Source: Spirochaetota bacterium (lineage in GTDB: Bacteria > Spirochaetota > JAGLSM01 > JAKPMW01). Taken from it: a DNA stretch of 64,000 bases. Below the pieces are notes generated by a model, which was not told where the DNA came from, did not search any database, and worked only from the letters and a program-made list of their open reading frames with translations. Where the stretch lies: the NCBI GenBank assembly GCA_031283155.1, contig JAITCI010000076.1, positions 14,923 to 78,922 on the forward strand, written 5' to 3'. A program made the translations under genes and the position numbers. Each line of letters begins with the position of its first letter. Within the stretch, counting starts at the first letter, position 1. Positions 1 through 64,000 of this stretch are shown here, one piece after another.

Positions 1-7
1 CAATTAC

Positions 8-403
8 GTGGATACCGGAAAGCTTGCTGTGTATAATGCGGCTACGCGCGAGCAAAAGCGGGACAAAGCGCTTCCGAGCGGAATGTCGGCGCTTACTTTG
101 GACAAAAGCAATGGGCGTCTTTATATCGGCGGCGGCGTCATTCTTTGCCTGAACGCAGCCACACTCGAGGAAGTTGCGTACCAGTCTTTTCAGCAGGCAG
201 CCGATGCGATAGCTCCATCATACGGTTGGTTTCCCAGTCTTGCTCTGGACGCCTCCGCGAAATTTCTTTTCGCTGCCGCTCCGGATTATTCTCTGGTAAA
301 TAACCGCGTTTTCGCGTTTAATCTGGAGACCGATACGCAGGCCGGTACCTTCTCGTTTGCGGGATGCCCCATATCGATTGTTTGCGCCACTATAACCAAA
401 TGA
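8..403 (+). CDS. C-terminal part of a hypothetical beta-propeller-like protein (5' truncated by window edge)
   Basis: ORF runs to a stop at 403 and is followed by a hairpin plus T-run at 421-450. No recognisable catalytic motif. Confidence 0.45.
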   Translation: MDTGKLAVYNAATREQKRDKALPSGMSALTLDKSNGRLYIGGGVILCLNAATLEEVAYQSFQQAADAIAPSYGWFPSLALDASAKFLFAAAPDYSLVNNRVFAFNLETDTQAGTFSFAGCPISIVCATITK

Positions 404-420
404 ATTGTATGCAATACAGG

Positions 421-450
421 AGACGCCTTCCGCGGAGGGCGTCTTTTTTT
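421..450 (+). terminator. Rho-independent terminator-like hairpin (GACGCC..tccgcgga..GGCGTC + T7)
   Basis: GC stem containing the internal palindrome tccgcgga, followed by TTTTTTT, directly after the stop at 403. Confidence 0.6.
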
Positions 451-536
451 GCCATAGCACAATAAATTTGATCCCTTCTTCCATCCATTGTATAATAAGC
501 GCTACAGATTTATCAATCTCGCGAGGCGGTCCGGCA

Positions 537-2165
537 ATGGGAACACTCCAGAATAATTCAGCACAGGAAGTTACGCAGGTACAGAGGAAGGCGCGAATTC
601 TTGTTTACGTGGTGAGCATTGTTGTTTTACTTGAAATCATTTTTGCCACCATTATCGCGCAATCGGCGGTGGGTGATGCGGCTGAAATCAGGCAAAAAGA
701 AATGGCAATAGCTTTCGAAAATTACCAGAACCTGGTCATCTTTAAGCTCCTCAACAGAACGCTCACCGGCTATGCCTTCTGGGCGGATATAGGGGATGCG
801 CTGAACGCGAAAGGGCAAATCTCGGAGTCGTTGGCGGATGATTGGTTTACCGGGAACACCGAGTTTAACGACTATGCCGCGATTCTCCACAAGGGTGAGG
901 TGATTATTGAGGACGGTCTTGCCACGGAGGATGTAGCGGAATTTATTCAGGATCCGCGGTTTCAGAAGCTGTACGAAGCGACGTCCATGGTTCAGGGTTC
1001 CGAGACGAATCAATACATCACGCATTATAACGGCAAAACCATTTTCTTCCTGATGAGTCCCAATGCGGATAGCGGCGGCGTCCCCAACGCCGAAGGGGTG
1101 CAGATATTCGCGACTGTTTTCGACAATTCGCTGGATACCGTTGGTTCTTTTATGAACGCGCAGGTCAGTTTTGACGAGATCAAAGGAGCTTCTGAAACCT
1201 TTACGCTTCCCATTGTGGATAGTCTCGACAAAAATTCTATCCGGAATCTGTATATCGCTCCGAATATCTCGCTCAGGCCGCTCGTGTTTGTTCCCATGTT
1301 CAGTTCTCTGGGCGCGCAGTTGATTATTACGATAGCCATCCTTGTGGTATTCGTTATTTTGCTTGGAACCATCTCCAAACTCTTCAGCCAGATCAGCGTC
1401 CTCTATGACGAACTCAAAAAGAATAACGCGCGCCTTGAAGCCGAGCTGAAGCTGGCGGGCTATGTGCAAAGGGGCATACTCCCGGAAGAGGGGAGCTACC
1501 GCAGCCGGCTTCCGATTGGGCGTCTCGCTATCAAGTTCGCGCCCTCGCAGCAGGTCAGCGGCGACGTCTATGACATTGCCATGACGGAAGACGCGGAGTG
1601 GGTTATCATGATGGACCTGACCGGCCACGGTCTCCCGGCGGCGCTTCTGACCACCTTTGCCACGATGGCTTTCCGCGAAGAGGTTCTGCATTGCGCCGGC
1701 CCCGAGGAACTCTTCAAAAAAATGTCGGGTCGCCTCGGGCACTACCTCCCCGAAGGCACATTCGTCGTTGCTATATGCGCAAAATTAACCGGCGAGGTGG
1801 TCGAGTTCTCCTCCGCCGGCGGCGAGGATTGCTATTTTTTCAGGAAGCGGGAGAACAAGATGTACGCGCTCAAGTCCTCCGGAACCATGCTGGGTATTCC
1901 CGGAGGCGCCTCCGATTGGCAGAGCTATCGTTTCCAGCTCGAGTCGGGAGATCGCCTCTTGTTCTTCAGCGACGGTATCCTCGACATACCGATTGCCGAA
2001 GGCGGCAAGCTCGGCGGCGAGGCATTCCTCAATATTTGCCGGAAACACCTTGGCCAGCATCCGCAGCAGGTGGTGGATAAGGTCTTTACCGATATCGAGG
2101 CTATGGCGAAGCCCGACGCCGAGCGCGACGATGTGACGATGCTGTGTATCGGCAAGGACGAGTAA
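537..2165 (+). CDS. Sensor-domain SpoIIE/PP2C-type serine phosphatase (membrane sensor + PP2C)
   Basis: C-terminal GDVYD..DLTGHGLPAALL motif typical of SpoIIE/PP2C, with N-terminal TM segments. The ATG at 537 follows a TATAAT-like box near 488-496. The ORF-track start at 405 lies inside the upstream terminator. Confidence 0.8.
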   Translation: MGTLQNNSAQEVTQVQRKARILVYVVSIVVLLEIIFATIIAQSAVGDAAEIRQKEMAIAFENYQNLVIFKLLNRTLTGYAFWADIGDALNAKGQISESLADDWFTGNTEFNDYAAILHKGEVIIEDGLATEDVAEFIQDPRFQKLYEATSMVQGSETNQYITHYNGKTIFFLMSPNADSGGVPNAEGVQIFATVFDNSLDTVGSFMNAQVSFDEIKGASETFTLPIVDSLDKNSIRNLYIAPNISLRPLVFVPMFSSLGAQLIITIAILVVFVILLGTISKLFSQISVLYDELKKNNARLEAELKLAGYVQRGILPEEGSYRSRLPIGRLAIKFAPSQQVSGDVYDIAMTEDAEWVIMMDLTGHGLPAALLTTFATMAFREEVLHCAGPEELFKKMSGRLGHYLPEGTFVVAICAKLTGEVVEFSSAGGEDCYFFRKRENKMYALKSSGTMLGIPGGASDWQSYRFQLESGDRLLFFSDGILDIPIAEGGKLGGEAFLNICRKHLGQHPQQVVDKVFTDIEAMAKPDAERDDVTMLCIGKDE

Positions 2166-2191
2166 AACTTCAGGATAAACGCAAGAGAAAA

Positions 2192-2226
2192 AGAGCCCCG
2201 ATGCTATGCAGTCGGGGCTCTTCTTA
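2192..2226 (+). terminator. Rho-independent terminator (GAGCCCCG..loop..CGGGGCTC + TTCTT)
   Basis: Perfect 8-9 bp GC stem and a U-rich tail 27 nt after the stop at 2165. Confidence 0.65.
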
Positions 2227-2350
2227 TAACTCCCCCCAATAACAAAAAACAGAGGAACCGCTTTTTGATGAGGCGTCGCACATAAAATTGTCCGCAGAGG
2301 TGAAGTTTGCGGCGGAAAACCCGATATTTCACAAAAGAGGCGGGAAATCC

Positions 2351-4315
2351 ATGCAGGCGCAAACCCAATCTGTGCGTACCACTTTCTCCGCGCGGCGAAC
2401 GACCATGCAGATCAGCGGGGAAGCCGCGCATTCGCATCATGCAAGCGTGTGTGCATCGCCCGCCGCGATTCCCGATAATCCTTATCTTTCGAGCCAGCTC
2501 ATCGCCTATATCGGCAACAAACGCCGCCTCTTGCCGCTGATCCATCGCGCGATAACGCTCTGCGGGGTACCTCGTCCGGGTACGCGGTCTCTGTTTGTGG
2601 ATTTTTTTGCGGGCAGCGGGGCGGTGAGCCGGCTTGCCAAATTGCTCGGCTTTCATGTGATCGCGAATGACTGGGAGGAATACGCCTGGATCCTGAACGA
2701 GGCGTTTCTTGTCACCCAGCCCGGCGATCTCGAAACTCTGTTCGCGGAGAAGGGCGGCCTTGCCGAGGTACTCGCCCGTCTCAATTCGCTGGATGCTGAT
2801 GTTTGCCGGAATGGATTCATCAGCCGGTATTACGCGCCGCAAAAAACAGAGGACGCCGATCCCGAACGCGAGCGGATGTTTTATACGACGGAAAACGCGC
2901 GCAGGATCGACGCGATCCGCGCCTGGATTGAATATGAGTATCCGGGAGAGATTCTGAATGAGCGGCAAGCTATGGAGAAGCGTCTTCTCCTGGGATTGCT
3001 GCTCTATGAGGCGGCGACGCACGCGAATACCTCCGGCGTGTTTAAGGCCTACCATTGCGGCTTTGGGGGGCGCGGCGGCGATGCGCTTCAGCGCATTCTG
3101 AAACCGGTGGAACTGGAGTATCCGGTATTATGCGCGGGCAGCGCGGAGGCGTACCGGGAGGATGCGGAACATTTCGCAAAACGATTCGCGGATGGGAAGC
3201 GCGGGATAGATATCGCCTATCTTGATCCGCCCTACAACCAGCATCAATACGGCTCAAATTATCATTTACTGAACACCATCGCGCGCGGCGATATGCCCAA
3301 GGTAAATGAAAAGCCGCTCGCCAAAACACGCGGGAGCGCGGACAAGGCGGGGATCCGGCGCGACTGGGTGAAAACCCATTCCCCCTTTTGCAGCCGCAGA
3401 GACGCGAGCCGGGCATTTGCGGATCTGCTCCGGGTGATTCGCGCGCGGCATATCCTGATCTCCTACAGCACGGAAGGGATGATCCCCGTTGCAGAGATGA
3501 TCGCGATTCTTGGGCGGCATGGCCGGCTTGATCTGGTACTCTCGGAGTATACGCGCTATCGCGGCGGGAAGCAGGCGCTCACCAGTACAAACGCCAATGT
3601 TGAATTTGTTCTGATTGCGCATACGGAGGAGGCGAATACCGAGGCGAATACGGCAAGGGTGCTGCGCGCGATCCAGACCGCGCAGCTTGGGCTGTATCTG
3701 AAGCGCGTGGTAAGCCCGGCGGTGCTGATCGCGCGGGGGTATTGCGTGCGGGGAGCGCTCTGTATCGACGATGGGCTGGAGTTTGTCAGGACCCTTGCAA
3801 GCGGTGTAACCCTCGCTGTTACTGTAAAAAAATTCAAATGGATTGAGGCCTGCGTTTTCCGGCGGGGGCAGGAAGAATTGCAGCTCTGCGCGATGCCTGA
3901 GCCGGAATATGCCGAGGTTCTCTGCGAGATAGCGGCGATCACCTCGATAACCCGCGACGAAGAGCTGGGCGTGACCATGAGCCGCGCGCGCTATTTGCTC
4001 GCGAAGGGAAATATTCCCTCGCTTGCGGAGCCGCTTGCGGAGATACCCTATTTGCTCAAAAAATTCAACGAAAGCACAGATTATTCCGACTCGCTGAAGC
4101 GGCTGGATGAGGCGCTCGTGATCGCCCTGGAGATTGCGGATACAATGGAAGAGCGCCCATGTTCGGCGGGGCTTGCAAAAAAACACGTACTTTTCGCGCG
4201 TCGGCTGCAATTTCTGATGGATCGCAAGCTCGCGCTCCTGCCAAAGAAAAACGATCCGGATTTGTATAGTCTGCGCCGCGATCTGGACGCGCACTCCGCA
4301 AGACTTTTTCCTTGA
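2351..4315 (+). CDS. Dam-family (D12-class) N6-adenine DNA methyltransferase with ~200-aa uncharacterised C-terminal extension
   Basis: YIGNKRRLLPLI resembles the Dam N-terminal 'AGGK..LL' motif. FFAGSGAV is the SAM motif I (FxGxG) and DPPY is motif IV. Good SD (aagagg) before the ATG at 2351. The ORF continues to 655 aa with no recognisable C-terminal domain. Confidence 0.8.
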   Translation: MQAQTQSVRTTFSARRTTMQISGEAAHSHHASVCASPAAIPDNPYLSSQLIAYIGNKRRLLPLIHRAITLCGVPRPGTRSLFVDFFAGSGAVSRLAKLLGFHVIANDWEEYAWILNEAFLVTQPGDLETLFAEKGGLAEVLARLNSLDADVCRNGFISRYYAPQKTEDADPERERMFYTTENARRIDAIRAWIEYEYPGEILNERQAMEKRLLLGLLLYEAATHANTSGVFKAYHCGFGGRGGDALQRILKPVELEYPVLCAGSAEAYREDAEHFAKRFADGKRGIDIAYLDPPYNQHQYGSNYHLLNTIARGDMPKVNEKPLAKTRGSADKAGIRRDWVKTHSPFCSRRDASRAFADLLRVIRARHILISYSTEGMIPVAEMIAILGRHGRLDLVLSEYTRYRGGKQALTSTNANVEFVLIAHTEEANTEANTARVLRAIQTAQLGLYLKRVVSPAVLIARGYCVRGALCIDDGLEFVRTLASGVTLAVTVKKFKWIEACVFRRGQEELQLCAMPEPEYAEVLCEIAAITSITRDEELGVTMSRARYLLAKGNIPSLAEPLAEIPYLLKKFNESTDYSDSLKRLDEALVIALEIADTMEERPCSAGLAKKHVLFARRLQFLMDRKLALLPKKNDPDLYSLRRDLDAHSARLFP

Positions 4316-4420
4316 TATTGATCCGCGCACCATACTACAATACGCCGTACCTTGCGGGAACATACTGTCTGCAAAGGTGTAATCTACCGCTGTGTCTGCA
4401 TTTGCGGCACAATGCGATGA

Positions 4421-4624
4421 GTGTGGAGGAAAACCATGAGTTCAAGGTTAATTATTATCGTTGTGTTAATAGCGGCCGCTGCTTTGTTTGTCATCCCGTG
4501 GCTTGATGGCGGAAAGATGGCTTTCGTAAGCGGTAATTTCATTTCTCTTCCGGGCTGGCTTGCCTGTATTATTCTTGTTGCCATTGGATACGCGCTGGCG
4601 CTTTTTATGGGGAAAAAAAGATAA
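4421..4624 (+). CDS. Small 2-TM membrane protein (tentatively DUF1049/LapA-like)
   Basis: SD ggagg precedes the start. Two hydrophobic helices, a basic C-terminus (KKR), and a paralogue of the next ORF. Confidence 0.55.
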   Translation: MWRKTMSSRLIIIVVLIAAAALFVIPWLDGGKMAFVSGNFISLPGWLACIILVAIGYALALFMGKKR

Positions 4625-4651
4625 AAGTAATATTTTGCGAGAGGGGGAACC

Positions 4652-4837
4652 ATGCAAGCAAAAACAGTCATCCTGATTCTGCTGATAGTCTGGGCGGTAT
4701 TTCTTATTATTGCGAATTCAGGACAAACAGGACTGATCTTACTTCCCGGAGTGAGTATATCTATGCCAACATTTATCTTTGGTCTTATTTTCCTGGTCAT
4801 TGGCTATTTTCTGCCCGTGCTTCTCAGGAAAAAATAA
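4652..4837 (+). CDS. Small 2-TM membrane protein, paralogue of the preceding ORF
   Basis: SD gaggggg. Same architecture (TM, short loop, TM, RKK tail). Confidence 0.55.
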   Translation: MQAKTVILILLIVWAVFLIIANSGQTGLILLPGVSISMPTFIFGLIFLVIGYFLPVLLRKK

Positions 4838-4870
4838 AAAGCCCATGTTTACTTGATTGGCAAGAGGCAT

Positions 4871-5692
4871 ATGAGTGTAATCTCAGGGAAGCTCGGTTAC
4901 CGGGCTTCCCTGTTTTGGATCACGTTTGCGGTTTTTGTGTTTTTTTTCGCCCTGCTTATGCAGGGAATGCCGATTCCGGCGATACAGATCTTTTTTTTAG
5001 TTATGGCGGTATGCGGCGCGTATCTTGCCCCGTTTCCGGCGGAGAGGTATGCAGCCGGGCGCGAGGCCATGTTTGCGCGCTTATCGCTCAGGCGGCTGCC
5101 TGTTTCGGATTGCCTGCTGATCGCGCTTGCGGCTCTGCTTCTTCTGCCCGCATTAACCATGCTTTTTGAACAGGGTATGCGGCTTATTCCCGGGTATCCT
5201 GACTACGCGCGCAATGCGGAAGCGGTCTTCCGGCGCGGTCTCGCCGAACAAGGCGTATGTACGCTTTTTTGTTCTTTGGCGGCGCTGTCGGCGATCTGCG
5301 AGGAATTCTTTTTTCGCGGGCTTTTTGCGTCAGGCTTGCGCGAGACAGGGCTTTCGCGTCCGGTGCGCATATTTTCAGGCGCGCTTTTTTTCGCGATCAT
5401 GCACCTTGATCCCTGGCGGCTCCTCCCGATGTGTACACTCGGCATGATTATGATGTGGCTGGTTGAACGAAGCGGGAGTATATGGGCACCGGTTATTTAT
5501 CATTGTACGAATAACGCTTCGGTTTTGGGGCTTTCACTTTTGCGCAGTACTCAGGCTGCGTCAGCGGATTCCGCCGAGGTTCAGGATTTCTTCCTGACCG
5601 GAAGTCCTGCTCCTGTATCGGTACTGTTCGCGCTTATTCCGGCGGTATTTGGGTTGTACGCGCTCCGGCGGTCAAAAGAGCGAAAATACTGA
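4871..5692 (+). CDS. CPBP-family (CAAX/Abi-type) intramembrane metalloprotease
   Basis: CPBP signature motifs EEFFFRG (EExxxR), FAIMH (FxxxH) and HCTNN (HxxxN), with multiple TM helices. SD agagg precedes the ATG at 4871. Confidence 0.75.
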   Translation: MSVISGKLGYRASLFWITFAVFVFFFALLMQGMPIPAIQIFFLVMAVCGAYLAPFPAERYAAGREAMFARLSLRRLPVSDCLLIALAALLLLPALTMLFEQGMRLIPGYPDYARNAEAVFRRGLAEQGVCTLFCSLAALSAICEEFFFRGLFASGLRETGLSRPVRIFSGALFFAIMHLDPWRLLPMCTLGMIMMWLVERSGSIWAPVIYHCTNNASVLGLSLLRSTQAASADSAEVQDFFLTGSPAPVSVLFALIPAVFGLYALRRSKERKY

Positions 5693-6124
5693 GCCTTTTT
5701 TGGATACTTCCTGATCGCGCTGATAATAATTGGTTATAAAATGCGTTACTGCCGGGCGAAGATTATCGCGGGCGGCGAGTTCATTCAGGTTCTGCCCCCA
5801 GTCCGCCTGAAAGATGGGATAGTTGCGCGCGGCTTTGTTTTCCCCCAGGCGAATCATGGCTCTGTCGAGTATACAATTTGTGCTGACCCTCAGAAAAACG
5901 ACGCCCTCATCCTGGGGAATGGTAAGCATATATCCCATCAGCGCCTCGGCGTCGGAGACGCGGAAGAGCTTATAATTTTTTTCGGTATACGCGCTGTACC
6001 CCACGCTGTCGGGGTAAAATTCGGTGCGTACCGCGTATTCCGGCGGCAATGCGCAGGAGGCGAGAACCGTAAAAAGAGCGGCTATAACAAACATATCGGC
6101 GAGTAAGCCGGCGCGATTCACCAT
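5672..6124 (-). CDS. Hypothetical lipoprotein
   Basis: Signal peptide with a lipobox-like LASC. The opposite-strand ORF 5741-6106 has no features. Confidence 0.55.
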   Translation of the reverse strand: MVNRAGLLADMFVIAALFTVLASCALPPEYAVRTEFYPDSVGYSAYTEKNYKLFRVSDAEALMGYMLTIPQDEGVVFLRVSTNCILDRAMIRLGENKAARNYPIFQADWGQNLNELAARDNLRPAVTHFITNYYQRDQEVSKKGSVFSLF

Positions 6125-6280
6125 GAGTCAACAATACACAATAAAAACCGTCAAGCAGGGAAAAAACTTCAAAAATTTTCAAAAGGCTTGCGCAAAAATG
6201 CCTCGACGAGTATATTTGTACCTACAGGCGTACGCCATCAGCACGGCGGCAAAACGGATATATGATCGTCAGGGGGCAGC

Positions 6281-6754
6281 ATGAAGGTCGAATACATTAA
6301 CCCATTTGTAAACGCAACACAAAATGTGTTCAAGATGATGATGAATATCGATATTGCTGCCGGCAAGCCCTATTTGTTTGATCCGTTTGCCGGCGCGCAT
6401 TCGTATGATATTTCGGGTATCATCGGTTTATCCGGCGAAACCACAGGCGCGGTTGTGCTTTCGTTTACCAAGCTCTGCGCGCTCAAGGTGGTCTCGGAAT
6501 TCTCGGGCATGGAAATCAAGATTTTCGATCAAACCGTAGTCGATGCCATTGGCGAGCTGATCAATATAGTCGCCGGAAACGCAAAAAAGGATCTCAAGGA
6601 TTTTAAGCTCAACATATCGCTGCCGTCGGTTGTAACCGGACATTCCCATAAGCTCAACTGGCCAACGGGCGTACCGGTAATCATGATTCCCTTCACTTCA
6701 CCCATGGGCGAGTTTTCGATTGGCGTCTCGATCCGCGAGCCTGTAAAAAAATAG
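6281..6754 (+). CDS. cheX: CheX-type chemotaxis phosphatase (CheC/CheX/FliY family)
   Basis: About 157 aa with the family motif GELINIVAGNA (ExxN). INPFVNATQNVF at the N-terminus resembles CheX. Confidence 0.75.
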   Translation: MKVEYINPFVNATQNVFKMMMNIDIAAGKPYLFDPFAGAHSYDISGIIGLSGETTGAVVLSFTKLCALKVVSEFSGMEIKIFDQTVVDAIGELINIVAGNAKKDLKDFKLNISLPSVVTGHSHKLNWPTGVPVIMIPFTSPMGEFSIGVSIREPVKK

Positions 6755-6782
6755 GTCTCCATTACGCTGATCCCTGGAGAAG

Positions 6783-9230
6783 ATGTCCGTGTCCGAGTAC
6801 GATTTTTCCGCTATCGAAAAAAAATGGCAGAACTATTGGGAAGCAAATAAGACCTTTCGGATGCGGGAAGATCCCGCCATTCCGAAAGAGCGGCGATTCT
6901 ATTGCCTCGATATGTTTCCCTATCCGTCGAGCGCCGGGCTGCACATAGGGCATCCCGAGGGCTATACCGCAACCGACATTATCTGCCGCTATAAGCGTAT
7001 GCGGGGATATGCCGTGCTGCATCCCATGGGCTGGGATTCCTTTGGGCTGCCCGCTGAAAATTATGCCATCAAAACAGGCACACACCCGCGAACCACCACC
7101 CTCGCCAATATTGAGGGCTTTCGCAGGCAGATCAAGGCGCTCGGTTTTTCGTATGACTGGGATCGCGAGGCGAGTACCTGCGACCCGGACTATTTTCGCT
7201 GGACGCAATGGATATTTTTGCAGCTCTATAACGCGGGGCTTGCCTACCAGGCGATTGTGCCGATCAATTTCTGCCCTTCGTGCCGCACCGGACTCGCGAA
7301 CGAAGAGGTGAAGGACGGGCGATGCGAGCGCTGCCATACCGAGGTCGTGCGTAAGGACATGAAACAGTGGATGCTCCGGATCACCGCCTACGCCGACCGC
7401 CTGCTTTCTGATTTAGATCTCCTGGACTGGCCGGAGCCGATAAAGCTAATGCAGCGCAACTGGATTGGCCGCTCGGTCGGGGCCGAGGTGGATTTTGCCA
7501 TCCCGGGCAGAAGCGAGGTGCTCACGGTTTTCACGACCCGCCCCGACACGCTCTTTGGCGCGACCTATATGTGCCTCTCGCCCGAGCATCCCCTTTTGGA
7601 CGCCCTCGCCACGGAGGAACAGCGGGCGGCGGTGACGGCGTATGTGGAAGCCGCAAAAAACAAGAGCGATTTGGATCGTACCGATCTCGCGAAAGAAAAA
7701 ACGGGCGTATTTTTGGGCAGCTACGCGATCAACCCCGTCAATAACGCGCGCATCCCTATCTGGGTCGCGGATTACGTACTCATCTCGTATGGAACCGGCG
7801 CGATCATGGCTGTTCCGGCGCACGACGAACGCGACTTTGAATTTGCGCAAAAGTTTTCGCTCCCGATTATCGAGGTGGTCAGCGCCGACGGCAAAACGCA
7901 TGGCATACCCAAAGAGGCGCTCACGCCGGACGGGTACGCGGTCAATTCCGGCGAGTTTGACGGGCTCTCCACTTCGGAGTGCAAGCAAAAGATCACCGCC
8001 CGCCTCGCGTCGATGGGCAAGGGCAAAGAGGCGGTGCATTATAAGCTCCGCGACTGGGTGTTCTCGCGGCAGCGCTATTGGGGCGAACCCATCCCGCTGG
8101 TGCATTGCGAGCGCTGCGGCACGGTCGCCTTACCGGAGAGCGCGCTCCCCCTCACGCTGCCCGAGGTGGAAGCCTATACCCCGAGCGGCACAGGGGAATC
8201 TCCGCTCGCGGCGATGCGCGACTGGGTTGCGGCCGTTTGCCCTCAGTGCGGCGGGTCTGCCCGGCGCGAAACCGACACCATGCCCCAATGGGCGGGTTCC
8301 TGCTGGTACTACATCCGGTTCCTCGACGCGCATAATACCGCGGTATTCGCTTCGCCGGAGAGGATTGCGTACTGGCTGCCCGTGGATCTCTATATCGGCG
8401 GGGCGGAACACGCGGTGCTGCACCTGCTCTACGCGCGGTTCTGGCATAAGTTCCTTTTCGACAAGGGATTTGTGCAGAGCCCAGAGCCCTTCATGCGGCT
8501 TGTGAATCAGGGGCTCATCATGGGCGAGGACGGGCAAAAGATGTCCAAGTCGCTCGGGAATGTGGTCAACCCCGACGAGGTGATCGCGCAGCACGGCGCC
8601 GACACCCTGCGCCTTTATGAAATGTTTCTGGGGCCGCTCGAAATGTCCAAGCCCTGGAATATGAGCGGCATCATGGGTGTGCGCCGTTTTCTGGAGCGCG
8701 CGCTCAGGTTGTTCGATAAGCCGATTGCCGATGGCGCGGCACACGGGAATGTGGAAGAACCCGAGGATCACGCGCGATTGCGGCACAGGACGATTCGGAA
8801 GGTTACGGAAGATATCGAGAATCTCAGTTTCAATACCGCGATCAGCGCGTTGATGGTTTTTGTCACCGAGCTGACCAGGCGCGATACGTTTATGCGCGCC
8901 GATGCCGAGGCGCTTGCCCTCCTGCTCTCGCCGTTTGCGCCGCATCTCGGCGAGGAACTCTGGGCGCTCGCGGGGCACGATACAACGCTCGCTTACGAGA
9001 AATGGCCTGAGTTCAACCCGGCGCTGACGGTTCAGGATACCGTGGAAGTGGTGTTCCAGGTGAACGGCAAGGTGCGCGATAAGGCGCTCTTTGCGCGCAA
9101 TTCCGAAGCAGCCATTCTCGAGGCCGCCGCGCGCAGAAGCGAACGGGTTGCGCCCTGGATCGCGGGCAGGGAAATCGTGAAAATAATCTGCGTACCGGAC
9201 AAACTCGTGAATATTGTGGTAAGAGGCTAG
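6783..9230 (+). CDS. leuS: Leucyl-tRNA synthetase
   Basis: HIGH-type HPEG motif, KMSKS (QKMSKSLGN) and 815 aa. Unmistakable class I LeuS. Confidence 0.97.
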
Positions 9231-9300
9231 AACAGGAGGTTCTGTCCCGCGCGAAGCGTGCAAGGCAAGCGCGTACAAGGATGTACGCTTTTGCGAAGGG
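9226..9300. repeat. Intergenic repeat element, copy 1 (GCTAGAACAGGAGGTTYTG.CCCGCGCGAAGCGTRCAAGG.AAGCGCGTACAAGG)
   Basis: About 55 nt and near-identical to 23343-23397. Internal direct repeat GCGTRCAAGG x2. Confidence 0.5.
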
Positions 9301-9568
9301 GAAGAACAGGAGCCGCGAAAAAGACAAAAGTATTTGGCCACGAAATTCACGAAAAAAGGCTCGAATAAAACCCTAAAAAGACAAAAACAAATGACTGGGG
9401 TAAATACAACAACAAAAAAGCAAAACAATGATTGGGGTGAATACAAAACCAAAATACGGCTCTCCCGCCTTGGTCTTGGCTTTTAACCTCGAACTCTTTT
9501 TAAGTCTTTATTCGATCTTTTATTCGCGTGATTTGTGGCAAAAAAATTTTTTTTGTTTTTCACGGCTC

Positions 9569-10558
9569 CTATCGCGGGCAGAGCCAGGGATATTTGGAGA
9601 GATATTCCAGAATATATTCCCGGATCGCTTCGTCGAGCGGCGTGAAGGGTTCGGCATAGCCCGCGCGCCGGAGTTTCGTAATATCCGCCTCCGTAAAATA
9701 CTGGTAGCGCTCCCGCAAATCGGGCGGCATATCGGCGTATTGTATCCCGCCGGAAATATTCATGGCGCGCATGACCGCGCGCAGGAGATCGTTAAAGCCG
9801 GAGGCCTTCCCGCTGCCCACGTTGTATATGCCGCAGAGATTTTTGTTCTCCAGAAAAAAGAGGATCACCTTAACCGCATCCTTCACCCAAAGGAAGTCGC
9901 GTTTTTGCTCGCCGTCCGCAATATCGGGACGGTGCGACCGGAAAAGCCGGAATTCCTGTCCCGCGAGAAGCGCCTGGTACGCCTTATGCACAACGCTGCG
10001 CATCTCGCCCTTGTGGTATTCGTTTGGGCCAAAAACATTGAAAAATTTAAGGCCAACCATACGTTTATCCCAGCCCTGCCGGAGTGCCGAGAGATCAAAG
10101 GCGTGCTTGGAATAGCCATAGATGTTTAATGGGCGCAGACGCTCTGTGGCTGCGTCGTCATCGCCCCACCCCTGTTCGCCGTTGCCATAGGTGGCCGCGC
10201 TTGAGGCGTAGATAAACCGGATATTGTGTCTGACACAATATTCCGCGAGCGCGCGGGTGTATGCGTAATTATTTTGCATGAGATAATCGGCATTGGTTTC
10301 GGTGGTCGAGCTGCACGCGCCCATGTGGATGCAAGCCTCAATTCTCGCGCTCTTCCACTTACCGCGCGCAAGTTCCTCAGGAAAGCGATCCGCCGGAATA
10401 AAATCGTGATAGCGAAGATCAACCAGATTCTTCCACTTTTCGCTCTGCCCGCGCGCTGCAAGGCGGTCAACGATAAGGATATCGCGGCGTCCCCGGGTAT
10501 TGAGTCCCCACACCACCGCGCTTCCGATAAACCCCGCGCCTCCGGTAACAATGATCAT
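9569..10558 (-). CDS. hldD: ADP-L-glycero-D-manno-heptose 6-epimerase
   Basis: MIIVTGGAGFIGS, GACSSTTE and YASSAATYG align closely with E. coli HldD/RfaD. Confidence 0.9.
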   Translation of the reverse strand: MIIVTGGAGFIGSAVVWGLNTRGRRDILIVDRLAARGQSEKWKNLVDLRYHDFIPADRFPEELARGKWKSARIEACIHMGACSSTTETNADYLMQNNYAYTRALAEYCVRHNIRFIYASSAATYGNGEQGWGDDDAATERLRPLNIYGYSKHAFDLSALRQGWDKRMVGLKFFNVFGPNEYHKGEMRSVVHKAYQALLAGQEFRLFRSHRPDIADGEQKRDFLWVKDAVKVILFFLENKNLCGIYNVGSGKASGFNDLLRAVMRAMNISGGIQYADMPPDLRERYQYFTEADITKLRRAGYAEPFTPLDEAIREYILEYLSKYPWLCPR

Positions 10559-10597
10559 CGCAATCTCCGATTCAAAAGAGGGTATTCCGGACGCCTA

Positions 10598-10628
10598 TAA
10601 AAAAAGCTGCCCCTGTTTGAGGCAGCTT
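10598..10628 (-). terminator. Rho-independent terminator for the lipoprotein gene (minus strand)
   Basis: AGCTGCC..loop..GGCAGCT stem. On the minus strand it is followed by TTTTTTT, 20 nt after the stop at 10650. Confidence 0.6.
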
Positions 10629-10649
10629 TCAAAGCACCTTGAAGAAATA

Positions 10650-11027
10650 CTATTCAGCAAGGTCAGCTTTTTTTGCGGTCAAGGCAGCGCCAAAATCCTG
10701 GGCTACGGCTGCCATTCCGGTAGCAGCTGTGGTGAGATCCCCGGAAAGGGCCGCAGAAAAATCGACTTTCCCTGTATACTTCTTCTGAAGCTCTTCAGTT
10801 TTGGTCTGGAAATCAGCGTTGAACTCCTGAATCCGTACTTCAATCGCGTCCAGAGCCTCTTTGCTCTCTGCTCCATCAAGCGAAGCATTCAAACCGTTGT
10901 AAAAATCAATGCCATCATTGTACAGAGAGATAGCTTCTTTCTGGTATTCCTTCGCCGCATTGCCGCACCCGGCAACAGCGCCCAGCACAAGGGCAAGAAC
11001 CAGCGCAAAACCAAGCATTTTCTTCAT
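10650..11027 (-). CDS. Small secreted lipoprotein
   Basis: MKKMLGFALVLALVLGAVAGC gives a signal peptide plus lipobox. Strong SD (aaggagattcatt ATG). Confidence 0.65.
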   Translation of the reverse strand: MKKMLGFALVLALVLGAVAGCGNAAKEYQKEAISLYNDGIDFYNGLNASLDGAESKEALDAIEVRIQEFNADFQTKTEELQKKYTGKVDFSAALSGDLTTAATGMAAVAQDFGAALTAKKADLAE

Positions 11028-11144
11028 AATGAATCTCCTTAATTAATTTGGATTATTTGAATAAGCACAGCATGGCTATAAATCTAAGAATTTTGTGCAA
11101 AAAAGCAAATAAATGTTGAAAACTTTATGCGCTCGCCTCTTGCC

Positions 11145-12872
11145 TTAGCTGCTTGTAAGCCATTTGGTTATGCGGTGCAAAAAAGAGAGGGAGCGGGCCG
11201 GCTTTTGCCGTGAAACAGCTTTGTTGCCCATGTCTTCGCGGCAGAGCATATGCCCCTCTTGCAGAATGGGCAGCGCCGCGAGATATGCGGCATGCAGGGT
11301 TTCCGCCTCGCTCGCTCGCGAACACACAAGAGAGCAGACACGCCCGTCGGGGTCATTCCGGGGATAGCGCGCGATACGCATATTCCAGGGTGTTTCCGGC
11401 AGCGCATTTTCCGTGGTTTGCCCGTCTGCAGCACAGCAAGTGTGATCGGCGCGGAACACTATACTTATAGCGTTTCGGCCTGTGGGCTGTATATCCTCCA
11501 TCGCAAGTTCGTCTTTACTTGCGGCGAGGGCGAGTTTTGCCGTGCCGTGGCCGAAGGAAAGAAGATTCACCTCGCACTCGGGCGCTTTCAATCCCAGGCT
11601 GAAACTGCGCAGCATAAGATAGCCTGTTTCACTCTCCCATAGCCGGAGACTCACAAAGCCGCGATGGATGATGCCTTCCCGCCGGAACACTGCCTGGATT
11701 CTTTTGCAAAAGAGCCGATGTACTCTTTCCGGCAGACCCGAGTCGCCGGTATAGGCGGGGGAATATGCGCCCACACCGGCGGTCATACGTCCCTGGTTTC
11801 CGTTTTCAGCGCGCAGCGCGAGATCAGCCGCCCCGAGAATGCGCATACCAAACTTATCGGCGATACCTGTCAGAGCCAGCTCGCGCCCCTGATCGGGTAT
11901 CGCCACCGGAGGCAGGCACACAACCCGTGCCTGCGCGAGCAGGGTGCGGAAATATGCCTCTTCATGCGCGATTTTTACAGAGCGGATCCCGAAACCCACG
12001 GCAGGTATACCGGTCTCGGCAAGAGTTTCCCCAAGTCGCATGAGTTCCTCATTGGCTTCCGCGACTATGGCAAGCGGGATCTCGCTGCGGCGGGCGAAAT
12101 CAATGAGATCATTTTCATTTCCGGTTGAACAAGCGCCAAACCGCGCTTTACCCTGGACAGGCAGTGAAGCTGTCAGGCAGTCGATATCCTCGGCTGACGC
12201 CCGGTACAGCCAGACAAATTCTGTGTCCTCGTTTATGATCAGCGCGCTCGCGAGGGCAAGCGCTTCCGGTCCTCCGCCGAAAACCAGGATCGAGGAAAAT
12301 GTATCCGGGCGGGGAACGCGAATGTGGGCAAATGCCTTTTCGAGCCGGTTTACCCCTTTGTCAAAATTATCAAGCTGGGTATGCAGAAAAGATATCCGCA
12401 GACTGCTTTCCACAGTGATGCGGCGCAGGTTTTCCGCGATTTCTTTTAAGTCCTTCAGGGAACGTTCTACTGTGTCATACCGCGTAATCAGCGAACTGCG
12501 AAGATCGTCGATATCTTTTTGGATCATTTCAGGGAGTTTGGCAGTCGCTTCGGGATTGGGATCATAGTCTCCCTCGCTGAATTGCCGGAGAACGCGGTGG
12601 AGCGCGTCTGTCGGACCGCGAAGTTTTTTTGAGAAGAGGAGCGACCGAATGAGCAGAATCACAAGCGCGGAGAGAATGGCGACAGTTAAAATTCCGCCGC
12701 CGCTCATAAGCACAAAACTGGCAAAGTTATCAAAGCCGAATGTTCGCTTTAATACGCGCGGATCCTCAAGAGCATGTAAAAGGATATACAACAATATCAG
12801 AAGACCCGCCAGGGTGAAGAAACTGATCGAGATAAGTTTACGAATGAGATTTTTATCGGGGGTGCGCTGCAA
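11145..12872 (-). CDS. Membrane-anchored PurD-like (phosphoribosylamine-glycine ligase family) protein with N-terminal TM/coiled-coil region; ATP-grasp lid region shortened
   Basis: C-terminal half aligns to PurD: ILVFGGGPEALALA ~ VLVIGNGGREHALA, GVGAYSPA ~ GGMGAYSPA, GFVSLRLW ~ GFLYAGLM. The N-terminal 200 aa has two TM helices and coiled-coil. The segment between the N-domain and GxGAYSP is about 70 aa shorter than in E. coli PurD. Confidence 0.7.
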   Translation of the reverse strand: MQRTPDKNLIRKLISISFFTLAGLLILLYILLHALEDPRVLKRTFGFDNFASFVLMSGGGILTVAILSALVILLIRSLLFSKKLRGPTDALHRVLRQFSEGDYDPNPEATAKLPEMIQKDIDDLRSSLITRYDTVERSLKDLKEIAENLRRITVESSLRISFLHTQLDNFDKGVNRLEKAFAHIRVPRPDTFSSILVFGGGPEALALASALIINEDTEFVWLYRASAEDIDCLTASLPVQGKARFGACSTGNENDLIDFARRSEIPLAIVAEANEELMRLGETLAETGIPAVGFGIRSVKIAHEEAYFRTLLAQARVVCLPPVAIPDQGRELALTGIADKFGMRILGAADLALRAENGNQGRMTAGVGAYSPAYTGDSGLPERVHRLFCKRIQAVFRREGIIHRGFVSLRLWESETGYLMLRSFSLGLKAPECEVNLLSFGHGTAKLALAASKDELAMEDIQPTGRNAISIVFRADHTCCAADGQTTENALPETPWNMRIARYPRNDPDGRVCSLVCSRASEAETLHAAYLAALPILQEGHMLCREDMGNKAVSRQKPARSLSFLHRITKWLTSS

Positions 12873-13205
12873 GAGGAGCCTTCCGGTACGGATGATGCCC
12901 GCCTTATGAAGCGCGGGCTGCGTTCGTGGTTGAATGGATTATCCAGGGGAGCTGAATTGCCTTGCGTCCCGCATACGGAAGGATACAGAGGCGAAACCGG
13001 ACAAAAGCCCCCTCTGTATATGCGTACCCGCGCGCGTTTTTTCCCCGGTACCCGCAGGCTGCCCTTTCGGGTATCAGGAAGAGCAGGGTAAAAAATACAA
13101 TCGCCGCCCGCTGCATACACCCCCCTGAAATAATAATGCGCTTCTGACTAATAGTAGCTACAATAGCCTTGCGCTATCAAGCCTTATTACACTTGCAGCA
13201 GGAAA

Positions 13206-13985
13206 ATGTGCGCGTTTGAGGAAATCATGGAAGAGTGTTTTACGGTATCCAAAAAATCATTGGCCGCTGCCCTGGGGTTTGCGCGCTTTGCCGTTCTGGG
13301 GAGCGTTTTATGTATTCTGCTTGCGGTTTTCAGTCTCCGGAGTATCGGTTCCGGTTTTGTCATTTGTTCGCTTTTGGCACTGTATTTTCTGGGGATGCTC
13401 ATCTGGCAGTGGCGGCAGTATCGCCTGCTCTCTCGCGCGGCGATCATGCTTGACGCCGATGGCCTCCTGGTGAGTTATGGCGGGAAAGAGGTGCTATACA
13501 CGGGCGAGGAACTCTGCCTGGATCAGGGCTGTCTGCCGCGAGTCCTCGGCTTTGGGAAAAAGATGCAGGTATGCCGCGCTTTTCTTGTCTGCGGGCACGA
13601 ATTGTTTGTGGACGCGGAAACCCGCAGCCGCATGAATCGCGCGGATGCGCCGGTGCTGGGCGGGCGCGCCATTCCGCTCGATGCGGATACCTATACGCGC
13701 CTTCTCAAGAGTCTGGAGCGGCATGGCTGGAACCGCCCCTGTCGCGAGGGCGTGTCGGATGCGGCACCCAAACCCCCTTTGCGTTTCGCCTGGCTTGGAA
13801 CAGGGCTGCTCGCGCTTCTTGCCTCATTTTTTCTCAAGGATGCGCAGTTTTCCGTCGTCTTTCTTCTGGTTGGGATTGGCGGCGTTGGGCTTTTTTTGAA
13901 TACGCTGTATACAAAAAAATTACGCGAACCCCTCGTGTGCGTCCGAAAGCCTCCGTCAGCAGGCGAGAATGAAGCGGGGGATTAG
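13206..13985 (+). CDS. Hypothetical membrane protein
   Basis: Two N-terminal and two C-terminal hydrophobic helices. Start could be the M at 13227. Confidence 0.5.
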   Translation: MCAFEEIMEECFTVSKKSLAAALGFARFAVLGSVLCILLAVFSLRSIGSGFVICSLLALYFLGMLIWQWRQYRLLSRAAIMLDADGLLVSYGGKEVLYTGEELCLDQGCLPRVLGFGKKMQVCRAFLVCGHELFVDAETRSRMNRADAPVLGGRAIPLDADTYTRLLKSLERHGWNRPCREGVSDAAPKPPLRFAWLGTGLLALLASFFLKDAQFSVVFLLVGIGGVGLFLNTLYTKKLREPLVCVRKPPSAGENEAGD

Positions 13986-14035
13986 GCAAAGCTGAAAATT
14001 TGCCCTTGTTAAGCCCGGCGTACTAGCTTCAAAGT

Positions 14036-14400
14036 GTCGTCTCGCGGCGGCAGGGGATCGCGGCAGGATAATTTCGCCGAGGAAAGTCCGGACTCCAGGG
14101 AACAAGAGTACGCCGGGTAATACCCGGGCGGGTACGTGTACCCGACGGAAAGCGCAACAGAAAGCAAACCGCCTTATTTCTCCCTAAGAAATGGGTAAGG
14201 GTGAAAGGGTGGGGTAAGAGCCCACCGCGGTTTTGGCAACAAAACCGGCACGGCAAGCCCCGTATGGAGCAAGTTCAAGCAGTGAACCGGGTTCCCGAAT
14301 GGTTCACGGGTAGAGCGCAATCAGCGTTTGGGGAAACCCGGCGCGCAGACAGATGATCCCCCCAGACAGAATCCGGCTTATAGTCTCCGCGAGACGACGC
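14036..14400 (+). ncRNA. rnpB: RNase P RNA, bacterial type A
   Basis: GAGGAAAGTCCGGACTCC (P4 5' strand), GGGTAAGGGTGAAAGGGTGGGGTAAGAGCCCACC and ACAGAATCCGGCTTATAG (P4 3' strand). The P1 helix GTCGTCTCGCGG (14036-47) pairs with CCGCGAGACGAC (14387-98). Confidence 0.92.
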
Positions 14401-14952
14401 TTATACCCGCGCGCTCTGAAAAGCGATGCTGATGGAAAATGGACCGAATTCTGTTTTGAGCGTTAAAACAATGGTTCTGAGTTCCGGATGGATAAGCTCA
14501 ATGCCCTGTCCCAGATAGAACACAGGCGCGGAGATGCCGCAGTGGATCCCGTTTTCCGCAAGCAGAGTCACCGCGTGCGCGGCGATCTGGTTGCCGAGTT
14601 CAAGCAGGGCGGAGTGGAGAAGCTGGCGAAAATTCGCCGCATCGAGCATACCGGGATCAAGCTGCTTCTCGATCATGGCCCGCGAGAGGCGCACCGCCAC
14701 CCCTTTTGAAAATTCATAGACAATTTTTCCCTCAAGCTGCCCGTGAACGTCCAGGGTCAGCCCCATGCCCGCAGGCGTAAACTTTCCCTGCTGCACCGTA
14801 ACCGTATCCTTCGCTATCGAAAGCCCGGTATTGGCGCGCACGATTTTGACGGCGGATACAATAAAGGGGTTTATGGCGCGCGCGCTTGTACTCAAATGAG
14901 TATCGCGGGCAGCAGGCGCATTTGAGCCGGATTTTTGCATGGCGGTTTCCAT
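14401..14952 (-). CDS. CheC/CheX-like chemotaxis phosphatase paralogue
   Basis: INPFIVSAVKIV and ELGNQIAAHAVTLLAENG fit the CheC/CheX ExxN family. The stop codon abuts the 3' end of rnpB. Start chosen at the first internal Met and remains uncertain. Confidence 0.55.
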   Translation of the reverse strand: METAMQKSGSNAPAARDTHLSTSARAINPFIVSAVKIVRANTGLSIAKDTVTVQQGKFTPAGMGLTLDVHGQLEGKIVYEFSKGVAVRLSRAMIEKQLDPGMLDAANFRQLLHSALLELGNQIAAHAVTLLAENGIHCGISAPVFYLGQGIELIHPELRTIVLTLKTEFGPFSISIAFQSARV

Positions 14953-15080
14953 CGCGGAGTGCTCAGTGCTTCTATACTGGTTTATCGGCAAAAATCCGCT
15001 TCGCAAGAAGCTGTTCTTTTGGACTCTGGACGGGGGCAGCGTATATTTGCGGGTATATCGCGCGTTCGGAGAATGAAAAA

Positions 15081-16364
15081 ATGTCAATGCGGATAGAGCT
15101 TGCGGGGCAGGAAAAAATTCATGCGTACCGAAAGAGCGCCTTCGCGAGCGGACGGCTCCCGCCCGCGATTTTGCTTGTGGGTGCGCCTGTCTCCGGCAAG
15201 GCGAGTCTTGCCCTGGAATTCGCGAAGCAGCACCTCTGCGAATGTGGTACGCAATTCCCCGATGAACCGCCCCTCGCTCCCTGCGGCGAATGTTTTGCCT
15301 GCCGCGAAACCGCGAAGCTCAGGTATCCCGATTTTATAATGTTTTCCGCGCGCGAATTGGCACCGGCCTGCCGCGCCCTGGAAGCGATCATGGGGAGCGC
15401 GCGCGTCCGGCCGCTTCTGTTTGAGACGGAATTTCTCGCGCGGCGCGTTGTGCAGCATCTCCGCAGCGGTTTTTTCAAACTGAAGGACGTTTCCGCGAAA
15501 GAGGCGGAGAGCATTGGCGAAAAGATCGCGGCTCTGGAAACACTTACCCCTGATATCGCCCCCGAATCGCTTACGCTCGCCGACGAAGAAAATATCCGCG
15601 AGCGTCTGGCCGAGGCGATAAACACCATATCGGAACTGGACGCGCTCTCGCAGCACGCCGTTTTGCCTATCGCCGGGATTCAGGAGATAATCCGGCTTCT
15701 TGCGCGGCGGCCGCTTTTGGGGCATCGACGGGTTGTATTCATTGAAGAGATCGAAAAATTCCGGTCGGAGGGCGCGAACGCCTTTTTGAAAACCCTTGAA
15801 GAACCGCCGCCCGATACCCTTATTCTGATGACCGCTTCCAATATTGAGGCTGTGCTGCCCACTATCCGGTCGCGCTCCGCGATCCTTCCCGTTACGCATT
15901 TTACAAAGGCGGATATTCGCAGTATCGCCTTTACATATTACGGCCTGCCGGAGGAGGACGAACCGCTCGGATATACCGGGCGCGATCTCTACGCATATCT
16001 CGAATCGGCGGGCGATACCGCGCGCATCCTGCGAAACGATTTGCAGCGGTTTTTGGATCTGATCCAAACAGCGGATCGTGATCCCGCCTGCTTTGAGTTT
16101 GCGCATGACATGGACAAGCGCAAGGCCGCGCCCGCTTTTTTGTTTGCGCTCTCCGAACGCATAGCGGAGACGATCACCGCGCGGGCTCTCGATCAAAAAA
16201 ACGCCCAGTCTGATCTTTTGGCGCATTACCGCGGGATTTTTCTGCGGCGTATGCTCCGCGAGATACGCACCCTCGCGCGCGGCATACGAAAAAATAATTT
16301 CTCCGCCGCTCAGGGAATAATCGCCATCATGCAGGCTTTCTGGCTGGAGGGCGCGATGCCGTAA
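15081..16364 (+). CDS. holB: DNA polymerase III delta-prime subunit
   Basis: AILLVGAPVSGKASLA (degenerate Walker A), a Cys cluster (CECG..CGEC..C), and ANAFLKTLEEPPPDTLILM...LPTIRSRS, the classic delta-prime motifs. SD ggaga. Confidence 0.85.
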   Translation: MSMRIELAGQEKIHAYRKSAFASGRLPPAILLVGAPVSGKASLALEFAKQHLCECGTQFPDEPPLAPCGECFACRETAKLRYPDFIMFSARELAPACRALEAIMGSARVRPLLFETEFLARRVVQHLRSGFFKLKDVSAKEAESIGEKIAALETLTPDIAPESLTLADEENIRERLAEAINTISELDALSQHAVLPIAGIQEIIRLLARRPLLGHRRVVFIEEIEKFRSEGANAFLKTLEEPPPDTLILMTASNIEAVLPTIRSRSAILPVTHFTKADIRSIAFTYYGLPEEDEPLGYTGRDLYAYLESAGDTARILRNDLQRFLDLIQTADRDPACFEFAHDMDKRKAAPAFLFALSERIAETITARALDQKNAQSDLLAHYRGIFLRRMLREIRTLARGIRKNNFSAAQGIIAIMQAFWLEGAMP

Positions 16365-16551
16365 TTTTTGCGCTATGGCGGAATTTTCTTTTTTTGGGGA
16401 GCAGCAGCGACATCCTGTCGCTGCCAAAAAAATTTGCTCTTGCATAGAAAAATTTGTGCGGTACGGAGCAGTGTGTTATAATGATACACTGGTTAGGATC
16501 GCCTGCTCGGATTTGCCGATGGGCGTTTCGGGATACATAAGGAATGGTATC

Positions 16552-17901
16552 ATGCCTCCCAGGCTCTTAATTCTGGACGATGAACAGACCGTTCGCTCCA
16601 AGGCGGGGGATTTTTTCCGCGCGGACGGCTATGCGGTCAATCTGGCCGAAACTGCGGATGAGGGGCTGCGCATTCTGCACGGCGGAGAGATCGATCTCAT
16701 TGTCGTTGATTTGAGCCCCGGCAAAAGCGGTCAGAATATGATCGACGAGATACTCCGCGATTACAGCGGCATACCGATCATCATTCTGGCCGATCCGCAG
16801 TGCGTGGAAGACGCGATTGCCTGTATGCGCAAGGGTGCCTACGAGTACCGCGCGAAGCCGGTTGATCTGAAGGAACTCGCGCTTCTTGTGCAGCGCGCGC
16901 TTTCGGTGCGCGCCCTCGAAAAGGAAAATGCGAGCCTGCACATTCAGCTTCAGGATCGTTTTGGTCTGACCAATATTATCGGGCGAAGTCCCGAGATGGA
17001 GCATATTTTTGACAAGGTGCGGACAGTCGCGCCCACCAAGGCGAATGTACTTATCACGGGCGAATCCGGAACCGGCAAGGAACTTATCGCAAACGCGATC
17101 CATCTGCTGTCGGAGCGCGCGCGCTTTCCGTTTGTGAAGGTGCATTGCTCCGCGCTTGCCTCCGGTGTGCTGGAGAGTGAACTCTTCGGACACGAGAAGG
17201 GGGCGTTTACCGGCGCGAGCCGGCTGCATCGCGGGCGCTTTGAGCTGGCGAATCGCGGGACCATTTTTCTCGATGAAATTGGTGATATTGACGCTTCATT
17301 GCAGGTAAAGCTCCTGCGCGTACTCCAGGAGCGATCCTTTGAGCGCGTAGGCGGGGAGGAAACCATATCGGTCGATGTTCGTCTGGTGACGGCGACCAAC
17401 CGGGATCTCTTTCAGATGGTCGAAAAAGGGCTCTTTCGCGACGATCTGTACTATCGCCTTAACGTAGTGCTTATCCATACGCCGCCATTGCGGGAGCGCA
17501 AGGGGGACATTCCGCTGCTCGTGAATTCCTTTTTGCGCGAGTATTGCCGTGAAAACGGCATGATCGAAAAAAAGATCGATCAGCGCACCATGGCTGCGCT
17601 GGAGCAATACAGGTGGTCGGGCAATGTGCGGGAGATGAAAAACCTGGTGGAGAATCTTGTTGTGATGAGCAAGGGGCCGATAATTCAATATTCCGACCTC
17701 CCGGATTATATTCGCGAGGAAAAAAAGTCCGATACGATTGTGCTGGCCGCCGGAAAAACCCTGGATGAGTACGAGCGCGAATTGATCCTCGCCACGCTGC
17801 ATTGGACGGGCGGCAATAAGTCCCGCGCGGCCTCGGTACTCGGGATTGGGCGCAAAACGCTCCACCGAAAGCTCGAAGAATACGGGCAAACTGTATCATA
17901 A
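16552..17901 (+). CDS. Sigma-54-dependent response regulator (NtrC-family bEBP: REC + AAA+ sigma54 activation + Fis-type HTH)
   Basis: REC domain (LILDDE..D..), Walker A GESGTGKE, a GAFTGA motif (KGAFTGAS) and a C-terminal HTH. SD aaggaa before the ATG at 16552. Confidence 0.92.
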   Translation: MPPRLLILDDEQTVRSKAGDFFRADGYAVNLAETADEGLRILHGGEIDLIVVDLSPGKSGQNMIDEILRDYSGIPIIILADPQCVEDAIACMRKGAYEYRAKPVDLKELALLVQRALSVRALEKENASLHIQLQDRFGLTNIIGRSPEMEHIFDKVRTVAPTKANVLITGESGTGKELIANAIHLLSERARFPFVKVHCSALASGVLESELFGHEKGAFTGASRLHRGRFELANRGTIFLDEIGDIDASLQVKLLRVLQERSFERVGGEETISVDVRLVTATNRDLFQMVEKGLFRDDLYYRLNVVLIHTPPLRERKGDIPLLVNSFLREYCRENGMIEKKIDQRTMAALEQYRWSGNVREMKNLVENLVVMSKGPIIQYSDLPDYIREEKKSDTIVLAAGKTLDEYERELILATLHWTGGNKSRAASVLGIGRKTLHRKLEEYGQTVS

Positions 17902-17909
17902 TGATACAT
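17893..17909. promoter_or_regulatory. Perfect 7-3-7 palindrome TGTATCA-TAA-TGATACA (candidate bEBP/UAS or operator); a related half-site ATAATGATACA also occurs at 16478-16488
   Basis: Overlaps the bEBP stop codon, lies about 165 bp upstream of the -24/-12 element, and is AT-rich in a GC-rich genome. Confidence 0.4.
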
Positions 17910-18073
17910 TATCGCATTGATTCCGGAGTGGTGGATCATTGTGACACATTGGGTAGGTAATTTCGGAGCACATTGATCAGCACAGGAATAAGCATAATAT
18001 ACATGAATCTTGTAACTTATTGTGCAGCATAGAGTTAAATTCATTTTTGTTTTTTACCATGACAGGCGTAATC

Positions 18074-18090
18074 TGGCATACATAATGCAT
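18074..18090 (+). promoter_or_regulatory. Candidate sigma-54 (-24/-12) promoter TGGCATacataaTGCAT
   Basis: GG and GC are separated by exactly 10 nt as in the TGGCAC-N5-TTGCA consensus. It lies 49 bp upstream of the sigma factor ATG, and the SD aaggag sits between them. Confidence 0.5.
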
Positions 18091-18138
18091 ATAATAAGTG
18101 AGACCTAATCGGATGGGATAAGTGAAGGAGTTTGAAAA

Positions 18139-19041
18139 ATGGACGCTATGCTGGATAATGGTTTGGATAAGGTAAGCTCGTACATCAAAGAAAGCAACCG
18201 CGATGAATTTTCTTCGGGGCCGCTCTCGATTTATCTGAACGAGATCGACAAGATACCGCTTCTGACACGCGAGCAGGAAGTCAATCTTGCCAAGCGGATG
18301 GCCGCCGGGGATTTGCGTGCCAAAGAACTTCTCATCAAGTCGAACCTGCGTTTTGTGGTCAATATCGCGAAAAAATACCGCAATAACGGTTTGCCGCTTA
18401 TTGACCTCATCAACGAGGGAAATCTTGGTCTGATCATTGCCGCCGAGCGCTTTGATTATACCAAGGGGTATCACTTTATCTCGTACGCGGTATGGTGGAT
18501 CCGGCAGTCCATATTGAAGGCGCTCTCGGAAAAAGCGCGCCTTATCCGGCTGCCACTGAACCGCGCCAACGAACTCCTGCAGATCGAAAAGGTGAAGCGT
18601 GAATTTTCCCAGCGGAACGGGGATAATCCCTCGGCGGTGGAGATCGCGGAACTGCTCGATATGAAAAAGAACGACGTGAAGGATATCCTGAACGCCTCGA
18701 AGCAGTATGTCTCCATCGAGTCCCCGCTGGGATCAAGTGACCGCGACGGCAAGCTCTCCGATCTGATTGAGGACGCGAATGGCCGCGAACCCGAGCAGGA
18801 TCTGATCCAAAGAGATCTGAAAGACACGATTCGTAAAACCCTGGAGACTCTCTCCGAGAACGAGCGCGAGGTTATCAAGTACCGCTTCGGGCTTGAGGGT
18901 GTGCGCCCGATGTCGCTGAAGGAGTTGGGCAAGATGTTTGGTTTAACCAAGGAACGCATCCGCCAGATCGAGAAAAAGGCGATCAAGCGGCTGAAGCATC
19001 CCTCCAGGCGGCACAGGCTTGAGGATTACGTAAGCGGCTGA
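18139..19041 (+). CDS. Group-2 (RpoS/RpoD-like) sigma-70 family sigma factor lacking region 1.1
   Basis: Regions 2-4 are clear: SNLRFVVNIAKKY, GNLGLIIAAERFD, FISYAVWWIRQSI, and region 4 LKELGKMFGLTKERIRQIEKKAIKRL. At 300 aa it is too short to be a primary RpoD. Confidence 0.9.
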   Translation: MDAMLDNGLDKVSSYIKESNRDEFSSGPLSIYLNEIDKIPLLTREQEVNLAKRMAAGDLRAKELLIKSNLRFVVNIAKKYRNNGLPLIDLINEGNLGLIIAAERFDYTKGYHFISYAVWWIRQSILKALSEKARLIRLPLNRANELLQIEKVKREFSQRNGDNPSAVEIAELLDMKKNDVKDILNASKQYVSIESPLGSSDRDGKLSDLIEDANGREPEQDLIQRDLKDTIRKTLETLSENEREVIKYRFGLEGVRPMSLKELGKMFGLTKERIRQIEKKAIKRLKHPSRRHRLEDYVSG

Positions 19042-19046
19042 AGCTC

Positions 19047-19098
19047 TTTCCCTCGCTGCCATGACGGCGTCTGTTTTTAGCCGGAGCAGCGAGGGAAA
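19047..19098. terminator. Inverted repeat TTTCCCTCGCTGC..N26..GCAGCGAGGGAAA between convergent genes (possible bidirectional terminator)
   Basis: Perfect 13-bp arms. The inner region has GACGGCGTC + TGTTTTT. Confidence 0.4.
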
Positions 19099-19113
19099 AC
19101 ATATCTCTGCGTA

Positions 19114-19257
19114 TCAGTCCGCAACCTCCGTTACATTGCTTTGCACATATTTATCAAATTCTTCCGGGGACATTTTTCCGTTGTACATTTCCCAGAGCGA
19201 CGTCTTCAGTTCGTCCATGTTCGCAAATTTGGCGCCATCGATTTTATATTTTGGCAT
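19114..19257 (-). CDS. Unannotated small ORF (47 aa, MPKYKIDGAKFANMDELKTSLWEMYNGKMSPEEFDKYVQSNVTEVAD) with a strong Shine-Dalgarno
   Basis: AAGGAGG is 6 nt upstream of the ATG (minus strand, 19261-19270 on the plus strand). It falls below the 60-aa cut-off of the ORF track, has AT-rich codon usage, and is followed by the inverted repeat. Confidence 0.45.
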   Translation of the reverse strand: MPKYKIDGAKFANMDELKTSLWEMYNGKMSPEEFDKYVQSNVTEVAD

Positions 19258-19340
19258 AACGCGCCTCCTTGAAGTGGATCAGCTTTATTGTAGCGCCTGA
19301 AGGGCAGACTGTCAAAAGAATTTCAGGATCGCGCGGAGGT

Positions 19341-20072
19341 CTATATCCCAAATTCAAGACGTTCCGCGAGAAATGCGGGAAGCCCCGCTTCAAGAATTTT
19401 GCGCTGCGCTATCCCTATCTCGTAAGAAACGGCGAAGAATTGCAGGAAGGAGTCCTGCGTATCCAGCACCGCAAACCAGGCCTTTGGAGAACGGTTGCGC
19501 GCCTGGCCGGTTGAGCCGGGATTTGCGAGGAAGGGTTTTTCCGGATCGACAAGAATATGAGTTGCGGTATGCATATTCCGGAACAGACCCGGCTCCTGTA
19601 TAAAACAGGGAATATGTGTGTGTCCAAAAAAGCCGCCCAAAGTATTTGGATATTGCTCCATGAAACGAATGTTGGCCTGCGCTTCTTCACGCGAGGTGAT
19701 ATAGGCATTCGTGTATATCAGCGAAGAGTGAAAAACATGGAGCCTGTGCCGCTTTTGTTCAACCGGTAACGCCGCGAGCCAGGCCAGGCTTTCCTCGTTG
19801 AGCTGCCTGCGCGTCCAGTCGGCGGCGATGTGCGCATTGAGCGTGAAGTTGTCAGGAGTGTGCGGGAGCGTGGCCGCGATATCGTGATTACCCTGCACGA
19901 CAAGCGAACAATTTTGCCGGATAAGCTGCAGACAGGCAAGCGGATCCGCGCCGTACCCGACAATATCGCCGATACACCAGATCTCGTCTACCCGGCTGGA
20001 ATCGATCTTTCGCAGCACGGCAAGAAGCGCTTCAAGATTGGCGTGGACGTCCGCGAGGAGGGCGATGCGCAT
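19341..20072 (-). CDS. Calcineurin-like metallophosphoesterase
   Basis: DVHAN, GDIVGYG, GNHD and GHTH phosphoesterase motifs. Confidence 0.8.
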   Translation of the reverse strand: MRIALLADVHANLEALLAVLRKIDSSRVDEIWCIGDIVGYGADPLACLQLIRQNCSLVVQGNHDIAATLPHTPDNFTLNAHIAADWTRRQLNEESLAWLAALPVEQKRHRLHVFHSSLIYTNAYITSREEAQANIRFMEQYPNTLGGFFGHTHIPCFIQEPGLFRNMHTATHILVDPEKPFLANPGSTGQARNRSPKAWFAVLDTQDSFLQFFAVSYEIGIAQRKILEAGLPAFLAERLEFGI

Positions 20073-20073
20073 A

Positions 20074-20772
20074 CTAGATCCAATACCAGGGATTTACAAT
20101 ATACGAGTCCGCCGGAAGCTGCATCAGGAGCAGGAAACAGAGAGTTGCGGCAGCGAGGATCGCGCACAGCCATATAAGGCGCGTGTGTAACACATACAGG
20201 CGATCAGGATTTTTGCACACATTCATCGCGTACCCGGCAAGGGAGAGGATAGCCAGAAACACGCCTGTGACCAAGCCCATACGCGCAACCCAGGCCAGGG
20301 CTGAAATCAGGGAGTGCGTCCCGGTGCCGTCGATACTCTCCAGCAGGGCAAAAAGTCCGATACCGCAGGCAAGAAAGCCGGTGGTCCACTTGCCGAGCCT
20401 GTTCGACGGCGGGATGATTTTTGTTTTGCGTATGAGGAAGATTCCGGCTATCGCGATGACGAGATCCTTGGCCGCGATGATGGCGAAAAACAGAAGCGAG
20501 ATGCGCGCGGATATGAGCAGCGCGAGGACGGCGGCGGCAAGGCAGAGCTTATCGCCCAGGGGATCGAGGATCAAGCCAAGCTGTGTACTCTGATTCAGCC
20601 GTCTGGCCAGAGCGCCGTCCAGAAAATCGCTTATTATAACGACAGCGACAAGAAGTATCAGCAGCAGAAACGAAAGTTCTGTTTGCGAGAGGAGGTAAAA
20701 CGCAAACGGCGCAAGGAAAACGCGCGCAAGAGAAAGTAAATTAGGTATAAGAAAAATATCCTTTGCGGACAT
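20074..20772 (-). CDS. CDP-alcohol phosphatidyltransferase (PgsA-like)
   Basis: DFLDGALARRLNQSTQLGLILDPLGDK matches the family motif D-G-x2-A-R-x8-G-x3-D-x3-D. Multi-TM. Confidence 0.8.
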   Translation of the reverse strand: MSAKDIFLIPNLLSLARVFLAPFAFYLLSQTELSFLLLILLVAVVIISDFLDGALARRLNQSTQLGLILDPLGDKLCLAAAVLALLISARISLLFFAIIAAKDLVIAIAGIFLIRKTKIIPPSNRLGKWTTGFLACGIGLFALLESIDGTGTHSLISALAWVARMGLVTGVFLAILSLAGYAMNVCKNPDRLYVLHTRLIWLCAILAAATLCFLLLMQLPADSYIVNPWYWI

Positions 20773-20830
20773 TTGTTTGCTCCCGTGTTCCGGCTGCGAA
20801 TACCATCATACCATAAAGGAAGCAAAAAAA

Positions 20831-20866
20831 ATCCGGAAAAAACCGTCCAGGCAGTTTTTTCCGGAT
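20831..20866. promoter_or_regulatory. Perfect 13-bp inverted repeat ATCCGGAAAAAAC-N10-GTTTTTTCCGGAT in a divergent promoter region
   Basis: Lies between the 5' ends of the PgsA-like gene (minus) and the amidohydrolase gene (plus). Candidate operator or attenuator. Confidence 0.35.
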
Positions 20867-21063
20867 CACCAATCAGGAACAAAGCGGTTGGATAGTCCGC
20901 TTTGCACGGTAAAAAAGACCTGATGACGACCGCCGATCAAAGGGAGGGAAATCAGCGCCCGCCGTTATATTGAGTATCGTCGGCTCGTTTTGGAAACTTG
21001 AGAGTCCTTCGCGCATTTATTTTTGTTAGTTTTGCAGAGCTTAAGCCAAAAGAGGACAGAATA

Positions 21064-21858
21064 ATGCGCATAACAGACTTTCACACCCACGCCTTCTCCG
21101 GCAAGGTATATGAGCGCGCAATGGAAAGGCTCACCGAGGGTTCGGGCATTCCGCCCTTTCATAACGGATCGCTCGCGGGGCTCCTTGCCTCAATGGACGC
21201 GGCGGGGATCAGCCGCTCCGTGATGCTCTCCATTGCCACGAAACCAGAGCAATTCGACGTTATACGCGCGTGGTGCCGCGAGGCGGCCAGCGAGCGCATC
21301 GTACCCTTCGCTTCGGTTATGCCCCAGCACGAGAGCGCCGCGCGCGGGGTGCGGCAGATCGCCGCCGATGGAATATTGGGTATTAAGATTCATCCCTGCT
21401 ATCAGGGCTTTGTGCTGGACGCGCCCGAATTGGATCCCTTTTACGGCGCGGTGGCGGATACGGGGCTCATTTTGCTTGCGCATACCGGCTACGACATCGC
21501 CTATCCCGCGCGGGAGCAGAATGCCACGCCCGAACGTACCGCGCGCGTTTTTGAGCGCTTTCCGGGCATACGCATGATCGCGGCGCATTTTGGCGGCTGG
21601 GAGGACTGGGAGGACGTGAAGCGCCACCTCCTGGGACGTCCCGTTTGGCTGGAGACATCATTTCTTGTGTGCCGCCGCGACGCCGAATATTCGCGCGAAA
21701 TGTTTCTCTCGCACGATCCTGATTATCTCCTCTTTGGGACGGATTCGCCCTGGGTGGGACAAAAGGAGGAACTTGCGCGGCTCCGCACCCTCGGGCTTCC
21801 CGACGAACTTATGACCAAACTGCTGGATACGAATGCCGCGCGGTTATTGGGACGGTGA
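21064..21858 (+). CDS. TIM-barrel metal-dependent amidohydrolase family protein
   Basis: N-terminal DFHTH metal-binding motif, about 265 aa. SD agagga before the ATG at 21064. Confidence 0.75.
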   Translation: MRITDFHTHAFSGKVYERAMERLTEGSGIPPFHNGSLAGLLASMDAAGISRSVMLSIATKPEQFDVIRAWCREAASERIVPFASVMPQHESAARGVRQIAADGILGIKIHPCYQGFVLDAPELDPFYGAVADTGLILLAHTGYDIAYPAREQNATPERTARVFERFPGIRMIAAHFGGWEDWEDVKRHLLGRPVWLETSFLVCRRDAEYSREMFLSHDPDYLLFGTDSPWVGQKEELARLRTLGLPDELMTKLLDTNAARLLGR

Positions 21859-22069
21859 CAAAGCGGGGTCGCGGAAGGTCAGCGGCGCTGGGCTGCGCCC
21901 GCCGGGTACACTGAGGATGTGTGCGCCCCGCAACACGGCGAAGTGTCCTGTGGGTAATGTTGCGTTTTTGGGCTGCGAGTTGACAGGACGTCAGCGCGCG
22001 GTAGGATAAGGAAAAATATTGATGTGGAGTTTGTCAAAAGGACAAACAAAAACAGAAGGAGATAATGCC

Positions 22070-22900
22070 ATGAAAGTGCCTCAATACCTTGAACTGTTTA
22101 ATCCCGTGTTGCTGGCTTTACACGCTTTAGGTGGAAGCGGCTCAGTTGAAGAGATATATAGCAAGGTTATTGAACAGCAAAATTATTCTGCTGATGTTGT
22201 AAATGCTACTCGAGGGAACAGGCAAACGGCTCTGGAATACAATCTTGCATGGGCAAGAACATATCTGAAAAACTATGGACTCATAGAAAATACCGCCAGA
22301 GGAATTTGGAGTATTGCGAGTGGAAAACTTGGTATTACAGAAGTAGACGCAAAAGCAGTCGTAAATTATGTCCTATCGATGCCGAAAAAAATAAAAGATA
22401 GTTCTGCTGAGGATATTCCTATTAATGAAAGTATAAAGTGGCAGGAAGAATTATTGGAAATTTTACTAAGCATATCGCCGGAAGCCTTTGAGCGGCTCAC
22501 GCAAAGAATATTGCGCGAATCGGGTTTTTCACAAGTAGAGGTGACGGGCAAAACTGGCGATGGCGGAATAGACGGGAGAGGACTATTTAAGGTAGCAAAG
22601 CTCATTAGTTTTAGGGTGTTTTTCCAATGTAAGAGATGGCAGAAATCGGTGTCAGCCAGCGATATACGTGATTTTCGTGGGGCTTTGCAGGGAAGAGCCG
22701 ACAAAGGGTTATTTGTCACAACAGGGAATTTCACACGAGATGCAATGAAGGAGGCTTCCCGCGATGGTGCTCCGCCGATAGATCTGATCGATGGCGAGAT
22801 GCTGACAGACATAATCAAAGAGCTGAATCTCGGGTTACTTATCGAGATAGAACAAGTCGAAAAAATTACAATAAATAAAAATTGGTTTTTGCAAATATAA
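22070..22900 (+). CDS. mrr: Mrr-family type IV (modification-dependent) restriction endonuclease
   Basis: Mrr_N winged-helix N-terminus, and a Mrr_cat core with GDGGIDG ... QCKRW ... LFVTTGNFT. Strong SD aaggaga. Confidence 0.85.
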   Translation: MKVPQYLELFNPVLLALHALGGSGSVEEIYSKVIEQQNYSADVVNATRGNRQTALEYNLAWARTYLKNYGLIENTARGIWSIASGKLGITEVDAKAVVNYVLSMPKKIKDSSAEDIPINESIKWQEELLEILLSISPEAFERLTQRILRESGFSQVEVTGKTGDGGIDGRGLFKVAKLISFRVFFQCKRWQKSVSASDIRDFRGALQGRADKGLFVTTGNFTRDAMKEASRDGAPPIDLIDGEMLTDIIKELNLGLLIEIEQVEKITINKNWFLQI

Positions 22901-22928
22901 AGGAAATTGTAATTCAGGAGGAATCATT

Positions 22929-23282
22929 ATGAGCATCGCGAATATGTTTGAAGAGAAATCAAAGGGGATTGAATACGCGCCGCACAAGAAATTCAAAGGG
23001 GTATATCTGAAACACCTTGTCACAGGCGCAATGACGGATAACCGGATAAGCTGCCATTTGGTTAAGGTTGATCCGTTTTGTGTGCTTGAAGCGCATACTC
23101 ATCCCGAGCAGATTGAGATTCATGAGGTCATCGATGGCGATGGCGTTTGCACAATCGCGGATAAAAAATTGCAGTATACGCCCGGAGTTGTTGAAGCTGT
23201 TCCGCAGGGCGTTACGCACGAGGTAGTAGCGGGAAAAGACGGCATATATATTCTGGCGAAATTTGTCCCTGCGCTTCTCTAG
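22929..23282 (+). CDS. Small cupin-domain protein
   Basis: HTHPEQIEIHEV ... GVTHEV has the cupin His/Glu pattern. SD aggagg. Same AT-rich composition as mrr. Confidence 0.7.
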   Translation: MSIANMFEEKSKGIEYAPHKKFKGVYLKHLVTGAMTDNRISCHLVKVDPFCVLEAHTHPEQIEIHEVIDGDGVCTIADKKLQYTPGVVEAVPQGVTHEVVAGKDGIYILAKFVPALL

Positions 23283-23342
23283 CCCGAGCTGCTTCCGAAG
23301 TAGGAGTACGTATTTCGGAACGGATGTCGCAAGCAAGCGCTG

Positions 23343-23425
23343 GGCTAGAACAGGAGGTTTTGACCCGCGCGAAGCGTACAAGGTAAGCGCGTACAAGGCG
23401 AAGTACCCGTAGGGTAAAATACGCT
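23343..23425. repeat. Intergenic repeat element, copy 2 (near-identical to 9226-9282) plus a related 3' segment
   Basis: GGCTAGAACAGGAGGTTTTGACCCGCGCGAAGCGTACAAGGTAAGCGCGTACAAGG compared with the copy after leuS. Confidence 0.5.
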
Positions 23426-23739
23426 CTTTCCCTCGCTTTTGGCCATCCTTGGCCGCAAGGGACGCTCCCATCCAGGTCGCAGGCGAGGGCTAACACACCT
23501 TTGCTGTGCCGCAGCAGGGCATAGGATGGCGAAAGCGCTGTATTACCCCGAAGGGCGAAATTTCCGTGTCCCAGAGCTGCGGTTAAGCGCGCTACCCCGC
23601 GCCGGTCGCAACATCCTGTTGCGCGCGGGGCGCAAACATCGTGTTTGCGGCGGCTGAACAAAATTCGTTATAAACAGCCGCAGCAATCACTCTGTATGCG
23701 TTCCATGTTCCCAAAAAAATATACAACTGCGTTATACTT

Positions 23740-24273
23740 TTACCCGCGATCAAAGAACGGACTCTTGCCGCTGGCCGAGAGCGGGATCGCGTAGGCCACT
23801 TTGATTTCGGGCGTAAAGAAGCCGCACTGTATCGCGGCAATGGCGGCAGAATACATGATGCGATTATCTACGCGCAGATCCGCCGCGATGCTGACCGCCG
23901 AACCCACCGCGATACCGAGATCGCTGATCGCGAAAACGCACACCCCGCCGGGTCCCTGTCCGAGGCTCTCGCAATTTGGGTAGCCGCAGAGCGAGCATAA
24001 TTTGAGTTTGCGCGGGCGTGTGCCTGTGCCAATCAGGAGTACCACGGGCGCTGCGCGGACGTTTTCGCTGTCGCGCGTAAATCCGGCCAGCCCCCTGCTC
24101 TGCCCAATCTGCGCCATGGTATCGGCAAGGCGCGTTTTCTCGTCTCCGGTTACGATCAGGATCTCGAGCTGATCGTCGCCGCGTCCTTTCGGCGCGGTGC
24201 GGGCGGCCTGCGCCATTTGCTTTGCCGCGCACACAAGACTCTCTTCGCGGATTGCGGTTTCATTTGTCAGCAT
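23740..24273 (-). CDS. Hypothetical Cys-motif protein (CSLCGYPNC; possibly DUF2148/ferredoxin-like)
   Basis: 177-aa ORF with a conserved-looking Cys cluster. The family name is tentative. Confidence 0.55.
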   Translation of the reverse strand: MLTNETAIREESLVCAAKQMAQAARTAPKGRGDDQLEILIVTGDEKTRLADTMAQIGQSRGLAGFTRDSENVRAAPVVLLIGTGTRPRKLKLCSLCGYPNCESLGQGPGGVCVFAISDLGIAVGSAVSIAADLRVDNRIMYSAAIAAIQCGFFTPEIKVAYAIPLSASGKSPFFDRG

Positions 24274-24391
24274 ATTTCACCTCGCTTAAGTAATGATCTC
24301 CCTGCTCTCTGTATACCTGCTTGTCTCCCGCCGCGCGCGTACCTAAATTTTCGCGGAGGCATCATATAAATATAGATAAAGGCAACAGAGT

Positions 24392-27300
24392 ATGTTCAAG
24401 CCGGTTCCGTCCGACGTTTCGTTTCCCAAACTCGAAGAAGAGATACTCGCTTTTTGGCGGGAGCGTCAGACCTTTGAGAAATCCCTCGCCCTGCGCGCGG
24501 GATCACCCCCGAGCTCATCGCCATCCGTGGCGGCTCGGGGCGCGAACCTCCTGTTCGCAGGAGAATACGTCTTTTACGACGGCCCGCCCTTTGCCACGGG
24601 GCTGCCGCACTACGGGCATCTCTTGCCGGGCACGGTAAAGGATATCATTCCGCGGTATCAAACCATGAAGGGGCGCTACGTTCCGCGCCGCTTTGGCTGG
24701 GATACGCACGGGCTTCCCGTTGAAAACGAGATCGAGAAAAAGCTGAACCTGCATACCAAACGCGACATCGAAAATTACGGTATCGCGCGGTTTAATGAGG
24801 AATGTCAGAGCATCGTGCTGCGCTATGTGCGGGAGTGGGAAAAAACGGTGGAGCGTTCGGGGCGCTGGGTGGATTTCAAAAACGCCTACCGCACCATGGA
24901 ACTCGGGTATATGGAAAGCATCCTCTGGGTTTTCCGCCAGCTCTGGGACAAGGGGCTGATCTACCGCGGATTCAAGATTCTCCCGTACTGCCCGCGCTGC
25001 GCGACGCCGCTCTCCAATTTTGAGACGAACCAGGGGTATCGCGAGGTCGCGGATCCCGCGATCACCGTGCGCTTTGCGCTGCAGGATGAGGACGCGAGCA
25101 TCCTTGCCTGGACAACCACGCCCTGGACGCTGCCCTCCAATATGGGGCTTGCGGTGGGCGAGGTGATTACCTACGCGCTGGTCGAGGATGCGGATGGCCG
25201 CTTTATCCTGGCGCGCGACCGCCTCGCGGCATATTACAAGAGCGAAACGCAGTACAAGGTTGTGCGCGAATTTCAGGGGGCGGAACTTGTGGGGCGCGAA
25301 TATGTTCCGCTGTTCCCGTACTTCGCCGACAAAAAGAGCGAGGGCGCGTTTCGCGTGATCGCGGGTGATTTTGTGAGTACGGAGGACGGCACGGGTATTG
25401 TCCATATCGCGCCAGGCTTCGGCGAGGACGACGCGCGCGTGGGGCTTGCCTTTGGGATTCCGGCGGTATGCCCGATGGACGACGAGGGGCGGTTTACCTC
25501 CGAGGTAGTGGACTACGCGGGCGTGTTTGTGAAGGACGCCGACCGTGCGATCATCCAGCGCCTCAAAAAAGAGCGCAAGCTGATTAAGCAGGATCAATAC
25601 ACCCATAATTATCCGCATTGCTGGCGCTGCGATTCGCCGCTGTTGTACCGCGCCGTTTCGAGCTGGTTTGTGTCCATCGAAAAAATCAAGGCCGATATGC
25701 TAGCCGCGAATGAGCGCGTTGTATGGATACCGGCGCATTTAAAGCACGGGCGTTTTGGCAAGTGGCTGGAGGGTGCGCGCGACTGGGCGATCTCGCGAAA
25801 CCGCTACTGGGGTTCTCCGATTCCGGTTTGGGTTTGCGAACGCGCGGAGTGCGGGCATAGCGTTTGCGTCGGCTCCATTGAGGAGCTGGAGCGTTTTTCC
25901 GGACAGAAAGTGACGAACCTGCATAAGCATCACGTGGACGCCCTTGCCTGGAAATGTCCGCAATGCGGCGCGGTGATGCGGCGTACCCCCGAGGTGCTGG
26001 ACTGCTGGTTTGAGTCCGGGGCAATGCCCTACGCGCAGGCGCACTATCCCTTCGAGAACAAGGAGCGCTTCGAGGCAACCTTCCCCGCGGATTTTATCGC
26101 CGAATCCCTGGATCAGACGCGCGGCTGGTTTTATACCCTGATCGTGCTCGCGGCGGCGCTCTTTAAGGATACCGCTTTCAAAAATGTGGTGGTCACGGGG
26201 CTCGTACTCGCGGAGGACGGGCAGAAGATGTCGAAGCATCTGCGCAATTATCCCGAGGTATCCGAGATACTCAACGATTTCGGCGCGGACGCATTGCGCC
26301 TCTATCTTATGAATTCCGCCCTTGTGAAGGCGGAGGAACTCAAATTCTCGGCGGGCGGCGTAAAGGAGATCCTGCGCGCCTTTCATCTGCCGTTATGGAA
26401 TTCGTACAGCTTTTTTGCCACCTACGCGATTGTGGACAACTGGGATCCGGAGCGCGACGCCATTCCGCTCTCCGCCGTTACGCATCCCCTGGATCGCTGG
26501 ATACTCTCCGCCGTGCAGCGCCTGACGATGGATATGGACGCCTCCCTGGAGGCCTACGATCTCCAGCGCGCGATTCCGCCCATGCTCTCGTTTTTGGACG
26601 CGCTCACCAACTGGTATATCCGGAGATCGCGTCGGCGCTTTTGGCGTTCTGCTTCCGATGATGCAAGCGCGCAGGGTTTGGACGACGAGAAGAAGGGCGC
26701 GTACACCACGCTGTATCATGTACTGACGCGCTTTGCCCAGATAGCGGCACCGATTACGCCCTTCATCAGCGAAGCGATATGGCAGGGCTTACGCGCGGGC
26801 GATATGCCCGAGAGCGTGCATCTGTGCGATTACCCGGGCGCGATTGCGGAACTGCGCGCTCCCGATCTTGAGGCGGAGATGGCGCTTGCGATGCGCACGG
26901 TATCGATGGGGCGCGCGCTCCGGAGCCAGCGCAAGATTAAGGTGCGTCAGCCGCTCGCGGCGATTCATCTGGTGACGAGCGACGCGAATGAGCGCGCTAT
27001 CCTCGCGCGGCTTGAGGATATACTCTGCGAAGAGCTGAACGTAAAGCGTGTGATCTTCGGCGAGCGCGAGGAGGAACTTGTTACGCTTTCGGCGAAGGCG
27101 AATTTCAAGACTCTCGGTGCGCGCCTCGGCAAGGATATGAAGCGCGCGGCGGGGCTGATCGAAAAGATGGGCAGCGCCGAACTCGCCGAACTGCGTGCGC
27201 GGGGGAGCTTCCGGCTTACCGACAGCGATCTCTGCATTGCCATCGGAGTTGACGACGTGCTGGTTCACCGCAGCGAAAGGGAGGGGCTCGTTGTGATGAA

Positions 27301-27607
27301 CGAGGGCACCCTGACCATCGCCCTGGACAGCACCCAGAGCGAAGAGCTGGAGCTGGAGGGGCTCGCGCGCGATTTGGTGCATCAGATACAGATCATACGC
27401 AAGGAGAGCGGATTCGCGATCACCGACCGGATCCGCGTATACTACGCCGGGGATGAGCGGGTCTCCGCCGCTTTTGAGCGTTTTGGTGCGTATATTAAGA
27501 GCGAGGTTTTGGCGTTGGATATGCAGCTTGGCGCGAACTCCGGCGAAACGTACTCCTTTGACGGGGTGGATGCGTGTCTGGCGGTAGAGCGGGCGGACAA
27601 TAAATGA
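24392..27607 (+). CDS. ileS: Isoleucyl-tRNA synthetase
   Basis: HYGH (HIGH-type) motif, KMSKH(L), 1071 aa, and clear IleS homology throughout. Confidence 0.97.
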   Translation: MFKPVPSDVSFPKLEEEILAFWRERQTFEKSLALRAGSPPSSSPSVAARGANLLFAGEYVFYDGPPFATGLPHYGHLLPGTVKDIIPRYQTMKGRYVPRRFGWDTHGLPVENEIEKKLNLHTKRDIENYGIARFNEECQSIVLRYVREWEKTVERSGRWVDFKNAYRTMELGYMESILWVFRQLWDKGLIYRGFKILPYCPRCATPLSNFETNQGYREVADPAITVRFALQDEDASILAWTTTPWTLPSNMGLAVGEVITYALVEDADGRFILARDRLAAYYKSETQYKVVREFQGAELVGREYVPLFPYFADKKSEGAFRVIAGDFVSTEDGTGIVHIAPGFGEDDARVGLAFGIPAVCPMDDEGRFTSEVVDYAGVFVKDADRAIIQRLKKERKLIKQDQYTHNYPHCWRCDSPLLYRAVSSWFVSIEKIKADMLAANERVVWIPAHLKHGRFGKWLEGARDWAISRNRYWGSPIPVWVCERAECGHSVCVGSIEELERFSGQKVTNLHKHHVDALAWKCPQCGAVMRRTPEVLDCWFESGAMPYAQAHYPFENKERFEATFPADFIAESLDQTRGWFYTLIVLAAALFKDTAFKNVVVTGLVLAEDGQKMSKHLRNYPEVSEILNDFGADALRLYLMNSALVKAEELKFSAGGVKEILRAFHLPLWNSYSFFATYAIVDNWDPERDAIPLSAVTHPLDRWILSAVQRLTMDMDASLEAYDLQRAIPPMLSFLDALTNWYIRRSRRRFWRSASDDASAQGLDDEKKGAYTTLYHVLTRFAQIAAPITPFISEAIWQGLRAGDMPESVHLCDYPGAIAELRAPDLEAEMALAMRTVSMGRALRSQRKIKVRQPLAAIHLVTSDANERAILARLEDILCEELNVKRVIFGEREEELVTLSAKANFKTLGARLGKDMKRAAGLIEKMGSAELAELRARGSFRLTDSDLCIAIGVDDVLVHRSEREGLVVMNEGTLTIALDSTQSEELELEGLARDLVHQIQIIRKESGFAITDRIRVYYAGDERVSAAFERFGAYIKSEVLALDMQLGANSGETYSFDGVDACLAVERADNK

Positions 27608-28839
27608 AAAGAGAGAGTATGCGTTCAGACAGGGCTGAGACCGAATCGCCGGTTACGGGCAAGATCCGCGAATACACAAAGAAAATTTTCTCCTCGATAC
27701 GGAATTGGCTGAAGAAGCCGGCTGCTCCGGCGCCGGAATCGCAGGACGCGCCGCCTAAGAAAAAAAAGGGCAAGATCCGCGAAAACCTGGAGATCGTTCT
27801 CTCCGCGATTCTGATCGCTGTTGTGATTCGCGTTTTTCTTGTGGATAACTACGAAATTCCATCCGGCTCGATGATCCCCACCATGCTCGAGGGCGACCGG
27901 CTGTTTGTGAGCAAATTTAACTACGGTGTGCGCCTCCCGATTCTCCCGAACTGGAAGCTCCCGCGATTCTCTTCGCCGGATCATGGCAGCATAGTCATTT
28001 TTCAATATCCGAATTACCGTTCCCCGGGCTGGCTCCGCGAACTCGCGGATCTCTTTACATTTTCCATATTCGGGCTGGATCAGATGGAAAAGCATTTTGT
28101 GAAGCGGGCGATTGGTCTCCCGGGCGATTACGTGCGGCTGGAGGGCGACGGCTCGCTTTGGGTAAACGGCAAAAAGGTGCCGCAAACGCTCTACCAGCGC
28201 CGCGTCGTCAGGAGCGAGATGATCGATCCCATGCGCTATGAGTACCGCGTTCGTCTTACGGACGGCACAAATATCATCCACGAATATACGCGCCGGGGCG
28301 GACACGAAGAGGCCGGAACCGTGTATCTTGTGTACCGCGAGGGTGAGCCGGGCAATGAGTACCTTGTGCAGTATCTCGAGGCGAGCCAGGGGGTGTACGC
28401 CCGCCCCTTTCCGCCGGGTACCAGGGCGAGCCACTATTGGTATCAGGATTTTGCCGATTCGTATGTCTCGCAAAATATCCTGCAATCGCCCGTTTTTGAT
28501 CGCGGGCGGTTTGTCGGCAATAACGAGCAGATCACCGTCGCGGCGATAAAGAAAGAGGAGTGGGATCGCGCGCTTGTCCGGCCTGAGAACGCGCTCGTGT
28601 ATGCCGAATCGGGCGAGGCCTGGATACGAACGCGCGCAAGCGCCGATTTGGAACCGCTCTTTGCGATGTACAGTAATCAGTTATGCGCGCGCGTACCCGA
28701 GGATCACTATTTCGTTATGGGTGATAACCGCGATAACAGCAAGGACAGCCGCTTCTGGGGCTTTTTGCACAAGGACTATTTAATGGGCAGTCCGCTTATT
28801 CGCTATTTGCCCCTCCCGCGTTTCGGAACTATGGATTAG
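27604..28839 (+). CDS. lepB: Signal peptidase I (S26 family), long form
   Basis: GSMIPTMLEGDRLFV (Ser box), KRAIGLPGD (Lys box) and YFVMGDNRDNSKDSRFWG. The start overlaps the ileS stop (ATGA). Confidence 0.9.
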   Translation: MKRESMRSDRAETESPVTGKIREYTKKIFSSIRNWLKKPAAPAPESQDAPPKKKKGKIRENLEIVLSAILIAVVIRVFLVDNYEIPSGSMIPTMLEGDRLFVSKFNYGVRLPILPNWKLPRFSSPDHGSIVIFQYPNYRSPGWLRELADLFTFSIFGLDQMEKHFVKRAIGLPGDYVRLEGDGSLWVNGKKVPQTLYQRRVVRSEMIDPMRYEYRVRLTDGTNIIHEYTRRGGHEEAGTVYLVYREGEPGNEYLVQYLEASQGVYARPFPPGTRASHYWYQDFADSYVSQNILQSPVFDRGRFVGNNEQITVAAIKKEEWDRALVRPENALVYAESGEAWIRTRASADLEPLFAMYSNQLCARVPEDHYFVMGDNRDNSKDSRFWGFLHKDYLMGSPLIRYLPLPRFGTMD

Positions 28840-28918
28840 GGCGTGTTCCCAAAGTTTTATTTTTTGTCATTGTGATGCTGTTCGTCGCAACGCGACGATA
28901 TAATTCATCCTTTCAGCA

Positions 28919-29030
28919 ATGCCCGCAGGGCATAACGTTCTGAAAGAACGTGATACCCTGCGGGCACAGGCGCAATCCACTATGACATTTTACAACATGG
29001 ATTGCGCTTGTGCCCTGTGGGTATCGGCTA
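28919..29030. repeat. Structured intergenic region: 21-bp imperfect inverted repeat (GCCCGCAGGGCATAACGTTCT/AGAACGTGATACCCTGCGGGC), second hairpin GCGCAATCCA..TGGATTGCGC, third CCCTGYGGG copy
   Basis: Lies between the convergent lepB and MCP genes. Palindromic CCCGCAGGG / CCCTGCGGG / CCCTGTGGG motifs at 28921, 28955 and 28994. Confidence 0.5.
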
Positions 29031-29077
29031 CGCCTCGCAATGACGAAAATATTGCCAAGTGACGCTTTATTGCGGCG

Positions 29078-30553
29078 CTATCTTTTCTTTTGACCTTTTT
29101 TCTTTTTTTTGCCGGCCATATAATCCGCGAAATCATTCACAACTTCACTCATTTCATCCGACCGGCTGAAGAGTTCCTGCGACGCGCTTGCGCTTTCCTC
29201 GGAGGTGGCTGCGTTTTGCTGTACGACCTTTTCCATTTCCGACACGCCAATATGCACCTGCTCAATTCCCTTGGACTGCTCCTCGGTAGCGATTGCGACC
29301 TGCGCGATAAGATCCCGTAGCTCATTTGCCTGCTGCACAACAATGTCTATTTCTTTTCCGGTTTCGATAAATATCTCAATGCCTTCTTTTACTTTGGCGA
29401 TAGTCTCTTCGATCATCTCCGCTGTTCGCCTCGATGCGTCGGCGGAACGCATCGAGAGGCCGCGCACCTCGTCCGCGACTACCGCAAACCCGGCACCCAC
29501 CTCGCCCGCGCGCGCAGCCTCGACTGCGGCATTGAGCGAGAGGAGGTTCGTTTGGAACGCGATCTCGTCGATGGACTTGATGATCTTGAAGGTTTCGTTG
29601 CTCGCCCGGGCTATTTCCTCACTCGCGGCAAGCGAACGCTGCATCGCCTGGTGGGTACCCACAACGGCGTCGCTGGCCGCTTTCGCGTTTTTGCTCGCGT
29701 GGGTGGCATTTTCCGCGTTGTGTTTGACCGTGGACGCGAGTTCATGCAAAGTGGCCGAGATCTCTTCAATGGAAGCCGCCTGTTCAGATGAGGCAGCAGC
29801 CAGGGCTGAGCTTCCGGAGGCCAGTTCTTTGGAATTCATGGCGACGCTGTGTGAGGTGTGATGCAGCGCGTCCACCACATTATTCACGGTTTTGACCAGA
29901 TTCATGACGGCTTTGGAGAGATAGCCGCCCATGCCTATGCCCAGGACGATCATCGCGATCAATATCACATACATGGCGTTGGTGGCTGTTGCGGCGTTTT
30001 TATATGCGTCTATTTTGGCGTCTTCGGTTCTCTTGTCCACGAAAGTACGCATATCGATCAGGAGCTGTATTGATCTCGCCTGCATTGGGGGGCGTCCCAG
30101 ATCTATCGCCATCTGCGCAATCGTGGTCGGGGCGTCGGGTTTTCCGCGGTGTTCCGCAGCGCCACGTATGAGCTGCTGGTCAACCTTCTCGAGATTTTCG
30201 GCAATCTGTTTGAGTTCATCGTACATGATCTGCACTTCTTCACGCTTTGGAAGCGGCGCATAGCGTTCAAGCGCGGCGTTCAGACGCTTCATTCCATTGC
30301 TCATTTCGGTAAACTGGGCGTCGTACAGCGTCAGGCCGAGAAGGGGGTTCTTCCAGCGTTCCTGCGCAAACGCGCGTTCCAGTATCGCGATTCGGATGTT
30401 CATCTGGGCGTCGAGCCGCACAACCGTGTCATCGGCAAGCAAGTGAATGGCACCGTCGAGTTTGCCGATTTCCACGAGCGAAATCACGCTTCCGATGATT
30501 CCCGTAGTCGCAATAAGTACAAAACCCGTAATCATTTTACTTGCAAGTGTCAT
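29078..30553 (-). CDS. Methyl-accepting chemotaxis protein
   Basis: N-terminal TM-sensor-TM-HAMP and a C-terminal MCP signalling domain (EEISATLHELASTVKHNAENA...). Confidence 0.9.
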   Translation of the reverse strand: MTLASKMITGFVLIATTGIIGSVISLVEIGKLDGAIHLLADDTVVRLDAQMNIRIAILERAFAQERWKNPLLGLTLYDAQFTEMSNGMKRLNAALERYAPLPKREEVQIMYDELKQIAENLEKVDQQLIRGAAEHRGKPDAPTTIAQMAIDLGRPPMQARSIQLLIDMRTFVDKRTEDAKIDAYKNAATATNAMYVILIAMIVLGIGMGGYLSKAVMNLVKTVNNVVDALHHTSHSVAMNSKELASGSSALAAASSEQAASIEEISATLHELASTVKHNAENATHASKNAKAASDAVVGTHQAMQRSLAASEEIARASNETFKIIKSIDEIAFQTNLLSLNAAVEAARAGEVGAGFAVVADEVRGLSMRSADASRRTAEMIEETIAKVKEGIEIFIETGKEIDIVVQQANELRDLIAQVAIATEEQSKGIEQVHIGVSEMEKVVQQNAATSEESASASQELFSRSDEMSEVVNDFADYMAGKKKKKGQKKR

Positions 30554-30666
30554 AGGCGTCCTCTGTATGAGTAAAAATGAAAGAGCAGAACCAAATTTAA
30601 TTTACTCTTTGCATTAAGTAAATGTCAAGAGAGAAAATTCTTTCGCGTATGGGCGCTTTTGCGGGC

Positions 30667-31923
30667 TTACCCCAGTCCGGGCGGCGGAAATTTGCTGCAG
30701 AGCGAAGCGACCTCGCCCGCGATGCGCGCGTGGAGGGCGGCGTCTTCCGGCGCGCGGATAACCTCGTCAATACAGACGGCGATCTGTTCCATCTCCGCCT
30801 CCATAAATCCGCGTGAGGTGACGGCGGCGGTTCCGATACGGATACCGCTCGGGTCAAAGGGCTTGCGCTTGTCAAAGGGTACGGCGTTGCAGTTCAGCAC
30901 GATACCTGCGGCGTTTAAGGCCACCGCCGCCGCGCGCCCGGAGATATTTTTGTTTGCGAGATCAGCAAGGATGAGGTGGTTATCGGTACCCCCTGTTATC
31001 AGGGTAAAGCCGCGTTTCGTCAGGGCTGTAGCGAGCGCGCGCGCATTCGCGACAATCTGCGCGGCATACGTCTCAAAGGCGGGCAGACTTGCTTCCTTGA
31101 AAGCGACCGCCATTGCCGCCGTGGTGTGGTTATGGGGGCCGCCCTGCACACCCGGAAATACCGCCTTATCGATAGCTGCGGCATATTTTTCTTTGCACAG
31201 GATTATGCCGCCCCGGGGGCCGCGCAGGGTTTTGTGCGTCGTACTCGTCACAACGTCGGCATAGGGTATGGGCGAGGGGTGTGCCTTGCCCGCGACCAGC
31301 CCCGCGAAATGCGCCATATCGACCATCAGGATCGCGCCCGCCTCGTCGGCGATGGCGCGAAAGCGCTCGAAGTCGGGGATGCGCGGATAGGCGGAATGTC
31401 CGGCGATGATCATCTTTGGCTTATGCTCGAGGGCGAGCGCGCGGATATTCTCGTAGTTAAGCTGATGCGTTCCCTCGTCAAGTCCGTACGAAAAGGCTTT
31501 GAAGTATTTTCCGGTGATACTGACATTCGCGCCATGGGTGAGATGCCCGCCGTGCGGCAGCGCCATGCCGAGAACCGTATCCCCGGGGGAGAGAAAAGCC
31601 AGATAAACGGCTAAATTTGCGGGCGATCCGGAATAGGGCTGCACATTTACGTGCTCCGCGCCGAAAAGATCCTGCGCGCGTTTGATCGCGAGTTCTTCTA
31701 TCTGATCTATAAACTCCTGCCCCTCGTAGTAGCGTTTGCCCGCGTAGCCCTCGGAATATTTGTTTGTGAGGACGGTTCCGCTTGCCTCCAGAACCGCGCG
31801 CGAGACATAATTCTCGGAGGCGATCAGGCGGATCTTGTCGAACTGCCGTTTTTCTTCCGCGCGGATCAGCCAGGCAAGCTGGGGATCGGTATGTCTTAAG
31901 GCGTGCAGTACGTGTTTGCTCAT
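30667..31923 (-). CDS. glyA: Serine hydroxymethyltransferase
   Basis: 418 aa with canonical SHMT motifs (TTHKTLRGPRGG PLP-lysine region). Confidence 0.97.
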   Translation of the reverse strand: MSKHVLHALRHTDPQLAWLIRAEEKRQFDKIRLIASENYVSRAVLEASGTVLTNKYSEGYAGKRYYEGQEFIDQIEELAIKRAQDLFGAEHVNVQPYSGSPANLAVYLAFLSPGDTVLGMALPHGGHLTHGANVSITGKYFKAFSYGLDEGTHQLNYENIRALALEHKPKMIIAGHSAYPRIPDFERFRAIADEAGAILMVDMAHFAGLVAGKAHPSPIPYADVVTSTTHKTLRGPRGGIILCKEKYAAAIDKAVFPGVQGGPHNHTTAAMAVAFKEASLPAFETYAAQIVANARALATALTKRGFTLITGGTDNHLILADLANKNISGRAAAVALNAAGIVLNCNAVPFDKRKPFDPSGIRIGTAAVTSRGFMEAEMEQIAVCIDEVIRAPEDAALHARIAGEVASLCSKFPPPGLG

Positions 31924-32070
31924 AGCGCTTCCAGTCTGATATAAAAAATCATCGGTTTGATACAGGATAATCTAGGCACGTACCGCGCGGGTTGTAAACA
32001 CTCTTGTACAGGGTTCAGAATTTATGTAGCTTTCGGGCAGTCTGCATATATCGGGGCAGGAGCGCCCTTC

Positions 32071-33336
32071 ATGAAACTCTTAAAAAATGAAAAAGTCATC
32101 AATATTATAGAAAACACGCTCAACTGTGTGGACGCGCGGCTGATCGATCACGGAAAACGGGTCGCGTACCGCGTCTACAAGATGCTGGAGGCGCAAAACA
32201 CCTACGACGATATAATGCTGCGCGATATATGTATTCTGGCAATGCTGCACGATATAGGCGCGTATAAAACCGAAGAGATTGATAATATGGTGACATTTGA
32301 GGGAGTGAACGTCTGGGAACATTCCGTGTACGGATATCTTTTCCTGAAGTATTTCTCTCCCTTAAAGCATCTGGCACCGGCAATACTTTTTCATCATGCC
32401 TCATGCAAAGAAACAGAATGTCTGGATCCGTTTTTGCGGGAACTGGCGCAGATCATTTTCCTGTGCGACAGAGCCGACGTTTTTTCATGCCGTTCCAGCA
32501 GCTATGCAGATTTTCTGAGCCATCTTGAAAAAGTCCGCGATATAACATTTTACTCCGGCGTGATTGAGAAGTTCCGCGCTGCGGCTGCGGATCTCGTACA
32601 GATTGACGATATCATTAACAGCGATGAAAAATTCAACAGCCTTTTGTATGACACGCCTCTTTCCGGTGATGAGGCCTCAAGATACCTCGAGATGATCATT
32701 TTTGCCATAGAGTCCCGAAGCCGCCAAACCGTTATCCATACCATTGCCACCGTAAAAATCACCGTTACCCTCGGCAGGCTTCTGGGCGTGGACGCGCAGG
32801 GACTCGAGATACTCGAGACGGGCGCTTTGCTGCATGACATCGGGAAAACGGGTGTACCGGTGCATATCCTGGAGAGTACAAACCGCTTAAATACGGATGA
32901 ATTCGCGATCATGAAAAGTCATGTGGATTTTACCGGAAAAATTATCGAGGGCAGCGTTGACGAGGAGATCAGGGATCTCGCGGTGAGCCATCATGAAAAA
33001 ACCAATGGATCGGGTTATCCAAAGGGCATTCCGAATCCATCCCTGTATATCCGCATACTGGCCATAGCCGATATCTTAAGCGCCCTTTGCGGCGAACGCA
33101 CCTATAAAAAGGCGTTATCGAAAGACGAGATAGCCGCGATCATCACCGGAATGAGCGTGGAAAACATGATTGATCCGGAAATAACGGCGCTCGCCATTCA
33201 GCACTATGACGATATACTGGCGGAAGTCAATACGGCAACCAAACCCACTCTGGACGTTTATACCGCAATACTGGACGAATACAGGATTATTCTGGATTGC
33301 GTCAGGAGGGCGGACTTTAAGGCGATACGTTTGTAA
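32071..33336 (+). CDS. Tandem HD / HD-GYP domain protein (c-di-GMP phosphodiesterase family)
   Basis: The first HD (LHDIGAYK) is degenerate. The second is canonical: ALLHDIGKTGVP ... HHEKTNGSGYPKG (HD-GYP). Confidence 0.85.
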   Translation: MKLLKNEKVINIIENTLNCVDARLIDHGKRVAYRVYKMLEAQNTYDDIMLRDICILAMLHDIGAYKTEEIDNMVTFEGVNVWEHSVYGYLFLKYFSPLKHLAPAILFHHASCKETECLDPFLRELAQIIFLCDRADVFSCRSSSYADFLSHLEKVRDITFYSGVIEKFRAAAADLVQIDDIINSDEKFNSLLYDTPLSGDEASRYLEMIIFAIESRSRQTVIHTIATVKITVTLGRLLGVDAQGLEILETGALLHDIGKTGVPVHILESTNRLNTDEFAIMKSHVDFTGKIIEGSVDEEIRDLAVSHHEKTNGSGYPKGIPNPSLYIRILAIADILSALCGERTYKKALSKDEIAAIITGMSVENMIDPEITALAIQHYDDILAEVNTATKPTLDVYTAILDEYRIILDCVRRADFKAIRL

Positions 33337-34119
33337 TCACGTATACGAACCCACAGGCGGCGCGAAGCGAACCAGGAGCCGCCTGGAGTCAAGCCCCGCG
33401 CGCGAAAGCGTGTGTATCCCAACCGGAATCAGCGCGTCCGCGCCCAAACGCAATTCCAGCTTTGCCTCTCCCTCGCGGTTAAGCGCCCATGCGAATTGTT
33501 CAAGGCTTGTCATGTCCCTGAATATTTCGTTGGTGCGCATTCCAGCAGCGATTTTTCCGGGCATGAGTTCGGCAAATATATGCGAGAAAAACAGCAGCAC
33601 AAACCGATCATCAAAAACCGCAATCGGTTCCGGGTAATTATTAACAGCGGCGCGCGTCACCGCGTCGGCAAGCAGGAGTTCCTCCTGCCGCAATGCCTCA
33701 AATTCCTGCAGCTGCGTAATGATCGCGTTTAAGGTTTCGCCCAGATTGCCGAGATCGTCCTCATTCGGGAAAGAGATATTATTCAGCGAGAATACCGATC
33801 TGTCATTGCCCAGGGACGCGAGCTTGCGCACATAACTGCGGTAGGTGCCGAGCCGCCCGCGCTGCATACCGGCAAGAATGGAGATACACAGCAGGATACC
33901 CGCGAGCGCAGCCGCAAGGCCGATGGTGCTGTAGAGTTCGAGATTTTCGGCAAGTTCCGGGAGCGCCTCGCTGTAATCCGAATCCTCCTGCGCGATAACA
34001 GCCTTCACCCCTCCGGAGAGCAATTTGCTGTGTACCGAGATAACGCTCCCGAATACAATCGGCAGGAGTGCGAGTATGATGAGCAGGATACGAATGCGTC
34101 TGAATCGGGAATATTTCAT
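33337..34119 (-). CDS. Hypothetical membrane protein (TM - periplasmic segment - TM - cytoplasmic helical domain)
   Basis: Two TM helices followed by a HAMP-like region. No enzymatic motif. Confidence 0.5.
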   Translation of the reverse strand: MKYSRFRRIRILLIILALLPIVFGSVISVHSKLLSGGVKAVIAQEDSDYSEALPELAENLELYSTIGLAAALAGILLCISILAGMQRGRLGTYRSYVRKLASLGNDRSVFSLNNISFPNEDDLGNLGETLNAIITQLQEFEALRQEELLLADAVTRAAVNNYPEPIAVFDDRFVLLFFSHIFAELMPGKIAAGMRTNEIFRDMTSLEQFAWALNREGEAKLELRLGADALIPVGIHTLSRAGLDSRRLLVRFAPPVGSYT

Positions 34120-34829
34120 GACAAATTTTCCTCATCCGGGGCAAAGGCGTTGATCAGGGAGCGGATATTTTCTTCTTTTCCGACAAGCACCAGCGTGTCA
34201 TGATCCCGCAGGGGTTCGTCGGCGGGCGGCGCGTCGATAAAGCGTTCGCTGTACACGGTTTCGCGGGTTAAGCTGTCTATGCGCGGGTAGCGCCGCCGGA
34301 TTGCGATAACCAGAACGTGGAAGCGCTGCCGCAGGTTCAGCTCGATTAAGGTATGATCCACAAAAGACGGCGGAATATTAAAATCGGCCATGAGCTGATT
34401 TTCCGCGAGACGAACCACGGCATGGATATTCGGCGCGGTTAATCTGTTGGCGAGGCTGCGCGCGGCGTCCTGCTCGGGGAAGATCACGTTTTTTGCGCCG
34501 ATGGAGGCGAGTATCTTGCGGTGGGTCTCGTTTGTGGCGCGCGCGTATATGCCGGTAAAGCCCTTTTCGATAAGCTGGAGCGTCATCAGGATCGATTGTT
34601 CCAGATTCCCGATACATATAATCGCGTGATCTATTTCATTGCTGTCGATGGAGTTAAGCCAGCCTGCGTCTATGGGGTCGATCACGCGGATATTCGGGAT
34701 GCGCCCGGACATGGCCTGCATCACATTTTCGCTGACCTCTATCGCGAGTATCTCAACCCCTTTGGCCGCGAGTTCTTCCGCAACCGTTATGCCAAAGGTT
34801 CCGAGACCGATAACAAGCACTCTTTCCAT
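34116..34829 (-). CDS. trkA: Potassium uptake protein TrkA (NAD-binding + TrkA-C)
   Basis: MERVLVIGLGTFG Rossmann motif, about 237 aa, and translationally coupled to trkH. Confidence 0.85.
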   Translation of the reverse strand: MERVLVIGLGTFGITVAEELAAKGVEILAIEVSENVMQAMSGRIPNIRVIDPIDAGWLNSIDSNEIDHAIICIGNLEQSILMTLQLIEKGFTGIYARATNETHRKILASIGAKNVIFPEQDAARSLANRLTAPNIHAVVRLAENQLMADFNIPPSFVDHTLIELNLRQRFHVLVIAIRRRYPRIDSLTRETVYSERFIDAPPADEPLRDHDTLVLVGKEENIRSLINAFAPDEENLS

Positions 34830-34834
34830 ATATA

Positions 34835-36670
34835 TTACCCAACCATGATCCGTTCCCGGGGATATCGTTCTTTGGCGCGCATGGCCGGTTTGTTGCCCCC
34901 GGCGGCGATGATCAGGGTCAGGGGACCGATGCGGCCAAGAAACATGATCAAGATAATAACCAGGCGGGCAAGCGGCGCGAGTTGCTGCGTGATCCCCGCC
35001 GAGAGCCCCACCGTTCCCGCCGCCGAGATCACCTCAAACAGAACCTTCAGGAATTCAAGCCCGGGCTGGATAAGCAGCAGGAGCAGGCACCCCATGAAAA
35101 TTATCGCCAGAAAGCAGGCGGTAATCGCGAGCGCCTTGATCACCACCTCGCGCGGGATGGTGCGGTGCATCACCACCACTGTATCGCGGTTTTGGATGAC
35201 GCTGCGTATCGCGAACCACATCACCGCAAAGGTGGTGGTCTTAACGCCCCCGCCGGTGGATCCCGGGGAGGATCCGATGAACATCAGGACGATGATAACG
35301 AGCAGGGCAGCCGGATGCAGGAGCGTGAAGTCGATGGTGCTGAAACCCGCCGTTCTCGAGGCGGAACTCTGGAAGAGCGAAGACAAAACGCTCGCGCCGA
35401 AATCAAAATCGCGCATCGAGTTGTCCCATTCCAGGAGATAAAAGGCAATCGCGCCAATCGCGATCAAAAGGGCGGTGGTGATGAGCACTATCCTGCTGTG
35501 CAGGGAGAGCGGCTGCTTTTTTTTCTGCGCGAAGCGAACGCGGAGCCAGGAGCGCGTTTCGACAACGACAAGAAAGCCGAGGCTTCCGAGGGTGGAGAGC
35601 GCAATGATAATACCGAGTATTACGGGGTCGTTTACGCTGGGGATCATGCTGTTCGCGCCAAGCGAGATGCCGCAGCTGCAAAATGCCGAGACCGCCTGAA
35701 ATACCGACGCGAAGAGAATTGCGTCTAGTGGCATACCGGTCTGCGGCGCAAAAAATTGACGCCAGAGGAATATAAAAAGCGCTCCCGCAAATTCAATGCT
35801 GAGCGTCAGGCGGATGATATCGCGGATGAGTTCGCGGATGGATGCGGGTTTGAAAACGTCCAGTTGATCAAAGGTCGTGTTCTGCTCGGACAGGGATATC
35901 CGGCTGTGAAAGGCCAGACCGATGGATACCGCGATGGTCATGATCCCGAGTCCGCCCATCTGGATCAGGAAGAGGAGTACAACCTGCCCAAAAACAGAAA
36001 AATTGGCGGTAACATCGCATACGCTTAAGCCCGTTACGCACACCGAGGAGGTTGCCATAAACAGCGCGTCGATAAAGGGCAGCCGCACGTCTTCGGCGCT
36101 TGCCTGCGGCAGGGAGAGCAGCACCGAGCCGGCCAGGATAATCGCGGCAAAGCCAAAAAGGATCGCGCGCGCGGGCTGCGCGTGGGTGTTCGCGAAAATA
36201 TCGCGCACCGATTTCAGGGTCGGAATGACGCGCGCGAACACGATCAGGGCGCGCGTTATGATGCAGAGCGACAGGAGAGTGGTGGGGCTTAATTCCTGGA
36301 GCGCGAAATGCGCGCCCTCGGTGGGTTCCCAGAGGGAAAACAGGAAAAAGATGGTGGTGGTTATAAGCGCCAAAAGATCATGCCGCAGGAAGGCGCGCAG
36401 GCGGAACAAGAGGCCTGCGATAGCGCGTATGCGCCACGCATGGCTCTGCTCCGCGCCGCCGCTCTCATCACTCGTCCGTTTCATGTACAGCAGGAGCCGC
36501 AGCGCAATATCGCAGCAAAACGCGATTCGGAGACCGGCGTCGAGTACCTCGATCTCCCCCCAGCCAATCCCGCTCGATTCCGTGGCGAAGAGATAGAGCG
36601 CGGCTACCGTCAGCCCCAGGAGTGCGATGATGCTATCGAGCGCTCGGATGATCTGTTCGCGGTGGGACAT
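34835..36670 (-). CDS. trkH: Potassium uptake transporter TrkH/KtrB family
   Basis: Multiple M-P-M repeats with filter-like CVTGLS / TAGFSTIDF / GGLG motifs. Start chosen at MSHREQI with SD ggga. Confidence 0.85.
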   Translation of the reverse strand: MSHREQIIRALDSIIALLGLTVAALYLFATESSGIGWGEIEVLDAGLRIAFCCDIALRLLLYMKRTSDESGGAEQSHAWRIRAIAGLLFRLRAFLRHDLLALITTTIFFLFSLWEPTEGAHFALQELSPTTLLSLCIITRALIVFARVIPTLKSVRDIFANTHAQPARAILFGFAAIILAGSVLLSLPQASAEDVRLPFIDALFMATSSVCVTGLSVCDVTANFSVFGQVVLLFLIQMGGLGIMTIAVSIGLAFHSRISLSEQNTTFDQLDVFKPASIRELIRDIIRLTLSIEFAGALFIFLWRQFFAPQTGMPLDAILFASVFQAVSAFCSCGISLGANSMIPSVNDPVILGIIIALSTLGSLGFLVVVETRSWLRVRFAQKKKQPLSLHSRIVLITTALLIAIGAIAFYLLEWDNSMRDFDFGASVLSSLFQSSASRTAGFSTIDFTLLHPAALLVIIVLMFIGSSPGSTGGGVKTTTFAVMWFAIRSVIQNRDTVVVMHRTIPREVVIKALAITACFLAIIFMGCLLLLLIQPGLEFLKVLFEVISAAGTVGLSAGITQQLAPLARLVIILIMFLGRIGPLTLIIAAGGNKPAMRAKERYPRERIMVG

Positions 36671-36804
36671 ACTCGTTTCCCGGCTGTTTTGGTCAATGCA
36701 ATATGCAATAATAGGATTATCGGACTGCGGGTGCAAATTTGATCTCTTTCTCCAATATTAACTCATGCGCCATATCTGCCGAAACTGGAAGCGGGAGAAT
36801 CGCC

Positions 36805-38328
36805 ATGTTTCTGAAAAAAAAACACGCTTCCATAAACCGGAGCATTGTATTCTGCGCGCTGCTTTGGGTATGCCTTCCGGGCGGCAGCGCCTATACCCTT
36901 TCTGTCTGGGAAAGCGGCAAGGGGGATCGCTTTGAGGGCGCCGCTTTCGAGAATGTGCGCATGATTCGCAGCAATGACGGCACGGAGGCGCTGCGGCTTG
37001 CGGATAACGAATGGCGGACGGACGCCGCTGTTGATCTTTTATTGCGCGGCAACAGCCGCGAGGAGATGTACTCTCCCTGGTATACGATCCGCGCGGAGGA
37101 TGTGATCATCGATACCGTCCTTCCCTTTATGGGTACGGGCAGTATGCGCTTCGTTTCCCCGGAAAATCGCATCGTTCTTGTTCCGCAGGCGGGCGCGCTC
37201 CTGGCGGAAACGGAGGATATGGGGAGCTTCAGCGTCGATTTTTGGATATACCCGCTCGCGCGCTCCGACGAAGAGGACGTATTCTCGCGGCAGGGGAGCG
37301 TGGTGGACGCGGGCGGGCGCGCTACGGAGATTGAATTTCGGATCACTTTTCGCAAAAACCGGCTTGCACTCCTGATGCGCAATCTCTTCCGCGACGCGGA
37401 CGGGCGTTTTCGCGACGTGGAGATCAGCGGCGAAACTCTATGTATGCTCAAGGAGTGGCAGCATATCGCCTTCAGCTTTGACGCCTTAACCGGCAAATTC
37501 TCGCGCCTCGCGGACGGCAGGGAGGATGGCGTTGTATGGGTATGCGATACCGGCGCGTATGGCGGGAGTCCCCTGCGCGCGGCATTCCCAAAGGCGTTTA
37601 AGCGAAACGCGCAGCTTGGCGGGGGCTTTCGCGGGAGCCTCGACAGCTTTCGTATCCGGCGCATCTCCTGGGATAATCCGAACCTCGCGCGTTTCAGCGA
37701 ACAGCCCGGGCGCGTCACCTCCCGCGTTCTGGATATGGGTACCCAAAAGGCGCGGCTTGCCTCGCTCTCCTGGGACGCGGAAACCCCGGCGGGATCGGCG
37801 GTATTTTTTGAGTACCGCATCGCCGACTCCATATTTCCCGCGCATCAGCCGTCCCTGTTCTGGATCCGCGCGCAAAACGGTAACGAGGATATCCAGGCGA
37901 AGGAAGGGCGTTACCTGCAATGGCGCGCCACGCTTGTCGGGAGCGAACAGGGCAAGTTCTCCCCGATACTCCGAAGTGTGCGCCTCGCCTGGAACGCGGC
38001 CTACCGCCCGCAGGTTCCGGTGGAGTTCAAGGTGTATCCCGGGGACAGGCGCGCGCTCCTTTCCTGGCGCGGCAATCTGGACGACGTTGCCGGCTACCGC
38101 ATTTATATAGGGAACGAGCGGGGCGAGTACCTCCACCCCTCCAGCCCGATTGACGTCCCGCTGGAATTTGTCAGCCGGAGTCAGCCGGAGTACGTCCTGT
38201 ACAATCTCGAAAATGACCGCCTCTACTATTTTGCGGTTGCCGCTTATACCGAGGATGGGATGCAGTCCGGTTTTTCGCGCGAGGTCTACGCGCGTCCGGG
38301 CGAGCTGGAGAGATTTCCTTCGCGGTGA
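36805..38328 (+). CDS. Secreted protein with concanavalin/LamG-like region and C-terminal fibronectin type III domain
   Basis: Signal peptide (MFLKKKHASINRSIVFCALLWVCLPGGSAYT). FN3-like C-terminus (VEFKVYPGDRRALLSWRG ... YYFAVAAYTEDG). Confidence 0.6.
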   Translation: MFLKKKHASINRSIVFCALLWVCLPGGSAYTLSVWESGKGDRFEGAAFENVRMIRSNDGTEALRLADNEWRTDAAVDLLLRGNSREEMYSPWYTIRAEDVIIDTVLPFMGTGSMRFVSPENRIVLVPQAGALLAETEDMGSFSVDFWIYPLARSDEEDVFSRQGSVVDAGGRATEIEFRITFRKNRLALLMRNLFRDADGRFRDVEISGETLCMLKEWQHIAFSFDALTGKFSRLADGREDGVVWVCDTGAYGGSPLRAAFPKAFKRNAQLGGGFRGSLDSFRIRRISWDNPNLARFSEQPGRVTSRVLDMGTQKARLASLSWDAETPAGSAVFFEYRIADSIFPAHQPSLFWIRAQNGNEDIQAKEGRYLQWRATLVGSEQGKFSPILRSVRLAWNAAYRPQVPVEFKVYPGDRRALLSWRGNLDDVAGYRIYIGNERGEYLHPSSPIDVPLEFVSRSQPEYVLYNLENDRLYYFAVAAYTEDGMQSGFSREVYARPGELERFPSR

Positions 38329-38403
38329 TTTGTTCTGGCGGAGATCAAAAGAAGAGCCCCGGCACCTTCGTCCGGGGCTCTTTTATAAAATGTCGGCCGT
38401 TTT

Positions 38404-41391
38404 TTATACGTTCAGTTTTTCCAGGATCTGCTTCACGTCGTCGTATTCAAAATTATTGAATGCCGTCGACGCCTTGGTCAGCAAGTCGTTATTGGGTTCC
38501 CCGAAATCGTACACAAGCAGATCATTCAGGATGCGGGTTCCCTCAATCTGGTCAAAATTGTCAACTGCGGCCATCGTCTTTCGGAGGGCGTCCCGCAGGA
38601 GGCTGGCTTCCCCGGGTTTTTTGCTGACCCGTTTTGTGGGAACCTCAAAGATTGGTATCAGTTTTTTGAAGAGGTTGAAGAGTTTCTCCTGTAAATCCGG
38701 GTAGCGCTCCACGCAATACTGCATATCGCCTTCCCGCGCGGACGCCTCCAGTTTGGCGGCAGACTCGGATAACCGCATTATCCCCAGTATCGCCAGCGAC
38801 GATTTCATTGCGTGGATGGAGATCATAAAGGCGTTCAGATCCTGCGCCTCCAGCTTGTCCGCCATGCCGTCGCATTCCGACGTCAGCTTCGCGTAAAAGA
38901 ACTCGAATGTTTTCCGGTACATATCCTTCATGCCGGAAACGCGGCTCAAACCCAGCCCGGTGTCAATGTCGCTGATACCGTCAAGGGCGGCGATGAAATC
39001 ATCCTGTGTTTCGATGGTTTTCTTTTCATATTTCTCGATTGCGTTTGTGCGCACCTTTTTTTCCGGCAGCCATTCCAGAAGAACCGCTTCCATCTCGCTT
39101 AAGTCTATGGGCTTTGCGACAAACTCATTAAAGCCATTGGCCAGGAACATTTCCCGCATTCCCTGAACGGCGTTTGCGGTCAGCGCGATGATCGGGAATG
39201 TCGCGTGCCTTCCGCCGAGTTCGCGTATTTTGGCGGTCGCCTCCACGCCGTCCATTCCGGGCATCATGTGATCCATAAATACAATGTCGAAATCCTCTTT
39301 CTGCACCATATCAATGGATTCCTGTCCCGACATGGCGGTTTTTATGTTTATGTCAAAGAGTCCCATCAGACCAACCGCGACCCGCAGGTTAAACTCGTTG
39401 TCGTCCACAACCAGGATATTGGCCTCGGGCGCGCGCAGAACATGTTCCGTGGAGGCGGTCTTTTTGAATTTCACGCCGCTCTTTTTGCCTATCACTTTGG
39501 GTATTATGATCGTAAACACGCTGCCCTGCTCATACTCGCTGTCAACCAGCAGCGTACCGCTCATCATCTCCACAAAGGATTTGCATATCGAAAGCCCGAG
39601 ACCCGTTCCTACAATGTCGCGGGTTTTGTTCGTGTTGACGCGCTCAAAGGTGTTGAACAACTTGGGCAGGTCTTCCTTGCGGATGCCCATGCCTGTATCC
39701 GAAATCTCAAAAATGAGATCGTCCTCCCCGACGGTCAGCTTCATTTTGACGTGACCCTTTTCGGTGTACTTGATCGCGTTGCTGCATATATTCGTCAGTA
39801 TCTGGCGGAGCCGTATATCGTCCCCGAAGAGGTAATCGGGCAAATCGCCGGAAGTTTCATACTGGAAGTCCAGCCCCTTCTTTTGCGCCACAAAGGTAAA
39901 CATCGACGATACGTTGTCCATAAGCGCCAGGAAATCGTAATCCACGGGATTGAGCGATAATTTTCCGGCCTCGATTTTCGAGAGGTCCAGGATGTCGTTG
40001 ATCAGGCCAAGAAGCGAATGTGCGGACAGGGTAATATCCTTCACGTAGGCTTCCTGCCGCTGGGTGAGGTTCTCGTGCGCCAGAAGGTCGGTCATACCAA
40101 TAATGGCGTTCATGGGGGTGCGTATCTCGTGGCTCATATTGGAAAGGAAAGCCGTTTTTGAGGCCGACGCGGCTTCGGCGGCGAGCTTGGCCTTGTTCAG
40201 GTTTTCCTCGTAATTCTTTTTCATGGTCGCGTCGATAAAGGAGTGGAACAGCACCAGCGACCCGTCTACCCAGCGGATAATGGCGGATTTCCCGGTGAGC
40301 CATTTTTCGAGTCTGTCGTCCCAGGAGTACCCTACCTCCTTGATTTCCTCATCTTCCTTGTCGGGCCAGACCTGCGGAGAAACGCAGTAGATACACGGGC
40401 GATCCAGCCTTTTCAGCACCTTGTAGCATTTTTTGTTGAGGCAGTCCTTCTGATCCACGCCATGGGCTATTGCCGCCAGCTTGTTTATAAACACAAGGTT
40501 TTTCTCCGAGTCGGTTATGGTTATCATGGCGTCCATATAATCCATAACAGCCGAGGTCTTGTTCATTTCCGCAACGGCGTCAATCATATCGCCGATGTTA
40601 TTGGCCAGAGTCCCAAGTTCATCCCTGTGCGGGCTGCGTATCGTGTATCCCATATTGCCTTTCGCGATTTCAGCCATTGCCCTTTGCATCTTCAGGATAG
40701 GTTCCCGAATCGTATTTGATATCACAAACGACATCACGGCAGCCAGGATGATAGTGAGAAGAGTGAAGATAAGGACGGTTTCCACAGCTTCGACGTAGTG
40801 CTGCGCGACCATATCCATTTTTTCCTGTACCGTGGAGGTCGCCAGGGTGCTCAGCGCCGTCAGTCTGTCGCTTATCGCGTTTGCCCCCTGTATGCCTTCG
40901 GGGATAATCCTCCCCAGCCATACAGCGTCGTTATTGGCGACGGCTACGCGGACGTTCCGCGAGAAAACCGCAAAATCACTGTTAAACCTGGCCATAATGG
41001 CGTCGTATTGTTCCATACGCCACTGCTTGTCCGACTGGCTCAGAAAATTATTGCCCATTACGGTGTCGCGGTAATTGTTCATGTATTTGTAAAACGAATT
41101 TATCAGAAGATCGAGGTCGTCATATATCTGGGATAATTCCCTCGAGTATATGCCGTTCTCCATCAGATAGAATCTCGAGAGGTTATGAAAACGCATTTGC
41201 AGCATCACATTGTTGGCGTCGGTTAAATACATATACCGCTGCAGGGTTGAGTTTATCAGAATGGTATATTCGTTGCTGATTTTCACAAACTGCGACATGG
41301 TAATCGTGGACAGGGTTATCATAATGACAATAAGCGACCCAAACGCGAGAAAGAGTTTGTTCCGCATTTTCATGTTTCTGAGCCAGTTCAT
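38404..41391 (-). CDS. Hybrid sensor histidine kinase (periplasmic sensor-HAMP-PAS-HisKA-HATPase-REC-Hpt)
   Basis: H-box MSHEIRTPMNAIIGMTDLL, HATPase G-boxes, REC (VVDDNEFNLRV ... D ... K), and an Hpt-like C-terminus. Confidence 0.9.
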   Translation of the reverse strand: MNWLRNMKMRNKLFLAFGSLIVIMITLSTITMSQFVKISNEYTILINSTLQRYMYLTDANNVMLQMRFHNLSRFYLMENGIYSRELSQIYDDLDLLINSFYKYMNNYRDTVMGNNFLSQSDKQWRMEQYDAIMARFNSDFAVFSRNVRVAVANNDAVWLGRIIPEGIQGANAISDRLTALSTLATSTVQEKMDMVAQHYVEAVETVLIFTLLTIILAAVMSFVISNTIREPILKMQRAMAEIAKGNMGYTIRSPHRDELGTLANNIGDMIDAVAEMNKTSAVMDYMDAMITITDSEKNLVFINKLAAIAHGVDQKDCLNKKCYKVLKRLDRPCIYCVSPQVWPDKEDEEIKEVGYSWDDRLEKWLTGKSAIIRWVDGSLVLFHSFIDATMKKNYEENLNKAKLAAEAASASKTAFLSNMSHEIRTPMNAIIGMTDLLAHENLTQRQEAYVKDITLSAHSLLGLINDILDLSKIEAGKLSLNPVDYDFLALMDNVSSMFTFVAQKKGLDFQYETSGDLPDYLFGDDIRLRQILTNICSNAIKYTEKGHVKMKLTVGEDDLIFEISDTGMGIRKEDLPKLFNTFERVNTNKTRDIVGTGLGLSICKSFVEMMSGTLLVDSEYEQGSVFTIIIPKVIGKKSGVKFKKTASTEHVLRAPEANILVVDDNEFNLRVAVGLMGLFDINIKTAMSGQESIDMVQKEDFDIVFMDHMMPGMDGVEATAKIRELGGRHATFPIIALTANAVQGMREMFLANGFNEFVAKPIDLSEMEAVLLEWLPEKKVRTNAIEKYEKKTIETQDDFIAALDGISDIDTGLGLSRVSGMKDMYRKTFEFFYAKLTSECDGMADKLEAQDLNAFMISIHAMKSSLAILGIMRLSESAAKLEASAREGDMQYCVERYPDLQEKLFNLFKKLIPIFEVPTKRVSKKPGEASLLRDALRKTMAAVDNFDQIEGTRILNDLLVYDFGEPNNDLLTKASTAFNNFEYDDVKQILEKLNV

Positions 41392-41562
41392 TGCGCATTT
41401 TTCCTTTACTGTGTTTTACGGGTACGCCCGTATGACCGCCGTTCAGATATAATGTAACATGAGTACAGCTAAATTGCTATAGGTGCCTGACGCGGTGTGC
41501 TTGACGCGGCTTGCCGCCGGTTTTATTTTCTGATCTGCACCAAAATTACGGAGAAGCGGAGA

Positions 41563-43956
41563 ACCATGACGACCTACCATATATGGCAGCAGCAAAAGAC
41601 CGGCCAGACGCGCGAGGTCAGGCAGGGTTTTTCGGTGGTTTTTCTGTATCTCTCGCCCGTACTCGCGTTTTTTGCGATGAAAATATTTGATTTTGTGACC
41701 GGCCGGATGAATACCGACGCCGTGTATGTGTATCTCCAGGATTCCCTGGGCGACGCGGGTTCAAGGATGGTTTTCTTCATCGCTTTTATAGTCCTGACAA
41801 TCCTCGCGTATCTTGCGGGCGGGCGGTTTTCTGTCTGGAGGGAAAAGCGTCTCCTCGCGCGCGGGTTCCTCAAAACCGAAAATAAAACGCAATCCCTGCC
41901 CGAACTCGTAACGCGGCGTTCCATCGGCGTGGTACCCGGGGCGCAAAGCGCGCCTTACCGCTTTGTCCGCAATGATTTTTATTGTGCGGGGGTTGCTTTT
42001 CTTGTCTCCTTTGGGGTGTACCTCTTCACCATGACTCCGGAGCTCTGCACGGGGGACAGCGGCGAACTCACAACGGCCATGTATAACCTGGGCGCCGCGC
42101 ATCCTCCGGGAACGCCGCTCTTCACCATGATAGGCAAGATCTTCATCTATCTTCCGATTGGCAGCGTCGCGTACCGCGTGAACCTCATGGCGGCTTTTTT
42201 CGGCGCGCTCACGGCGGCGTTCCTGTTTTTGCTGCTCTTCCGCCTTCTGCATCGCGGCGCGGAGGAATCCGTGTGTATGCGCGACCGCCTGATTGCGCTT
42301 GCGGGATCGCTCTTCTTCGCTTTTTCGATGACCATGTGGGGCGAAGCGATAGTGGCGGAAAAATATACGCTCAACGCTTTTTTCGCGCCCGTGCTGCTTC
42401 TGGCGGCGCTGGTTTGGCAGGAGTGCGTGTTTTCTTCACTCCAAAGGGGAAAGCAGTCCTATTCGGAAAAGTATCTTCTGCTCATCGCTCTGTTGCTCGG
42501 GCTTGCGTTTACAAACCACCATCTTCTGCTGGGGTATATTCCGCCCTTTGTGCTGCTCTTTTTTGTGGTGACGCAGTTTATGGGCGAGCCGAATGTCAAC
42601 GCCGCCTGCGTAAGCAAAAATACCGCCAATATGCTTCTGTCCGCCCTGATATGCCTGATGAGTTTTCTTCTTTTGGCGGTTTTTGGCGAGCGCGCGATTA
42701 CGCTCACCCAAATCCTGTTTGCCGTATGCGCGCTCTGCGCTCTGACGGCGGCTTCTTATCTGCTTTTGTACTGGTTAAAATCGCTGACCGGTTTTTCGCA
42801 GATTCCTCTGAAATTTCAGTACACCTGCGGGGCGGTCGTAGCCGGGGTGGGCGCTCTCTCGGCGCTTGTCGTGCTGCAAAACGCCTGGAACGTCAGCCTT
42901 CTCTCCGACGAAGGCGCCGCGCGCACACTCGCCGCGATCCTGGCACCCCTTATCACGCTTGGGGCGACGGCTATCGTTCTCCTGAATCGTTTGCCCTCGA
43001 AAGGGGGCCTGCCCTCGAAAGAGGGTAAACCCGATATCCGCAGCGGTTTGCGCAAAGAAAAGCGTTTACTCCTGTGGGGGCTCGGCGTCTGGACGGCTTT
43101 TCTTCTGCTTGTGCTTTTTGAGAAGAGCGTACTCTCGGTACTGCGCCTCCCGCTCTTTTTTCTGCCATCTTCGTGGTTTGCCGATACGCGAATCCGCGAG
43201 AGTCTCGATTTTATCGGCGTGGACTGGGGGTTCACGCTTATCGCTTTGCTTGTGTATATCCTGGGCGCGACGATTGCGGTATTCGCGTATATGCGTGTGC
43301 GCAAGGGAACGCAAATCAGGGAGCGTTTTGTGGAGATGAGCAGCATCCTCTTCAAGGGAGCTTTAATCATCCTGCTGCCCATGCTGCTCTATATGACCCT
43401 GGTGATTCGCGCGAACGCCATCGCGAAAATTCCCGACCCGCCGCTTTCCTGGGGAGAAACGGTCAACGCAAGCCGTGTTATTAACCATTTTTTGCGCAAG
43501 CAGTACCCAAAGGCGAGTATGTATTCGTATAACCGCATTCCCGAGATCGCGAACGGCTGGATGAAGATGCACGTAGCGCAATATTTTCCGCTCTCTTCCA
43601 CAGTGGGGGCGAACTGGAAGGCGGGCGAGATTCTGATCGCCCTGCCTGTTTTTCTTTTGATGATTGCATTGGGTATGCGCGCGCTCTGGAAGCGCAACCG
43701 GCTGTGGTTTTGGGTTCTGCTTGCCTGTTTCGTAACTTTTAATGTTCTTCTGACCACCATGCTCTCGCCCAAGGATACCCAGCGGGACTGGTATTTTAAC
43801 CAGGCATTTTACGTTCCCTCGCATCTCATCGTGGGTATCTGGTTTACGTTCGCGTTTTACGCAATAGCGGATTTTGCGGGTAAGCGGTTTTGGCTGAAAA
43901 AACCGAAAGAGATTGCGCCCGAAGGCGCAGATCCGGAAGAAGGAGCGGCGCAATGA
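41563..43956 (+). CDS. DUF2723/TMEM260-like polytopic membrane glycosyltransferase-family protein
   Basis: GDSGELTTAMYNLGAAHPPGTPLF is characteristic of DUF2723 (protein O-mannosyltransferase-like). Many TM helices. SD ggagaag before the ATG at 41563. Confidence 0.8.
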   Translation, partial: TMTTYHIWQQQKTGQTREVRQGFSVVFLYLSPVLAFFAMKIFDFVTGRMNTDAVYVYLQDSLGDAGSRMVFFIAFIVLTILAYLAGGRFSVWREKRLLARGFLKTENKTQSLPELVTRRSIGVVPGAQSAPYRFVRNDFYCAGVAFLVSFGVYLFTMTPELCTGDSGELTTAMYNLGAAHPPGTPLFTMIGKIFIYLPIGSVAYRVNLMAAFFGALTAAFLFLLLFRLLHRGAEESVCMRDRLIALAGSLFFAFSMTMWGEAIVAEKYTLNAFFAPVLLLAALVWQECVFSSLQRGKQSYSEKYLLLIALLLGLAFTNHHLLLGYIPPFVLLFFVVTQFMGEPNVNAACVSKNTANMLLSALICLMSFLLLAVFGERAITLTQILFAVCALCALTAASYLLLYWLKSLTGFSQIPLKFQYTCGAVVAGVGALSALVVLQNAWNVSLLSDEGAARTLAAILAPLITLGATAIVLLNRLPSKGGLPSKEGKPDIRSGLRKEKRLLLWGLGVWTAFLLLVLFEKSVLSVLRLPLFFLPSSWFADTRIRESLDFIGVDWGFTLIALLVYILGATIAVFAYMRVRKGTQIRERFVEMSSILFKGALIILLPMLLYMTLVIRANAIAKIPDPPLSWGETVNASRVINHFLRKQYPKASMYSYNRIPEIANGWMKMHVAQYFPLSSTVGANWKAGEILIALPVFLLMIALGMRALWKRNRLWFWVLLACFVTFNVLLTTMLSPKDTQRDWYFNQAFYVPSHLIVGIWFTFAFYAIADFAGKRFWLKKPKEIAPEGADPEEGAAQ

Positions 43957-45863
43957 AAAAATCGCAAACAATTCCGGGCGCTGTGACCTTGCTTTTTATT
44001 CTGGTGCCGCTTCTTGCGCATCTGGAAAAAAATAATAACCATCTTGATTACACAAACCATGAATACGCCAAAAATTTGCTCAGTACGCTGGAACCCTATT
44101 CCATATTCATGACCGAGGGCGGCGATAATCAGGTTTTTGCGACGGCCTATAGCCAGATGGCCGAGCAGCTCAGACCGGATGTGCGCGCCTATGACCAAAA
44201 GGGCAATGTCTTTTACAGAATTTACGGCGATTTCCGGTATATCTCGGTCGTCGAGGCGGATATCAAGCGGGATGTGGTTGACTACGAAATTTTTTCGCGC
44301 GGAAGGCCGGTCTATCTTACCTGGCGGCGCAGCCCCGACGTTGCTGTCTGCGGCGATTGGTTTCTGAAGCGCTCCGGGATGCTTTTCAGGATTGTTCCGC
44401 TCAAATATCGGATCCTTGAGGATCTGGGCGCAGATCTCGAGATCACCATTGAAGAAGCGCATCGCTGTATCGAAAAATATTATGCCGACGAAACCATTCT
44501 CAAAAAAAAGCAGGCCAATCTGAAGGCCATGGACTGGTATCGCCCCGCGATTTTTGGCCAGGGGAACGTGAGACTGCATTTCATCAGCGAGGAGGAGTTT
44601 TCGCGCCTGCAGCGCGCAGTCCCCGCCTATATGGAATGGCTGAAGGGAAGTCTTGCGCGCAATATTACGCCGCAGTTTACCCTGGCTCTGCTGCGCGAAC
44701 TGGAGGCGGAAGGGTATCTGCGCATAACCGGAAACCGCGTGGTTTTTGTCCGGGATATCGCGCAGCCTTTTGCGGGGGATTACTGGGAAGGCTATTCTTT
44801 TACCTATAAAAATGTTCCTCACGCTATCCAGTGGAATTATCTCGCGCGCGAGATATTTACAAATTATAATTTTTATTATGCGGAATACTGCCGCTGGATG
44901 CTGGAGCGTTTACGCAGGCGGCAGGCTCATTATGAGCGTAAAATACAGGAACTCGGGCCAAGCCCCGAACTGGCCGGGGCGCTTGACAAAACCCGGGCCG
45001 AAATAGATCGCTTTGCGCAGCTTGAGGCGGAAAGCTATCAGAGCGCCGCGTATTTTGGCTATGACATGGGGGCGATCTTCCATAACCTGGGCGCGATCCA
45101 GGCGCAGAGAGGGCAGCTTGACGAGGCCGTGGGTTATTTTCGCCAGGGGATAGTAGCCGACAAGTATTCCTATCAGACGGTATCATCCTACATCATGCTT
45201 AGGCTGCGGCAGGCGAATGAGCGGATGGATCCCGTATTTGAAGAAGAGACATTGCGCGAGTCGGAACAGATAGTTCAGGCTGCGTTGCGAAATCTGAGAA
45301 AAACCTATGCCGCCGACGACGAGAGTTTACGAAAGGATCAAACCGCGAGGATTCTCGATAATCTTGATCAGGGCTGGCTCGCGCCCAGAAAAAACTATCC
45401 GCTCGGCATCATTTTGCAGTATAAGCAAATTCTCGATAATAAGCCCGAGGACCCTTCGATTCAGAAGCAGCTTGCCTCCATAATCTATTATCAGCGGCGT
45501 GATCCTGAACTCTTGGTCAGAATTTTTGAAACCATGCACACTTCAAAATGGAACAACGAAATGGTTGTGTATATATACGGCGTATCCATTCAGGATACCG
45601 GAGAGCTTGAGGCGTCGATAGCAATTTTTGAGCGTCTGCGGCGCGAAAAGCCCTTATTCTTTCTTTCGGTCTGGCGGCTTGCGCAGATACACGAAATACT
45701 GCTGCAGGACGAAACGAAGGCTTTACGGTATTACGAAGAGCTGCTGCGGATACCCGAGGCAGCGGTTCGCGCATTATATCCCGACCTCACGAAAGCCTTT
45801 ACCGATAGCGTACAGATGGCGGAGAAGTATATTGCGAAAGCGCGCCAGTCCGCCGCGCGCTGA
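43953..45863 (+). CDS. TPR-repeat protein, translationally coupled (ATGA overlap) to the DUF2723 gene
   Basis: Signal/TM N-terminus followed by a helical repeat protein. Confidence 0.7.
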   Translation: MKKSQTIPGAVTLLFILVPLLAHLEKNNNHLDYTNHEYAKNLLSTLEPYSIFMTEGGDNQVFATAYSQMAEQLRPDVRAYDQKGNVFYRIYGDFRYISVVEADIKRDVVDYEIFSRGRPVYLTWRRSPDVAVCGDWFLKRSGMLFRIVPLKYRILEDLGADLEITIEEAHRCIEKYYADETILKKKQANLKAMDWYRPAIFGQGNVRLHFISEEEFSRLQRAVPAYMEWLKGSLARNITPQFTLALLRELEAEGYLRITGNRVVFVRDIAQPFAGDYWEGYSFTYKNVPHAIQWNYLAREIFTNYNFYYAEYCRWMLERLRRRQAHYERKIQELGPSPELAGALDKTRAEIDRFAQLEAESYQSAAYFGYDMGAIFHNLGAIQAQRGQLDEAVGYFRQGIVADKYSYQTVSSYIMLRLRQANERMDPVFEEETLRESEQIVQAALRNLRKTYAADDESLRKDQTARILDNLDQGWLAPRKNYPLGIILQYKQILDNKPEDPSIQKQLASIIYYQRRDPELLVRIFETMHTSKWNNEMVVYIYGVSIQDTGELEASIAIFERLRREKPLFFLSVWRLAQIHEILLQDETKALRYYEELLRIPEAAVRALYPDLTKAFTDSVQMAEKYIAKARQSAAR

Positions 45864-45864
45864 T

Positions 45865-46524
45865 TTACTCCGCCGTAAATATGGAAAATTCCTGCCCAAA
45901 GCGCGTGATCACCTTCGCGCGCCGCTCGGGGTCGGGTTTCCATTTTCCATCAACCACAAAGCAGTAGTAGTGTTCCCCGGGGAGAACCTGCACCTCTGTC
46001 ACCCACACCCCGGACGAATCACGTTTCATCACGGCTTCATGGGGATTGTAGCCGTTAAAGCTGCCCGCCAGGCTCACGTACCGGGCTTCCGGATCCCTGT
46101 GATAAAAGCGCCATATTTCATGGGCTATTTTTTTGGGATTCCCGTTATGCTGTATAATGGTTTGTCTGATCTCAAACCAGGAGAGTACGTCTCCGTCCGG
46201 CAGGCGTTCCCTATTGGGGTTGGCGTAGTCCTGCTGCCATACGCCGTCAACGATCAGCTTGTAGCGGTATTTTTTTTGCTCAAAGAGCGGAATGACTGTC
46301 TCGAAATAGCCGGGACTCTTGCCGCGGCTCAGGATAGCCTGCGTTTCCCAGTCCGACCAGTCGCCGGCAACGCGAATTTCATACGCATCGGGCATATAGT
46401 AGCGAAAGATCACGCCGTTTGGCCCGGGCTGCGGTCCATAGATATTGGCGAGACGCGGATCCTCCGCCGCGAAGATAAATGAACCGAGCAGGAGAAAGCA
46501 GGACGCAATTTTGAATATACGCAT
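45865..46524 (-). CDS. Secreted protein with two AMPK-beta/CBM48-like glycogen-binding repeats
   Basis: Signal peptide MRIFKIASCFLLLGSFIFA. Two repeats: YRYKLIVDGVWQQDYANP and YYCFVVDGKWKPDP. Confidence 0.6.
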   Translation of the reverse strand: MRIFKIASCFLLLGSFIFAAEDPRLANIYGPQPGPNGVIFRYYMPDAYEIRVAGDWSDWETQAILSRGKSPGYFETVIPLFEQKKYRYKLIVDGVWQQDYANPNRERLPDGDVLSWFEIRQTIIQHNGNPKKIAHEIWRFYHRDPEARYVSLAGSFNGYNPHEAVMKRDSSGVWVTEVQVLPGEHYYCFVVDGKWKPDPERRAKVITRFGQEFSIFTAE

Positions 46525-46752
46525 AGTCCAATCCTTATACGTCGGCTGCACACATTACCGCTATCCGGCTTAACGGCAGATCGGGTCTTAAGCTTAAGCG
46601 CGATCTTGCTGACACGGCGGATAATAGCTTGCTTGGCTGCTATTTTATACTCATTCTTTTTTCTGTGATTCCGTTAATTGAAGAGGACTCGGTTCCTTTT
46701 TTGTGTATGCGCGTATTTTTGCGCGGTATATATCCGGGATCGGGTTTTGTGT

Positions 46753-49700
46753 ATGAATCGCAGGCAGGGGGAGATCGTGCCAGGCAAGGATGACAAATTT
46801 GCCGGCCTTGACCAGCTCTTCGAGAGTCTTGGGCGCGAATCGGAGCGCGGAGCTCCGGATCTGGGAACGCCTATGGCGCCCGGAGAGGGTAACTTTGGCC
46901 CGGACGCAGCTTCGCCCTTTTCTGATCTGAACAGTTTTACTCCCGCCGAAGAAAAGCCGGCCGTCGAAACGATCTCCAAAGAGGAAGCCGCTCTCGAAGA
47001 GATGCTGCGCGAGCTGGATTCGCCTAAATCCGACGATAGCCGCAGCAACGAATCCAGCGCCGGTGCCGATTTTCTGGATTTAAGCGCGCCCCCGCCCGCA
47101 GGTTCCGGCTTTTCCTTTGACGACGAACTGAATGACGAGCCCGACCCTGCCCCTCCTGTGATGAGCGATGAGCCGTCCATGGATGATTTTGCGCCCGACG
47201 AGCCGCCTGTTGAAGAAACGCCTCTTGCCGAAGAGATGGTTGCGCCCGATACCTCGCCCTGGGGGGATCTCGAAGCCGAAATACCCGCAGACGCCGCAGA
47301 TGATGCGGGCGCGGATTTTGTGCAGGAACTCGAGAATGTGGATCTCGATATCCCCGGGAGTTTCGACGAGGCTATGGCAGACGGCTTCGAAACCGATTTT
47401 TCCGATCAGGCTGACGCTGTTGCCGACGAGGGGATGAGTTCGTTTATTGATGAGCTTGCGTCTGCGGATTTACCGGCGGAAGAAGCGCCGGCCGCAGATG
47501 ACAGTCTTGACTTAGGTTCCGCTTTTTCAGAGGGTGCCGCTGCGGGCGGGAGTGATGATCCTTTCAGTGGTTTCTCTTCCGGTTTTTCCTCTGACGAAAC
47601 AAGCCCGGGGATAGAGGAGAGGGAAGAGCAGCCTGCTGGTTTAAGTGAAGAGGACGATAACCCATTCGGCGATCTGGGCGGTTTTGGAAGCGACTTTCAA
47701 TCCGAGTCTTCCGAGGCAGCCTTTCCCGGACTGGATGAAGGATTCACAACGGATTACAGTTCCGGCGACAATTTCGATAATGTTGACCTCGGTTTTGGAT
47801 CCGGAGTTGCGGTTCCGTCCGGTGGCGATGAAGACTATGTTGAACCCATAGAACTCAGCGATGAGGATCTGCGGCGCATTCGCAAGCGAATGACGATCAT
47901 GACGCCTCGGCTCCGCGAAGCCGCAACACGAGCCATATCGGGAGACGCGATTAAGCCCAAGGCGCAAAACCGGCTCATCCTTATGCTCCTGAACAAAGCG
48001 TCCATGAATGAGGTGCGCGCCTTTCTTGAGCAGGAACTCGGCGAGAGTTTGCGGGAAGAGGCGGAGATACCGGGCATGGAGGCTTTTCCCGAGGCCGCCG
48101 CATCCCCTTCGCGCAGAACCCCATACCCTTCCATTCCCAGAGAGAGCGCGTTTGGCAAGATATGGCCAATACTGAGACTCAGCGTACTGGCAGTCGGCGT
48201 GGTTGTTCTTTGCCTCCTGCTCTACCTTTTGCTTATTCGCCCGGGCATGACCGGAAGGGATCTCATGGAGCGCGGACTCGCGAGCATACGGCTTGAGGAC
48301 TATACCGAGGGAGAGGACTTTTTCCGGCGCGGCGAGGTGTATCTTGGCAAGGATATCGCGTGGTACCGGAGATACGCGGAGACCTATAACGAAATGCGGG
48401 AACCCGCGCGCGCCATCCGCAAGATTCGCGAGGGGCTTGCCTTTGCGCCCAGGGATTTTGATTCCCTGATGCTGCTGGGCGATATCCATACGGAAACCAA
48501 AGATTTTGATTCCGCGCGCGAAACCTTTTTGCAGATGGAGAAGTATTACCCTGAGAGTCTGAAGGTTCCCGAGAAGATAGGCGACGTGTATCTCGCGATG
48601 GGCGACGACCGCAAGAGTCCCGACTATTACGAACTCGCGCGCATTGAGTATGAAAAGATCACGGATAAAGACTGGAAGAATCTTGACGGGCAGTTCAAGA
48701 CGCTTCTTGCGTACGTAAAGATGCGCAAGCTGCCGCAGGCCGAGGAGAAGCTGCGGCATATTCACAGGATCAATTCGAGCGCGATGCACGTACCAATTCT
48801 GACGGAATATTCCGCCCTGCTCCAGGATAATCAAAAGTGGTCCGAGTCGCGCACGATGCTTGAGAGTATACTGGATAAGGATTGGCAGTATGCTCCGGCG
48901 CAGTATCGCATGAGCAAATATTACCGCGAACAGCTTGACTATAAGCGGGCGCTTGCGCATATCAATAATGCCGTTCGCTATGATAAAAACAGCGCTGTTT
49001 TTCATAATGAACGGGGAGAGGTTCTCCTTTCGTTTATGCGTCCCGATATTCCCGAGGCGATGCAGAGCTTTACCCTTGCGCGCGAACTTGATCCCAAATA
49101 TCCGCCCCCATACATCAATCTTGGGCACATCTATTACGAGCATCTTACCCCGGGCGACTCGGGGGATTTGAACCTTGAGGAGCGAAATTACGATCAGGCG
49201 CTCGAAAATTATGAGAACGCCCTGTATCTGATGCCTGCCGATTTTAACGATGAAAAATTCTTCTATAATCTCGGATGGCTCTATTACCGGAAAAAGCGCT
49301 ATGAGGACGCGCTCGTTTCATGGCAGCGGTTATATGCCGAAAATCCGTTTCATCCGGTTATCTCCTTCTCGATGGGGAACGCCTGGCTGCATCTCGGGAA
49401 GGACGATCTGGCGGAGGCAGAGTACGACAAGGTGATGCGCTATTACGAGACCATCGCGAAGCGTATTTCTTTTATTGACCCCGATCAGAAGCGGCACAAA
49501 AATGTTTTTGGTATGCTGGTCAACAGCTATAACAACCTTGGGGTTGCGTGGGAAAAGCGCCACCAGCGTTTGGGCGATCCGGAGTGGGAAAAGCGCGCGT
49601 TAATGTCCTTCTGGAAGTCACGCGAGCTGGCCGACCGTCTTAATAAAGTGGGATTTGAATTTCCGGAAAACAATATCCGCTACGTGCTGCACCGCGATTA

Positions 49701-49779
49701 CCGGAACCGCGAACTCGCAATCGCGCCCGAACTCGGGAATAACACTGTGCCGAAATTCCTGGCTTACGAAAAGCAGTAG
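46753..49779 (+). CDS. Large protein: ~450-aa highly acidic low-complexity region, one TM helix, C-terminal TPR domain
   Basis: D/E-rich disordered N-terminal region, TM WPILRLSVLAVGVVVLCLLLYLLLI, then TPR repeats. Start uncertain: the ORF opens at TTG 46678 and the first ATG is at 46753. Confidence 0.7.
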   Translation: MNRRQGEIVPGKDDKFAGLDQLFESLGRESERGAPDLGTPMAPGEGNFGPDAASPFSDLNSFTPAEEKPAVETISKEEAALEEMLRELDSPKSDDSRSNESSAGADFLDLSAPPPAGSGFSFDDELNDEPDPAPPVMSDEPSMDDFAPDEPPVEETPLAEEMVAPDTSPWGDLEAEIPADAADDAGADFVQELENVDLDIPGSFDEAMADGFETDFSDQADAVADEGMSSFIDELASADLPAEEAPAADDSLDLGSAFSEGAAAGGSDDPFSGFSSGFSSDETSPGIEEREEQPAGLSEEDDNPFGDLGGFGSDFQSESSEAAFPGLDEGFTTDYSSGDNFDNVDLGFGSGVAVPSGGDEDYVEPIELSDEDLRRIRKRMTIMTPRLREAATRAISGDAIKPKAQNRLILMLLNKASMNEVRAFLEQELGESLREEAEIPGMEAFPEAAASPSRRTPYPSIPRESAFGKIWPILRLSVLAVGVVVLCLLLYLLLIRPGMTGRDLMERGLASIRLEDYTEGEDFFRRGEVYLGKDIAWYRRYAETYNEMREPARAIRKIREGLAFAPRDFDSLMLLGDIHTETKDFDSARETFLQMEKYYPESLKVPEKIGDVYLAMGDDRKSPDYYELARIEYEKITDKDWKNLDGQFKTLLAYVKMRKLPQAEEKLRHIHRINSSAMHVPILTEYSALLQDNQKWSESRTMLESILDKDWQYAPAQYRMSKYYREQLDYKRALAHINNAVRYDKNSAVFHNERGEVLLSFMRPDIPEAMQSFTLARELDPKYPPPYINLGHIYYEHLTPGDSGDLNLEERNYDQALENYENALYLMPADFNDEKFFYNLGWLYYRKKRYEDALVSWQRLYAENPFHPVISFSMGNAWLHLGKDDLAEAEYDKVMRYYETIAKRISFIDPDQKRHKNVFGMLVNSYNNLGVAWEKRHQRLGDPEWEKRALMSFWKSRELADRLNKVGFEFPENNIRYVLHRDYRNRELAIAPELGNNTVPKFLAYEKQ

Positions 49780-49904
49780 GAATGCCTCTTGGCGCGCCTG
49801 AGCCGGGCATAAGTTTCTTTTGCATGGATTTTCAAAAATCCATACCTTTTACTATCTCTGCCCGGTTGAAGCGTTGAAGTCCAAACGCAATTTATGGAGA
49901 ATTT

Positions 49905-51149
49905 ATGAGTAATAAAAGAAGAGTCGTATTAACCGGCATGGGGGCGATAACCCCCATAGGCAAGAGTTTTCCGGAATTCTGGAAAAACGCCCGCGCGGGA
50001 ATGAGCGGTGTTGCTCCGATTACGCATTTTGACTCCACGAATTACGCCACAAAATTTGCCGCCGAAGTCAAGGATTTCAATCCTGATGATTATTTTGATC
50101 ACAAAATCGCGCGCCGGATGGGGCGCTTCATTCAGTTTGCCTATGCCGCCAGCATCGAGGCCTGCCGCGACGCCGGGCTTAACCTGGATGTATGTAACCG
50201 CGAACGCGTCGGCATACTCCTGGGCTCCGGAACCGGCGGCATTGACTGTATTGAGGAGCAAAAACAGATTCTTATTGAGAAAGGTCCCGCAAAGGTATCG
50301 CCGTTTTTGGTGCCGATGGCGACCATCGATATGGCGAGTGGGCAGATCTCCATCTGTATGGATATTCGCGGGCCGAATTATGGCGTATCGAGCGCGTGCG
50401 CCACGGGCAATAACGCGATTGGGATTGGCTTTCGTTCCATAAAATACGACGAAACAGACGTGATGTTTTGCGGCGGCTCCGAGGCAAGTATCACCCCCCT
50501 CGTTTTCGCGGCTTTTTCGGCCTCGCGCGCGCTTTCCACCCGCAATGACAATCCCGCGATAGCCAGCCGTCCCTTTGATCGTGATCGCGATGGTTTTGTG
50601 ATAGGCGAGGGCGGCGCGGTGGTGATCCTCGAGGAACTGGGGCATGCGCAGAGGCGCGGCGCGAAGATTTACGCCGAGATGCTTGGCTTTGCCGCAACCG
50701 GCGACGCCCACCATCTGACGGCGCCGCACCCCGAGGGTGCCGGCGCGGCGCGCGCGATGAAGCTCGCGCTCGCAGAGGCGAATATTGAACCCTCCATGAT
50801 TGGGCATATCAACGCGCACGCCACTTCCACCGGCCTCGGGGATATGGCGGAAGCCAGGGCTCTCCGCACTGTTTTTGGAGAATACGCGAACAAGATCCCG
50901 GTCAACGCGACCAAATCCCTTGTGGGACATTTAGTCGGAGGTTCCGGCGCGCTGGGCGCGGCGTGCGTGGCGAAAACCATCTCCTGCGGCGAGGTACATC
51001 CCTCCATCAACGTATATAATCAGGATCCGGAATGTGATCTGGAGATCATCCGTGAAGCGAAGACCCTGGAAATTCAGTACGCGCTCGCGAACGCCTTCGG
51101 TTTCGGAGGGCATAACACCTGCCTTGTTTTTGGCAAATACACCGGCTGA
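49905..51149 (+). CDS. fabF: 3-oxoacyl-ACP synthase II
   Basis: Active-site C (SSACATG), HAHATST and GHLVGGSG motifs. 414 aa. Confidence 0.95.
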   Translation: MSNKRRVVLTGMGAITPIGKSFPEFWKNARAGMSGVAPITHFDSTNYATKFAAEVKDFNPDDYFDHKIARRMGRFIQFAYAASIEACRDAGLNLDVCNRERVGILLGSGTGGIDCIEEQKQILIEKGPAKVSPFLVPMATIDMASGQISICMDIRGPNYGVSSACATGNNAIGIGFRSIKYDETDVMFCGGSEASITPLVFAAFSASRALSTRNDNPAIASRPFDRDRDGFVIGEGGAVVILEELGHAQRRGAKIYAEMLGFAATGDAHHLTAPHPEGAGAARAMKLALAEANIEPSMIGHINAHATSTGLGDMAEARALRTVFGEYANKIPVNATKSLVGHLVGGSGALGAACVAKTISCGEVHPSINVYNQDPECDLEIIREAKTLEIQYALANAFGFGGHNTCLVFGKYTG

Positions 51150-51281
51150 ACCTTTTTATTTTGACAGGCTTATGCGTCTTGCTTTATTCTGGCAGGGGCG
51201 CGCAAAACAAAATATCAGGTAACATTTAAGTCTGTTTGCGCAGACGTAAATGCGCTCCACGAAAGCGAGGATGCAAGGCAC

Positions 51282-52100
51282 ATGCTGTGTGAATTTGACT
51301 ACCTCGAACCAACGACGCTCGCCGATGTACTCGAAATTCTCGGTCAGGGCGATGCGGGCGTCCGGATCCTGGCAGGCGGAACGGATCTGCTTGTCAATAT
51401 CCGCGCCGGTTTGATTACCCCAAAAGCGCTTGTGAATATCAAAAAAACAGCCGGGCTGGATACTTTTGCCTTTCATCCCGACCGGGGGCTGGAGATTGGA
51501 CCTGCTGTCACCATAAACCAGCTTATCACCAATACCGAAATCGCCCGCCGGTATCCGCTGCTGGAGCAATGCGCGGAGATGCTTGCTTCGTATCAGCTTC
51601 GGAACCGCGCTACCGTTATCGGGAATATCGTGAATGCTTCCCCGTCCGCCGATATGGCACCCGCGCTTCTTTGTTACAGGGCGAAACTGACGCTCACCTC
51701 CAAACGAGGTTCCAGAAAGGTGGGGATCGCGGAATTTTTTACGGGCGTCAAAAAGACCGTGCTTGCCGCCGACGAGATCGTCGAAAAAATTACTATTCCG
51801 GCGTCCGAGGCGGACGGCAAGGGCGGGTACGCCAAGCTCAAGCGTATCAAGGGGCATGACCTCGGCATTGTGGGCGTCGCCCTGCACAAAAAGCAGGATT
51901 ACATTCGCATTGCGGTCAGCGCCTCCGCGCCCACGCCGATCCTCGCGCCTGATTTTCAGGCAAAAGATTCTCCCGATTATATAGCCGAACAGGTGCTTGC
52001 CGCGATTAAGCCCATCGATGATATACGTTCCTCGCGCGAGTATCGGCGGTTCATGGCGTCGGTATTCGTAAAGCGTCTTTTGGAAGAGGTGCGCGCATGA
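51282..52100 (+). CDS. Xanthine-dehydrogenase-family FAD-binding subunit (CoxM/XdhB-like)
   Basis: ILAGGTDL FAD-binding motif and a CO_deh_flav_C-like C-terminus. Confidence 0.85.
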   Translation: MLCEFDYLEPTTLADVLEILGQGDAGVRILAGGTDLLVNIRAGLITPKALVNIKKTAGLDTFAFHPDRGLEIGPAVTINQLITNTEIARRYPLLEQCAEMLASYQLRNRATVIGNIVNASPSADMAPALLCYRAKLTLTSKRGSRKVGIAEFFTGVKKTVLAADEIVEKITIPASEADGKGGYAKLKRIKGHDLGIVGVALHKKQDYIRIAVSASAPTPILAPDFQAKDSPDYIAEQVLAAIKPIDDIRSSREYRRFMASVFVKRLLEEVRA

Positions 52101-52582
52101 AGATTACCCTCACTGTAAATGATCAGGTATATACGCGCGAATGCGCTCCATCAAAAAATCTCCTGCATTTTTTGCGCGAGGACATAGGACTCACGGGTAC
52201 CAAGGAAGGCTGCGGCGCGGGCGAGTGCGGCGCGTGTACGGTTATCATGGACGGCAAGGCGGTCAATGCCTGCCTTGTGCTTGCCGCCGAAGCCAACGGA
52301 GCGCAGATCCGAACCGTCGAGGGCGAGGCGAAGGACGGAATCCTCTCCCCCCTGCAGCAAAAGTTTATGGAGCACCACGCCGTCCAATGCGGTTTTTGTA
52401 CTCCCGGAATGCTTATGTCATTGCGTGAGCTTCTGGAACGAAACGCGAAGCCGGGCGAGCATGAGATCAAACAGGCGATTGAAGGTAATTTCTGCCGCTG
52501 CACCGGATACCAGCAGATCATTGAGGCGGTTCTTGATCTCACCGGCCAGTTGGAGCACAAGGGGGAGCTGCGCCATGTATGA
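52097..52582 (+). CDS. XDH-family [2Fe-2S] ferredoxin subunit
   Basis: CGAGECGACTV and QCGFCTPGM...CRCTGY cysteine motifs. Confidence 0.9.
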   Translation: MKITLTVNDQVYTRECAPSKNLLHFLREDIGLTGTKEGCGAGECGACTVIMDGKAVNACLVLAAEANGAQIRTVEGEAKDGILSPLQQKFMEHHAVQCGFCTPGMLMSLRELLERNAKPGEHEIKQAIEGNFCRCTGYQQIIEAVLDLTGQLEHKGELRHV

Positions 52583-55001
52583 TCAGATCGATCAAAAGGA
52601 TCTCAGCTTCGTGGGGCATGACGTACCGCGCATCGACGCAATCGAAAAGCTCACAGGCGAAGCGGCCTACGTCAGCGATATGATCCTGCCCGGGATGCTC
52701 CATGCCGCGGTTAAACGCAGCCCTCATGCGCGCGCGCGGATCGTGCGTATCGATACTTCCAAAGCGATGGCGCTGCCCGGGGTGCGCTCCATTGTCATCG
52801 GCGACGAACTCGATTACCGCATCGGGCTGTATGTGGTTGATAAATATATCCTCGCGCGGGAAGAGGTTCGGCACTACGGCGAGGCGGTCGCGGCGGTGGC
52901 GGCGGATACGCTTATCATCGCGAAGGAGGCTGTCCGGCTTATCGAGGTTGAGTATGAGCCGCTTCCGGCTGTCCTTGCGCCGCTCGACGCGATTAACATT
53001 GACGATCCTGCGAAGCCCGGGAAAGCCCCGCTTGTACATCCAAAGCTGGGCGAGTATGACCATGTACGCAACGCCTTCACCCCGCAGCCCGGAACCAATG
53101 TGGCCAACTATACCAAGTTTCGCAAGGGCGATATTGACAAAGGTTTCGCCGAGGCCGACTGGATAGTCGAGCGGCAGTATACGAATCCATCGGTGCAGCA
53201 CGTCCCCATGGAAACGCACGTAGCGATAGTGCAATGGCAGGCCGGCGACCGGATCACGATCTGGACCTCGGCGCAGTCGCCCTACGCGGTACGCAATCTC
53301 TTCTGCCACTCGTTCAAAATCCCGCACAAAAATGTGCGCGTTATCATCCCCTATATCGGGGGCGGGTTTGGCGGCAAGGCCGGCATCGGTATTGAGCCGC
53401 TCGTGGCCTGCCTCTCGCGCAAGGCGGGCGGGCGTCCGGTCAAATTGCAGGCGACGCGCGAGGAGGAGTTCAGCCTCCTTCCCTGCCGAAGCGCGCTCAC
53501 CTACCGCATCAAAACCGGCGTGCGCAAGGACGGCAAAATTGTCGCGCAAAAAATGACCATGTACTGGGATTCCGGCGCGTACGCCGATTACGCGGTGAAT
53601 GTGACGCGCGCATCGGGCTATTCCTGCACCGGCCCCTACGAGATCCCGAACGCCTGGGTGGACGCCTATACGATCTATACCAATAAGCCTTATGGCACGG
53701 CCTACCGCGGTTTTGGGCACGTGGAATTTTCGTGGGGGCTTGAGCGCCAGATGGATCTCGCCGCGAGAACCATCGGCATGGATCCGCTCGAGTTCCGCCG
53801 GTTAAATACCCTCAAGCCCGGATCAGTCACGCTCACGGGGGAGCGCATCACCGAGCACACCGGAAATGTCACCAAGTGTATTGAAGAGGCCGCGCGCGGC
53901 ATTCACTATGGCAAGCTCACGAAGGAAGAAGCGGCGCGGCAGAAAAAGACCGGCTGGAAGATCGGAAAGTCCGTGGCCGGATTGCAGAAAGCGCCCGCCA
54001 TGCCGCCCTTTACGGGAACCGCGATCTTCCTCAAGATGAACGAGGACGGCACCGCCACCGCCAATGTTTCCCTGACCGATATGGGCCAGGGCACCTACAC
54101 CTCGCTCGCGCAGATGCTGGCCGAGCGATTGCGGATGCCGGTGGAGAATATCAAAATAGCCTTTGAGTGCGATACCGACCGCGATCCCTACGATTGGCAA
54201 ACGGTGGCTTCCAAGGGGCTTCTGATTGCGGGGAATGCCGCGATCCTCGCTGCGGACGATCTTCTCGCGAATGCCTACGATATGGCGGGGCAGATCCTGC
54301 GCGCGCTTCCGTGCGATCTGGATCATGACGGCAAGGGAGTATTCGTCCGCCACAATCACGAGAAAAAGATCAGCTTCGCCGAGATGGCTGCGGGCTACGC
54401 CTATCCCGACGGCAACGGTATCGGCGGGCCGCTGGTGGGCGTGGGGCGCTATATCGCGCAGGGGCTTACCAATCTGGACAAGGCCACCGGGCAGGGCAAC
54501 CCCGCGCTCGACTGGACCTACGGCGCGCACGGTCTTGTTGCGGAGATCAATGAAGAAACCGGCGAGTACAATATTTTGAAAGTCTGTTCCGTGTTTGACG
54601 TGGGCAAGGCGATCAATCCTGCGGAGGTGCGTGGGCAGGCCGTGGGCGGGATGATCCAGGGACTCGGGACGGCGTGCTGTGAGGGGTATATCTACGACGC
54701 CGAGGGGCGGCTCCTGAATCCCTCCTTCACCGACAATAAAATTTTTACAGCAATGGACTTACCCGAGGTGATTGAGAGCGCGGTTGTGGAAACCGCGCAG
54801 CTTGACGGCCCCTTTGGCGCGCGCGGCGTCGGAGAACATTCCATGATTGGGGTATGCGCCGCGCTCGGGAATGCCATCCTGCAGGTCACAGGCGCGGAAC
54901 TGACGCATATGCCCATCCGCTTTGAGGATGTATGGCGCGCCCTGCAAACAAAGCAATCCCCCGACGCCTGGATCGTAAAAAGTCCCGTGAAGCATTTATA
55001 G
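52575..55001 (+). CDS. XDH-family molybdopterin-binding large subunit
   Basis: 809 aa. YRGFG motif (xanthine dehydrogenase/aldehyde oxidase type, not the CODH AYRGAGR). The start overlaps the previous stop by 8 nt. Confidence 0.9.
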   Translation: MYDQIDQKDLSFVGHDVPRIDAIEKLTGEAAYVSDMILPGMLHAAVKRSPHARARIVRIDTSKAMALPGVRSIVIGDELDYRIGLYVVDKYILAREEVRHYGEAVAAVAADTLIIAKEAVRLIEVEYEPLPAVLAPLDAINIDDPAKPGKAPLVHPKLGEYDHVRNAFTPQPGTNVANYTKFRKGDIDKGFAEADWIVERQYTNPSVQHVPMETHVAIVQWQAGDRITIWTSAQSPYAVRNLFCHSFKIPHKNVRVIIPYIGGGFGGKAGIGIEPLVACLSRKAGGRPVKLQATREEEFSLLPCRSALTYRIKTGVRKDGKIVAQKMTMYWDSGAYADYAVNVTRASGYSCTGPYEIPNAWVDAYTIYTNKPYGTAYRGFGHVEFSWGLERQMDLAARTIGMDPLEFRRLNTLKPGSVTLTGERITEHTGNVTKCIEEAARGIHYGKLTKEEAARQKKTGWKIGKSVAGLQKAPAMPPFTGTAIFLKMNEDGTATANVSLTDMGQGTYTSLAQMLAERLRMPVENIKIAFECDTDRDPYDWQTVASKGLLIAGNAAILAADDLLANAYDMAGQILRALPCDLDHDGKGVFVRHNHEKKISFAEMAAGYAYPDGNGIGGPLVGVGRYIAQGLTNLDKATGQGNPALDWTYGAHGLVAEINEETGEYNILKVCSVFDVGKAINPAEVRGQAVGGMIQGLGTACCEGYIYDAEGRLLNPSFTDNKIFTAMDLPEVIESAVVETAQLDGPFGARGVGEHSMIGVCAALGNAILQVTGAELTHMPIRFEDVWRALQTKQSPDAWIVKSPVKHL

Positions 55002-55023
55002 GCCATTCGGCGGGGAATGCGGT

Positions 55024-56925
55024 ATGTCGCTCCGAAAACGGGTTTCTTTTTTTCTGCTGCTCTATTGCACCATTGCCGCGCTTGCTGTCGGGTTTGTGCA
55101 ATATTTTGTCGCGCAGGATTACCTGTATAATAATGTCCGCGATCAGTCGCAAATTCTTTCCCTGGCAGTAGCGAAAGCCATAAACGGGGATGTACACGCA
55201 TCCCTGGCGGAAAAGGGTTTACGCGCCATAGCGGATCCCTGGTATGTGCGCTATTTTGAGTATATCCGGAAATTAAAAAGACTGTATCCCATACAGTCTG
55301 CGGCGAATATTTTCACGATTCATTATGATGCCGGAAATTCCCTTTGGCGGTACGTTCTGGACGACGGCATTATGCCTCAGGATGGGGTTTGGCTTAAGAT
55401 GCAGGACATTGCCCTCGATGTGCATTGCACTCCCGAAGGGCAGCTCAGGATTGTGTATGGGTTTTTAACGAATACCTCCGACTTTAACGCCAGGGTGAAC
55501 GATAAAATAATTCCGATCCATTTTGAAGGGGAAGCGCCCCGGCAAAGCCTGTTTGTGCTGGGCAAAAAAATCCTGGAGGTGAAAGAATATTCTCCGCATC
55601 TCGTTATGGATACCGTACTCGGAGAGATGAGCCGGGACAGCAGGGAACTCTTCGGCGAGGTGGAGATTCAGGGCAGGCCAATCACAGCGGCTATGGCCTT
55701 TTGCGCGCAGGGCGAATCCCAGAGCCAGCCCGGTATGGTTTTTGTCCGATATCCCGCATTTTATGAAATATGCAAAGAAATTTTGGACAAGAATCAGGAC
55801 GTAACCATAATGGATAATCTGGAGAACATCTGGGGCAACGAGGATTTTATCGCTGTTTCGCCTATATGTACGGATGACGGCGTACCCAATGGGCTGGTGT
55901 GTTATGAGGTTTTTGAACCCATTTTTGTTGCCTTTCAGAATAAGCTCTTCAGATCAATGGCCGCTATCGCCATTCCGATTATCATGCTCGCGTTTGTTTT
56001 ATCCTATTTCCAGGGGCAGCGGCTTGTTCGCCCGGTGCTGAACCTGGAACAGGCATTCAAGAGCATTGTGCAGGGTGATTTTTCGACGCGCATCAGCCTG
56101 GGAAGTATCGATGAGTATGCGGAACTCGCCGCGAGTTTTAACCTTATGACCTCCCGCCACGCGGATTACGTTGAGGAGAGCAAAAAAAATGCCGCCAATA
56201 TGCGCGAGATGGAATTGGCGCGATCCATTCAGGAATCCCTGATTCCGAAAGACATTCCTGTTTCTCCATTTTATAATATCGCGTGCAGATATTCGCCGCT
56301 GCATACAGTGGGGGGCGATAGCATTTGTTTTCGCCGGGGGAATGAAAACCGAATAGGGATTCTTGTGAGCGACGTGGCGGGGCACGGACTGTCGGCGGCG
56401 CTGATCAGCAGTATGGTACATATCGCCTTCGATTTTGAATTTCCGCGCGCGTTTCGCGCGAGCGATCTTTTGGTTGGACTCAATCAATCGCTCTTCAGCA
56501 AGTGCGTCGGCGAGAAGTATGTCACAGCCTGTTATGCCCATCTCGATTTTGGCCGCCATCGCTTTTTTGTCGCCAATGCCGGGCACCCGCCGCTGATTGT
56601 CTACAGAAGCGACAGGGATGTTTTTGAATTTATTAAACCCAAAGGGATCCCCGTCGGCTGTTTTGCCGATGCGCAGTACGAGAGCGAGGTGCGTAATCTG
56701 CAGACAGGCGATCGCATCATTCTGTATACCGATGGGATCAGCGAAGCGCGGCGGGGCGATGGGCAATTGTTCAGCGTGTCCCGTTTTCTTGAGGTTGTCA
56801 GGGAAAATGCCGCGCTTTCCGCCGATAATTTTGCCGACAGGGTGCTTTGGGAAGCGCGCACGTGGCGGGACGCGAAGGACTCCATCGAAGACGATATGAC
56901 CATAGTCGTCGTCGATATTGCCTGA
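55024..56925 (+). CDS. Sensor-domain SpoIIE/PP2C-type serine phosphatase (periplasmic sensor-TM-HAMP-PP2C)
   Basis: HAMP (FKSIVQGDFSTRI), a PP2C core (GGDSICF ... VSDVAGHGLSAALISS) and an N-terminal TM. Confidence 0.8.
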   Translation: MSLRKRVSFFLLLYCTIAALAVGFVQYFVAQDYLYNNVRDQSQILSLAVAKAINGDVHASLAEKGLRAIADPWYVRYFEYIRKLKRLYPIQSAANIFTIHYDAGNSLWRYVLDDGIMPQDGVWLKMQDIALDVHCTPEGQLRIVYGFLTNTSDFNARVNDKIIPIHFEGEAPRQSLFVLGKKILEVKEYSPHLVMDTVLGEMSRDSRELFGEVEIQGRPITAAMAFCAQGESQSQPGMVFVRYPAFYEICKEILDKNQDVTIMDNLENIWGNEDFIAVSPICTDDGVPNGLVCYEVFEPIFVAFQNKLFRSMAAIAIPIIMLAFVLSYFQGQRLVRPVLNLEQAFKSIVQGDFSTRISLGSIDEYAELAASFNLMTSRHADYVEESKKNAANMREMELARSIQESLIPKDIPVSPFYNIACRYSPLHTVGGDSICFRRGNENRIGILVSDVAGHGLSAALISSMVHIAFDFEFPRAFRASDLLVGLNQSLFSKCVGEKYVTACYAHLDFGRHRFFVANAGHPPLIVYRSDRDVFEFIKPKGIPVGCFADAQYESEVRNLQTGDRIILYTDGISEARRGDGQLFSVSRFLEVVRENAALSADNFADRVLWEARTWRDAKDSIEDDMTIVVVDIA

Positions 56926-56930
56926 TGCTT

Positions 56931-57953
56931 CTAAATCGACGTAATGATCAGCAAGAGCATAGCGAAAATAATAAAACCGCCGATATACAGGAGCCATTGC
57001 AGTCTGCTGCCCGAACGCTCTTCCTGACCGCCGGCTGCGGATCCGGCTGCCGCCTGTTTTTTTAATCCGGCAGCCTGAATGGCTTGCTGCATATTCGCGG
57101 CCGCTTTGCTGTCTGTGCCTGGATCAACGCGCTTGATTTTGACTTTCTCCGCCTCGCTCACGCGGCCATATACGCCTTCGCCGATTTTAACCAGAACGAT
57201 ATGTTCATTGGTTTTGCCGATGCGCATATCATTCACCGTTGCCGGTACGGGCAGGATATCGTTATCGCGTCTGGCGCCCAGAAGATCGATAAAATACGAG
57301 CCGCGCTTGGACGCAGGATCGATTTTGACCATTATTCTGTCGCCGGTCTTTAACTCAAAGATCGGGATTCCGGAAACCGGCGAGAGGACAAAGTTGACGT
57401 TGAGTACAACGGCACCCTCTTCGACGTTAAAGAGATTATCTCCCGTGGGTGCCGCTTCGGGCGCGTCGGCGGCGGCTTTTTCCTGGCTGCGTTTTTCGCG
57501 CTCCTGCTTTACCGCCAGAAGCTGTTCCCCTGTGATATGCTCGATAGTGGAATCAAAGGTTACGTTTTTGTCGTTGAGCGGCTTGGCAAGCGTTACGGAA
57601 AATAAATGATCCATCTTGCCTTTGACGGCGCTGTTGCTGATAGCGGCTACTTCGTCCGGGCGCATACCGCCGATGAGGTTTTCAATGGATGTCTGCGCGT
57701 CCCGCGCCATCGACGCCGCAAATTCGCCCTTCACCTTAAGTTCATTCAGACGCTCCTCAATGGCCGACCAGGGCTGCCTGGGATCAATCTCGTACATTGA
57801 CTGGTAATGCGAAACGAGAGCAAGAATACTTTCCGGCGCATGCAGCTCATTGTCCATAAAGATCATCAGAAATCCAAAGGCGTTGGAATTCGCGGCCTTA
57901 AAGCGGGCTTTGTAGGCGCTGTACTGGCTTTCGGGTTGATTGGGATTGGGCAT
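56931..57953 (-). CDS. Hypothetical protein with C-terminal transmembrane anchor
   Basis: SD aggaaag precedes the ATG at 57953. Single C-terminal TM (LQWLLYIGGFIIFAMLLLIITSI). Confidence 0.5.
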   Translation of the reverse strand: MPNPNQPESQYSAYKARFKAANSNAFGFLMIFMDNELHAPESILALVSHYQSMYEIDPRQPWSAIEERLNELKVKGEFAASMARDAQTSIENLIGGMRPDEVAAISNSAVKGKMDHLFSVTLAKPLNDKNVTFDSTIEHITGEQLLAVKQEREKRSQEKAAADAPEAAPTGDNLFNVEEGAVVLNVNFVLSPVSGIPIFELKTGDRIMVKIDPASKRGSYFIDLLGARRDNDILPVPATVNDMRIGKTNEHIVLVKIGEGVYGRVSEAEKVKIKRVDPGTDSKAAANMQQAIQAAGLKKQAAAGSAAGGQEERSGSRLQWLLYIGGFIIFAMLLLIITSI

Positions 57954-58100
57954 ATTCTTTCCTGTTTCAGGCCACAATGGGCAAAGTACGCCCCAGGCGA
58001 AAGATGCCGGCGCGCTCTTGAAAACAGCTATATTAAAAGATACTCTCATAAGTATCGGCGTTTTTGGATGCGTATTTGAATTTTTTGAAGGAAAAATCGT

Positions 58101-59408
58101 GTGCGGCTGGAACTGTACTTAAGTCTTCGCTATTTATTTTCGCGAAAGAAGCGCTCCGCGATATCGCTGCTCTCCGCGATCTCAGTTCTGTGCGTTGCGC
58201 TTGCGGTTCTTGTACTCATCGTGGTTTTTTCGGTGCTGAATGGTTTCCATGAGGACATGAAGAGCAAGATCCTCTCCAAAGAGTCGCACATTATCCTGAC
58301 CTCCCCCGTGGATGGTTTGCTCTGGGATTACCCCTCCATTGTTGAAAAGGTCAGAGCCGTTCCCGGGGTGCGTCTCGCTCTGCCCTATTATGAGGGGCAG
58401 GGGCTTATTTCCTGCTATGGATCGGCGCGCGGGGTCAAGATCCGGGGGGTTGTTCCGGATCTCCTGGAGCGTGATCCCGATTTTATGACGAGCTTTACGC
58501 TTTCCGACGGCGAATTTGCTCTTGCCGAACTCAATAATATCGTGATTGGCGAGGTACTCGCGCATTTTCTTGGGCTTCGCGTGGGCGACAAGGTTTCGCT
58601 GTATGTGCCGCCCAGGCAGGATTCCGACGCCTTTATGCTCCCGCTCAATATCGAATACCGCGTCGCGGGGATATTTTCTTCCGGCTTTTCGGAGTACGAT
58701 GAATTTTTTGTTTTCATGTCGCTGCGCGACGCGCAGGTTCTGTTTGGCACGGGGGATCTCGCCTGGGCCATCGGGATTAAACTGGAGGAGTATATCCGCG
58801 CGGAGGAAATCCGCGCTCTTGTCAATCAGGCGACAGATTATAATTACAACACCGCAACCTGGATGCAGCTCAGGCGCAACCTCTACCAGGCGCTTGTCAC
58901 CGAAAAAACCCTGATCGGTGTGGTGCTGTTTTTTGTGATCGCGATGGCTGCATTCTCCATAGCAAGCACACTCATTATGATAGTCATGGAAAAAGAGCGG
59001 GAGATTGGTATCCTGAAATCCATAGGCATGGCGCCGCAGGTCATCATGCGTACTTTTTTGGCCGAGGGCTGCCTGGTGGGGCTGACCGGCACGATCATCG
59101 GTTTGTTCGCGGGTTTGCTTATCGCGGGTTCCATGGACTCCATCCTGCGTATGCTCGAGAGCGCGGTTAATTTTTCGGCGGAGAGTTTCTACAGTCTTTG
59201 TAACGGTCTTGTTTCCCTGCCGTACCCCCGCCACTGGAAGCTCTTCCCGGAAGATGTGTACTATGTGAGTACCTTTCCGGTGCGGATCGACGTGCTGGAG
59301 GTTTTCGCGATATGCCTCGGTTCCATGCTGATGACCACGCTTTGCTCGGTCATTCCGGCGCGGCAGGCGGCGCGGCTGAAAGTCACCGAAGTATTGCATA
59401 AGGAGTAA
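58101..59408 (+). CDS. LolC/LolE-family (FtsX-type) ABC transporter permease
   Basis: GTG start after SD gaagga. N-terminal TM, a large periplasmic MacB-PCD-like loop, and three C-terminal TM helices. Confidence 0.85.
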   Translation: MRLELYLSLRYLFSRKKRSAISLLSAISVLCVALAVLVLIVVFSVLNGFHEDMKSKILSKESHIILTSPVDGLLWDYPSIVEKVRAVPGVRLALPYYEGQGLISCYGSARGVKIRGVVPDLLERDPDFMTSFTLSDGEFALAELNNIVIGEVLAHFLGLRVGDKVSLYVPPRQDSDAFMLPLNIEYRVAGIFSSGFSEYDEFFVFMSLRDAQVLFGTGDLAWAIGIKLEEYIRAEEIRALVNQATDYNYNTATWMQLRRNLYQALVTEKTLIGVVLFFVIAMAAFSIASTLIMIVMEKEREIGILKSIGMAPQVIMRTFLAEGCLVGLTGTIIGLFAGLLIAGSMDSILRMLESAVNFSAESFYSLCNGLVSLPYPRHWKLFPEDVYYVSTFPVRIDVLEVFAICLGSMLMTTLCSVIPARQAARLKVTEVLHKE

Positions 59409-59413
59409 ACGCA

Positions 59414-60160
59414 GTGGGAAAAATTGCCGCTGCCGCGAAGAGCGGACAGCCAAAAACGCGATCCCGGAAGATGGCCGCATCCCCGGCTGTTCTGGTCAGC
59501 GCGCTCTCCAAATCCTACGCGAATGTTGCCGAGGAACTCGCCGTATTCAGCGATGTGTCCTTCTCCGTTGCGATGGGGAATTCGCTTGCGATTGTGGGCG
59601 AGAGCGGCAGCGGCAAAAGTACACTCCTGAATCTGATCGGCGGGCTGGATTACCCTTCATCGGGGAGTGTGCAGGTTTTCTCAAAGCAGATTGAAACCAT
59701 GAACGAGACCGAGCTTGCGGCATTCCGCAATACGCATATTGGTTTTGTGTTTCAGTATCATCACCTCCTGCCGGATTTCAGCGCGCTTGAGAATGTCGCC
59801 CTGCCCGCGCTCATCGCTGGGCGGCGCGAGGAGGAGGCCTTTGCCGACGCGCGCGGCCTGCTGCAGGATATTGAACTCGGTGATCGCGCGGATCATCGTC
59901 CCGGAGCGCTTTCCGGCGGCGAACAGCAGCGGGTGGCTATCGCGCGCGCGCTTGTCAACAAACCCGGGCTTGTCCTGATGGACGAACCCACCGGGAATCT
60001 CGACGAGCGGACGGGCAGGATCGTGCTTTCGCTCGCGCGGAATCTCCAGCGGCGGCACGCGCTTACCCTTATAATAGTTACGCACAGCCCGGCTGTTTCC
60101 GCGGCCTGTAATCATTGCCTGCGTCTCGCGCATGGACACGCCGCCGCGCGCGCAAAGTGA
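59414..60160 (+). CDS. lolD: LolD-like ABC transporter ATP-binding protein
   Basis: Walker A GESGSGKST, signature LSGGEQQR and Walker B LVLMDEPTGNLD. GTG start after SD aaggag. Confidence 0.9.
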   Translation: MGKIAAAAKSGQPKTRSRKMAASPAVLVSALSKSYANVAEELAVFSDVSFSVAMGNSLAIVGESGSGKSTLLNLIGGLDYPSSGSVQVFSKQIETMNETELAAFRNTHIGFVFQYHHLLPDFSALENVALPALIAGRREEEAFADARGLLQDIELGDRADHRPGALSGGEQQRVAIARALVNKPGLVLMDEPTGNLDERTGRIVLSLARNLQRRHALTLIIVTHSPAVSAACNHCLRLAHGHAAARAK

Positions 60161-60201
60161 GGAACGCGCGGGGTTATTAACCTTATCAAAGGAGCTATGG
60201 T

Positions 60202-62310
60202 ATGCGGCGTTTGTGGAAAAATAAGGCTGAGCTGAAGGTTTCGCAGGGGAGTCCCCTCTGGCTGGGGGCAAGCGTGGGTGATCGCGGCGTGAATTTTGCG
60301 GTTATATCGGCAGGCGCGAGCGCGGTCAGCATCGTTTTTTTTGAGTCCGGAATCCATAACGCTTATTTTGAGGTTGCCCTGGATCCGCGCCGGAATAAAA
60401 CGGGCGACGTATGGCACGCCCTGATCGAGGGGCTGCCGGAGGGCTTTCGCTACGGCTACAGGGTGGACGGACCGTACAACCCCAAAAAAGGATATCGCTT
60501 TGACAGGCAGAAGATCCTGATCGATCCCTACGCGCTGGCGCTCACGGGAGGCGCGATCTGGGGGAAACCGTTACAGCGCGAGGGCGCGCGCGATCATTCC
60601 TTTACCTACCTCCGGCGATCTTTTCTCCCGCGCCGCGATTTTGACTGGCAGGGCGACAGACCGCTTGGCCGCGCCTTATCCGAAACCATTATTTATGAAC
60701 TCCATGTGCGCGGGTACACAATTCACGCCGGTTCGGGCGTGAAACATCCCGGAACATTTCGCGGGCTGATTGAAAAAATCCCGTATCTCCAGTCGCTGGG
60801 CGTGAATGCGGTCGAGCTTATGCCTGTCAACGAATTTGACGAGGAGGCGGGCTGGCGCGCGAATCCGCTCACGGGCGAGAGGCTCGTTAATTTCTGGGGC
60901 TACACCCCCTATGCCTTTTTCGCGCCTAAGGCCTCCTATGCCGCGAGCGCGCTTTCCGGCGGGCAGGTTGACGAGTTTCGCGAGATGGTGCGCGAGTTCC
61001 ACAAGGCCGGAATTGAAATCATACTCGACGTTGTATTTAACCACACGGGCGAGGGCGACGCGAAGGGGCCGGTCTTTTCGTTCCGCGGGCTCGACGACGG
61101 CGCGTATTATATGCTCGATGAAAATGGCGGGTACCGCAACTATTCCGGCTGCGGGAATACCATGAATTGCAACCGCCATCAGGTTCGGCAGCTTATCATG
61201 GACTGCCTCCGCTATTGGGTGGCGGAGATGCACGTGGATGGATTCCGTTTTGATCTCGCCTCGGTCCTCGGGCGCGACAGCAATGGGGAGGTTCTCCCCG
61301 ATCCGCCGGTGCTCGACGAGATCGCCCACGATCCGGTTTTGGCTTCCACAAAAATTATCGCGGAGGCCTGGGACGCCGCCGGACTCTATCAGGTCGGGAG
61401 TTTTCCGGCGTGGGGCAGGTGGGCGGAGTGGAACGGGAGATACCGCGACGATGTTCGCCGCTTTTTGCTGGGCGAGTTGGGGAGCACGGCTGCGTTTGCG
61501 ACGCGCGTCACCGGGAGTTCCGATCTCTACGAGTGCAGCGGACGCGCTCCGCAGCATTCCATAAATTTTATCACCTGCCACGATGGCTTTACGCTGCGCG
61601 ATCTCGCGACCTATAACACCAAGCATAACGAGGCGAACGGGGAGAACAACAGGGACGGCGAAAATTACAACATCAGTTATAACTACGGCGTGGAGGGGGA
61701 AAGCAATATTCCCTCGATCCGGCGCCTCAGGCGGCGCTATGCCAAAAACGCCATGCTGATCATGATGCTCTCGCAGGGGACGCCGATGCTCCTCGCGGGC
61801 GATGAATTTTTACGTACCCAGGGCGGGAATAACAATCCCTATTGTCAGGATAACGCCGTCTCGTGGGTGGACTGGTCGTTCGTGAACAAAGAAGAGGAGC
61901 ATCTGGATTTTTGCAGGAATGTTATTCTGCTCCGCAAGGAATTCGCATCGCTGAAGAGAGAAAACTTTTTATCGGGTACGCCGGATGCGGGGAGCAAGCT
62001 GCCCGACATAAGCTGGCACGGTATCTTTGAGGGGGAACCGGATTTTGAGAAGGGCGAACCCCGGCTCGCGTTTTTGCTCGCGGGGGTGGGCCGCGAACCC
62101 GCGCTCTATGCGGCATATAATATGGCGACGCGCCCGGCCGTGTTTCATTTGCCGGAGAGTCCCGACGGCGTGTGGTTCCGCAAGATCAATACCGCGGCGC
62201 AAAGCGGGCGCGACTTTTTTGCCGCAGGGCAGGAAAAGAGGGAGATCGGCAGTACGATCCGCCTGCGCCCGCGCAGTATAATCGTGCTTGTATCCAAACC
62301 GATGGCGTGA
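60202..62310 (+). CDS. glgX: Glycogen debranching enzyme (isoamylase, GH13)
   Basis: GFRFDLASVL catalytic-nucleophile region, EAWD, and an N-terminal CBM48. 702 aa. Confidence 0.95.
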   Translation: MRRLWKNKAELKVSQGSPLWLGASVGDRGVNFAVISAGASAVSIVFFESGIHNAYFEVALDPRRNKTGDVWHALIEGLPEGFRYGYRVDGPYNPKKGYRFDRQKILIDPYALALTGGAIWGKPLQREGARDHSFTYLRRSFLPRRDFDWQGDRPLGRALSETIIYELHVRGYTIHAGSGVKHPGTFRGLIEKIPYLQSLGVNAVELMPVNEFDEEAGWRANPLTGERLVNFWGYTPYAFFAPKASYAASALSGGQVDEFREMVREFHKAGIEIILDVVFNHTGEGDAKGPVFSFRGLDDGAYYMLDENGGYRNYSGCGNTMNCNRHQVRQLIMDCLRYWVAEMHVDGFRFDLASVLGRDSNGEVLPDPPVLDEIAHDPVLASTKIIAEAWDAAGLYQVGSFPAWGRWAEWNGRYRDDVRRFLLGELGSTAAFATRVTGSSDLYECSGRAPQHSINFITCHDGFTLRDLATYNTKHNEANGENNRDGENYNISYNYGVEGESNIPSIRRLRRRYAKNAMLIMMLSQGTPMLLAGDEFLRTQGGNNNPYCQDNAVSWVDWSFVNKEEEHLDFCRNVILLRKEFASLKRENFLSGTPDAGSKLPDISWHGIFEGEPDFEKGEPRLAFLLAGVGREPALYAAYNMATRPAVFHLPESPDGVWFRKINTAAQSGRDFFAAGQEKREIGSTIRLRPRSIIVLVSKPMA

Positions 62311-62318
62311 GGTGAGCG

Positions 62319-62897
62319 ATGGCCTTTGAGGTAGAGATCAAAGCGTATGTAGTCGATCCCGTCCGCCTGAAAGCCGTACTTCTTGAGCGCTATGGATCAG
62401 GCGAGGAATTTCAGAAGCGCGATCTGTATTTTGCGTACGCAGAGCGTATTGAGCGCACTTCGCGGCTTCGCGCTGATCAGCTCGCGTTTCGTCTTCGCTA
62501 TGAGCAAAGCGGCGGCGAAGAGATGAGCATCGTTACGGCGAAAAAGAAAAATATGCAGGCAAGCGTGGAGATAAACGAAGAGTATGAATTTGCCGTTTCC
62601 GATCCGGAGGCCTTTTGCGCCTTTGCCGCCGCGCTGGGCTATGGTATTGCCCTCGAAAAAAACAAGATCGGTCAGGCATGGACGCCGGAACCCCGCGTGA
62701 CGATAGAACTCGCCCTGGTAGCGGGGCTGGGGCATTTTGTGGAGATTGAAAATCTGGTTGATGCGGAAAGCGCGGTTGCAGCCGCGCATGATCGTGTCCG
62801 CGCTCTTCTGGCCTCGCTCGGATTTGACGAACAGGATATCGAACCCCGCTATTACACGGATATGCTGGAAGAGCGACGGGCGCTCGACAGAAGATAA
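62319..62897 (+). CDS. CYTH-domain protein (CyaB/thiamine-triphosphatase-like)
   Basis: N-terminal EVEIK signature (MAFEVEIKAYV). About 192 aa. Confidence 0.8.
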   Translation: MAFEVEIKAYVVDPVRLKAVLLERYGSGEEFQKRDLYFAYAERIERTSRLRADQLAFRLRYEQSGGEEMSIVTAKKKNMQASVEINEEYEFAVSDPEAFCAFAAALGYGIALEKNKIGQAWTPEPRVTIELALVAGLGHFVEIENLVDAESAVAAAHDRVRALLASLGFDEQDIEPRYYTDMLEERRALDRR

Positions 62898-62961
62898 ACC
62901 GCAAAAATGCTTTCTATTATTATGCCTTGCCGATCACAGGAGCAATACAAAGGAGCAGAGG

Positions 62962-64000
62962 ATGGCATTGCGCTTGTTCAATACAATGACGCGCCAAAAG
63001 GAGGATTTTGTTCCCCTCGTCGCGGGCAGGGCGGGGATGTATACCTGCGGCCCGACTGTGTATGCGTATGCGCACATCGGGAATTTCCGCGCCTATATCT
63101 TTGAGGACCTTTTGCACCGTGTGCTTCGCTATTGCGGGTACGAGGTGACGCAGATCATGAATCTGACCGATGTGGACGACAAGACAATTCGTAATTCGAT
63201 TGATAGCGGATTTTCGCTTTCCGAATATACAGCGGTTTATAAGAAGGCGTTTTTTGATGATCTGCGCGCCCTGGATATTGTGCCCGCCGCGGCCTACCCC
63301 CAAGCGACCGCGCATATCCCGGAGATGATCGCGATCATCCAAACGCTGCTCGACAAGGGGATTGCCTACGAGCGCGACGGCTCGGTTTATTTTAGTATAG
63401 CGAAATTTCCGGAGTATGGGCGGCTCGCGCACCTTGATCAGGAGGGGCTGCGCGCGGGCGCGTCGGGGCGCGTGGATAACGACGAGTACGAGAAGGACAG
63501 CGCGCATGATTTTGTGCTCTGGAAGGGCTATACCGAGAAAGACAGGGACGTGGTTTGGGATTCGCCTTTTGGGCGCGGACGGCCGGGCTGGCATATTGAG
63601 TGTTCCGCCATGAGCATGAAGTATCTTGGCGAAACCATGGATATACACACCGGCGGCGTTGATAATATCTTTCCGCACCACGAGAACGAGATCGCGCAGA
63701 GCGAGGCGGCCACGGGCAGGCCTTTTGTGCGTTATTGGCTGCATTGCGAGCACCTTGTGGTTGATGGCGAGAAGATGTCTAAATCGAAGGGCAATTTTTA
63801 TACGCTTCGCGATCTCCTCGCGAAGCAGTGGTCTGCGCGCGCGATCCGTTATCTCCTGCTGGCGACGCATTACCGCAGGATGCTCAATTTTTCCGAAACA
63901 ACATTCCGCGCTGCCGAGGCTTCGCTGGCGCGTCTCGATACCTTTGCGCTGGACGTGGAACGGTTCGCGGATGCGCGCGCGGGCGAGGCTGCACAGGCGC
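62962..64000 (+). CDS. cysS: Cysteinyl-tRNA synthetase (3' truncated by window edge)
   Basis: HIGN (HIGH-type) motif and KMSKS (EKMSKSKGN). CysS-typical [16 protein letters not shown]. Confidence 0.95.

Follow-up and report, generated by a model that had tools for sequence, protein, structure and literature searches.

The gene at positions 2351..4315 (+) of the 64-kb stretch of DNA from a Spirochaetota bacterium analysed here (64,000 nucleotides, hereafter the window) encodes an orphan DNA adenine methyltransferase of 654 aa plus stop, and raises the question of which sites such an enzyme methylates, whether it serves a restriction system, and what its long C-terminal region contributes. We put at about 70% the probability that it is an active stand-alone D12-class N6-adenine methyltransferase, belonging to a spirochaete orphan family, placing a RAATTY mark and carrying an accessory tail.

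The open reading frame was listed at 2288..4315 (+). The ATG at 2351 was kept as the start because a Shine-Dalgarno-like AAAGAGG (2336..2342, +), read from the sequence, is located about 8 nt before it and because the same MQAQ start is found in P0002, the closest homologue among the matches listed (82% identity); alternative starts at the TTG at 2288 and the ATG at codon 19 were rejected for these reasons. An identical protein, P0001, is annotated as 'DNA adenine methylase [Spirochaetota bacterium]', and the identical gene is also present on a contig from SRR14710906. The first ~36 aa (2351..2458, +) form a poorly conserved N-terminal leader, predicted to be disordered (pLDDT <50 for residues 1-33), and homologues begin 10-30 aa ahead of the YIGNK motif. 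The frame is intact, and the preliminary description of this DNA, made from the sequence without database searches, was right that the protein is about twice as long as Dam.

The same description had assigned the gene to the D12-class adenine methyltransferases, an assignment confirmed by a Pfam PF02086 match over aa 53-327 (E 1.9e-19, 70.8 bits against a cut-off of 22) and by the motifs, which follow the alpha-group order: YIGNK, FAGSG, recognition region, DPPY. The N-terminal conserved D12 motif YIGNK (aa 53-57; 2507..2521, +) is nearly invariant in one alignment (A1). It is followed by the FxGxG SAM-binding motif I, FAGSG (aa 86-90; 2606..2620, +), with F86, G88 and G90 invariant, and by the NTSGVFK signature inside the target-recognition region (aa 226-232; 3026..3046, +), where N226, S228, G229, V230, F231 and K232 are invariant in A1. 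The catalytic motif IV, DPPY (aa 292-295; 3224..3235, +), continues into NQHQYGSNYHLLN and is likewise invariant. Across 79 homologues the catalytic and SAM motifs are conserved, FAGSG and DPPY without exception and YIGNK nearly so.

The methyltransferase module exceeds the Pfam match and extends to about aa 426, as indicated by alignment to stand-alone relatives and by the structure model. The PADLOC profile PDLC03345 ('MTase_II', 581 positions) aligns its positions 10-433 to aa 38-462 (E 4.4e-141), and PDLC03257 matches aa 44-424 with positions 6-340 of its 343. The NCBIfam model for Dam and the GATC subfamily (TIGR00571) reached 21.1 bits over aa 50-107 only, against a cut-off of 114.85. 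At the level of sequence, residues 37-426 (2459..3628, +), which include the internal target-recognition region, were shown to be a complete predicted alpha-group D12 enzyme, equivalent to the whole of AamA (A1S_0222) from Acinetobacter baumannii and of a Paracoccus plasmid methylase. The best Foldseek match of the protein was E. coli Dam (4rtj, E 3e-3). E. coli Dam and T4 Dam (GATC) share with it the alpha-group D12 fold, the motif order and orphan status, but the recognition region of Dam is far smaller, the tail is missing and the target differs.

The preliminary description implied that such a protein is rare, which is not the case. This two-part architecture recurs in over 3,000 homologues (550-660 aa), and a member is encoded in at least 592 GTDB species genomes. 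Nearly all of the best 80 belong to Spirochaetota, among them Treponema ruminis, T. socranskii, T. zioleckii, Brachyspira pulli, Marispirochaeta and Oceanispirochaeta. The window protein belongs to a long-tail subclade of 615-660 aa, while most Treponema and Marispirochaeta members have 550-600 aa, and the long-form clade is only ~49% identical to the Treponema members in the catalytic module. The gene is thus an ordinary member of a large methylase family and a core chromosomal gene in spirochaetes. The family would be carried as a vertically inherited chromosomal gene by Spirochaetota and by some PVC-like (Planctomycetes/Verrucomicrobia-like) bacteria.

Two relatives are informative about the target. 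Residues 38-426 are 39% identical (E 6e-77) to the product of a 1293-bp A. baumannii gene annotated as 'DNA modification methylase', which was taken to be aamA because its length equals that of the 1293-bp aamA complementation PCR fragment (PMC10483419). This gene is flanked by ribD and the riboflavin synthase gene. In vitro AamA modifies GAATTC, and in vivo it methylates sites of the TTTRAATTYAAA type, its preferred extended motif. Homology to this AATT-core enzyme of known target runs through the full length of the catalytic and recognition module. AamA is also an orphan encoded on the chromosome, and shares the recognition signature, but unlike the window protein it has 430 aa, no C-terminal domain, and PDLC03257 rather than PDLC03345 as its best PADLOC match. 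The second relative is the D12 methylase of the Paracoccus marcusii plasmid pCP157_17 (36.6% identity over aa 42-422); its stop codon and the start codon of an EcoRI-family nuclease gene (PF02963, E 2.5e-16) overlap. The methylase also contains NTSGVFK, but has 384 aa, lacks the tail and is half of a classical plasmid-borne restriction-modification pair.

In a comparison of ten sequences, the combined signature NTSGVFK and GG..AL.RI was found in the window protein, four family members, AamA and the Paracoccus methylase, and was absent from three relatives at 26-32% identity; it was defined in this analysis from those ten sequences and is not a published criterion. NTSGVFK is also common to the PVC members. 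The methylome survey of Blow et al. 2016 (PMC4752239), in its passages on spirochaetes, reports RA(m6A)TTY methylation by a conserved orphan methylase in six of six Spirochaetaceae sequenced, which matches the near-universal distribution of the present family. RAATTY methylation has also been reported in Thiospirochaeta and Oceanispirochaeta. The window holds 117 RAATTY sites against 124 expected, an unremarkable number that says nothing either way, and its counts of ATTAAT, TTATAA, GATC and other motifs are equally uninformative. Specificity cannot be safely transferred between sequences at 37-39% identity; RAATTY is proposed as the most likely target of the enzyme, which would methylate the second adenine of RAATTY-type (AATT-core) palindromes on both strands.

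The spirochaete enzymes with this target in REBASE are M.TdeV/TDE0706, M.SsmMII/Spirs_2892, M.Sth6578II/Spith_1825, M.Saf8902I/Spiaf_1714 and M.Tca7334II/Spica_0084. According to the passages of the survey that deal with them (PMC4752239), they resemble the window gene in being D12-class, Type II, m6A-forming, orphan and spirochaete-wide, and their JGI product names are those given to members of the window family. From the D12 class, orphan status, spirochaete-wide distribution and matching product names, we infer that the window gene belongs to this REBASE family, to which it is likened by description. Neither these five loci nor Cj0208 were among the matches listed (best 120 each) in three homologue searches, seeded with the window protein, a Marispirochaeta member and a Treponema socranskii member. 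Cj0208 encodes CtsM/M.CjeNI of Campylobacter jejuni, which like M.Cco280II of C. coli is an orphan Type II m6A enzyme for RAATTY; the survey (PMC4752239), where it mentions the Campylobacter enzyme, equates both its motif and the orphan methylase with those of spirochaetes. The Campylobacter proteins have ~364 aa and no tail, and their likeness to the window protein is one of description, not of sequence. The known role of CtsM is to mark self DNA for uptake in natural transformation.

A different target within the same orphan family, namely ATTAAT, TTATAA or a clade-specific variant, is the strongest of the alternatives, though improbable. In S. smaragdinae, Thiospirochaeta and Oceanispirochaeta the RAATTY enzyme occurs together with m6A methylases for ATTAAT and TTATAA, so that a conserved m6A methylase of spirochaetes need not be one for RAATTY. 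The long-form clade is also distant from the Treponema members in the catalytic module, and specificity can shift among closely related methylases (PMC3526280). Against this, the nearest informative relatives, AamA and the methylase partnered with an EcoRI-family nuclease, both point to an AATT core, and in the table passages of the survey (PMC4752239) ATTAAT is given for one of the six Spirochaetaceae that all have RAATTY, and TTATAA does not appear.

The neighbours of the gene are a SpoIIE phosphatase upstream, two small membrane proteins and a CPBP/Rce1-like protease, these last three as described before, and CheX. Family neighbourhoods are housekeeping, lineage-dependent, syntenic core-genome contexts, in which the most conserved neighbours across 86 loci resemble a MurE-type ligase, MetRS, HflK/C and QueD, by our own reading of cluster representatives. 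No nuclease cluster was found beside the methylase in these 86 loci, which come from diverse lineages, and no EcoRI-family nuclease in the 86 loci or in the window. The earlier statement that no nuclease, specificity subunit, BREX or DISARM component adjoins the gene holds here and extends to the 86 relatives. PADLOC returned only generic MTase_II and oMTase models for the window protein, and no system-specific methylase model (PglX, DrmMI). The gene therefore lacks the adjacent or co-occurring cognate endonuclease of a Type II restriction-modification system, and its housekeeping neighbours do not place it in BREX or DISARM; orphan status goes together with conservation across Spirochaetota (at least 592 species genomes).

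The window contains a single nuclease gene, that of a Type IV Mrr, 18 kb from the methylase at 22019..22900 (+) and identified by PF04471 (1.2e-30) and PF14338 (2.2e-14). Its presence had been recognized correctly from the sequence, together with a concern that Mrr and the methylase must be compatible. This concern carries little weight, since Mrr of E. coli responds to only some methylases, HhaII among them, and the sequence it recognises has yet to be identified (PMC3973329).

That the methylase is the modification half of a restriction-modification system, with a nuclease unrecognised or encoded far off, appears quite unlikely. Passages in Blow et al. 2016 (PMC4752239) document Type II systems in which 36 kb or more separate the nuclease gene from that of the methylase, and on this ground term orphans 'candidates', restriction enzymes are hard to spot by sequence, and a cousin on the Paracoccus plasmid is linked to a nuclease. 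However, the 86 diverse loci have no conserved non-housekeeping neighbour and, like the window, no EcoRI-family homologue, and the gene occupies syntenic core-genome contexts. In addition, the published spirochaete RAATTY enzymes are described in the same survey passages as leaving sites unmethylated, which is an orphan signature.

The region after the catalytic module, aa 427-654 (3629..4312, +), is a family-specific C-terminal domain of 228 aa, confidently folded in the predicted structure into a long helix, an antiparallel beta-sheet (~aa 465-505) and a six-helix bundle (~aa 517-652). The preliminary description had correctly noted a C-terminal region with no recognisable motif, but placed its borders at aa 470-655 instead of about 427-654; no model in Pfam, NCBIfam, PHROG or PADLOC matched the tail. 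Structure prediction, which it had recommended, gave the helix, small sheet and helical bundle, and the tail had no specific fold match, with neither a nuclease nor a known DNA-binding fold detected. Tail size across the family is 150-230 aa, and long-form and short-form tails are homologous (hhalign probability 97.6%, E 3e-12). Two tail residues are invariant in 79 sequences: E538 in the TREEEL motif (3962..3964, +), invariant also in a second alignment (A2), and K571 in the IPxLLKKFN motif (4061..4063, +), invariant also in A2 and A3.

A profile of the tail searched against 1.84 billion representative proteins gave 15 real matches, all of them this methylase or its fragments, and no occurrence of the tail apart from this methylase. 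Three weaker matches were repetitive proteins with many short matched stretches and were dismissed as low-complexity. The tail is absent from AamA (430 aa), the Paracoccus methylase (384 aa) and M.Cco280II of Campylobacter coli (1095 bp). Its net charge is +1 in the window protein, roughly neutral, against a family median of +6, and where the best motif of the tail has a basic NRKAY stretch this protein has ESTDY; both observations weaken a simple DNA-clamp idea.

In the weakest step of the proposed mechanism, residues 427-654 would be a non-catalytic accessory domain in every family member, packing rigidly on the catalytic module. It would most likely add DNA or partner contacts (processivity, substrate preference) and not sequence specificity, because relatives without the tail still recognise AATT-core sites. 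We propose only tentatively, and consider it rather doubtful, that the tail is an undescribed accessory module that marks the chromosomal orphan lineage and adapts an AATT-core methylase to a housekeeping epigenetic role. In that proposal the AATT-core methylase would elsewhere be tied to restriction-modification, and the module could act through processivity, through a preference for DNA that is hemimethylated after replication, or through docking to a partner in the cell. No such tail is present in the short orphans AamA and CtsM or in the cousin from the plasmid restriction-modification pair.

CcrM and CamA are likewise orphan adenine methylases in which a sizeable C-terminal region extends past the catalytic core. 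CcrM is a dimeric beta-group enzyme, whose C-terminal segment helps DNA binding. CamA is a 577-aa gamma-group orphan in which the C-terminal part (aa 320-577) is the target-recognition domain (PMC8187626). Neither was among the sequence or fold matches of the window protein, and CamA was rejected as a model on account of its group, the nature of its C-terminal part and the lack of such a match.

It had also been suggested that the C-terminal region is a fused novel effector, which would have its own enzymatic activity (nuclease, recombination- or phage-related). A confidently folded domain of 228 aa with two invariant charged residues could be read in this way, but the tail is homologous family-wide, with E538 and K571 kept in all 79 sequences, and among the representative proteins searched is fused only to this methylase, so we regard an effector as very improbable. 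The tail is in essence a common extension of catalogued Type II methyltransferases, with PDLC03345 covering the short-form members end to end (positions 14-575), an outcome that the preliminary description had named as contradicting its view. The artefact that it also considered, two genes joined by a sequencing or assembly frameshift, has nothing but the unusual length in its favour and is excluded for practical purposes by the recurrence of the two-part architecture in thousands of independent full-length sequences, by the identical 654-aa protein on two contig records (102,382 bp, and a 14,312-bp Logan contig) and by the single confident fold of the AF2 model of the whole protein (pLDDT 86.3, pTM 0.86).

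As a stand-alone RAATTY methylase, the enzyme would be the counterpart of M.TdeV, M.SsmMII, M.Sth6578II, M.Saf8902I and M.Tca7334II, and its mark, like that of other orphan enzymes, would act epigenetically across the genome instead of protecting against a cognate nuclease. It could regulate genes through sites that stay unmethylated where regulators are bound, or label DNA as self. For discovery, the gene carries little weight, being one more copy of a family already in defence-system HMM libraries (PDLC03345), and one that a passage of the 2016 prokaryotic methylome survey (PMC4752239) already singled out as the most widespread new orphan family. The family-wide tail, absent from the shorter AATT-core enzymes, is without structural or functional description. 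The recognition-region signature ties the spirochaete family, Acinetobacter AamA and the methylase of an EcoRI-family nuclease into one clade, which gives a prediction of RAATTY specificity for hundreds of uncultured spirochaetes, and ApoI/XapI-based enrichment could exploit this prediction.

The methylase gene lies in a forward-strand frame that is open without interruption from 2288 to 4315 in the ORF listing, and translation from the ATG at 2351 yields 654 residues and a stop. This start was accepted because a ribosome-binding sequence (AAAGAGG) lies about 8 nt 5' of it and the closest homologue (P0002, 82% identity) opens with the same MQAQ, in agreement with the coordinates of the preliminary description, 2351-4315. 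After the stop codon of the upstream SpoIIE phosphatase gene, an inverted repeat was found at 2192-2221, composed of AGAGCCCCGA and TCGGGGCTCT around a 10-nt loop and followed by TCTTATAA. This element is a possible terminator missed by the consensus scan; if so, the methylase would have its own transcription unit. Two reverse-strand ORFs over the gene (2204-3055, 283 aa; 3266-4363, 365 aa) were read as shadow frames, poor in stop codons, of the kind usual in G+C-rich coding sequence.

Assignment of the product to the D12-class N6-adenine DNA methyltransferases was supported by a match to PF02086 at aa 53-327 (E 1.9e-19, far over the cut-off) and by motifs in the alpha-group order: YIGNK at aa 53, FAGSG at aa 86 and DPPY at aa 292. 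The score for the Dam subfamily model TIGR00571 was only 21 bits, where the cut-off is 115, indicating that this is not a GATC Dam enzyme. In an alignment of 79 family members about 60 residues were invariant within aa 84-418, and in tblastn searches of annotated plasmids and phages aa 45-426 matched complete stand-alone methylases of ~330-430 aa.

More than 3,000 significant matches were found among 5.8 billion proteins searched. Among the best 120 of these, nearly all were 525-725 aa long, apart from two shorter ones that are probably partial, and the named entries were 'DNA adenine methylase' from Spirochaetota; a record identical to the window protein comes from a Spirochaetota MAG. The window protein belongs to a long form (615-660 aa), as opposed to a short form (550-600 aa) typical of Treponema, Marispirochaeta, Brachyspira and one PVC-like (Planctomycetes/Verrucomicrobia-like) organism. 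At least 592 GTDB species, each represented by one genome, encode a relative; the best 80 of these were almost all Spirochaetota, among them the cultured Treponema ruminis, T. socranskii, T. zioleckii, Brachyspira pulli and Candidatus Marispirochaeta associata. The PADLOC model PDLC03345 ('Type II methyltransferase', 581 positions), which matched aa 38-462 of the window protein (E 4e-141), spans short-form members end to end, so the two-part architecture is already catalogued. The gene is an ordinary member of a family that is very large and was catalogued and noticed before. Its description as an orphan D12 methylase whose tail is uncharacterised stands; the suggestion of a novel fused effector is not supported.

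The best tblastn match (39% identity) was a 1293-bp 'DNA modification methylase' gene of Acinetobacter baumannii, located between ribD and riboflavin synthase. It was taken to be aamA (A1S_0222), because its length is that of the aamA PCR fragment used for complementation, and because aamA is the sole adenine-methylase gene among the three orphan methylases deleted in the same work (PMC10483419). In BLASTP, aa 38-426 of the window protein aligned with aa 14-395 of AamA (E 6e-77). In vitro the target of AamA is GAATTC; every strain tested showed partial methylation of related motifs with an AATT core (PMC10287943), and TTTRAATTYAAA has been proposed as the in vivo consensus of AamA. PLSDB lists the four A. 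baumannii records matched (CP035931.1, NZ_CP077849.1, NZ_CP064203.1 and NZ_CP104448.1; 1.0-4.1 Mb) as plasmids, yet they carry the core chromosomal genes nrdR, ribD and lptF; they are chromosomes or chromosome fragments, and 'plasmid' matches to them are misleading.

The next match (36.6% identity) was a 384-aa methylase on the Paracoccus marcusii plasmid pCP157_17, whose stop codon overlaps the start of an EcoRI-family restriction endonuclease gene (PF02963, E 2.5e-16). On this 6-kb plasmid the nuclease and the AamA-type D12-class methylase form a pair at 1106-2976. The classical partners of EcoRI-like nucleases would be EcoRI-type (PF13651) or RsrI-type methylases, and the Paracoccus enzyme would be a third methylase lineage serving such nucleases. 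A comparison of ten sequences revealed a recognition-region segment, NTSGVFK[AGS][FY]H, with a following GG...AL.RI insertion, common to the window protein, the Treponema, Marispirochaeta, Brachyspira and PVC-like members, AamA and the Paracoccus methylase. The NTSGVFK segment was absent from the relatives at 26-32% identity in this comparison, from Sulfurospirillum, Psychrobacter and a streptococcal phage (the last annotated as 'ulcer associated adenine specific DNA methyltransferase'). This distribution supports a putative clade uniting the window family, AamA and the Paracoccus methylase.

According to Blow et al. 2016 (PMC4752239), the most represented new orphan family methylates RA(m6A)TTY, in 6/6 Spirochaetaceae sequenced, a motif and orphan enzyme already known from Campylobacter jejuni; Spirochaeta africana has three methylase genes in total, coding for the RAATTY enzyme (Type II, m6A), one of Type IIG and one forming m5C. 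RAATTY methylation also occurs in Thiospirochaeta and Oceanispirochaeta. The Campylobacter enzyme, M.CjeNI/Cj0208 (CtsM), has ~364 aa and marks self DNA for uptake in transformation. The link of the window protein to the named REBASE spirochaete RAATTY enzymes is putative and draws on published descriptions. A different target would be conceivable, since ATTAAT and TTATAA m6A methylases also exist in spirochaetes and 37-39% identity is no guarantee of a common target; this is the less probable reading, because AamA and the Paracoccus pair point to an AATT core and the published spirochaete methylomes to RAATTY. On the combined evidence of sequence and literature, the product of the window gene is most likely the orphan enzyme that methylates RAATTY in its host (rough probability 0.7).

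No Pfam, NCBIfam, PHROG or PADLOC model reached the last ~200 residues, in line with the earlier remark that this region lacks a recognisable motif. AlphaFold2 with the family alignment predicted a single confident body (pLDDT 86.3, pTM 0.86). In it, aa 1-33 form a disordered leader and the methylase module extends to aa ~424; after this come a long helix (aa 431-450), a small antiparallel sheet (aa ~465-505) and a bundle of six helices (aa 517-652). The tail modelled by itself reached pLDDT 91.7. With phmmer the tail linked to the long form only; profile comparison of long-form and short-form tails with hhalign (97.6% probability, E 3e-12, 133 columns) gave an alignment that runs from the first helix across the small sheet and into the helices as far as the LLKKFNNRKAY / LRKLAHKKYR motif, indicating one homologous domain across the whole family. 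A tail profile found 15 real matches among 1.84 billion representatives, all of them the same methylase or contig-end fragments still carrying YSTDGIIPF...KYRGGKQAL, so that within this set the tail is never free-standing and never fused elsewhere. Besides E538 and K571, invariant in the 79 members, only a handful of tail residues exceed 80% conservation, and the net charge of the tail is near zero in the window protein; this fits a role in structure or binding rather than a second catalytic activity. The tail is unlikely to determine core AATT recognition, because AamA and the Paracoccus and Campylobacter enzymes lack it and work, or pair with a nuclease, all the same. The working model is a putative accessory domain adding DNA or partner contacts. 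CcrM has an extra C-terminal segment that is loosely analogous; CamA is a poorer analogy, being a gamma-group enzyme whose own C-terminal half is its recognition domain.

A Type IV restriction gene homologous to mrr (Mrr_N and Mrr_cat) is indeed present at 22019-22900 (+), 18 kb from the methylase. The kilobase holding it (22001-23000) has a G+C of 0.41 and a GC skew of 0.25, compared with ~0.55 G+C in the rest of the window, which suggests recent horizontal acquisition. Mrr-family enzymes may differ in recognition. The concern that Mrr and the methylase must be compatible poses no paradox, since E. coli Mrr, whose recognition sequence is undefined, reacts to certain methylases, HhaII (GANTC) among them (PMC3973329).

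The downstream neighbours named in the preliminary description were confirmed: two membrane proteins in tandem, each of ~60 aa and matching no family (4421-4624 and 4652-4837, +), and a CPBP/Rce1-like protease (4853-5692, +). The SpoIIE phosphatase gene (405-2165, +) lies upstream. Beside the protease is a 150-aa ORF with no Pfam match (5672-6124, -), and CheX and LeuRS are also among the neighbours. One or two small membrane proteins and the protease also adjoin the methylase in the contigs of the closest relatives, L001 (10451-11707) and L002 (10227-11400), where the 150-aa ORF is likewise conserved. SpoIIE/PP2C-type phosphatases with sensor regions adjoin the methylase in the window, L001 and L002; a second one is found in the window at 55024-56925 (+), and two more lie downstream of a 40%-identical homologue in contigs L004 (10723-13161 and 15696-17780) and L005. 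This proximity may reflect merely the abundance of such phosphatases in spirochaetes. Other window ORFs without a Pfam match are at 62920-63870 (-, 316 aa), 43890-45863 (+, 657 aa) and 11145-12872 (-, 575 aa).

The contigs inspected were those of the window protein and of four homologues at growing distance from it. Close relatives preserve the succession SpoIIE, methylase, one small membrane protein and CPBP protease; in other lineages the methylase is set among quite different genes. ORFs lying up to 4 kb from the methylase were clustered across 86 loci, and the commonest neighbours, judged by our own reading of cluster representatives without a family scan, resembled a MurE-type ligase (20 loci), MetRS (11), HflK/HflC (10-11) and a QueD-like enzyme (9). 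Among the neighbours in the 86 loci no cluster looked like a nuclease, and the EcoRI-family nuclease used as a tblastn query had no match there or in the window, consistent with the orphan status first proposed. The rest of the window is housekeeping in character (IleRS, a hybrid histidine kinase, TrkH, a molybdopterin oxidoreductase and isoamylase). The methylase has the behaviour of a core gene under vertical inheritance, and not that of a restriction-modification module on the move.

Follow-up and report, generated by a model that had tools for sequence, protein, structure and literature searches.

A membrane-anchored, lid-less PurD homolog of Spirochaetota, probably retained as a non-enzymatic protein

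The locus and its neighborhood

The gene considered here lies on the reverse strand of a 64-kb window, by which we mean the whole stretch of DNA analyzed (Table 1). Its product is listed by NCBI as a 'hypothetical protein' (MDR2734886.1, locus tag LBC99_09670) and by IMG as a 'phosphoribosylamine-glycine ligase/HAMP domain-containing protein'. The start of the reading frame agrees with that of its homologs, which begin at an equivalent position. Related loci fall into those encoding an intact membrane-anchored PurD and those encoding a dead form, and both share a neighborhood composed of rnpB, CheX, holB and a divergent membrane protein, to which LeuRS and an epimerase are added in locus L006. 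The relative position of rnpB is the same in the window and in loci L004, L009 and L008. In L006, an intact PurD gene follows LeuRS and the epimerase and precedes the divergent membrane protein, an order shared with the window; identity to the window reaches 70% for LeuRS and 50% for the epimerase, and the membrane proteins match with E=7e-20. Judged by gene order and sequence comparison, the window gene is the positional ortholog of the intact anchored PurDs. Unlike these orthologs, it is not followed by purE, which lies directly 3' of the intact gene in L004, L009/L010 and L011/L012. A functional tie to CheX and chemotaxis, or to holB, was considered and rejected as ordinary synteny, rnpB, LeuRS and holB being housekeeping genes. 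Scanning for promoters and terminators yielded sites no more frequent than chance.

Two neighbors deserve attention as possible partners. The 259-residue divergent membrane protein, a candidate, has been kept beside anchored PurDs of the dead and the intact kind alike. In relatives, the gene immediately upstream of the anchored PurD encodes a secreted protein of 213-243 residues, with full-length copies in L001, L002, L005/L008 and L007 as well as in the intact-PurD locus L004. Only a 70-residue remnant of this gene persists in the window, so the secreted protein, if it acts as a partner, can be done without here. Pfam contains no family matching the divergent membrane protein, the upstream secreted protein, its remnant or a small lipoprotein. 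A weak SLATT_1 match was set aside; it falls in an opposite-strand reading frame of L004 that probably does not represent a true gene.

Table 1. Features of the anchored PurD-like gene and its surroundings (window coordinates; residue numbers refer to the encoded protein)
Feature	Position	Strand	Remarks
Anchored lid-less PurD-like pseudoenzyme, whole gene	11145..12872	-	575 aa, TTG start
TM helix 1, residues ~9-37	12762..12848	-	Kyte-Doolittle peak 2.53
Extracytoplasmic loop, residues 38-48	12729..12761	-	DPRVLKRTFGF; short, highly conserved
TM helix 2, residues ~49-84	12621..12728	-	From hydrophobicity; runs on into juxtamembrane helix
HAMP-like segment, residues ~85-141	12450..12620	-	hhalign match 77-141
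Helical linker, residues 142-190	12303..12449	-	Motif ITV(E/D)SSLRISFL family-wide
PurD N-domain homolog, residues 191-318	11919..12302	-	Alignment and family profile
Linker of ~10 residues, 319-328	11889..11918	-	In place of ATP-grasp B/lid (PurD 122-193)
PurD A-domain homolog, residues 329-455	11508..11888	-	
PurD C-domain homolog, residues 456-556	11205..11507	-	
70-aa remnant of secreted protein	12904..13116	-	Signal peptide and C-terminal strand; blastp E=1e-5 to L002
259-aa membrane protein, divergent	13206..13985	+	Hydrophobic blocks ~18-69 and ~192-236 around soluble domain
rnpB, RNase P RNA	14042..14396	+	Rfam RF00010, 254.8 bits; synteny anchor, outside the system

A PurD fold behind a membrane module

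PurD is held to be a soluble, monomeric housekeeping enzyme. The homology to it claimed for the C-terminal part by the first-pass annotation is real, as judged with TIGR00877, GARS_A and a profile of 60 canonical PurDs, though it lies far below family thresholds. TIGR00877 matches the protein with E=3.3e-13 at 49.2 bits, below its PurD cutoff of 288, and Pfam GARS_A with E=7e-4 at 19.9 bits, below its threshold of 27; GARS_N and GARS_C have no Pfam match in the protein. The 60-sequence profile matches with E=2.6e-28 and, in the opposite direction, a profile of the anchored family matches the PurDs of the PDB with E=3e-11. All three core domains of PurD (N, A and C) are present, and residues 186-575 were modeled confidently by AF2 from a 107-sequence alignment, of which 91% of rows are canonical PurDs, biasing fine detail toward PurD. 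A full-length AF2 model from a five-sequence family alignment was poor (pLDDT 44.6). Throughout the 64-kb window, the 60-sequence profile finds this gene as its sole match and no canonical purD, and among the best 120 PurD matches no canonical purD carries the LBC99_ tag of the same metagenome-assembled genome.

The two transmembrane helices assigned earlier to the N-terminus stand on hydrophobicity, and the low-confidence full-length model likewise contains a helix at residues 9-36, with a helical region after the membrane segments extending to residue ~190. The 'coiled coil' assigned to that region starts with a HAMP-like segment. No region has a larger share of invariant columns than the outer loop (0.55), whose motif R..GFDSFA.F also occurs in the intact fusion P0009. 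Together with this loop, the most conserved parts of the protein are TM helix 2, the juxtamembrane helix, the linker motif and new motifs in the A and C domains.

The HAMP-like match found by hhalign consists of KLRGPTDALHRVLRQFSEGDY, a connector about six residues longer than usual, and EMIQKDIDDLRSSL. Against 59 HAMP columns it obtained P=1.3e-4 and a probability of 54-69%, relative to five reference HAMPs, two of which came from this window; a coiled-coil control segment scored 3-8% against HAMPs. A profile search of the PDB weakly matched the TM2-HAMP regions of PcaY, NarQ and Tsr (E 0.0075 to 0.84). Pfam HAMP (PF00672) matches two of seven N-terminal modules of the family, with a best E=0.006, and has no match in the window protein itself at E<=1, the gathering score of 25 bits being missed. 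The arrangement recalls HAMP-linked signaling proteins, including chemoreceptors, histidine kinases such as NarQ and PP2C phosphatases, in which a transmembrane hairpin, a HAMP-like helix-connector-helix, a helical linker and a cytoplasmic output follow in the same order; the weak sequence likeness extends to the TM2-HAMP regions just named and to the HAMPs of two other proteins of the window. Unlike those proteins, however, the window protein has a HAMP-like segment below the Pfam threshold, an outer loop of ~11 residues that leaves no room for a periplasmic sensor domain, and as its output a dead biosynthetic ATP-grasp fold instead of a kinase, MCP, cyclase or phosphatase.

Loss of the lid and the active site

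Alignment of the family profile with E. coli PurD (1GSO) gives two blocks, pairing residues 192-319 with 2-121 and residues 329-560 with 194-426. About 9-10 residues stand in for 1GSO 122-193, and the same gap appears in the family multiple alignment, bearing out the earlier estimate that the lid region is some 70 residues shorter. The B domain is missing together with the ATP-binding Lys143 (A. aeolicus numbering) and the B-loop GLAAGK, which in PurD contacts the gamma-phosphate (PMC2978367). The C domain in turn lacks ~23 residues of PurD (the GLE...FHAGT loop) and carries a lineage-specific insertion at ~478-495. Thus, whereas PurD (EC 6.3.4.13; TIGR00877; PDB 1GSO, 2YW2) possesses the B/lid domain, the window protein does without it, and differs further in its 190-residue N-terminal membrane module and in having no purE downstream.

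The divergence of key residues noted in the first-pass annotation is likewise confirmed and proves extensive, as nearly all binders of ATP, Mg, glycine and acyl-phosphate, with roles assigned from published work (PMC8880213; PMC2978367), are substituted. Among PurD positions conserved at 85% or more, 46 of 69 are lost or deleted. In the N domain, GGREHA has become GPEALA, PGNxG is lost (RASA stands there) and EGSK reads AHEE; in the A domain, QDHK is replaced by DLAL, GPNTGGMG by GRMTAGVG and EFNCRFGDPE by SFSLGLKAPE. The last of these forms part of SFSLGLKAPECE at residues 423-434, aligned to PurD EFNCRFGDPETQ, and the counterpart of the Gly-rich motif is GRMTAGVGAYSPAY at residues 361-374. 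In A. aeolicus numbering, Glu100 corresponds to A302, Lys103 to E305, Asp212 to L351, Lys214 to L353 and Arg287 to G427, Glu185 is deleted with the lid, and the only ligands of ATP, Mg or glycine kept are E331 (Glu192) and E432 (Glu292). The E and N of EFNxR, which by analogy with other ATP-grasp enzymes we take to be Mg ligands, are S423 and S425. The general-base Asp (Asp295 of human GARS) is replaced by A430. The C domain retains R511, Y530, R545 and D547. The equivalents of Arg13, Asp295 and Asn229 are gone, and those of Glu197, Glu297 and Arg385 alone remain; a role in binding purine intermediates, as suggested earlier, finds no support in this set. By alignment, the protein lacks the lid and the ATP, Mg2+, glycine and acyl-phosphate residues, and with these lost, GAR synthesis is predicted to be impossible.

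The membrane module is more widely distributed than the damage to the active site. The family profile matches P0006 (3e-111), P0009 (2e-48) and P0010 (1e-31); the best stretches span profile positions 5-335, and in P0009 and P0010 the match takes in residues 5-320, the N-terminal module included. Among the best 120 PurD matches, at least six clusters of 601-643 residues (P0009, P0010, P0155-P0158) are intact anchored forms. These fusions, from uncultured Spirochaetota, contain an entire PurD whose catalytic motifs are all present, unlike the dead, lid-less window protein, and share with it a homologous module of two transmembrane helices, HAMP-like segment and linker. An intermediate subfamily (P0006, P0008, L008) has a lid-length segment and dead motifs. 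Since intact PurDs are also anchored, the anchor is older than the death of the enzyme; it is ancestral, present on intact PurDs beside purE, and not a trait of the crippled form, as had been supposed. The order of change is therefore from intact, through dead with a lid-length segment, to lid-less. The anchored family is rare: clustering at 90% identity gives about a dozen groups, all metagenomic. It occurs in at least two GTDB species by a genome scan with a five-sequence alignment that reaches the dead subfamilies only. One apparent member, P0011 (3,928 aa), proved spurious, being a tandem-repeat protein in which 13 weak repeat matches were summed. A literature search on PurD and ATP-grasp pseudoenzymes and on transmembrane or HAMP-linked PurD returned no description of the anchored family, and the intact membrane-anchored fusions are apparently undescribed.

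Deletion of the B domain is also seen in four unanchored PurD-like metagenome proteins of 350-362 residues (P0026, P0134, P0147, P0127), of which three have degenerate catalytic motifs. Unlike the window protein they have no membrane module, and they are not close kin of the anchored family; on sequence comparison, they appear to represent independent lid losses.

Retention of the gene and its possible role

None of the four genes compared contains a stop codon, and pN (0.21-0.36) lies below pS (0.52-0.76). Across all four regions, the dead A domain included, dN/dS is 0.10-0.49, and for the A domain inside the lid-less family it is 0.10-0.23, both being approximate because synonymous sites are near saturation. 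One-third of columns (33%) are invariant, and new family-specific motifs have appeared, namely APECE and LLSFGHG in the A domain and, further, CSRxSE and ARYP..DPD. Reading frames of 545-623 residues remain intact in at least seven diverged clusters. Purifying selection and new conserved motifs therefore identify the gene as a maintained pseudoenzyme rather than a pseudogene. Nearly all catalytic residues have been lost while the dead domain has stayed under purifying selection, as expected of a pseudoenzyme, and the proposal of a repurposed pseudo-enzyme made at the outset is supported by the missing lid and catalytic residues, the intact gene and the selection acting in all domains.

On balance, we consider it probable that the window protein descends from a membrane-anchored PurD, has lost both lid and catalysis, and is kept as a non-enzymatic adaptor or signaling protein. 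The ancestor would have carried a complete PurD behind two transmembrane helices, a HAMP-like segment and a helical linker, its gene lying next to rnpB and often preceding purE. In the window lineage, the PurD part would then have shed the B/lid domain and the ligand-binding residues, and the dead form would have been held by purifying selection while gaining conserved motifs of its own. The product is probably a dimeric, non-catalytic inner-membrane protein. Its transmembrane hairpin, with the very conserved outer loop, and its HAMP-like bundle would position a pair of PurD-shaped domains on the cytoplasmic side of the membrane. These domains may provide a surface for docking or ligand sensing and signal through the HAMP-like helices to membrane or periplasmic partners, candidates being the divergent membrane protein and, in relatives, the upstream secreted protein. 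The dead form may thereby retain a second, ATP-independent role already held by the anchored enzyme. That the protein acts as a regulator or adaptor is plausible.

Such a role has parallels. Synapsin, a membrane-associated, non-catalytic ATP-grasp protein, has retained both ATP binding and the lid. The TTL-like domain of TTLL12 is another ATP-grasp-type fold in a non-ligase role (PMC3520985). In both cases, the fold has been kept for scaffolding or regulation, as proposed for the window protein. However, both are eukaryotic and unrelated by descent, and the window protein, unlike synapsin, lacks the lid and nucleotide ligands.

The conserved motifs also bear on a different outcome, in which the protein became a sensor or enzyme with a new small-molecule, metal or redox site signaling through the HAMP-like helices, or came to catalyze some other ATP-independent reaction. 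This neo-functionalization would fit the four family-specific motifs, the invariant C319, C389, C433, C517 and C544 and the H403 and H442 conserved among lid-less members, the retention of E331, E432, R511, R545 and D547 in the old pocket, and the strong, if approximate, constraint on the A domain. Nevertheless, four of the five cysteines are missing in the sister dead subfamily P0006/P0008, five invariant cysteines out of ten only modestly exceed the overall invariance, and Pfam and TIGRFAM-type profiles match no other enzyme or metal-binding family in the protein; we thus regard this outcome as unlikely. Already disfavored, and highly improbable, is a functionless relic, that is, a decaying purD pseudogene with a chance open reading frame. 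The destroyed catalytic machinery, the decay of the upstream secreted-protein gene in the window and the ~22% identity of the PurD-like part to the intact positional ortholog, next to 70% for the adjacent LeuRS, are compatible with decay, but the intact frames in diverged clusters, the absence of stops, the deficit of pN relative to pS in every domain even with synonymous sites near saturation, and the invariant columns and new motifs argue against it. Finally, a working PurD acting as the organism's GAR synthetase through an unusual minimal ATP site has in its favor the modeled retention of the overall fold, the lack of a second purD within the window and the IMG/JGI label on this protein and some homologs, but its chance is close to negligible given the missing B domain with Lys143 and GLAAGK, the substituted equivalents of Lys103, Asp212, Lys214, Arg287 and the EFN(C)R pair, the deleted Glu185, the scores far below the curated cutoffs of TIGR00877 and GARS_A, and the contrast with intact orthologs in purE.

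Returning to the non-enzymatic adaptor, a broader and rather tentative suggestion is that two transmembrane helices, a HAMP-like segment and PurD together constitute an unrecognized membrane signaling or assembly module, with the PurD fold as its output or docking domain. If so, the PurD fold would have an ATP-independent job at the spirochete inner membrane; it might, for instance, form the cytoplasmic foot of a complex that spans the envelope and includes the secreted and divergent membrane proteins. PRA is a very unstable intermediate; the intact forms would then couple purine synthesis, through PRA handling, physically or by regulation to a membrane complex.

A membrane-tethered PurD clade with a HAMP-like transmitter was unexpected, as was the retention of the gene despite the loss of lid and chemistry. 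In practical terms, the IMG label would cause step 2 of de novo purine synthesis to be wrongly assigned to genomes carrying such a gene. For the biology of the family, the retention of a dead PurD suggests that a core purine enzyme also has a second role outside catalysis. Moreover, the occurrence of three stages in one chromosomal position provides a natural series for the passage from metabolic enzyme to pseudoenzyme, which could show which parts of the ATP-grasp fold a non-catalytic function needs.

Homology to PurD and the state of the active site

The target, a 575-residue PurD-like protein, shares both descent and fold with PurD. An identical sequence is deposited at NCBI as a 'hypothetical protein' of an uncultured Spirochaetota MAG (MDR2734886.1, LBC99_09670) and labelled 'phosphoribosylamine-glycine ligase/HAMP domain-containing protein' in IMG. 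The first-pass annotation had traced the C-terminal ~370 residues to PurD, and this is borne out by TIGR00877 (E=3.3e-13, 49 bits; cutoff 288), by Pfam GARS_A (19.9 bits; cutoff 27), both well under the family thresholds, and by a PurD HMM built from 60 canonical sequences, whose single match in the window was this ORF (E=2.6e-28). By every functional membership criterion tested, the target falls outside the PurD family.

The lid, or B domain of the ATP-grasp fold, comprises residues 123-191 of E. coli PurD (PMC2978367). When aligned with the E. coli structure 1GSO, the profile of the anchored family matched in two blocks (192-319 to 2-121 and 329-560 to 194-426), with ~9 target residues in the place of PurD 122-193; the same gap was found in the multiple alignment. 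The earlier claims of a lid region ~70 residues shorter and of diverged key residues in a crippled ATP site were thus correct, and the motifs quoted were exact, namely SFSLGLKAPECE at 423-434, aligned with EFNCRFGDPETQ, and the Gly-rich GRMTAGVGAYSPAY at 361-374. In Aquifex-type numbering from QM/MM work on A. aeolicus PurD, ATP is recognized by Lys103, Lys143, Glu185, Glu192, and Lys214, glycine by Asp212, Arg287, and Glu292, and Mg by Glu100 and Lys214 (PMC8880213). In the structure of human GARS, the B-loop GLAAGK contacts the gamma-phosphate and Asn229 the phosphates, Arg13 and Arg292 stabilize the acyl-phosphate, Asp295 is put forward as the general base, and the PRA pocket includes Arg385 (PMC2978367).

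Fate of PurD residues and motifs in the target
PurD	Target
Glu100 / Lys103 (EGSK)	A302 / E305
Lys143 and B-loop	deleted
Glu185	deleted
Asp212 / Lys214 (QDHK)	L351 / L353
Asn229 equivalent	M363
EFNxR, E and N	S423 / S425
Arg287	G427
Asp295 equivalent	A430
GGREHA	GPEALA
PGNxG	lost

Among residues with an assigned role, only E331 (Glu192/197), E432 (Glu292/297), and R511 (Arg385 equivalent) survive; R545 and D547 are also kept. At the 69 positions conserved at >=85% in ~97 canonical PurDs, the target keeps 23 (mostly Gly, Pro, and Leu) and has lost 46. Judged from these residues, ATP-dependent ligation by the target is not credible.

The lid is also missing from unanchored, soluble PurD-like proteins of 350-362 aa (P0026, P0134, P0147, and P0127 from the database searches, with 1302-2363 of L013, a locus on another contig, listed alongside). 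Catalytic motifs are degenerate in three such proteins and kept in P0127; all lie on contigs too short to show a gene neighbourhood. These appear to be independent losses, and their existence indicates that lid loss is recurrent among PurD paralogs.

A series of anchored PurDs at one locus

When 1.84 billion representatives were searched exhaustively with the profile, the close family came first, followed by three further full-length relatives and then by hundreds of ordinary PurDs. One candidate, the 3,928-aa tandem-repeat protein P0011, was unrelated on inspection: its E=4.5e-24 summed 13 weak repeat matches, showing that repeat scores, once summed, can inflate matches in such a search. In the database proteins P0009 (617 aa) and P0010 (643 aa), the N-terminal module of the target is joined to a complete PurD that has kept GGREHA, KADGLAAGKGV, QDHK, GPNTGGMGAY, and EFNCRFGDPETQ. 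An intermediate subfamily (P0006, P0008, and locus L008) retains a lid-length segment with dead motifs, in which KADGLAAGKGV has become IEAGRLQADLNP and EFNCRFGDPETQ has become NIFFGLLSPESD. Five clusters are lid-less, six are intact (601-643 aa, from a search with P0010), and a further dead cluster has 14 members. All members derive from metagenomes or MAGs labelled Spirochaetota, and the dead subfamilies occur in two species among 185,579 GTDB representatives; the family is rare.

Gene order at the intact locus L006 (divergent membrane protein, anchored purD, HldD-like epimerase, LeuRS, CheX) agrees with that of the window. Identity is 70% for LeuRS and 50% for the epimerase, and the two membrane proteins match at E=7e-20, while the PurD-like proteins are only ~22% identical. 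RNase P RNA lies just past the cluster in the window, in L008 of the dead subfamily, and in the intact loci L004 and L009; mechanical ORF lists of homologous loci carry spurious ORFs over rnpB (e.g., 'GGLLP..FTLT...GGLFSVALSVT'). Immediately 3' of the intact anchored purD, purE is found in L004, L009/L010, and L011/L012; the 64-kb window contains no purE or other pur gene. Since the anchored forms all occupy one locus, they constitute a series: intact (with purE), dead with a lid-length segment, and dead and lid-less. The target is the ortholog of an active anchored enzyme, and the membrane anchor predates the decay of the enzyme, which is a new finding.

Features of the window
Feature	Position	Strand	Remarks
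Membrane PP2C/SpoIIE-type phosphatases (two)	405-2165; 55024-56925	+	one with a bona fide HAMP at residues 332-377
D12-class N6-adenine DNA methyltransferase	2288-4315	+	large, 675 aa
Stem-loop and T-run	~10600-10630		visible past the stop codon of the 125-aa gene
Lipoprotein-like gene	10650-11027	-	125 aa; signal peptide then Cys; downstream of target, before epimerase
Target gene	11145-12872	-	575 codons, TTG start
Secreted-protein remnant	12904-13116	-	70 aa; signal peptide and C-terminal strand; sole window copy
Divergently transcribed membrane protein	13206-13985		259 aa; conserved beside dead and intact forms
RNase P RNA (rnpB)	14042-14396	+	Rfam RF00010, 254.8 bits; between membrane-protein gene and CheX
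CheX-like ORF	14401-15087	-	228 aa; orthologs 174-181 aa
holB, mechanical ORF	14886-16364	+	492 aa; overlaps CheX-like ORF by ~200 bp
HAMP-containing hybrid histidine kinase	38404-41391	-	
XdhB-like FAD subunit	51282-52100	+	xanthine-dehydrogenase family
ORF between XdhB- and XdhA-like genes	52097-52582		161 aa
XdhA-like Mo subunit	52266-55001	+	xanthine-dehydrogenase family

A secreted protein of 213-243 aa, from a family with no Pfam match, is encoded directly upstream of the anchored gene in L001, L002, L005/L008, and L007, and also, overlooked by the gene caller, in the intact-PurD locus L004. The remnant in the window reflects a deletion within the gene in this lineage. The lipoprotein-like gene, preceded by an AT-rich spacer, occurs in the window lineage only; its position is held by an aBig_2 gene in L001, and in L008 the epimerase abuts the PurD-like gene. 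The Xdh genes, together with the AllF, AllG, AllH, cyclase, and amidase genes flanking the locus in L002, hint at purine catabolism or salvage where the anchored PurD is dead. For holB, the HMM match begins at residue 83 and orthologs are shorter (416-423 aa), which makes a start codon further downstream probable. In L001, a 714-aa homolog of the D12 methyltransferase class adjoins holB, and an N6_N4_Mtase and HTH pair is likewise inserted near the locus. Otherwise the window is unremarkable for a spirochaete chromosome, with genes for the flagellar collar protein FlcA, an MCP, LeuRS, and IleRS, two CheX genes, holB, and rnpB.

The membrane module

Hydrophobic segments at 9-37 and 49-84 correspond to the two N-terminal TM helices annotated earlier and are followed by helices up to ~190. 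The topology comprises an inside N-terminus, TM1, an 11-residue outer loop, TM2, and a cytoplasmic helix-connector-helix. Pfam HAMP has no match in the target and a sub-threshold match (E=0.006) in two of seven family modules; the module profile gave weak but consistent matches to the TM2-HAMP regions of PcaY (E=0.0075), NarQ, and Tsr. Using hhalign with bona fide HAMPs (two from the window phosphatase and histidine kinase proteins, three from other proteins), target residues 77-141 aligned over 59 HAMP columns (P=1.3e-4, probability 54-69%), compared with a probability of 3-8% for the downstream coiled-coil as control. The tether is therefore a conserved hairpin with a helix best described as HAMP-like, with a longer connector, rather than as a proven HAMP. 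The architecture resembles that of HAMP-linked transmembrane signalling proteins, whereas the output domain is unprecedented among them.

Selection and possible role

In the lid-less family, pN is 0.21-0.36 versus a pS of 0.52-0.76, and none of the four genes compared contains a stop codon. Region by region, dN/dS is ~0.10-0.49 for the membrane module and for the N, A, and C domains alike, and the dead A domain falls at 0.10-0.23. Synonymous sites are near saturation, which makes these ratios rough, but the purifying direction is clear, and the target gene is not a pseudogene. Five members, 52-58% identical, share 33% invariant columns. Conservation peaks in the stretch from the outer loop into TM2 (KRTFGFDxFASF), in the juxtamembrane helix (SKKLxGPxDALH), in the linker motif ITVDSSLRISFL, in part common to intact fusions, and in motifs new in the A and C domains (APECE, LLSFGHG, ARYP..DPD, and CSRxSE). 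Constraint on the protein has moved, not vanished. Very probably, the target is a dead enzyme kept by selection and descended from an active anchored PurD.

Such a protein may relay signals or act as an adaptor without catalysis, a second role that the anchored enzyme would already have had. Because HAMP-type bundles are dimeric, the target is probably a dimer with two PurD-shaped domains on the cytoplasmic side of the membrane; the divergent membrane protein is a candidate partner, as is the secreted protein in relatives. This specific mechanism is offered tentatively. That the PurD-fold domain has gained a new site, for a ligand, a metal, or redox chemistry, is an unlikely alternative. That the protein is a functionless relic is very improbable given the excess of pS over pN, the uninterrupted reading frames, and the invariant third of columns. 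A still-active PurD is scarcely conceivable with the lid deleted and two-thirds of the conserved positions (46/69) lost.

A literature search for anchored or HAMP-linked PurDs and for PurD pseudoenzymes found no description of either. Synapsin, an ATP-grasp-fold protein that is non-catalytic, provides a parallel to the target. Another is TTLL12, also a non-catalytic protein of this fold (PMC3520985). The target is a metabolic enzyme turned pseudoenzyme, and its novelty lies in the membrane-bound, HAMP-like architecture.

Follow-up and report, generated by a model that had tools for sequence, protein, structure and literature searches.

In enteric bacteria, NtrC activates the sigma-54 promoter glnAp2 from paired 17-bp dyads (7-N3-7) that lie ~100-140 bp upstream and act as enhancers, and the same activator represses the sigma-70 promoters glnAp1 and glnLp by binding over them. 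Among spirochaetes, the sigma-54-to-RpoS cascade formed in Borrelia burgdorferi by Hk2, Rrp2, RpoN and RpoS (BB0764, BB0763, BB0450 and BB0771, respectively) serves the Lyme-disease agent as its central switch of virulence. This cascade has been termed novel, distinctive or unique (PMC2940757, PMC4683003, PMC11109971). The hk2 gene, whose product carries a putative PAS domain (PMC7649798), directly precedes rrp2 (PMC1976401); rpoS is the only known sigma-54-dependent gene of Borrelia and Rrp2 its only sigma-54 activator (bEBP) (PMC11109971). The promoter of rpoS, TGGCACAGTTTTTGCA, is located 62 bp before the ATG, and transcription has been mapped to begin 14 bp past the GC; Rrp2 failed to bind the 238-bp region preceding rpoS and activates independently of an enhancer (PMC1976401). 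The enhancer-less action of Rrp2, the dispensability of its cognate kinase Hk2 in vitro and the retention of the DNA-binding domain of Rrp2 have been called perplexing. In Treponema denticola, Rrp2 (TDE1969) is a predicted sigma-54 enhancer-binding response regulator encoded in an operon with a PAS-domain histidine kinase, Hpk2 (TDE1970) (PMC12070737).

Here we describe a related arrangement in a 64-kb window (the whole stretch of DNA that was analysed), which is a piece of a Spirochaetota MAG and whose host is itself a spirochaete. The locus comprises a bEBP gene followed by the gene of a sigma-70-family factor (Table 1), and probably forms a compact module for a sigma-factor cascade in a free-living spirochaete. 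The bEBP very probably switches on the adjoining sigma gene via a sigma-54 promoter and two enhancer palindromes, as read from the DNA and its conservation. For comparison we used the closest 80 related loci, with 79 orthologous sigma loci scored for the promoter; the nearest relative, L082, was added after promoter scoring. A second, independently made Logan assembly (L001) encodes a bEBP with 100% identity to that of the window.

Table 1. Features of the bEBP-sigma locus (positions in the window)
Feature	Position	Strand	Description
Candidate sigma-70 promoter of bEBP gene	16454..16482	+	TTGTGC, 17 nt, TATAAT; proposed from sequence
Third palindrome	16472..16488		TGTGTTATAATGATACA; over -10 box of bEBP promoter
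NtrC-family sigma-54 activator gene (bEBP)	16552..17901	+	449 aa; REC, AAA+ with GAFTGA, HTH_8
UAS1	17892..17908		Perfect 17-bp palindrome TGTATCATAATGATACA; over bEBP stop codon; centre 175 bp upstream of GG
Spacer between bEBP and sigma genes	17902..18138		237 bp, 36% GC
UAS2	17932..17948		TGGATCATTGTGACACA; centre 135 bp upstream of GG, 40 bp from UAS1
AT-rich linker with A/T tracts	17949..18073		34% GC; between enhancer sites and promoter
Sigma-54 -24/-12 promoter	18074..18089	+	TGGCAT-ACATA-ATGCA (TGGCATacataaTGCA); GG 18075-76, GC 18087-88
Predicted transcription start	18100..18102	+	12-14 nt past GC doublet; placed by analogy with Borrelia rpoS start
Shine-Dalgarno	18124..18130	+	GAAGGAG; 8 nt before sigma ATG
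Sigma-70-family factor gene	18139..19041	+	300 aa; regions 1.2, 2, 3 and 4; no region 1.1
Terminator region	19047..19099		13-bp inverted repeat CTTTCCCTCGCTGC / GCAGCGAGGGAAA around shorter hairpin, then T-run

Both genes are as the original prediction had them, the bEBP in the position of its open reading frame, and the sigma gene in its position, its Shine-Dalgarno sequence, its length and its lack of region 1.1. Profile searches of the bEBP identified Response_reg (PF00072, 1.3e-15), Sigma54_activat (PF00158, 1.6e-69; GAFTGA at aa 217-222, Walker A GESGTGKE at aa 170), AAA_lid_14 and a C-terminal Fis-type HTH_8 domain (PF02954, 2.8e-14), with a score of 421.8 against the NtrC equivalog model that is below the cut-off of 558.6. 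It is the sole sigma-54 activator found within the 64-kb window. Neither the window nor the 80 related loci contain an RpoN box; because the GAFTGA-bearing bEBP is intact, we infer that rpoN is present. The candidate promoter of the bEBP gene, which has an extended -10 element (TGtTATAAT at 16474-16482), was left unlisted by a consensus scan because its -35 box matches at only 3/6 positions. The sigma factor, judged by its regions, is group-2-like in architecture. Assignment as a primary RpoD/SigA was rejected, since the protein scores 267.2 against the RpoD C-terminal model TIGR02393 (cut-off 354), is only 300 aa long and begins at region 1.2, as was assignment as a proteobacterial RpoS (281.1 bits against TIGR02394, equivalog cut-off 378.7); FliA models score far lower. 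The gene shares its terminator region (stem at 19054-19069 plus T-run) with a convergent 47-aa ORF.

The -24/-12 element reads as originally predicted: TGGCATACATAATGCA(T) spans 18074-18090, with GG-N10-GC spacing and both doublets intact. Compared with TGGCAC-N5-TTGCW it has 2 mismatches, and at that tolerance the motif alone is not significant in the window (19 matches seen versus 28.9 expected). The significance of the promoter comes instead from recurrence at the orthologous position. A GG-N10-GC element with no more than two mismatches was found just upstream of the sigma gene in 74 of the 79 orthologous loci (34 perfect, 30 with one mismatch and 10 with two), compared with 0/79 on the opposite strand and 56/1580 in random windows, and at least three of the five apparent misses carry the element at the edge of the region or with a GC-to-GT change. 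The closest relatives L082 (as TGGCATACAAGATGCT), L002 and L003 have the element too, and in three Treponema MAG loci (L034, L037 and L042) the sigma ortholog is preceded by a sigma-54 promoter. A run rich in A and T past the GC doublet is a general family trait. Scored against a PWM derived from 73 orthologous promoters, the window promoter reached 15.8 bits, which is second best in the 128 kb scanned and among the weakest of its family (median 24.4, minimum 14.8); shuffle maxima had a mean of 11.8 and a highest value of 18.7, and a site of this score could be a chance product in 128 kb. The window is alone among the 74 scored elements in having an A at the first T of TTGC, and L082, outside the 74, has the same A. 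Transcription from the predicted start would give a 5' UTR of about 37-39 nt.

The spacer upstream of the sigma gene is AT-rich, in line with the original prediction (GC content of the window overall, 54.6%), and two of the three window copies of a 17-bp palindrome with the consensus TGTrTCA-N3-TGAyACA lie in it or across its edge. All three copies are at the bEBP-sigma locus, versus 0.05 expected in the window. Scanning 870 kb of related loci revealed 62 palindrome sites; 55 of them, spread over 42 loci, precede the promoter by 40-350 bp, with position modes at -95, -135 and -175 relative to the promoter and thus a 40-bp phasing across the family. When up to three mismatches are allowed, a site is seen in 58/74 loci, among them loci with a non-adjacent bEBP gene. 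UAS1 is kept at the same place in L002, L003 and L082, and when the spacer is aligned among the window, L002 and L003, conservation is confined to the palindromes and the -24/-12 element. The linker, whose sequence is unconserved in L002 or L003, probably bends the DNA and so permits looping. The original prediction had drawn attention to four CATTG repeats in the spacer. These are present in excess (4 in 237 bp versus ~0.27 expected; the fourth at 17971, not 17970), yet they are not conserved as such; one sits within a palindrome and one overlaps a palindrome edge, and the conserved and presumably functional unit is the 17-bp palindrome and not CATTG. The third palindrome is a candidate site for negative autoregulation; L002 (4334) and L082 (5367) show the same layout ahead of their bEBP genes, whereas such a copy is absent upstream of the kinase-bEBP operons in other loci. 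We regard the bEBP as the presumed ligand of these candidate sites: the recognition helix of its HTH (GIGRKTLHRK) is invariant in 21 bEBP orthologs, which fits a single shared binding site.

In 18 of 21 loci, a gene for a PAS-HisKA-HATPase_c kinase is directly upstream of the bEBP gene. No ortholog of this kinase was found in the 64-kb window or in L082, and the direct upstream neighbour of the window's bEBP gene is holB. The bEBP gene adjoins the sigma gene in 11/12 loci of the two nearest sigma clusters, and 10 further loci have a kinase-bEBP pair 3-6 kb upstream; most of the family (64 loci) has no bEBP gene next to the sigma gene. The receiver of the window's bEBP keeps D9, D10, D53 and K102 and has the changes T80A, GHG81-83 to DPQ and T101A, plus a one-residue deletion after D53. 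Its identity to distant orthologs is 34%, versus 46-56% for the receivers of L002 and L003, with equal AAA+ identity. The window and L082 thus lack the kinase gene and have a receiver without the conserved Thr and GHG switch residues, so the activator here is probably controlled otherwise, whether through its own level, small phosphodonors, another kinase or a phosphorylation-independent mode. Both this kinase independence and the autoregulation of the bEBP are presumptive. Taken together, retention of the promoter in 74/79 loci, palindromes 95-175 bp upstream of it and the recurrent linkage of kinase, bEBP and sigma genes lend weight to the cascade that the original prediction had proposed.

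Several alternatives to this cascade merit consideration. If the -24/-12 match had arisen by chance, the sigma gene would be transcribed solely by sigma-70 polymerase, either from a spacer promoter (the ATGACA-16-CATAAT spanning 18059-18086 or the TATAAT of 18090-18095) or by read-through from the bEBP gene, after which there is no terminator. The frequency of two-mismatch matches in the window, which is no higher than chance, the position of the PWM score inside the range of shuffle maxima and the overlap of the element with a sigma-70-like site (10/12) would all accommodate such a scheme, but it is highly improbable in view of the element's recurrence at the orthologous position (with none on the other strand) and in the closest relatives. 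Moreover, sigma-70-like sites in the region occur at shuffle frequency (3 versus 2.5), CATAAT, located in the variable N5 that separates the two halves of the sigma-54 element, is unconserved, and no -35 box lies 16-18 bp from the TATAAT. The dual sigma-70/sigma-54 control originally suggested on the basis of that TATAAT (then placed at 18089-18094) finds no support, for want of a -35 box at a usable distance and because the hexamer, common only to the window and L082, is missing in L002 and L003.

A real sigma-54 promoter might alternatively be driven by another bEBP, with the palindromes bound by a different regulator, for example a repressor. Binding of the palindromes by the bEBP is predicted from sequence, most of the family lacks an adjacent bEBP gene, and the receiver in the window is aberrant, all of which leave room for such an arrangement. 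We nonetheless consider it unlikely, because the palindromes have classic enhancer distances and 40-bp phasing, share the 7-N3-7 dyad layout of NtrC sites and, in the window, L002 and L082, include a copy at the promoter of the bEBP gene itself, because the recognition helix does not vary and because the window has no other sigma-54 activator; in addition, there are hardly any copies elsewhere in 870 kb, a scarcity that points to a dedicated regulator. The missing kinase and degenerate receiver also raise the prospect that the switch is weakened or decaying in the window's lineage, with the bEBP fixed in an inactive or a constitutively active state and the sigma-54 input no longer responsive to signals. 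The receiver's low identity to distant orthologs at equal AAA+ identity, the absence of a kinase ortholog from both the 64 kb and L082, and a promoter score near the family minimum with a weakened -12 region are consistent with decay. We view decay as quite unlikely, however, given that both ORFs are intact, that conservation of the AAA+ and HTH domains is high (84% and 80% identity with L002, respectively), that the receiver residues D9, D10, D53 and K102 are kept and that UAS1 is a perfect palindrome. Furthermore, the kinase-less state has been kept in two diverged relatives, the window and L082, which argues for a maintained alternative mode of control.

In the cascade that we favour, bEBP dimers would bind UAS1 and UAS2 through the Fis-type HTH, form an AAA+ ring and loop across the AT-rich linker, whereupon the GAFTGA loop, with ATP, would open the closed sigma-54 polymerase complex at TGGCAT-N5-ATGCA. 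Transcription starting near 18100 would then yield mRNA for the group-2-like sigma factor, which would redirect RNA polymerase to its own regulon. Occupancy of the third palindrome would let the activator limit its own synthesis, and read-through from the bEBP promoter may supply basal sigma mRNA, as there is no terminator between the two genes. In most relatives, the cytoplasmic PAS histidine kinase encoded just upstream would control the bEBP.

The locus and about 80 related genomes with the same circuit, which resembles the Borrelia switch but retains enhancers, suggest that spirochaetes both free-living and host-associated commonly possess a circuit of this kind, its enhancer conventional and conserved and its PAS kinase linked. 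We lean slightly toward a reading in which a cascade from kinase and bEBP through sigma-54 to an RpoD-like sigma factor, with phased enhancers, is ancestral in many Spirochaetota, the Borrelia form having lost the enhancers and the window form having lost the kinase and remodelled the receiver. If that is true, TGTGTCA-N3-TGACACA predicts the DNA site of the Rrp2 family, and could help to explain why Borrelia Rrp2 retains its HTH and is indispensable for viability. The locus and its relatives provide a comparative framework and a candidate Rrp2-family binding site, with the window as a natural kinase-less form of the circuit; for the window itself, the practical outcome is a well-supported annotation of regulator, sites, promoter and target gene.

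With the Borrelia cascade, which belongs to the same phylum, the locus shares an NtrC-type response-regulator bEBP and a short, RpoD-like alternative sigma gene immediately preceded by a sigma-54 promoter. The two promoters are nearly identical (the rpoS promoter compared was that of PMC1976401), the window's being ~50 bp before the ATG. Like Borrelia Rrp2, the bEBP of the window's family appears dedicated to one promoter, and in the window's relatives, as in hk2-rrp2, a PAS kinase gene is immediately upstream of the bEBP gene. Unlike in Borrelia, the bEBP and sigma genes of the window are adjacent, the kinase gene is missing, the receiver is remodelled and the family has conserved palindromic enhancers at -95, -135 and -175, whereas Borrelia adds control of mRNA stability by BosR. 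The 150 best representatives include no clear Borrelia-like protein. The likeness probably reflects common descent and not just similar logic, because the window's organism is itself a spirochaete. The Hpk2-Rrp2 operon of T. denticola resembles the window's relatives in pairing a PAS kinase with a bEBP, unlike the kinase-less window; the literature that we located gives T. denticola Rrp2 no link to a sigma gene. The layout of the window is that of enteric NtrC, with the site TGTGTCA-N3-TGACACA in place of TGCACCA-N3-TGGTGCA and with a sigma factor gene, rather than nitrogen metabolism, as the target. In the sigma-54-to-FliA flagellar cascades (FleQ/FlrA/FlgR), a sigma-54 activator likewise governs another sigma factor, but that factor is of group 3 (sigma-28), whereas the window's is RpoD-like with regions 1.2 to 4.

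The original prediction had placed an NtrC-family sigma-54 activator (bEBP) gene, a spacer, a GG-N10-GC element and a sigma-factor gene in a single locus, and had proposed that the activator drives its neighbor through a sigma-54 promoter. Sequence inspection and domain searches upheld this description of the locus, and the core interpretation is supported by conservation of both the promoter and an enhancer in related loci. Most of the coordinates stood as well, the exceptions being a TATAAT that lies at 18090-18095 and the last CATTG at 17971, each of which had been off by one. Domain searches identified in the bEBP a receiver domain, a sigma-54 interaction AAA+ domain, an AAA lid and a Fis-type HTH; its AAA+ motifs include a Walker A sequence (GESGTGKE) and GAFTGA at residues 217-222. 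No terminator-like site was found between the bEBP and sigma genes, and an Rfam scan of 16360-19320 with E-values up to 1 matched no family.

Features of the activator and sigma-factor locus, in window coordinates
Feature	Position	Strand	Basis
Third palindrome copy, TGTGTTATAATGATACA, 5' of bEBP gene	16472-16488		
bEBP, NtrC-family activator, 449 aa	16552-17901	+	sequence and domain searches
Palindrome copy UAS1, TGTATCATAATGATACA, overlaps bEBP stop codon	17892-17908		
Spacer, 237 bp, 36% GC (window 54.6% GC)	between bEBP and sigma genes		composition
Palindrome copy UAS2, TGGATCATTGTGACACA	17932-17948		
-24/-12 element, TGGCATACATAATGCA, GG-N10-GC spacing	18074-18089	+	sequence
Shine-Dalgarno-type GAAGGAG	8 nt 5' of ATG at 18139	+	sequence
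Sigma-70-family protein, 300 aa, regions 1.2, 2, 3 and 4, without region 1.1	18139-19041	+	domain searches
Hairpin terminator region 3' of sigma gene	19047-19099		

Several other features were noted around the locus. A 47-aa ORF on the minus strand (19114-19257) is convergent with the sigma gene; its copy in the close relative L003 shows 64% identity, and it is also called in L001 (an independent Logan assembly) and L082 (the nearest relative), the gene tables of which give no Pfam match. A 453-aa ORF antisense to holB (15084-16445, minus strand) has no Pfam match; it was treated as spurious and is most likely of the kind that is frequent in GC-rich coding sequence. A class A bacterial RNase P RNA (14042-14396, plus strand, 254.8 bits) has a hypothetical gene on one side and a CheX-like gene on the other.

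Matches to the sigma-54 consensus with up to two mismatches are not in excess in the window (19 versus 28.9 expected), and we therefore did not accept the motif count as evidence for the promoter and used orthologous conservation instead. A MAG labelled Spirochaetota bacterium encodes an identical sigma protein, the close homologues are all from spirochaete MAGs, and L001 carries both the bEBP and sigma genes at 100% identity. For comparison, we took the 80 best-matching loci listed by a sigma-family profile scan that used one genome per species; all are from Spirochaetota (sigma identity 53-94%), among them MAGs assigned to Treponema, Salinispira, Sediminispirochaeta, Alkalispirochaeta and Oceanispirochaeta. 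When the coding strand of the 300 nt 5' of the sigma gene was searched for GG-N10-GC with no more than two mismatches to TGGCACN5TTGCW, the element was found in 74 of 79 usable loci (34 with no mismatches, 30 with one and 10 with two), as against none on the opposite strand of those regions and 56 of 1580 random windows of the related loci. This comparison with controls argues that the predicted sigma-54 promoter is a conserved feature of the sigma gene family, with the window's element at the orthologous place. Five loci were apparent misses. In L071 and L060, TGGCA falls at the border of the scanned region; L076 (1200-1465) has kept the palindrome described below, and its element (TGGCACGGTATTTGT) retains TGGCAC with TTGT for TTGC at -12, such that GC has become GT. 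L005 (5660-5925) lacks a sigma-54 element, and 5' of its sigma gene has TTGACA, about 17 nt and cATAAT; here a sigma-70-like promoter seems to stand in place of the sigma-54 element.

The window's element is alone among the 74 in having the first T of TTGC replaced by A, a variant that recurs in L082 (TGGCATACAAGATGCT; 95% sigma identity), which is outside the 74. Using a weight matrix derived from the orthologous promoters, we scanned both strands of the window and compared the scores with those of shuffled windows. The element scored 15.8 bits and ranked second; best scores in shuffled windows averaged 11.8 and reached a maximum of 18.7, and the promoter match alone, without comparison among loci, is not more than chance. 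The top site for this matrix (TGGTATATTCGTTGCT, 41262-41277, plus strand, 16.6 bits) was discounted as probably a chance match. It falls within the start of a hybrid histidine kinase ORF (38404-41391, minus strand), in the part that encodes transmembrane sequence; a TMEM260-like glycosyltransferase ORF (41497-43956) is situated 220 nt downstream.

Four CATTG repeats in the spacer had also been singled out. As a unit they are not kept in L002 or L003, both close relatives, and were rejected as functional on that ground; checking them instead uncovered a 17-bp palindrome, whose three copies are the only matches in the 64 kb (0.05 expected). A generalised motif (TGTrTCA-N3-TGAyACA, up to two mismatches) gave 62 matches in the related loci (870 kb), and 55 of these sites, in 42 loci, fall 40-350 bp 5' of the sigma-54 promoter's GG; with up to three mismatches allowed, at least one site is present in 58 of the 74 loci. 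Palindrome centres concentrate near -95 to -101, -134/-135 and -175, and thus have a phasing of 40 bp, and an alignment of the spacers of the window, L002 and L003 shows no conserved islands apart from the palindromes and the -24/-12 element. Such a position, dyad layout and phasing are shared by the upstream activating sequences of NtrC-type activators. Since the sites are present even in loci whose bEBP gene is not next to the sigma gene, the palindromes are part of the sigma promoter rather than of the bEBP gene's end. The third copy spans a perfect TATAAT preceded by a TG (TGtTATAAT, 16474-16482) about 70 nt 5' of the bEBP start codon, an arrangement also seen in L002 and L082, which suggests that the bEBP gene may be negatively autoregulated through this copy. 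Upstream of kinase-bEBP operons in other loci we found no palindromes except one weak match with three mismatches.

Dual control of the sigma gene by sigma-70 and sigma-54, acting through the TATAAT at the end of the spacer, had been put forward as a possibility. We rejected this because that TATAAT lacks a -35 box at 16-18 bp and, by alignment, is not conserved in L002 or L003. Nor is ATGACA-16-CATAAT (18059-18086), whose -10 CATAAT falls within the sigma-54 element's variable spacer; the region contains three sigma-70-like sites, this one included, against 2.5 expected. The A/T-rich stretch after the GC doublet is general across the family and fits a melting region, and read-through from the bEBP promoter is a more plausible source of sigma-70 input to the sigma gene.

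In the two sigma clusters nearest the window, a bEBP ortholog (49-76% identity) lies directly 5' of the sigma gene in 11 of 12 loci; in the large remaining cluster it is found 3-6 kb 5' of the sigma gene, on the same strand, in 10 loci. The gene for a roughly 390-aa cytoplasmic PAS-HisKA-HATPase_c kinase abuts or overlaps the bEBP start in 18 of the 21 loci with a bEBP ortholog. Two of the three exceptions are cut by the locus edge and the third is the window, where holB (DNA polymerase III delta') directly precedes the bEBP gene and the 64 kb contain no kinase ortholog. The kinase is absent from L082 too, its place between holB and the bEBP gene being taken (1749-5301) by genes for a 714-aa D12-class DNA methyltransferase and a 422-aa HD/HD_5-domain protein; the same interval holds the PAS kinase in L002 and nothing in the window. 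Aligned with its orthologs, the window's receiver domain retains D9, D10, D53 and K102, and has Ala at the switch Thr/Ser position (Thr in all other aligned orthologs covering the segment), DPQ for a nearly invariant GHG, Ala for Thr ahead of the conserved Lys-Pro, and a one-residue deletion after the phospho-Asp. Similar changes occur in L082 (DE for DD, LLAEQRS in place of ILTGHGT, and an insertion following the Asp), and the receiver of L002, where the kinase is present, is canonical. Compared with the distant ortholog L033, the receivers of the window, L002 and L003 show 34, 46 and 56% identity, respectively, with AAA+ identity about equal (59, 57 and 58%). From this divergence we infer that kinase loss accompanies relaxed or changed constraint on the receiver, and the bEBP of the window/L082 sub-lineage is probably not under the usual phosphorelay.

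Judged by its architecture, the sigma factor is a group-2-like alternative sigma. Its similarity to SigA, RpoD and RpoS structures is about equal, and it scores below the curated cut-off for proteobacterial RpoS (281 versus 379 bits) and below that of the RpoD C-terminal model (267 versus 354 bits). A full-length rpoD is presumably encoded elsewhere in the genome, as would be expected of a spirochaete. No RpoN box was found in the window or in the 80 related loci. The neighbors of the sigma gene are conserved in the large Spirochaetales/Treponema-like cluster (L014-L081, about 36-39 of 80 loci), with a roughly 225-aa protein bearing a C-terminal SEC-C-like Cys motif and no Pfam match just 5', pyruvate phosphate dikinase just 3', and a RadC/DinG-like helicase about 3.8 kb 5' (examples of neighbors at L038:5090-5767 and L017:7038-9710).

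The locus is best described as a predicted module of regulator, enhancer, sigma-54 promoter and sigma factor that is conserved across many Spirochaetota and relevant to spirochaete gene regulation; in the window the module is cis-linked, lacks the kinase and has an atypical receiver domain. This family shares its promoter, activator type, kinase pairing and phylum with the Borrelia Hk2-Rrp2-RpoN-RpoS cascade. The kinase-bEBP pairing of the window's relatives matches hk2-rrp2 of Borrelia (PMC1976401, PMC7649798), in which hk2 is just 5' of rrp2 and non-essential (PMC1976401), and likewise hpk2-rrp2 of Treponema denticola (PMC12070737). In Borrelia, rpoS is the only known sigma-54 gene and Rrp2 the only bEBP (PMC11109971), and the rpoS promoter (TGGCACAGTTTTTGCA) lies 62 bp 5' of the ATG, with transcription starting 14 bp past the GC (PMC1976401); the same study used a heterologous E. 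coli reporter for rpoS. We infer that the sigma factor and bEBP could be direct orthologs of the Borrelia proteins; screening by length and amino-acid composition found no obvious ~268-aa AT-rich-type protein among the best 150 profile matches from 1.8 billion representatives. A limited literature search, which leaves novelty unproven, found no report of the cascade or its enhancer outside Borrelia. The two systems differ in their upstream DNA: purified Borrelia Rrp2 did not bind the 238 bp 5' of the rpoS promoter, and rpoS activation there is independent of upstream DNA (PMC1976401), whereas the present family has conserved enhancers.

Follow-up and report, generated by a model that had tools for sequence, protein, structure and literature searches.

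A solitary Mrr-family restriction gene in a small core-flanked defence hotspot of a poorly sampled Spirochaetota lineage

The window, as we call the whole 64,000-nucleotide stretch of Spirochaetota DNA that was analysed, contains a gene for a Mrr-family restriction endonuclease followed, 28 nt downstream and on the same strand, by a gene for a small cupin. The pair lies between an amidohydrolase gene of host-like composition (GC3 0.70) and a DUF2148 gene convergent with it, with a spacer on either side; ileS comes next, divergent from DUF2148, at 24392-27607 (Table 1). The Mrr gene is solitary, its neighbours being the amidohydrolase, the cupin, DUF2148 and ileS, and the ORFs scanned to about 10 kb on either side yielded no methyltransferase domain. 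An assembly chimera was considered and rejected: an independent Logan assembly repeats positions 20900-23394, junctions included, at 99.96% identity.

Table 1. Features of the locus, in coordinates of the window.
Feature	Position	Strand	Evidence or remark
Left core flank, Amidohydro_2 (TIM-barrel metal hydrolase)	21061..21858	+	Pfam PF04909, 1.4e-31
Left spacer, GC-rich (0.66)	21859..21975	+	No counterpart in any relative
Sigma-70-like promoter candidate for Mrr	21980..22007	+	TTGACA-16 nt-TAGGAT, 10/12 consensus matches
Mrr-family type IV (modification-dependent) restriction endonuclease, 276 aa	22070..22900	+	Pfam, PADLOC, EcoKMrr alignment
Single-domain cupin, 117 aa	22929..23282	+	Pfam Cupin_2 PF07883, family alignment
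Right spacer, non-coding, 457 nt, GC 0.56	23283..23739		Absent in L099 and L005
56-nt repeat	23343..23398	+	93% identical to 9225-9280, E = 2.7e-17
Segment with imperfect 23-nt inverted repeats at its ends	23349..23620		Arms 23349-23371 / 23598-23620, 19/23 complementary
Two strong GC-rich hairpins	23595..23700		-53.1 kcal/mol; z = -5.55 (+ strand), z = -3.5 (- strand)
Right core flank, DUF2148 ferredoxin-domain protein	23740..24273	-	Pfam PF09918, 1.7e-28

At the sequence level, the larger gene is unambiguously that of a complete type IV restriction endonuclease of the Mrr family. Its product (MDR2734897.1, named 'restriction endonuclease' by NCBI) consists of an N-terminal winged-helix Mrr_N domain (PF14338, residues 6-83, 53.9 bits against a cut-off of 29.5, 2e-14), a linker and a PD-(D/E)xK-type Mrr_cat domain with GDGGID...QCK (PF04471, residues 133-248, 106.7 bits against a cut-off of 21, 1e-30). 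These Pfam matches bear out the sequence-only reading, which had called Mrr from the Mrr_N domain and a catalytic GDGGIDG..QCKR, and PADLOC places the protein in mREase_IV (2.4e-25). With EcoKMrr of E. coli K-12 (b4351) it aligns over the full length, the N-termini included, at 26% identity (E = 3e-20), and residues D164, D168, Q186 and K188 are the same in EcoKMrr and in all six homologues compared. Both proteins have the same full-length arrangement of Mrr_N winged helix, linker and C-terminal Mrr_cat with GDGGID...Q-x-K, both genes are solitary without a cognate methyltransferase, and both lie in a variable region beside conserved genes (in K-12, mrr adjoins hsdR). The protein described here differs from EcoKMrr in belonging to a distinct subfamily of ~279 aa, abundant in metagenomes, and its shorter linker makes it the smaller of the two (276 versus 304 aa). 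Residues 141-249 also align with the nuclease domain of MspJI (PDB 4F0P), GDGGID...QCK falling on GDGGVD...QAK with the D...QxK core kept. The likeness to the MspJI family is limited to that stretch, and the Mrr protein would use Mrr_N for recognition, whereas in MspJI DNA is recognized by an SRA-like domain. By homology, the enzyme would bind methylated foreign DNA through its winged helix and cut it through the D...QxK domain, with no need of a cognate methyltransferase.

Both genes carry a Shine-Dalgarno sequence of the AGGAG type 7-8 nt 5' of the ATG, in agreement with the strong sites read earlier from the sequence. The candidate promoter of Mrr, proposed from its consensus match, is located at the transition from GC-rich to AT-rich DNA.

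This transition is abrupt, as had been noted from the sequence. Binned GC content drops from 0.60-0.63 across 21100-21999 to 0.35-0.49 across 22000-23099, and the bin 22001-23000 (GC 0.411) is the lowest among all 64 one-kb bins of the window. Taken together, the span of Mrr and cupin has a GC content of 0.432 versus 0.548 ± 0.032 in stretches of the same size elsewhere (z = -3.6). The drop stems mainly from Mrr, whose ORF has a GC of 0.42 and a GC3 of 0.38, compared to a GC3 of 0.64-0.74 in host genes, and whose synonymous codon usage is the most atypical in the 64 kb (z about -3.6). The cupin gene is intermediate in composition (GC 0.476, GC3 0.51), and its codon log-likelihood of -1.07 is host-like. 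The deviation in GC and codon usage that the sequence-only reading had proposed to look for was found for Mrr; the cupin does not show it in codon usage.

By its composition the Mrr gene is foreign, and it was acquired horizontally. A horizontal origin had been suggested from the sequence, and for Mrr it is upheld by GC3 and codon usage together with empty sites in two relatives (L003 and L006). The nearest homologues, at 65-68% identity, are more AT-rich still (GC3 0.13-0.16), also in a host of 50% GC; no near-identical donor was found beyond them. Plasmid homologues are just 41-46% identical, and no phage homologues were found.

We compared the locus, by pairwise identities, with seven relatives (L003-L008 and L099), all of them short metagenome contigs. 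Orthologues of the amidohydrolase are present in all seven at 76-92% amino acid identity, and those of DUF2148 adjoin the amidohydrolase in L003 and L006 and the cupin in L099. Across the relatives and the window, the gap between the two flanking genes occurs in at least five states. L003 and L006 are empty, with the stop codons of amidohydrolase and DUF2148 64 and 7 nt apart, so that the search for an empty site suggested along with the first reading was successful. L099 and L004 have the cupin only. L005 has a 46-nt remnant of the Mrr 3' end (VEKITIDKNWFEKI*), the cupin and a RelB/YafQ cassette, whose insertion is flanked by a perfect 27-nt duplication of the cupin 3' end, and L007 and L008 show two further contents, with other sequences 3' of the amidohydrolase. 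Relative to the empty sites, the inserted DNA in the window comprises 21859-23739 (1881 nt); the AT-rich part is narrower than that. Wider scans yielded distant homologues alone, at 43-54% identity and from unrelated lineages for DUF2148 in metagenomes, which gave no right-side view of the hotspot, and at 41-49%, from Desulfobulbaceae and Verrucomicrobiota, for the amidohydrolase in genomes.

The cupin, which the sequence-only reading had correctly named, scores 29.6 bits against the Cupin_2 cut-off of 27.2. Its metal ligands H56, H58, E63 and H97 are invariant in an alignment of eight homologues, and cupins in the PDB match it at about 1e-4. Between the window and L099, DNA identity is 83.3% for the cupin and 87.2% and 85.9% for the core flanks. 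We take the cupin to be an older resident of the gap, not acquired jointly with Mrr, because its divergence is in step with that of the core flanks and its codon usage is host-like.

Judged by its gene content, the gap between amidohydrolase and DUF2148 is a small core-flanked defence hotspot with fast-changing content, since conserved flanks enclose variable genes that include Mrr here and RelB/YafQ in L005. With its empty, cupin-only, remnant-bearing and full alleles, the site might offer a small-scale natural example in which to follow how a defence gene is gained, ameliorates and decays.

As to how the present state arose, we consider it likely that the hotspot was built from three independent layers, namely the resident cupin, the Mrr module and the 457-nt spacer. 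The cupin would have been acquired early, being common to several relatives, and then inherited vertically and largely ameliorated. A solitary Mrr module (about 21859-22927), equipped with a promoter-like site and a Shine-Dalgarno sequence of its own, would have entered upstream of the cupin from an AT-rich gene pool, and sister lineages would later have lost all or part of it by deletion; its history may be one of a single gain followed by losses or one of transfer between lineages. The third layer would be the non-coding spacer, with its genome repeat and terminator hairpins. Among the classical hallmarks of genomic islands, Mrr shows atypical composition and absence in relatives, while integrase, tRNA and significant direct repeats are missing. 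Mobility genes (integrase, transposase) were not found within about ±10 kb of the locus, just as the sequence-only reading had stated, and neither tRNA genes nor an integron integrase were found in the 64 kb. The absence of scars points to a route in which, following DNA uptake, recombination at the conserved flanks most likely brought about the gain and loss of genes, together with illegitimate insertion and deletion, no mobile-element scar being left behind.

The right spacer is missing in L099 and L005, where the stops of cupin and DUF2148 are 9 nt apart. The repeat common to this flank and the leuS 3' end, reported from the sequence, proved real and 56 nt long; the other copy begins in the last codons of leuS (ORF 6783-9230). 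Outside the window, no match to it was found in GTDB representative genomes, JGI metagenome contigs or IMG/VR. The inverted-repeat segment is possibly a MITE-like or structured module, and the spacer may be a small mobile element. One could go further and regard about 23343-23625 as a multi-copy, MITE-like, non-autonomous element that drives rearrangement at the site. Such an element would account for the inverted-repeat ends (6/1000 shuffles were as good), for a 296-nt fold with paired ends (z = -2.3), for the recurrence of one arm at the leuS 3' end and for the loss of the spacer in two relatives; moreover, an independent short-read assembly of the same sample breaks there as multi-copy DNA would, with one contig (L001) ending at 23394 and another (L002) beginning at 23625. 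We nevertheless regard this as unlikely. Just a single full copy and a single partial one are present in the 64 kb, we saw no target-site duplication at the segment, and the pattern has no match in the genome, metagenome and viral collections or in the relatives' contigs. The inverted repeat could be a mere part of the hairpins in the same spacer, which are probably the terminators of the convergent DUF2148 and cupin transcripts, and even if the element were mobile, the resident cupin stands between it and Mrr. No Rfam family was found in 21800-24400, even at E <= 1. The sole Rfam family in the window is RNase P, at 14042-14396. A 15-mer also occurs both in the right spacer and in the sigma-factor terminator region (E = 0.023); we attribute this match to chance or to sequence generic to hairpins.

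Quite improbable, in our estimate, is a hitherto unrecognized, trans-acting recombinase, or a mechanism guided by hairpins or repeats, that would place tiny promoter-bearing cassettes exactly at gene ends in the gap. Its cassettes would be Mrr, RelB/YafQ and the 272-nt module bounded by inverted repeats, its footprint would be the 27-bp duplication in L005, and, if true, it would amount to a miniature cassette-exchange system unlike integrons and classical islands.

The close spacing of Mrr and cupin on one strand, together with the remnant in L005, which places their adjacency before the split between the window and L005, might also be read as the mark of a defence system in which the two genes work together and the cupin acts as a sensor, a modifier or a partner resembling an antitoxin. 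This is very improbable, given that L099 and L004 retain the cupin by itself, that the nearest Mrr homologues (65-67% identity; L009, L010 and L011) have no cupin neighbour, and that cupin homologues are widespread without Mrr annotation in the homologue list examined. The cupin has no PADLOC match, and the two genes are unlike in codon usage and GC3.

The sequence-only reading itself had treated Mrr and cupin as one compact islet, inserted at or mobilized with a repeat of ~28 bp that now stands at both ends. The two sequences are indeed present in direct orientation at 21937 and 23397, no integrase lies nearby, and the sites in L003 and L006 are empty. Their similarity, however, is at the level of chance: the best local alignment between left and right scores 23, versus 18.8 ± 2.3 in dinucleotide shuffles, 35 of 500 of which were as good. 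The left copy (21937-21964) falls within a hairpin, CGCAACA...TGTTGCG followed by TTTTT (about 21925-21970), that is probably the terminator of the amidohydrolase; the structure is there, with an unexceptional folding energy (z = -0.8). The right copy (23397-23424) starts at the 3' edge of the 56-nt repeat, inside the spacer that L099 and L005 lack. The motif was not found elsewhere in the 64-kb window, nor was any part of either spacer, these sequences included, found in the relatives' contigs, so that the single copy expected at empty sites is absent from L003 and L006. The cupin, for its part, occurs without Mrr in L099 and L004 and diverges like the core flanks, which speaks against one inserted unit. 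We thus see neither insertion borders in these sequences nor evidence of mobilization by a short repeat, and hold the single-islet account to be extremely doubtful. A 16-nt inverted match (21916-21931 / 23625-23640; 4/500 shuffles) was likewise rejected as terminal inverted repeats of the whole islet, because the arms enclose the cupin, which was resident earlier, and because L099 and L005 lack the right spacer. The lesson is that short 'repeats' picked out by eye on either side of an AT-rich gene may prove to be terminator hairpins and unrelated repeats within spacers.

An integron-like cassette array without an integrase (CALIN), with Mrr, cupin and the toxin-antitoxin pair as attC-bounded cassettes, would fit the small genes, their varying content among relatives and the toxin-antitoxin cassette at the same site in L005, but it has practically no chance of being right, because the intergenic gaps (28 nt between Mrr and cupin, 9 nt between cupin and DUF2148 in L099) leave no space for attC, Mrr has its own promoter-like site, the L005 pair is flanked by the 27-nt duplication of the cupin 3' end instead of attC-like imperfect palindromes, and no integron integrase was found in the 64 kb.

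The layered hotspot that we favor is of a known kind, and its Mrr is an ordinary stand-alone restriction gene. The case matters little beyond annotation; it adds one more well-supported instance of the turnover of a solitary type IV gene, in a Spirochaetota lineage that has been poorly sampled. In the core defence hotspots cDHS1 and cDHS2 of P. aeruginosa, variable low-GC content lies between constant core genes without obvious mobile-element membership, and homologous recombination mediated by the flanks was proposed as a scar-free route (Johnson et al. 2023, PMC10250203). The locus described here differs from these in size (0-1.9 kb versus a median of 26 kb), in its content of one defence gene and a non-defence cupin, and in coming from a poorly sampled uncultured lineage, with no more than about eight alleles of the locus known. 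It resembles them in being variable, low in GC, core-flanked and devoid of mobile-element hallmarks, and a tiny core-flanked hotspot without a mobile-element scar agrees with the picture drawn for Pseudomonas. In the integration hotspots of E. coli, defence cargo is almost always borne on recognizable prophages, ICEs, transposons or satellites (Hochhauser et al. 2023, PMC10121019). While no such carrier element is detectable at the present locus, both settings have defence genes at recurrent core-flanked positions, where they are rapidly gained and lost.

The 1881-nt gap (21859-23739) between the convergent Amidohydro_2 and DUF2148 genes holds two plus-strand ORFs, an Mrr-family gene and a cupin gene (see table). 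In the NCBI annotation of the MAG, they and their right-hand neighbor appear as a restriction endonuclease (MDR2734897.1), a cupin (MDR2734898.1) and a DUF2148 protein (MDR2734899.1). The first ORF is also matched by the PADLOC models for type IV methyl-directed REases; the cupin has no PADLOC match. Each ORF has an AGGAG-type ribosome-binding site 7-8 nt from its ATG, in agreement with the strong Shine-Dalgarno sequences described in the sequence-only reading of this site. Its statement that mobility genes are missing was confirmed as well, with neither an integrase nor a transposase found nearby in a domain scan. No tRNA genes are present in the 64 kb; the sole Rfam family of the window is bacterial RNase P RNA class A (14042-14396, plus strand, 254.8 bits). 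The junctions are not a chimera, since a contig (L001) assembled independently from short reads of this sample matches 20900-23394 at 99.96% identity.

Features of the gap and its core flanks (window coordinates)
Feature	Position	Strand	Description
Amidohydro_2 gene	21061-21858	+	Left core flank, convergent with DUF2148
Promoter-like site TTGACA-16-TAGGAT	21980-22007		Consensus match
Mrr ORF, 276 aa	22070-22900	+	Pfam Mrr_N (2e-14) and Mrr_cat (1e-30)
Cupin ORF, 117 aa	22929-23282	+	Pfam Cupin_2, narrowly over the gathering score
DUF2148 gene	23740-24273	-	Right core flank

The reported drop in GC content was reproduced, from ~0.60-0.63 to 0.35-0.49 across 22000-23100, with the 22-23 kb bin being the lowest of the window and the Mrr-cupin span lying 3.6 sd under same-size windows elsewhere in it. 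This deviation is mainly due to Mrr, the window's most atypical ORF by synonymous codon usage (GC3 0.38 versus 0.64-0.74 in host genes); the cupin has a GC3 in between (0.51), and its codon usage is within the host range. The second most atypical codon usage (log-likelihood -1.42) belongs to a 138-aa ORF at 4384-4800 (minus strand, GC 0.44, GC3 0.45), which adjoins a CAAX-protease-like gene (4853-5692) and matches nothing in Pfam; it, too, may be a small gene of foreign origin.

An alignment of the Mrr protein to EcoKMrr spans both from end to end (26% identity, E = 3e-20). GDGGID and Q186-x-K188 are conserved without exception in EcoKMrr and six members of the subfamily, and the GDGGID...QxK of Mrr aligns to the D...QxK core in the nuclease domain of MspJI (PDB 4F0P). 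Judged by sequence, the gene adds a new member to the Mrr family. Enzymes of the EcoKMrr and MspJI type cleave DNA with methylated bases and do not require a cognate methyltransferase; a domain scan of ~+/-10 kb found no methyltransferase near Mrr. By analogy, restriction activity would be expected of the protein. Its closest homologues (65-68% identity) are mostly metagenomic, one being from a Spirochaetales MAG, and are even richer in AT, with a GC3 of 0.13-0.16 also in a 50%-GC host, so the window gene seems partly ameliorated. Plasmid homologues reach 41-46% identity at most, and no phage homologues were found.

Seven metagenome contigs of relatives were reached via homologues of the flanking amidohydrolase and of the cupin. 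The site is empty in L003 (64 nt between stops) and L006 (7 nt), whose amidohydrolases are 80% and 81% identical to that of the window at the amino acid level. L099 (amidohydrolase 87% identical in DNA) has 65 nt, the cupin and 9 nt, and L004 (89% aa) has 117 nt and the cupin, where the contig stops. L005 (Logan SRR10402454; 92% aa) has an unrelated 156-nt spacer, a 46-nt Mrr 3' remnant, the cupin, a 693-nt RelB/YafQ cassette and the 3' end of DUF2148, while L007 and L008 (78% and 76% aa) carry other unrelated sequence past the amidohydrolase. With at least five states, the site is a hotspot, in which Mrr forms a module of its own upstream of the cupin. The remnant in L005, equivalent to window 22855-22900, encodes VEKITIDKNWFEKI and the stop, the conserved C-terminus of the Mrr subfamily, indicating that Mrr was present before the window and L005 split and is being lost in sister lineages. 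Upstream of the cupin, L005 (1395-1480) and L004 (3046-3110) share a ~60-nt palindromic element (AATAATAA...TTATC-N6/7-GATAA), missing from the window and L099; it may act as an operator or be a small element, mobile or structured.

The proposal that Mrr and cupin form a single islet delimited or mobilized by ~28-bp repeats proved wrong, as the cupin occurs without Mrr and the repeats are at chance level. Both sequences exist where they had been placed; their similarity does not exceed chance, the best left/right local alignment scoring 23 versus 18.8 +/- 2.3 and being equalled by 35 of 500 dinucleotide shuffles. There are no further copies in the window, the single copy predicted for empty sites is absent there, and no window flank or repeat sequences were found in the seven relatives' contigs. 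The left copy sits within a hairpin (CGCAACA...TGTTGCG, then TTTTT) that is most simply a putative amidohydrolase terminator. The cupin does not belong to a recent islet, because its DNA identity to L099 (83.3%) follows that of the core flanks (87.2% and 85.9%) and because it occurs without Mrr. A functional Mrr-cupin pair is argued against by the loci of the nearest Mrr homologues, none of which (L009, L010, L011) has a cupin beside Mrr; the neighbors in L009/L010 include an MmeI-like RM gene and also an antitoxin, those in L011 nothing notable. Integron-type cassettes are ruled out by the 28-nt Mrr-cupin and 9-nt cupin-DUF2148 (L099) gaps. The cupin metal ligands H56, H58, E63 and H97 are invariant across the family alignment, and its homologues in Candidatus Methanoplasma termitum and a Sporomusaceae MAG (62-64% identity) hint, by organism name, at exchange inside a shared, possibly termite-gut, community.

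The RelB/YafQ toxin-antitoxin cassette (L005:1920-2666, GC 0.44) is inserted precisely past the cupin stop codon, with 27 nt of the cupin's 3' end (GCGAAATTTGTTCCGGCGCTTCTCTAA) duplicated perfectly, in direct orientation, at its borders. The sister contig L099, 93% identical, provides the empty reference (871-915), in which cupin, 9 nt and DUF2148 are unbroken. Such a length is unusual in transposition, and the duplication looks like the footprint of an att core; no recombinase was found on the L005 contig. In L005, detectable DNA similarity to the window is lost ~50 nt inside the 3' end of DUF2148 (L005:2727-2808) with no gene called, so that DUF2148 may be disrupted in this allele or the allele may carry an additional rearrangement; L099 (1412-1609) retains the gene in full.

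The right flank does contain a copy of the repeat that follows leuS, as had been noticed: 23343-23398 and 9225-9280 are 93% identical over 56 nt (E = 2.7e-17), the latter beginning within the final two codons of leuS (6783-9230). The first 23 nt (23349-23371) recur inverted, imperfectly, at 23598-23620 (6 of 1000 shuffles as good), and the ends of the 296-nt segment 23337-23632 pair in the fold (z = -2.3). The same-sample short-read assembly stops at 23394 and restarts at 23625, consistent with multi-copy DNA; the 56-nt repeat has no match in GTDB representative genomes, JGI metagenome contigs or IMG/VR. The segment may be a MITE-like multi-copy element, and the 457-nt right spacer with the repeat is a third, independent difference among alleles. 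An A-rich stretch 3' of leuS (9280-9470) has TGAYTGGGGTRAATACAA in two tandem-like copies, and a GGGTAAAATAC-like motif from this region recurs in the right spacer (23410-23421).

The observation is confirmed in part, and of its interpretation this stands: Mrr is a defence gene gained by horizontal transfer, and its site is variable and has no mobility genes. In its behavior the locus resembles the defence hotspots between core genes in P. aeruginosa, which have constant flanks and no obvious mobile-element membership and for which scarless movement via flank recombination was proposed (PMC10250203). It differs from E. coli, where recognisable mobile elements carry most defence cargo (PMC10121019); it has no tRNA, integrase or transposase. 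The finding is ordinary overall, with only the possible MITE-like right spacer and the L005 toxin-antitoxin cassette with its target duplication being mildly unusual.

Between its DNA_pol3_delta2 gene and sigma-54 activator, L003, which is without Mrr, has an extra D12-class (N6-adenine) methyltransferase gene (714 aa) and an HD_5 gene (L003:1210-4762). The Mrr-bearing genome is without this pair (window ~14886-17901, L001:439-3259), and, in this one genome pair, the absence of the methyltransferase could reflect incompatibility of Mrr with such methylation.
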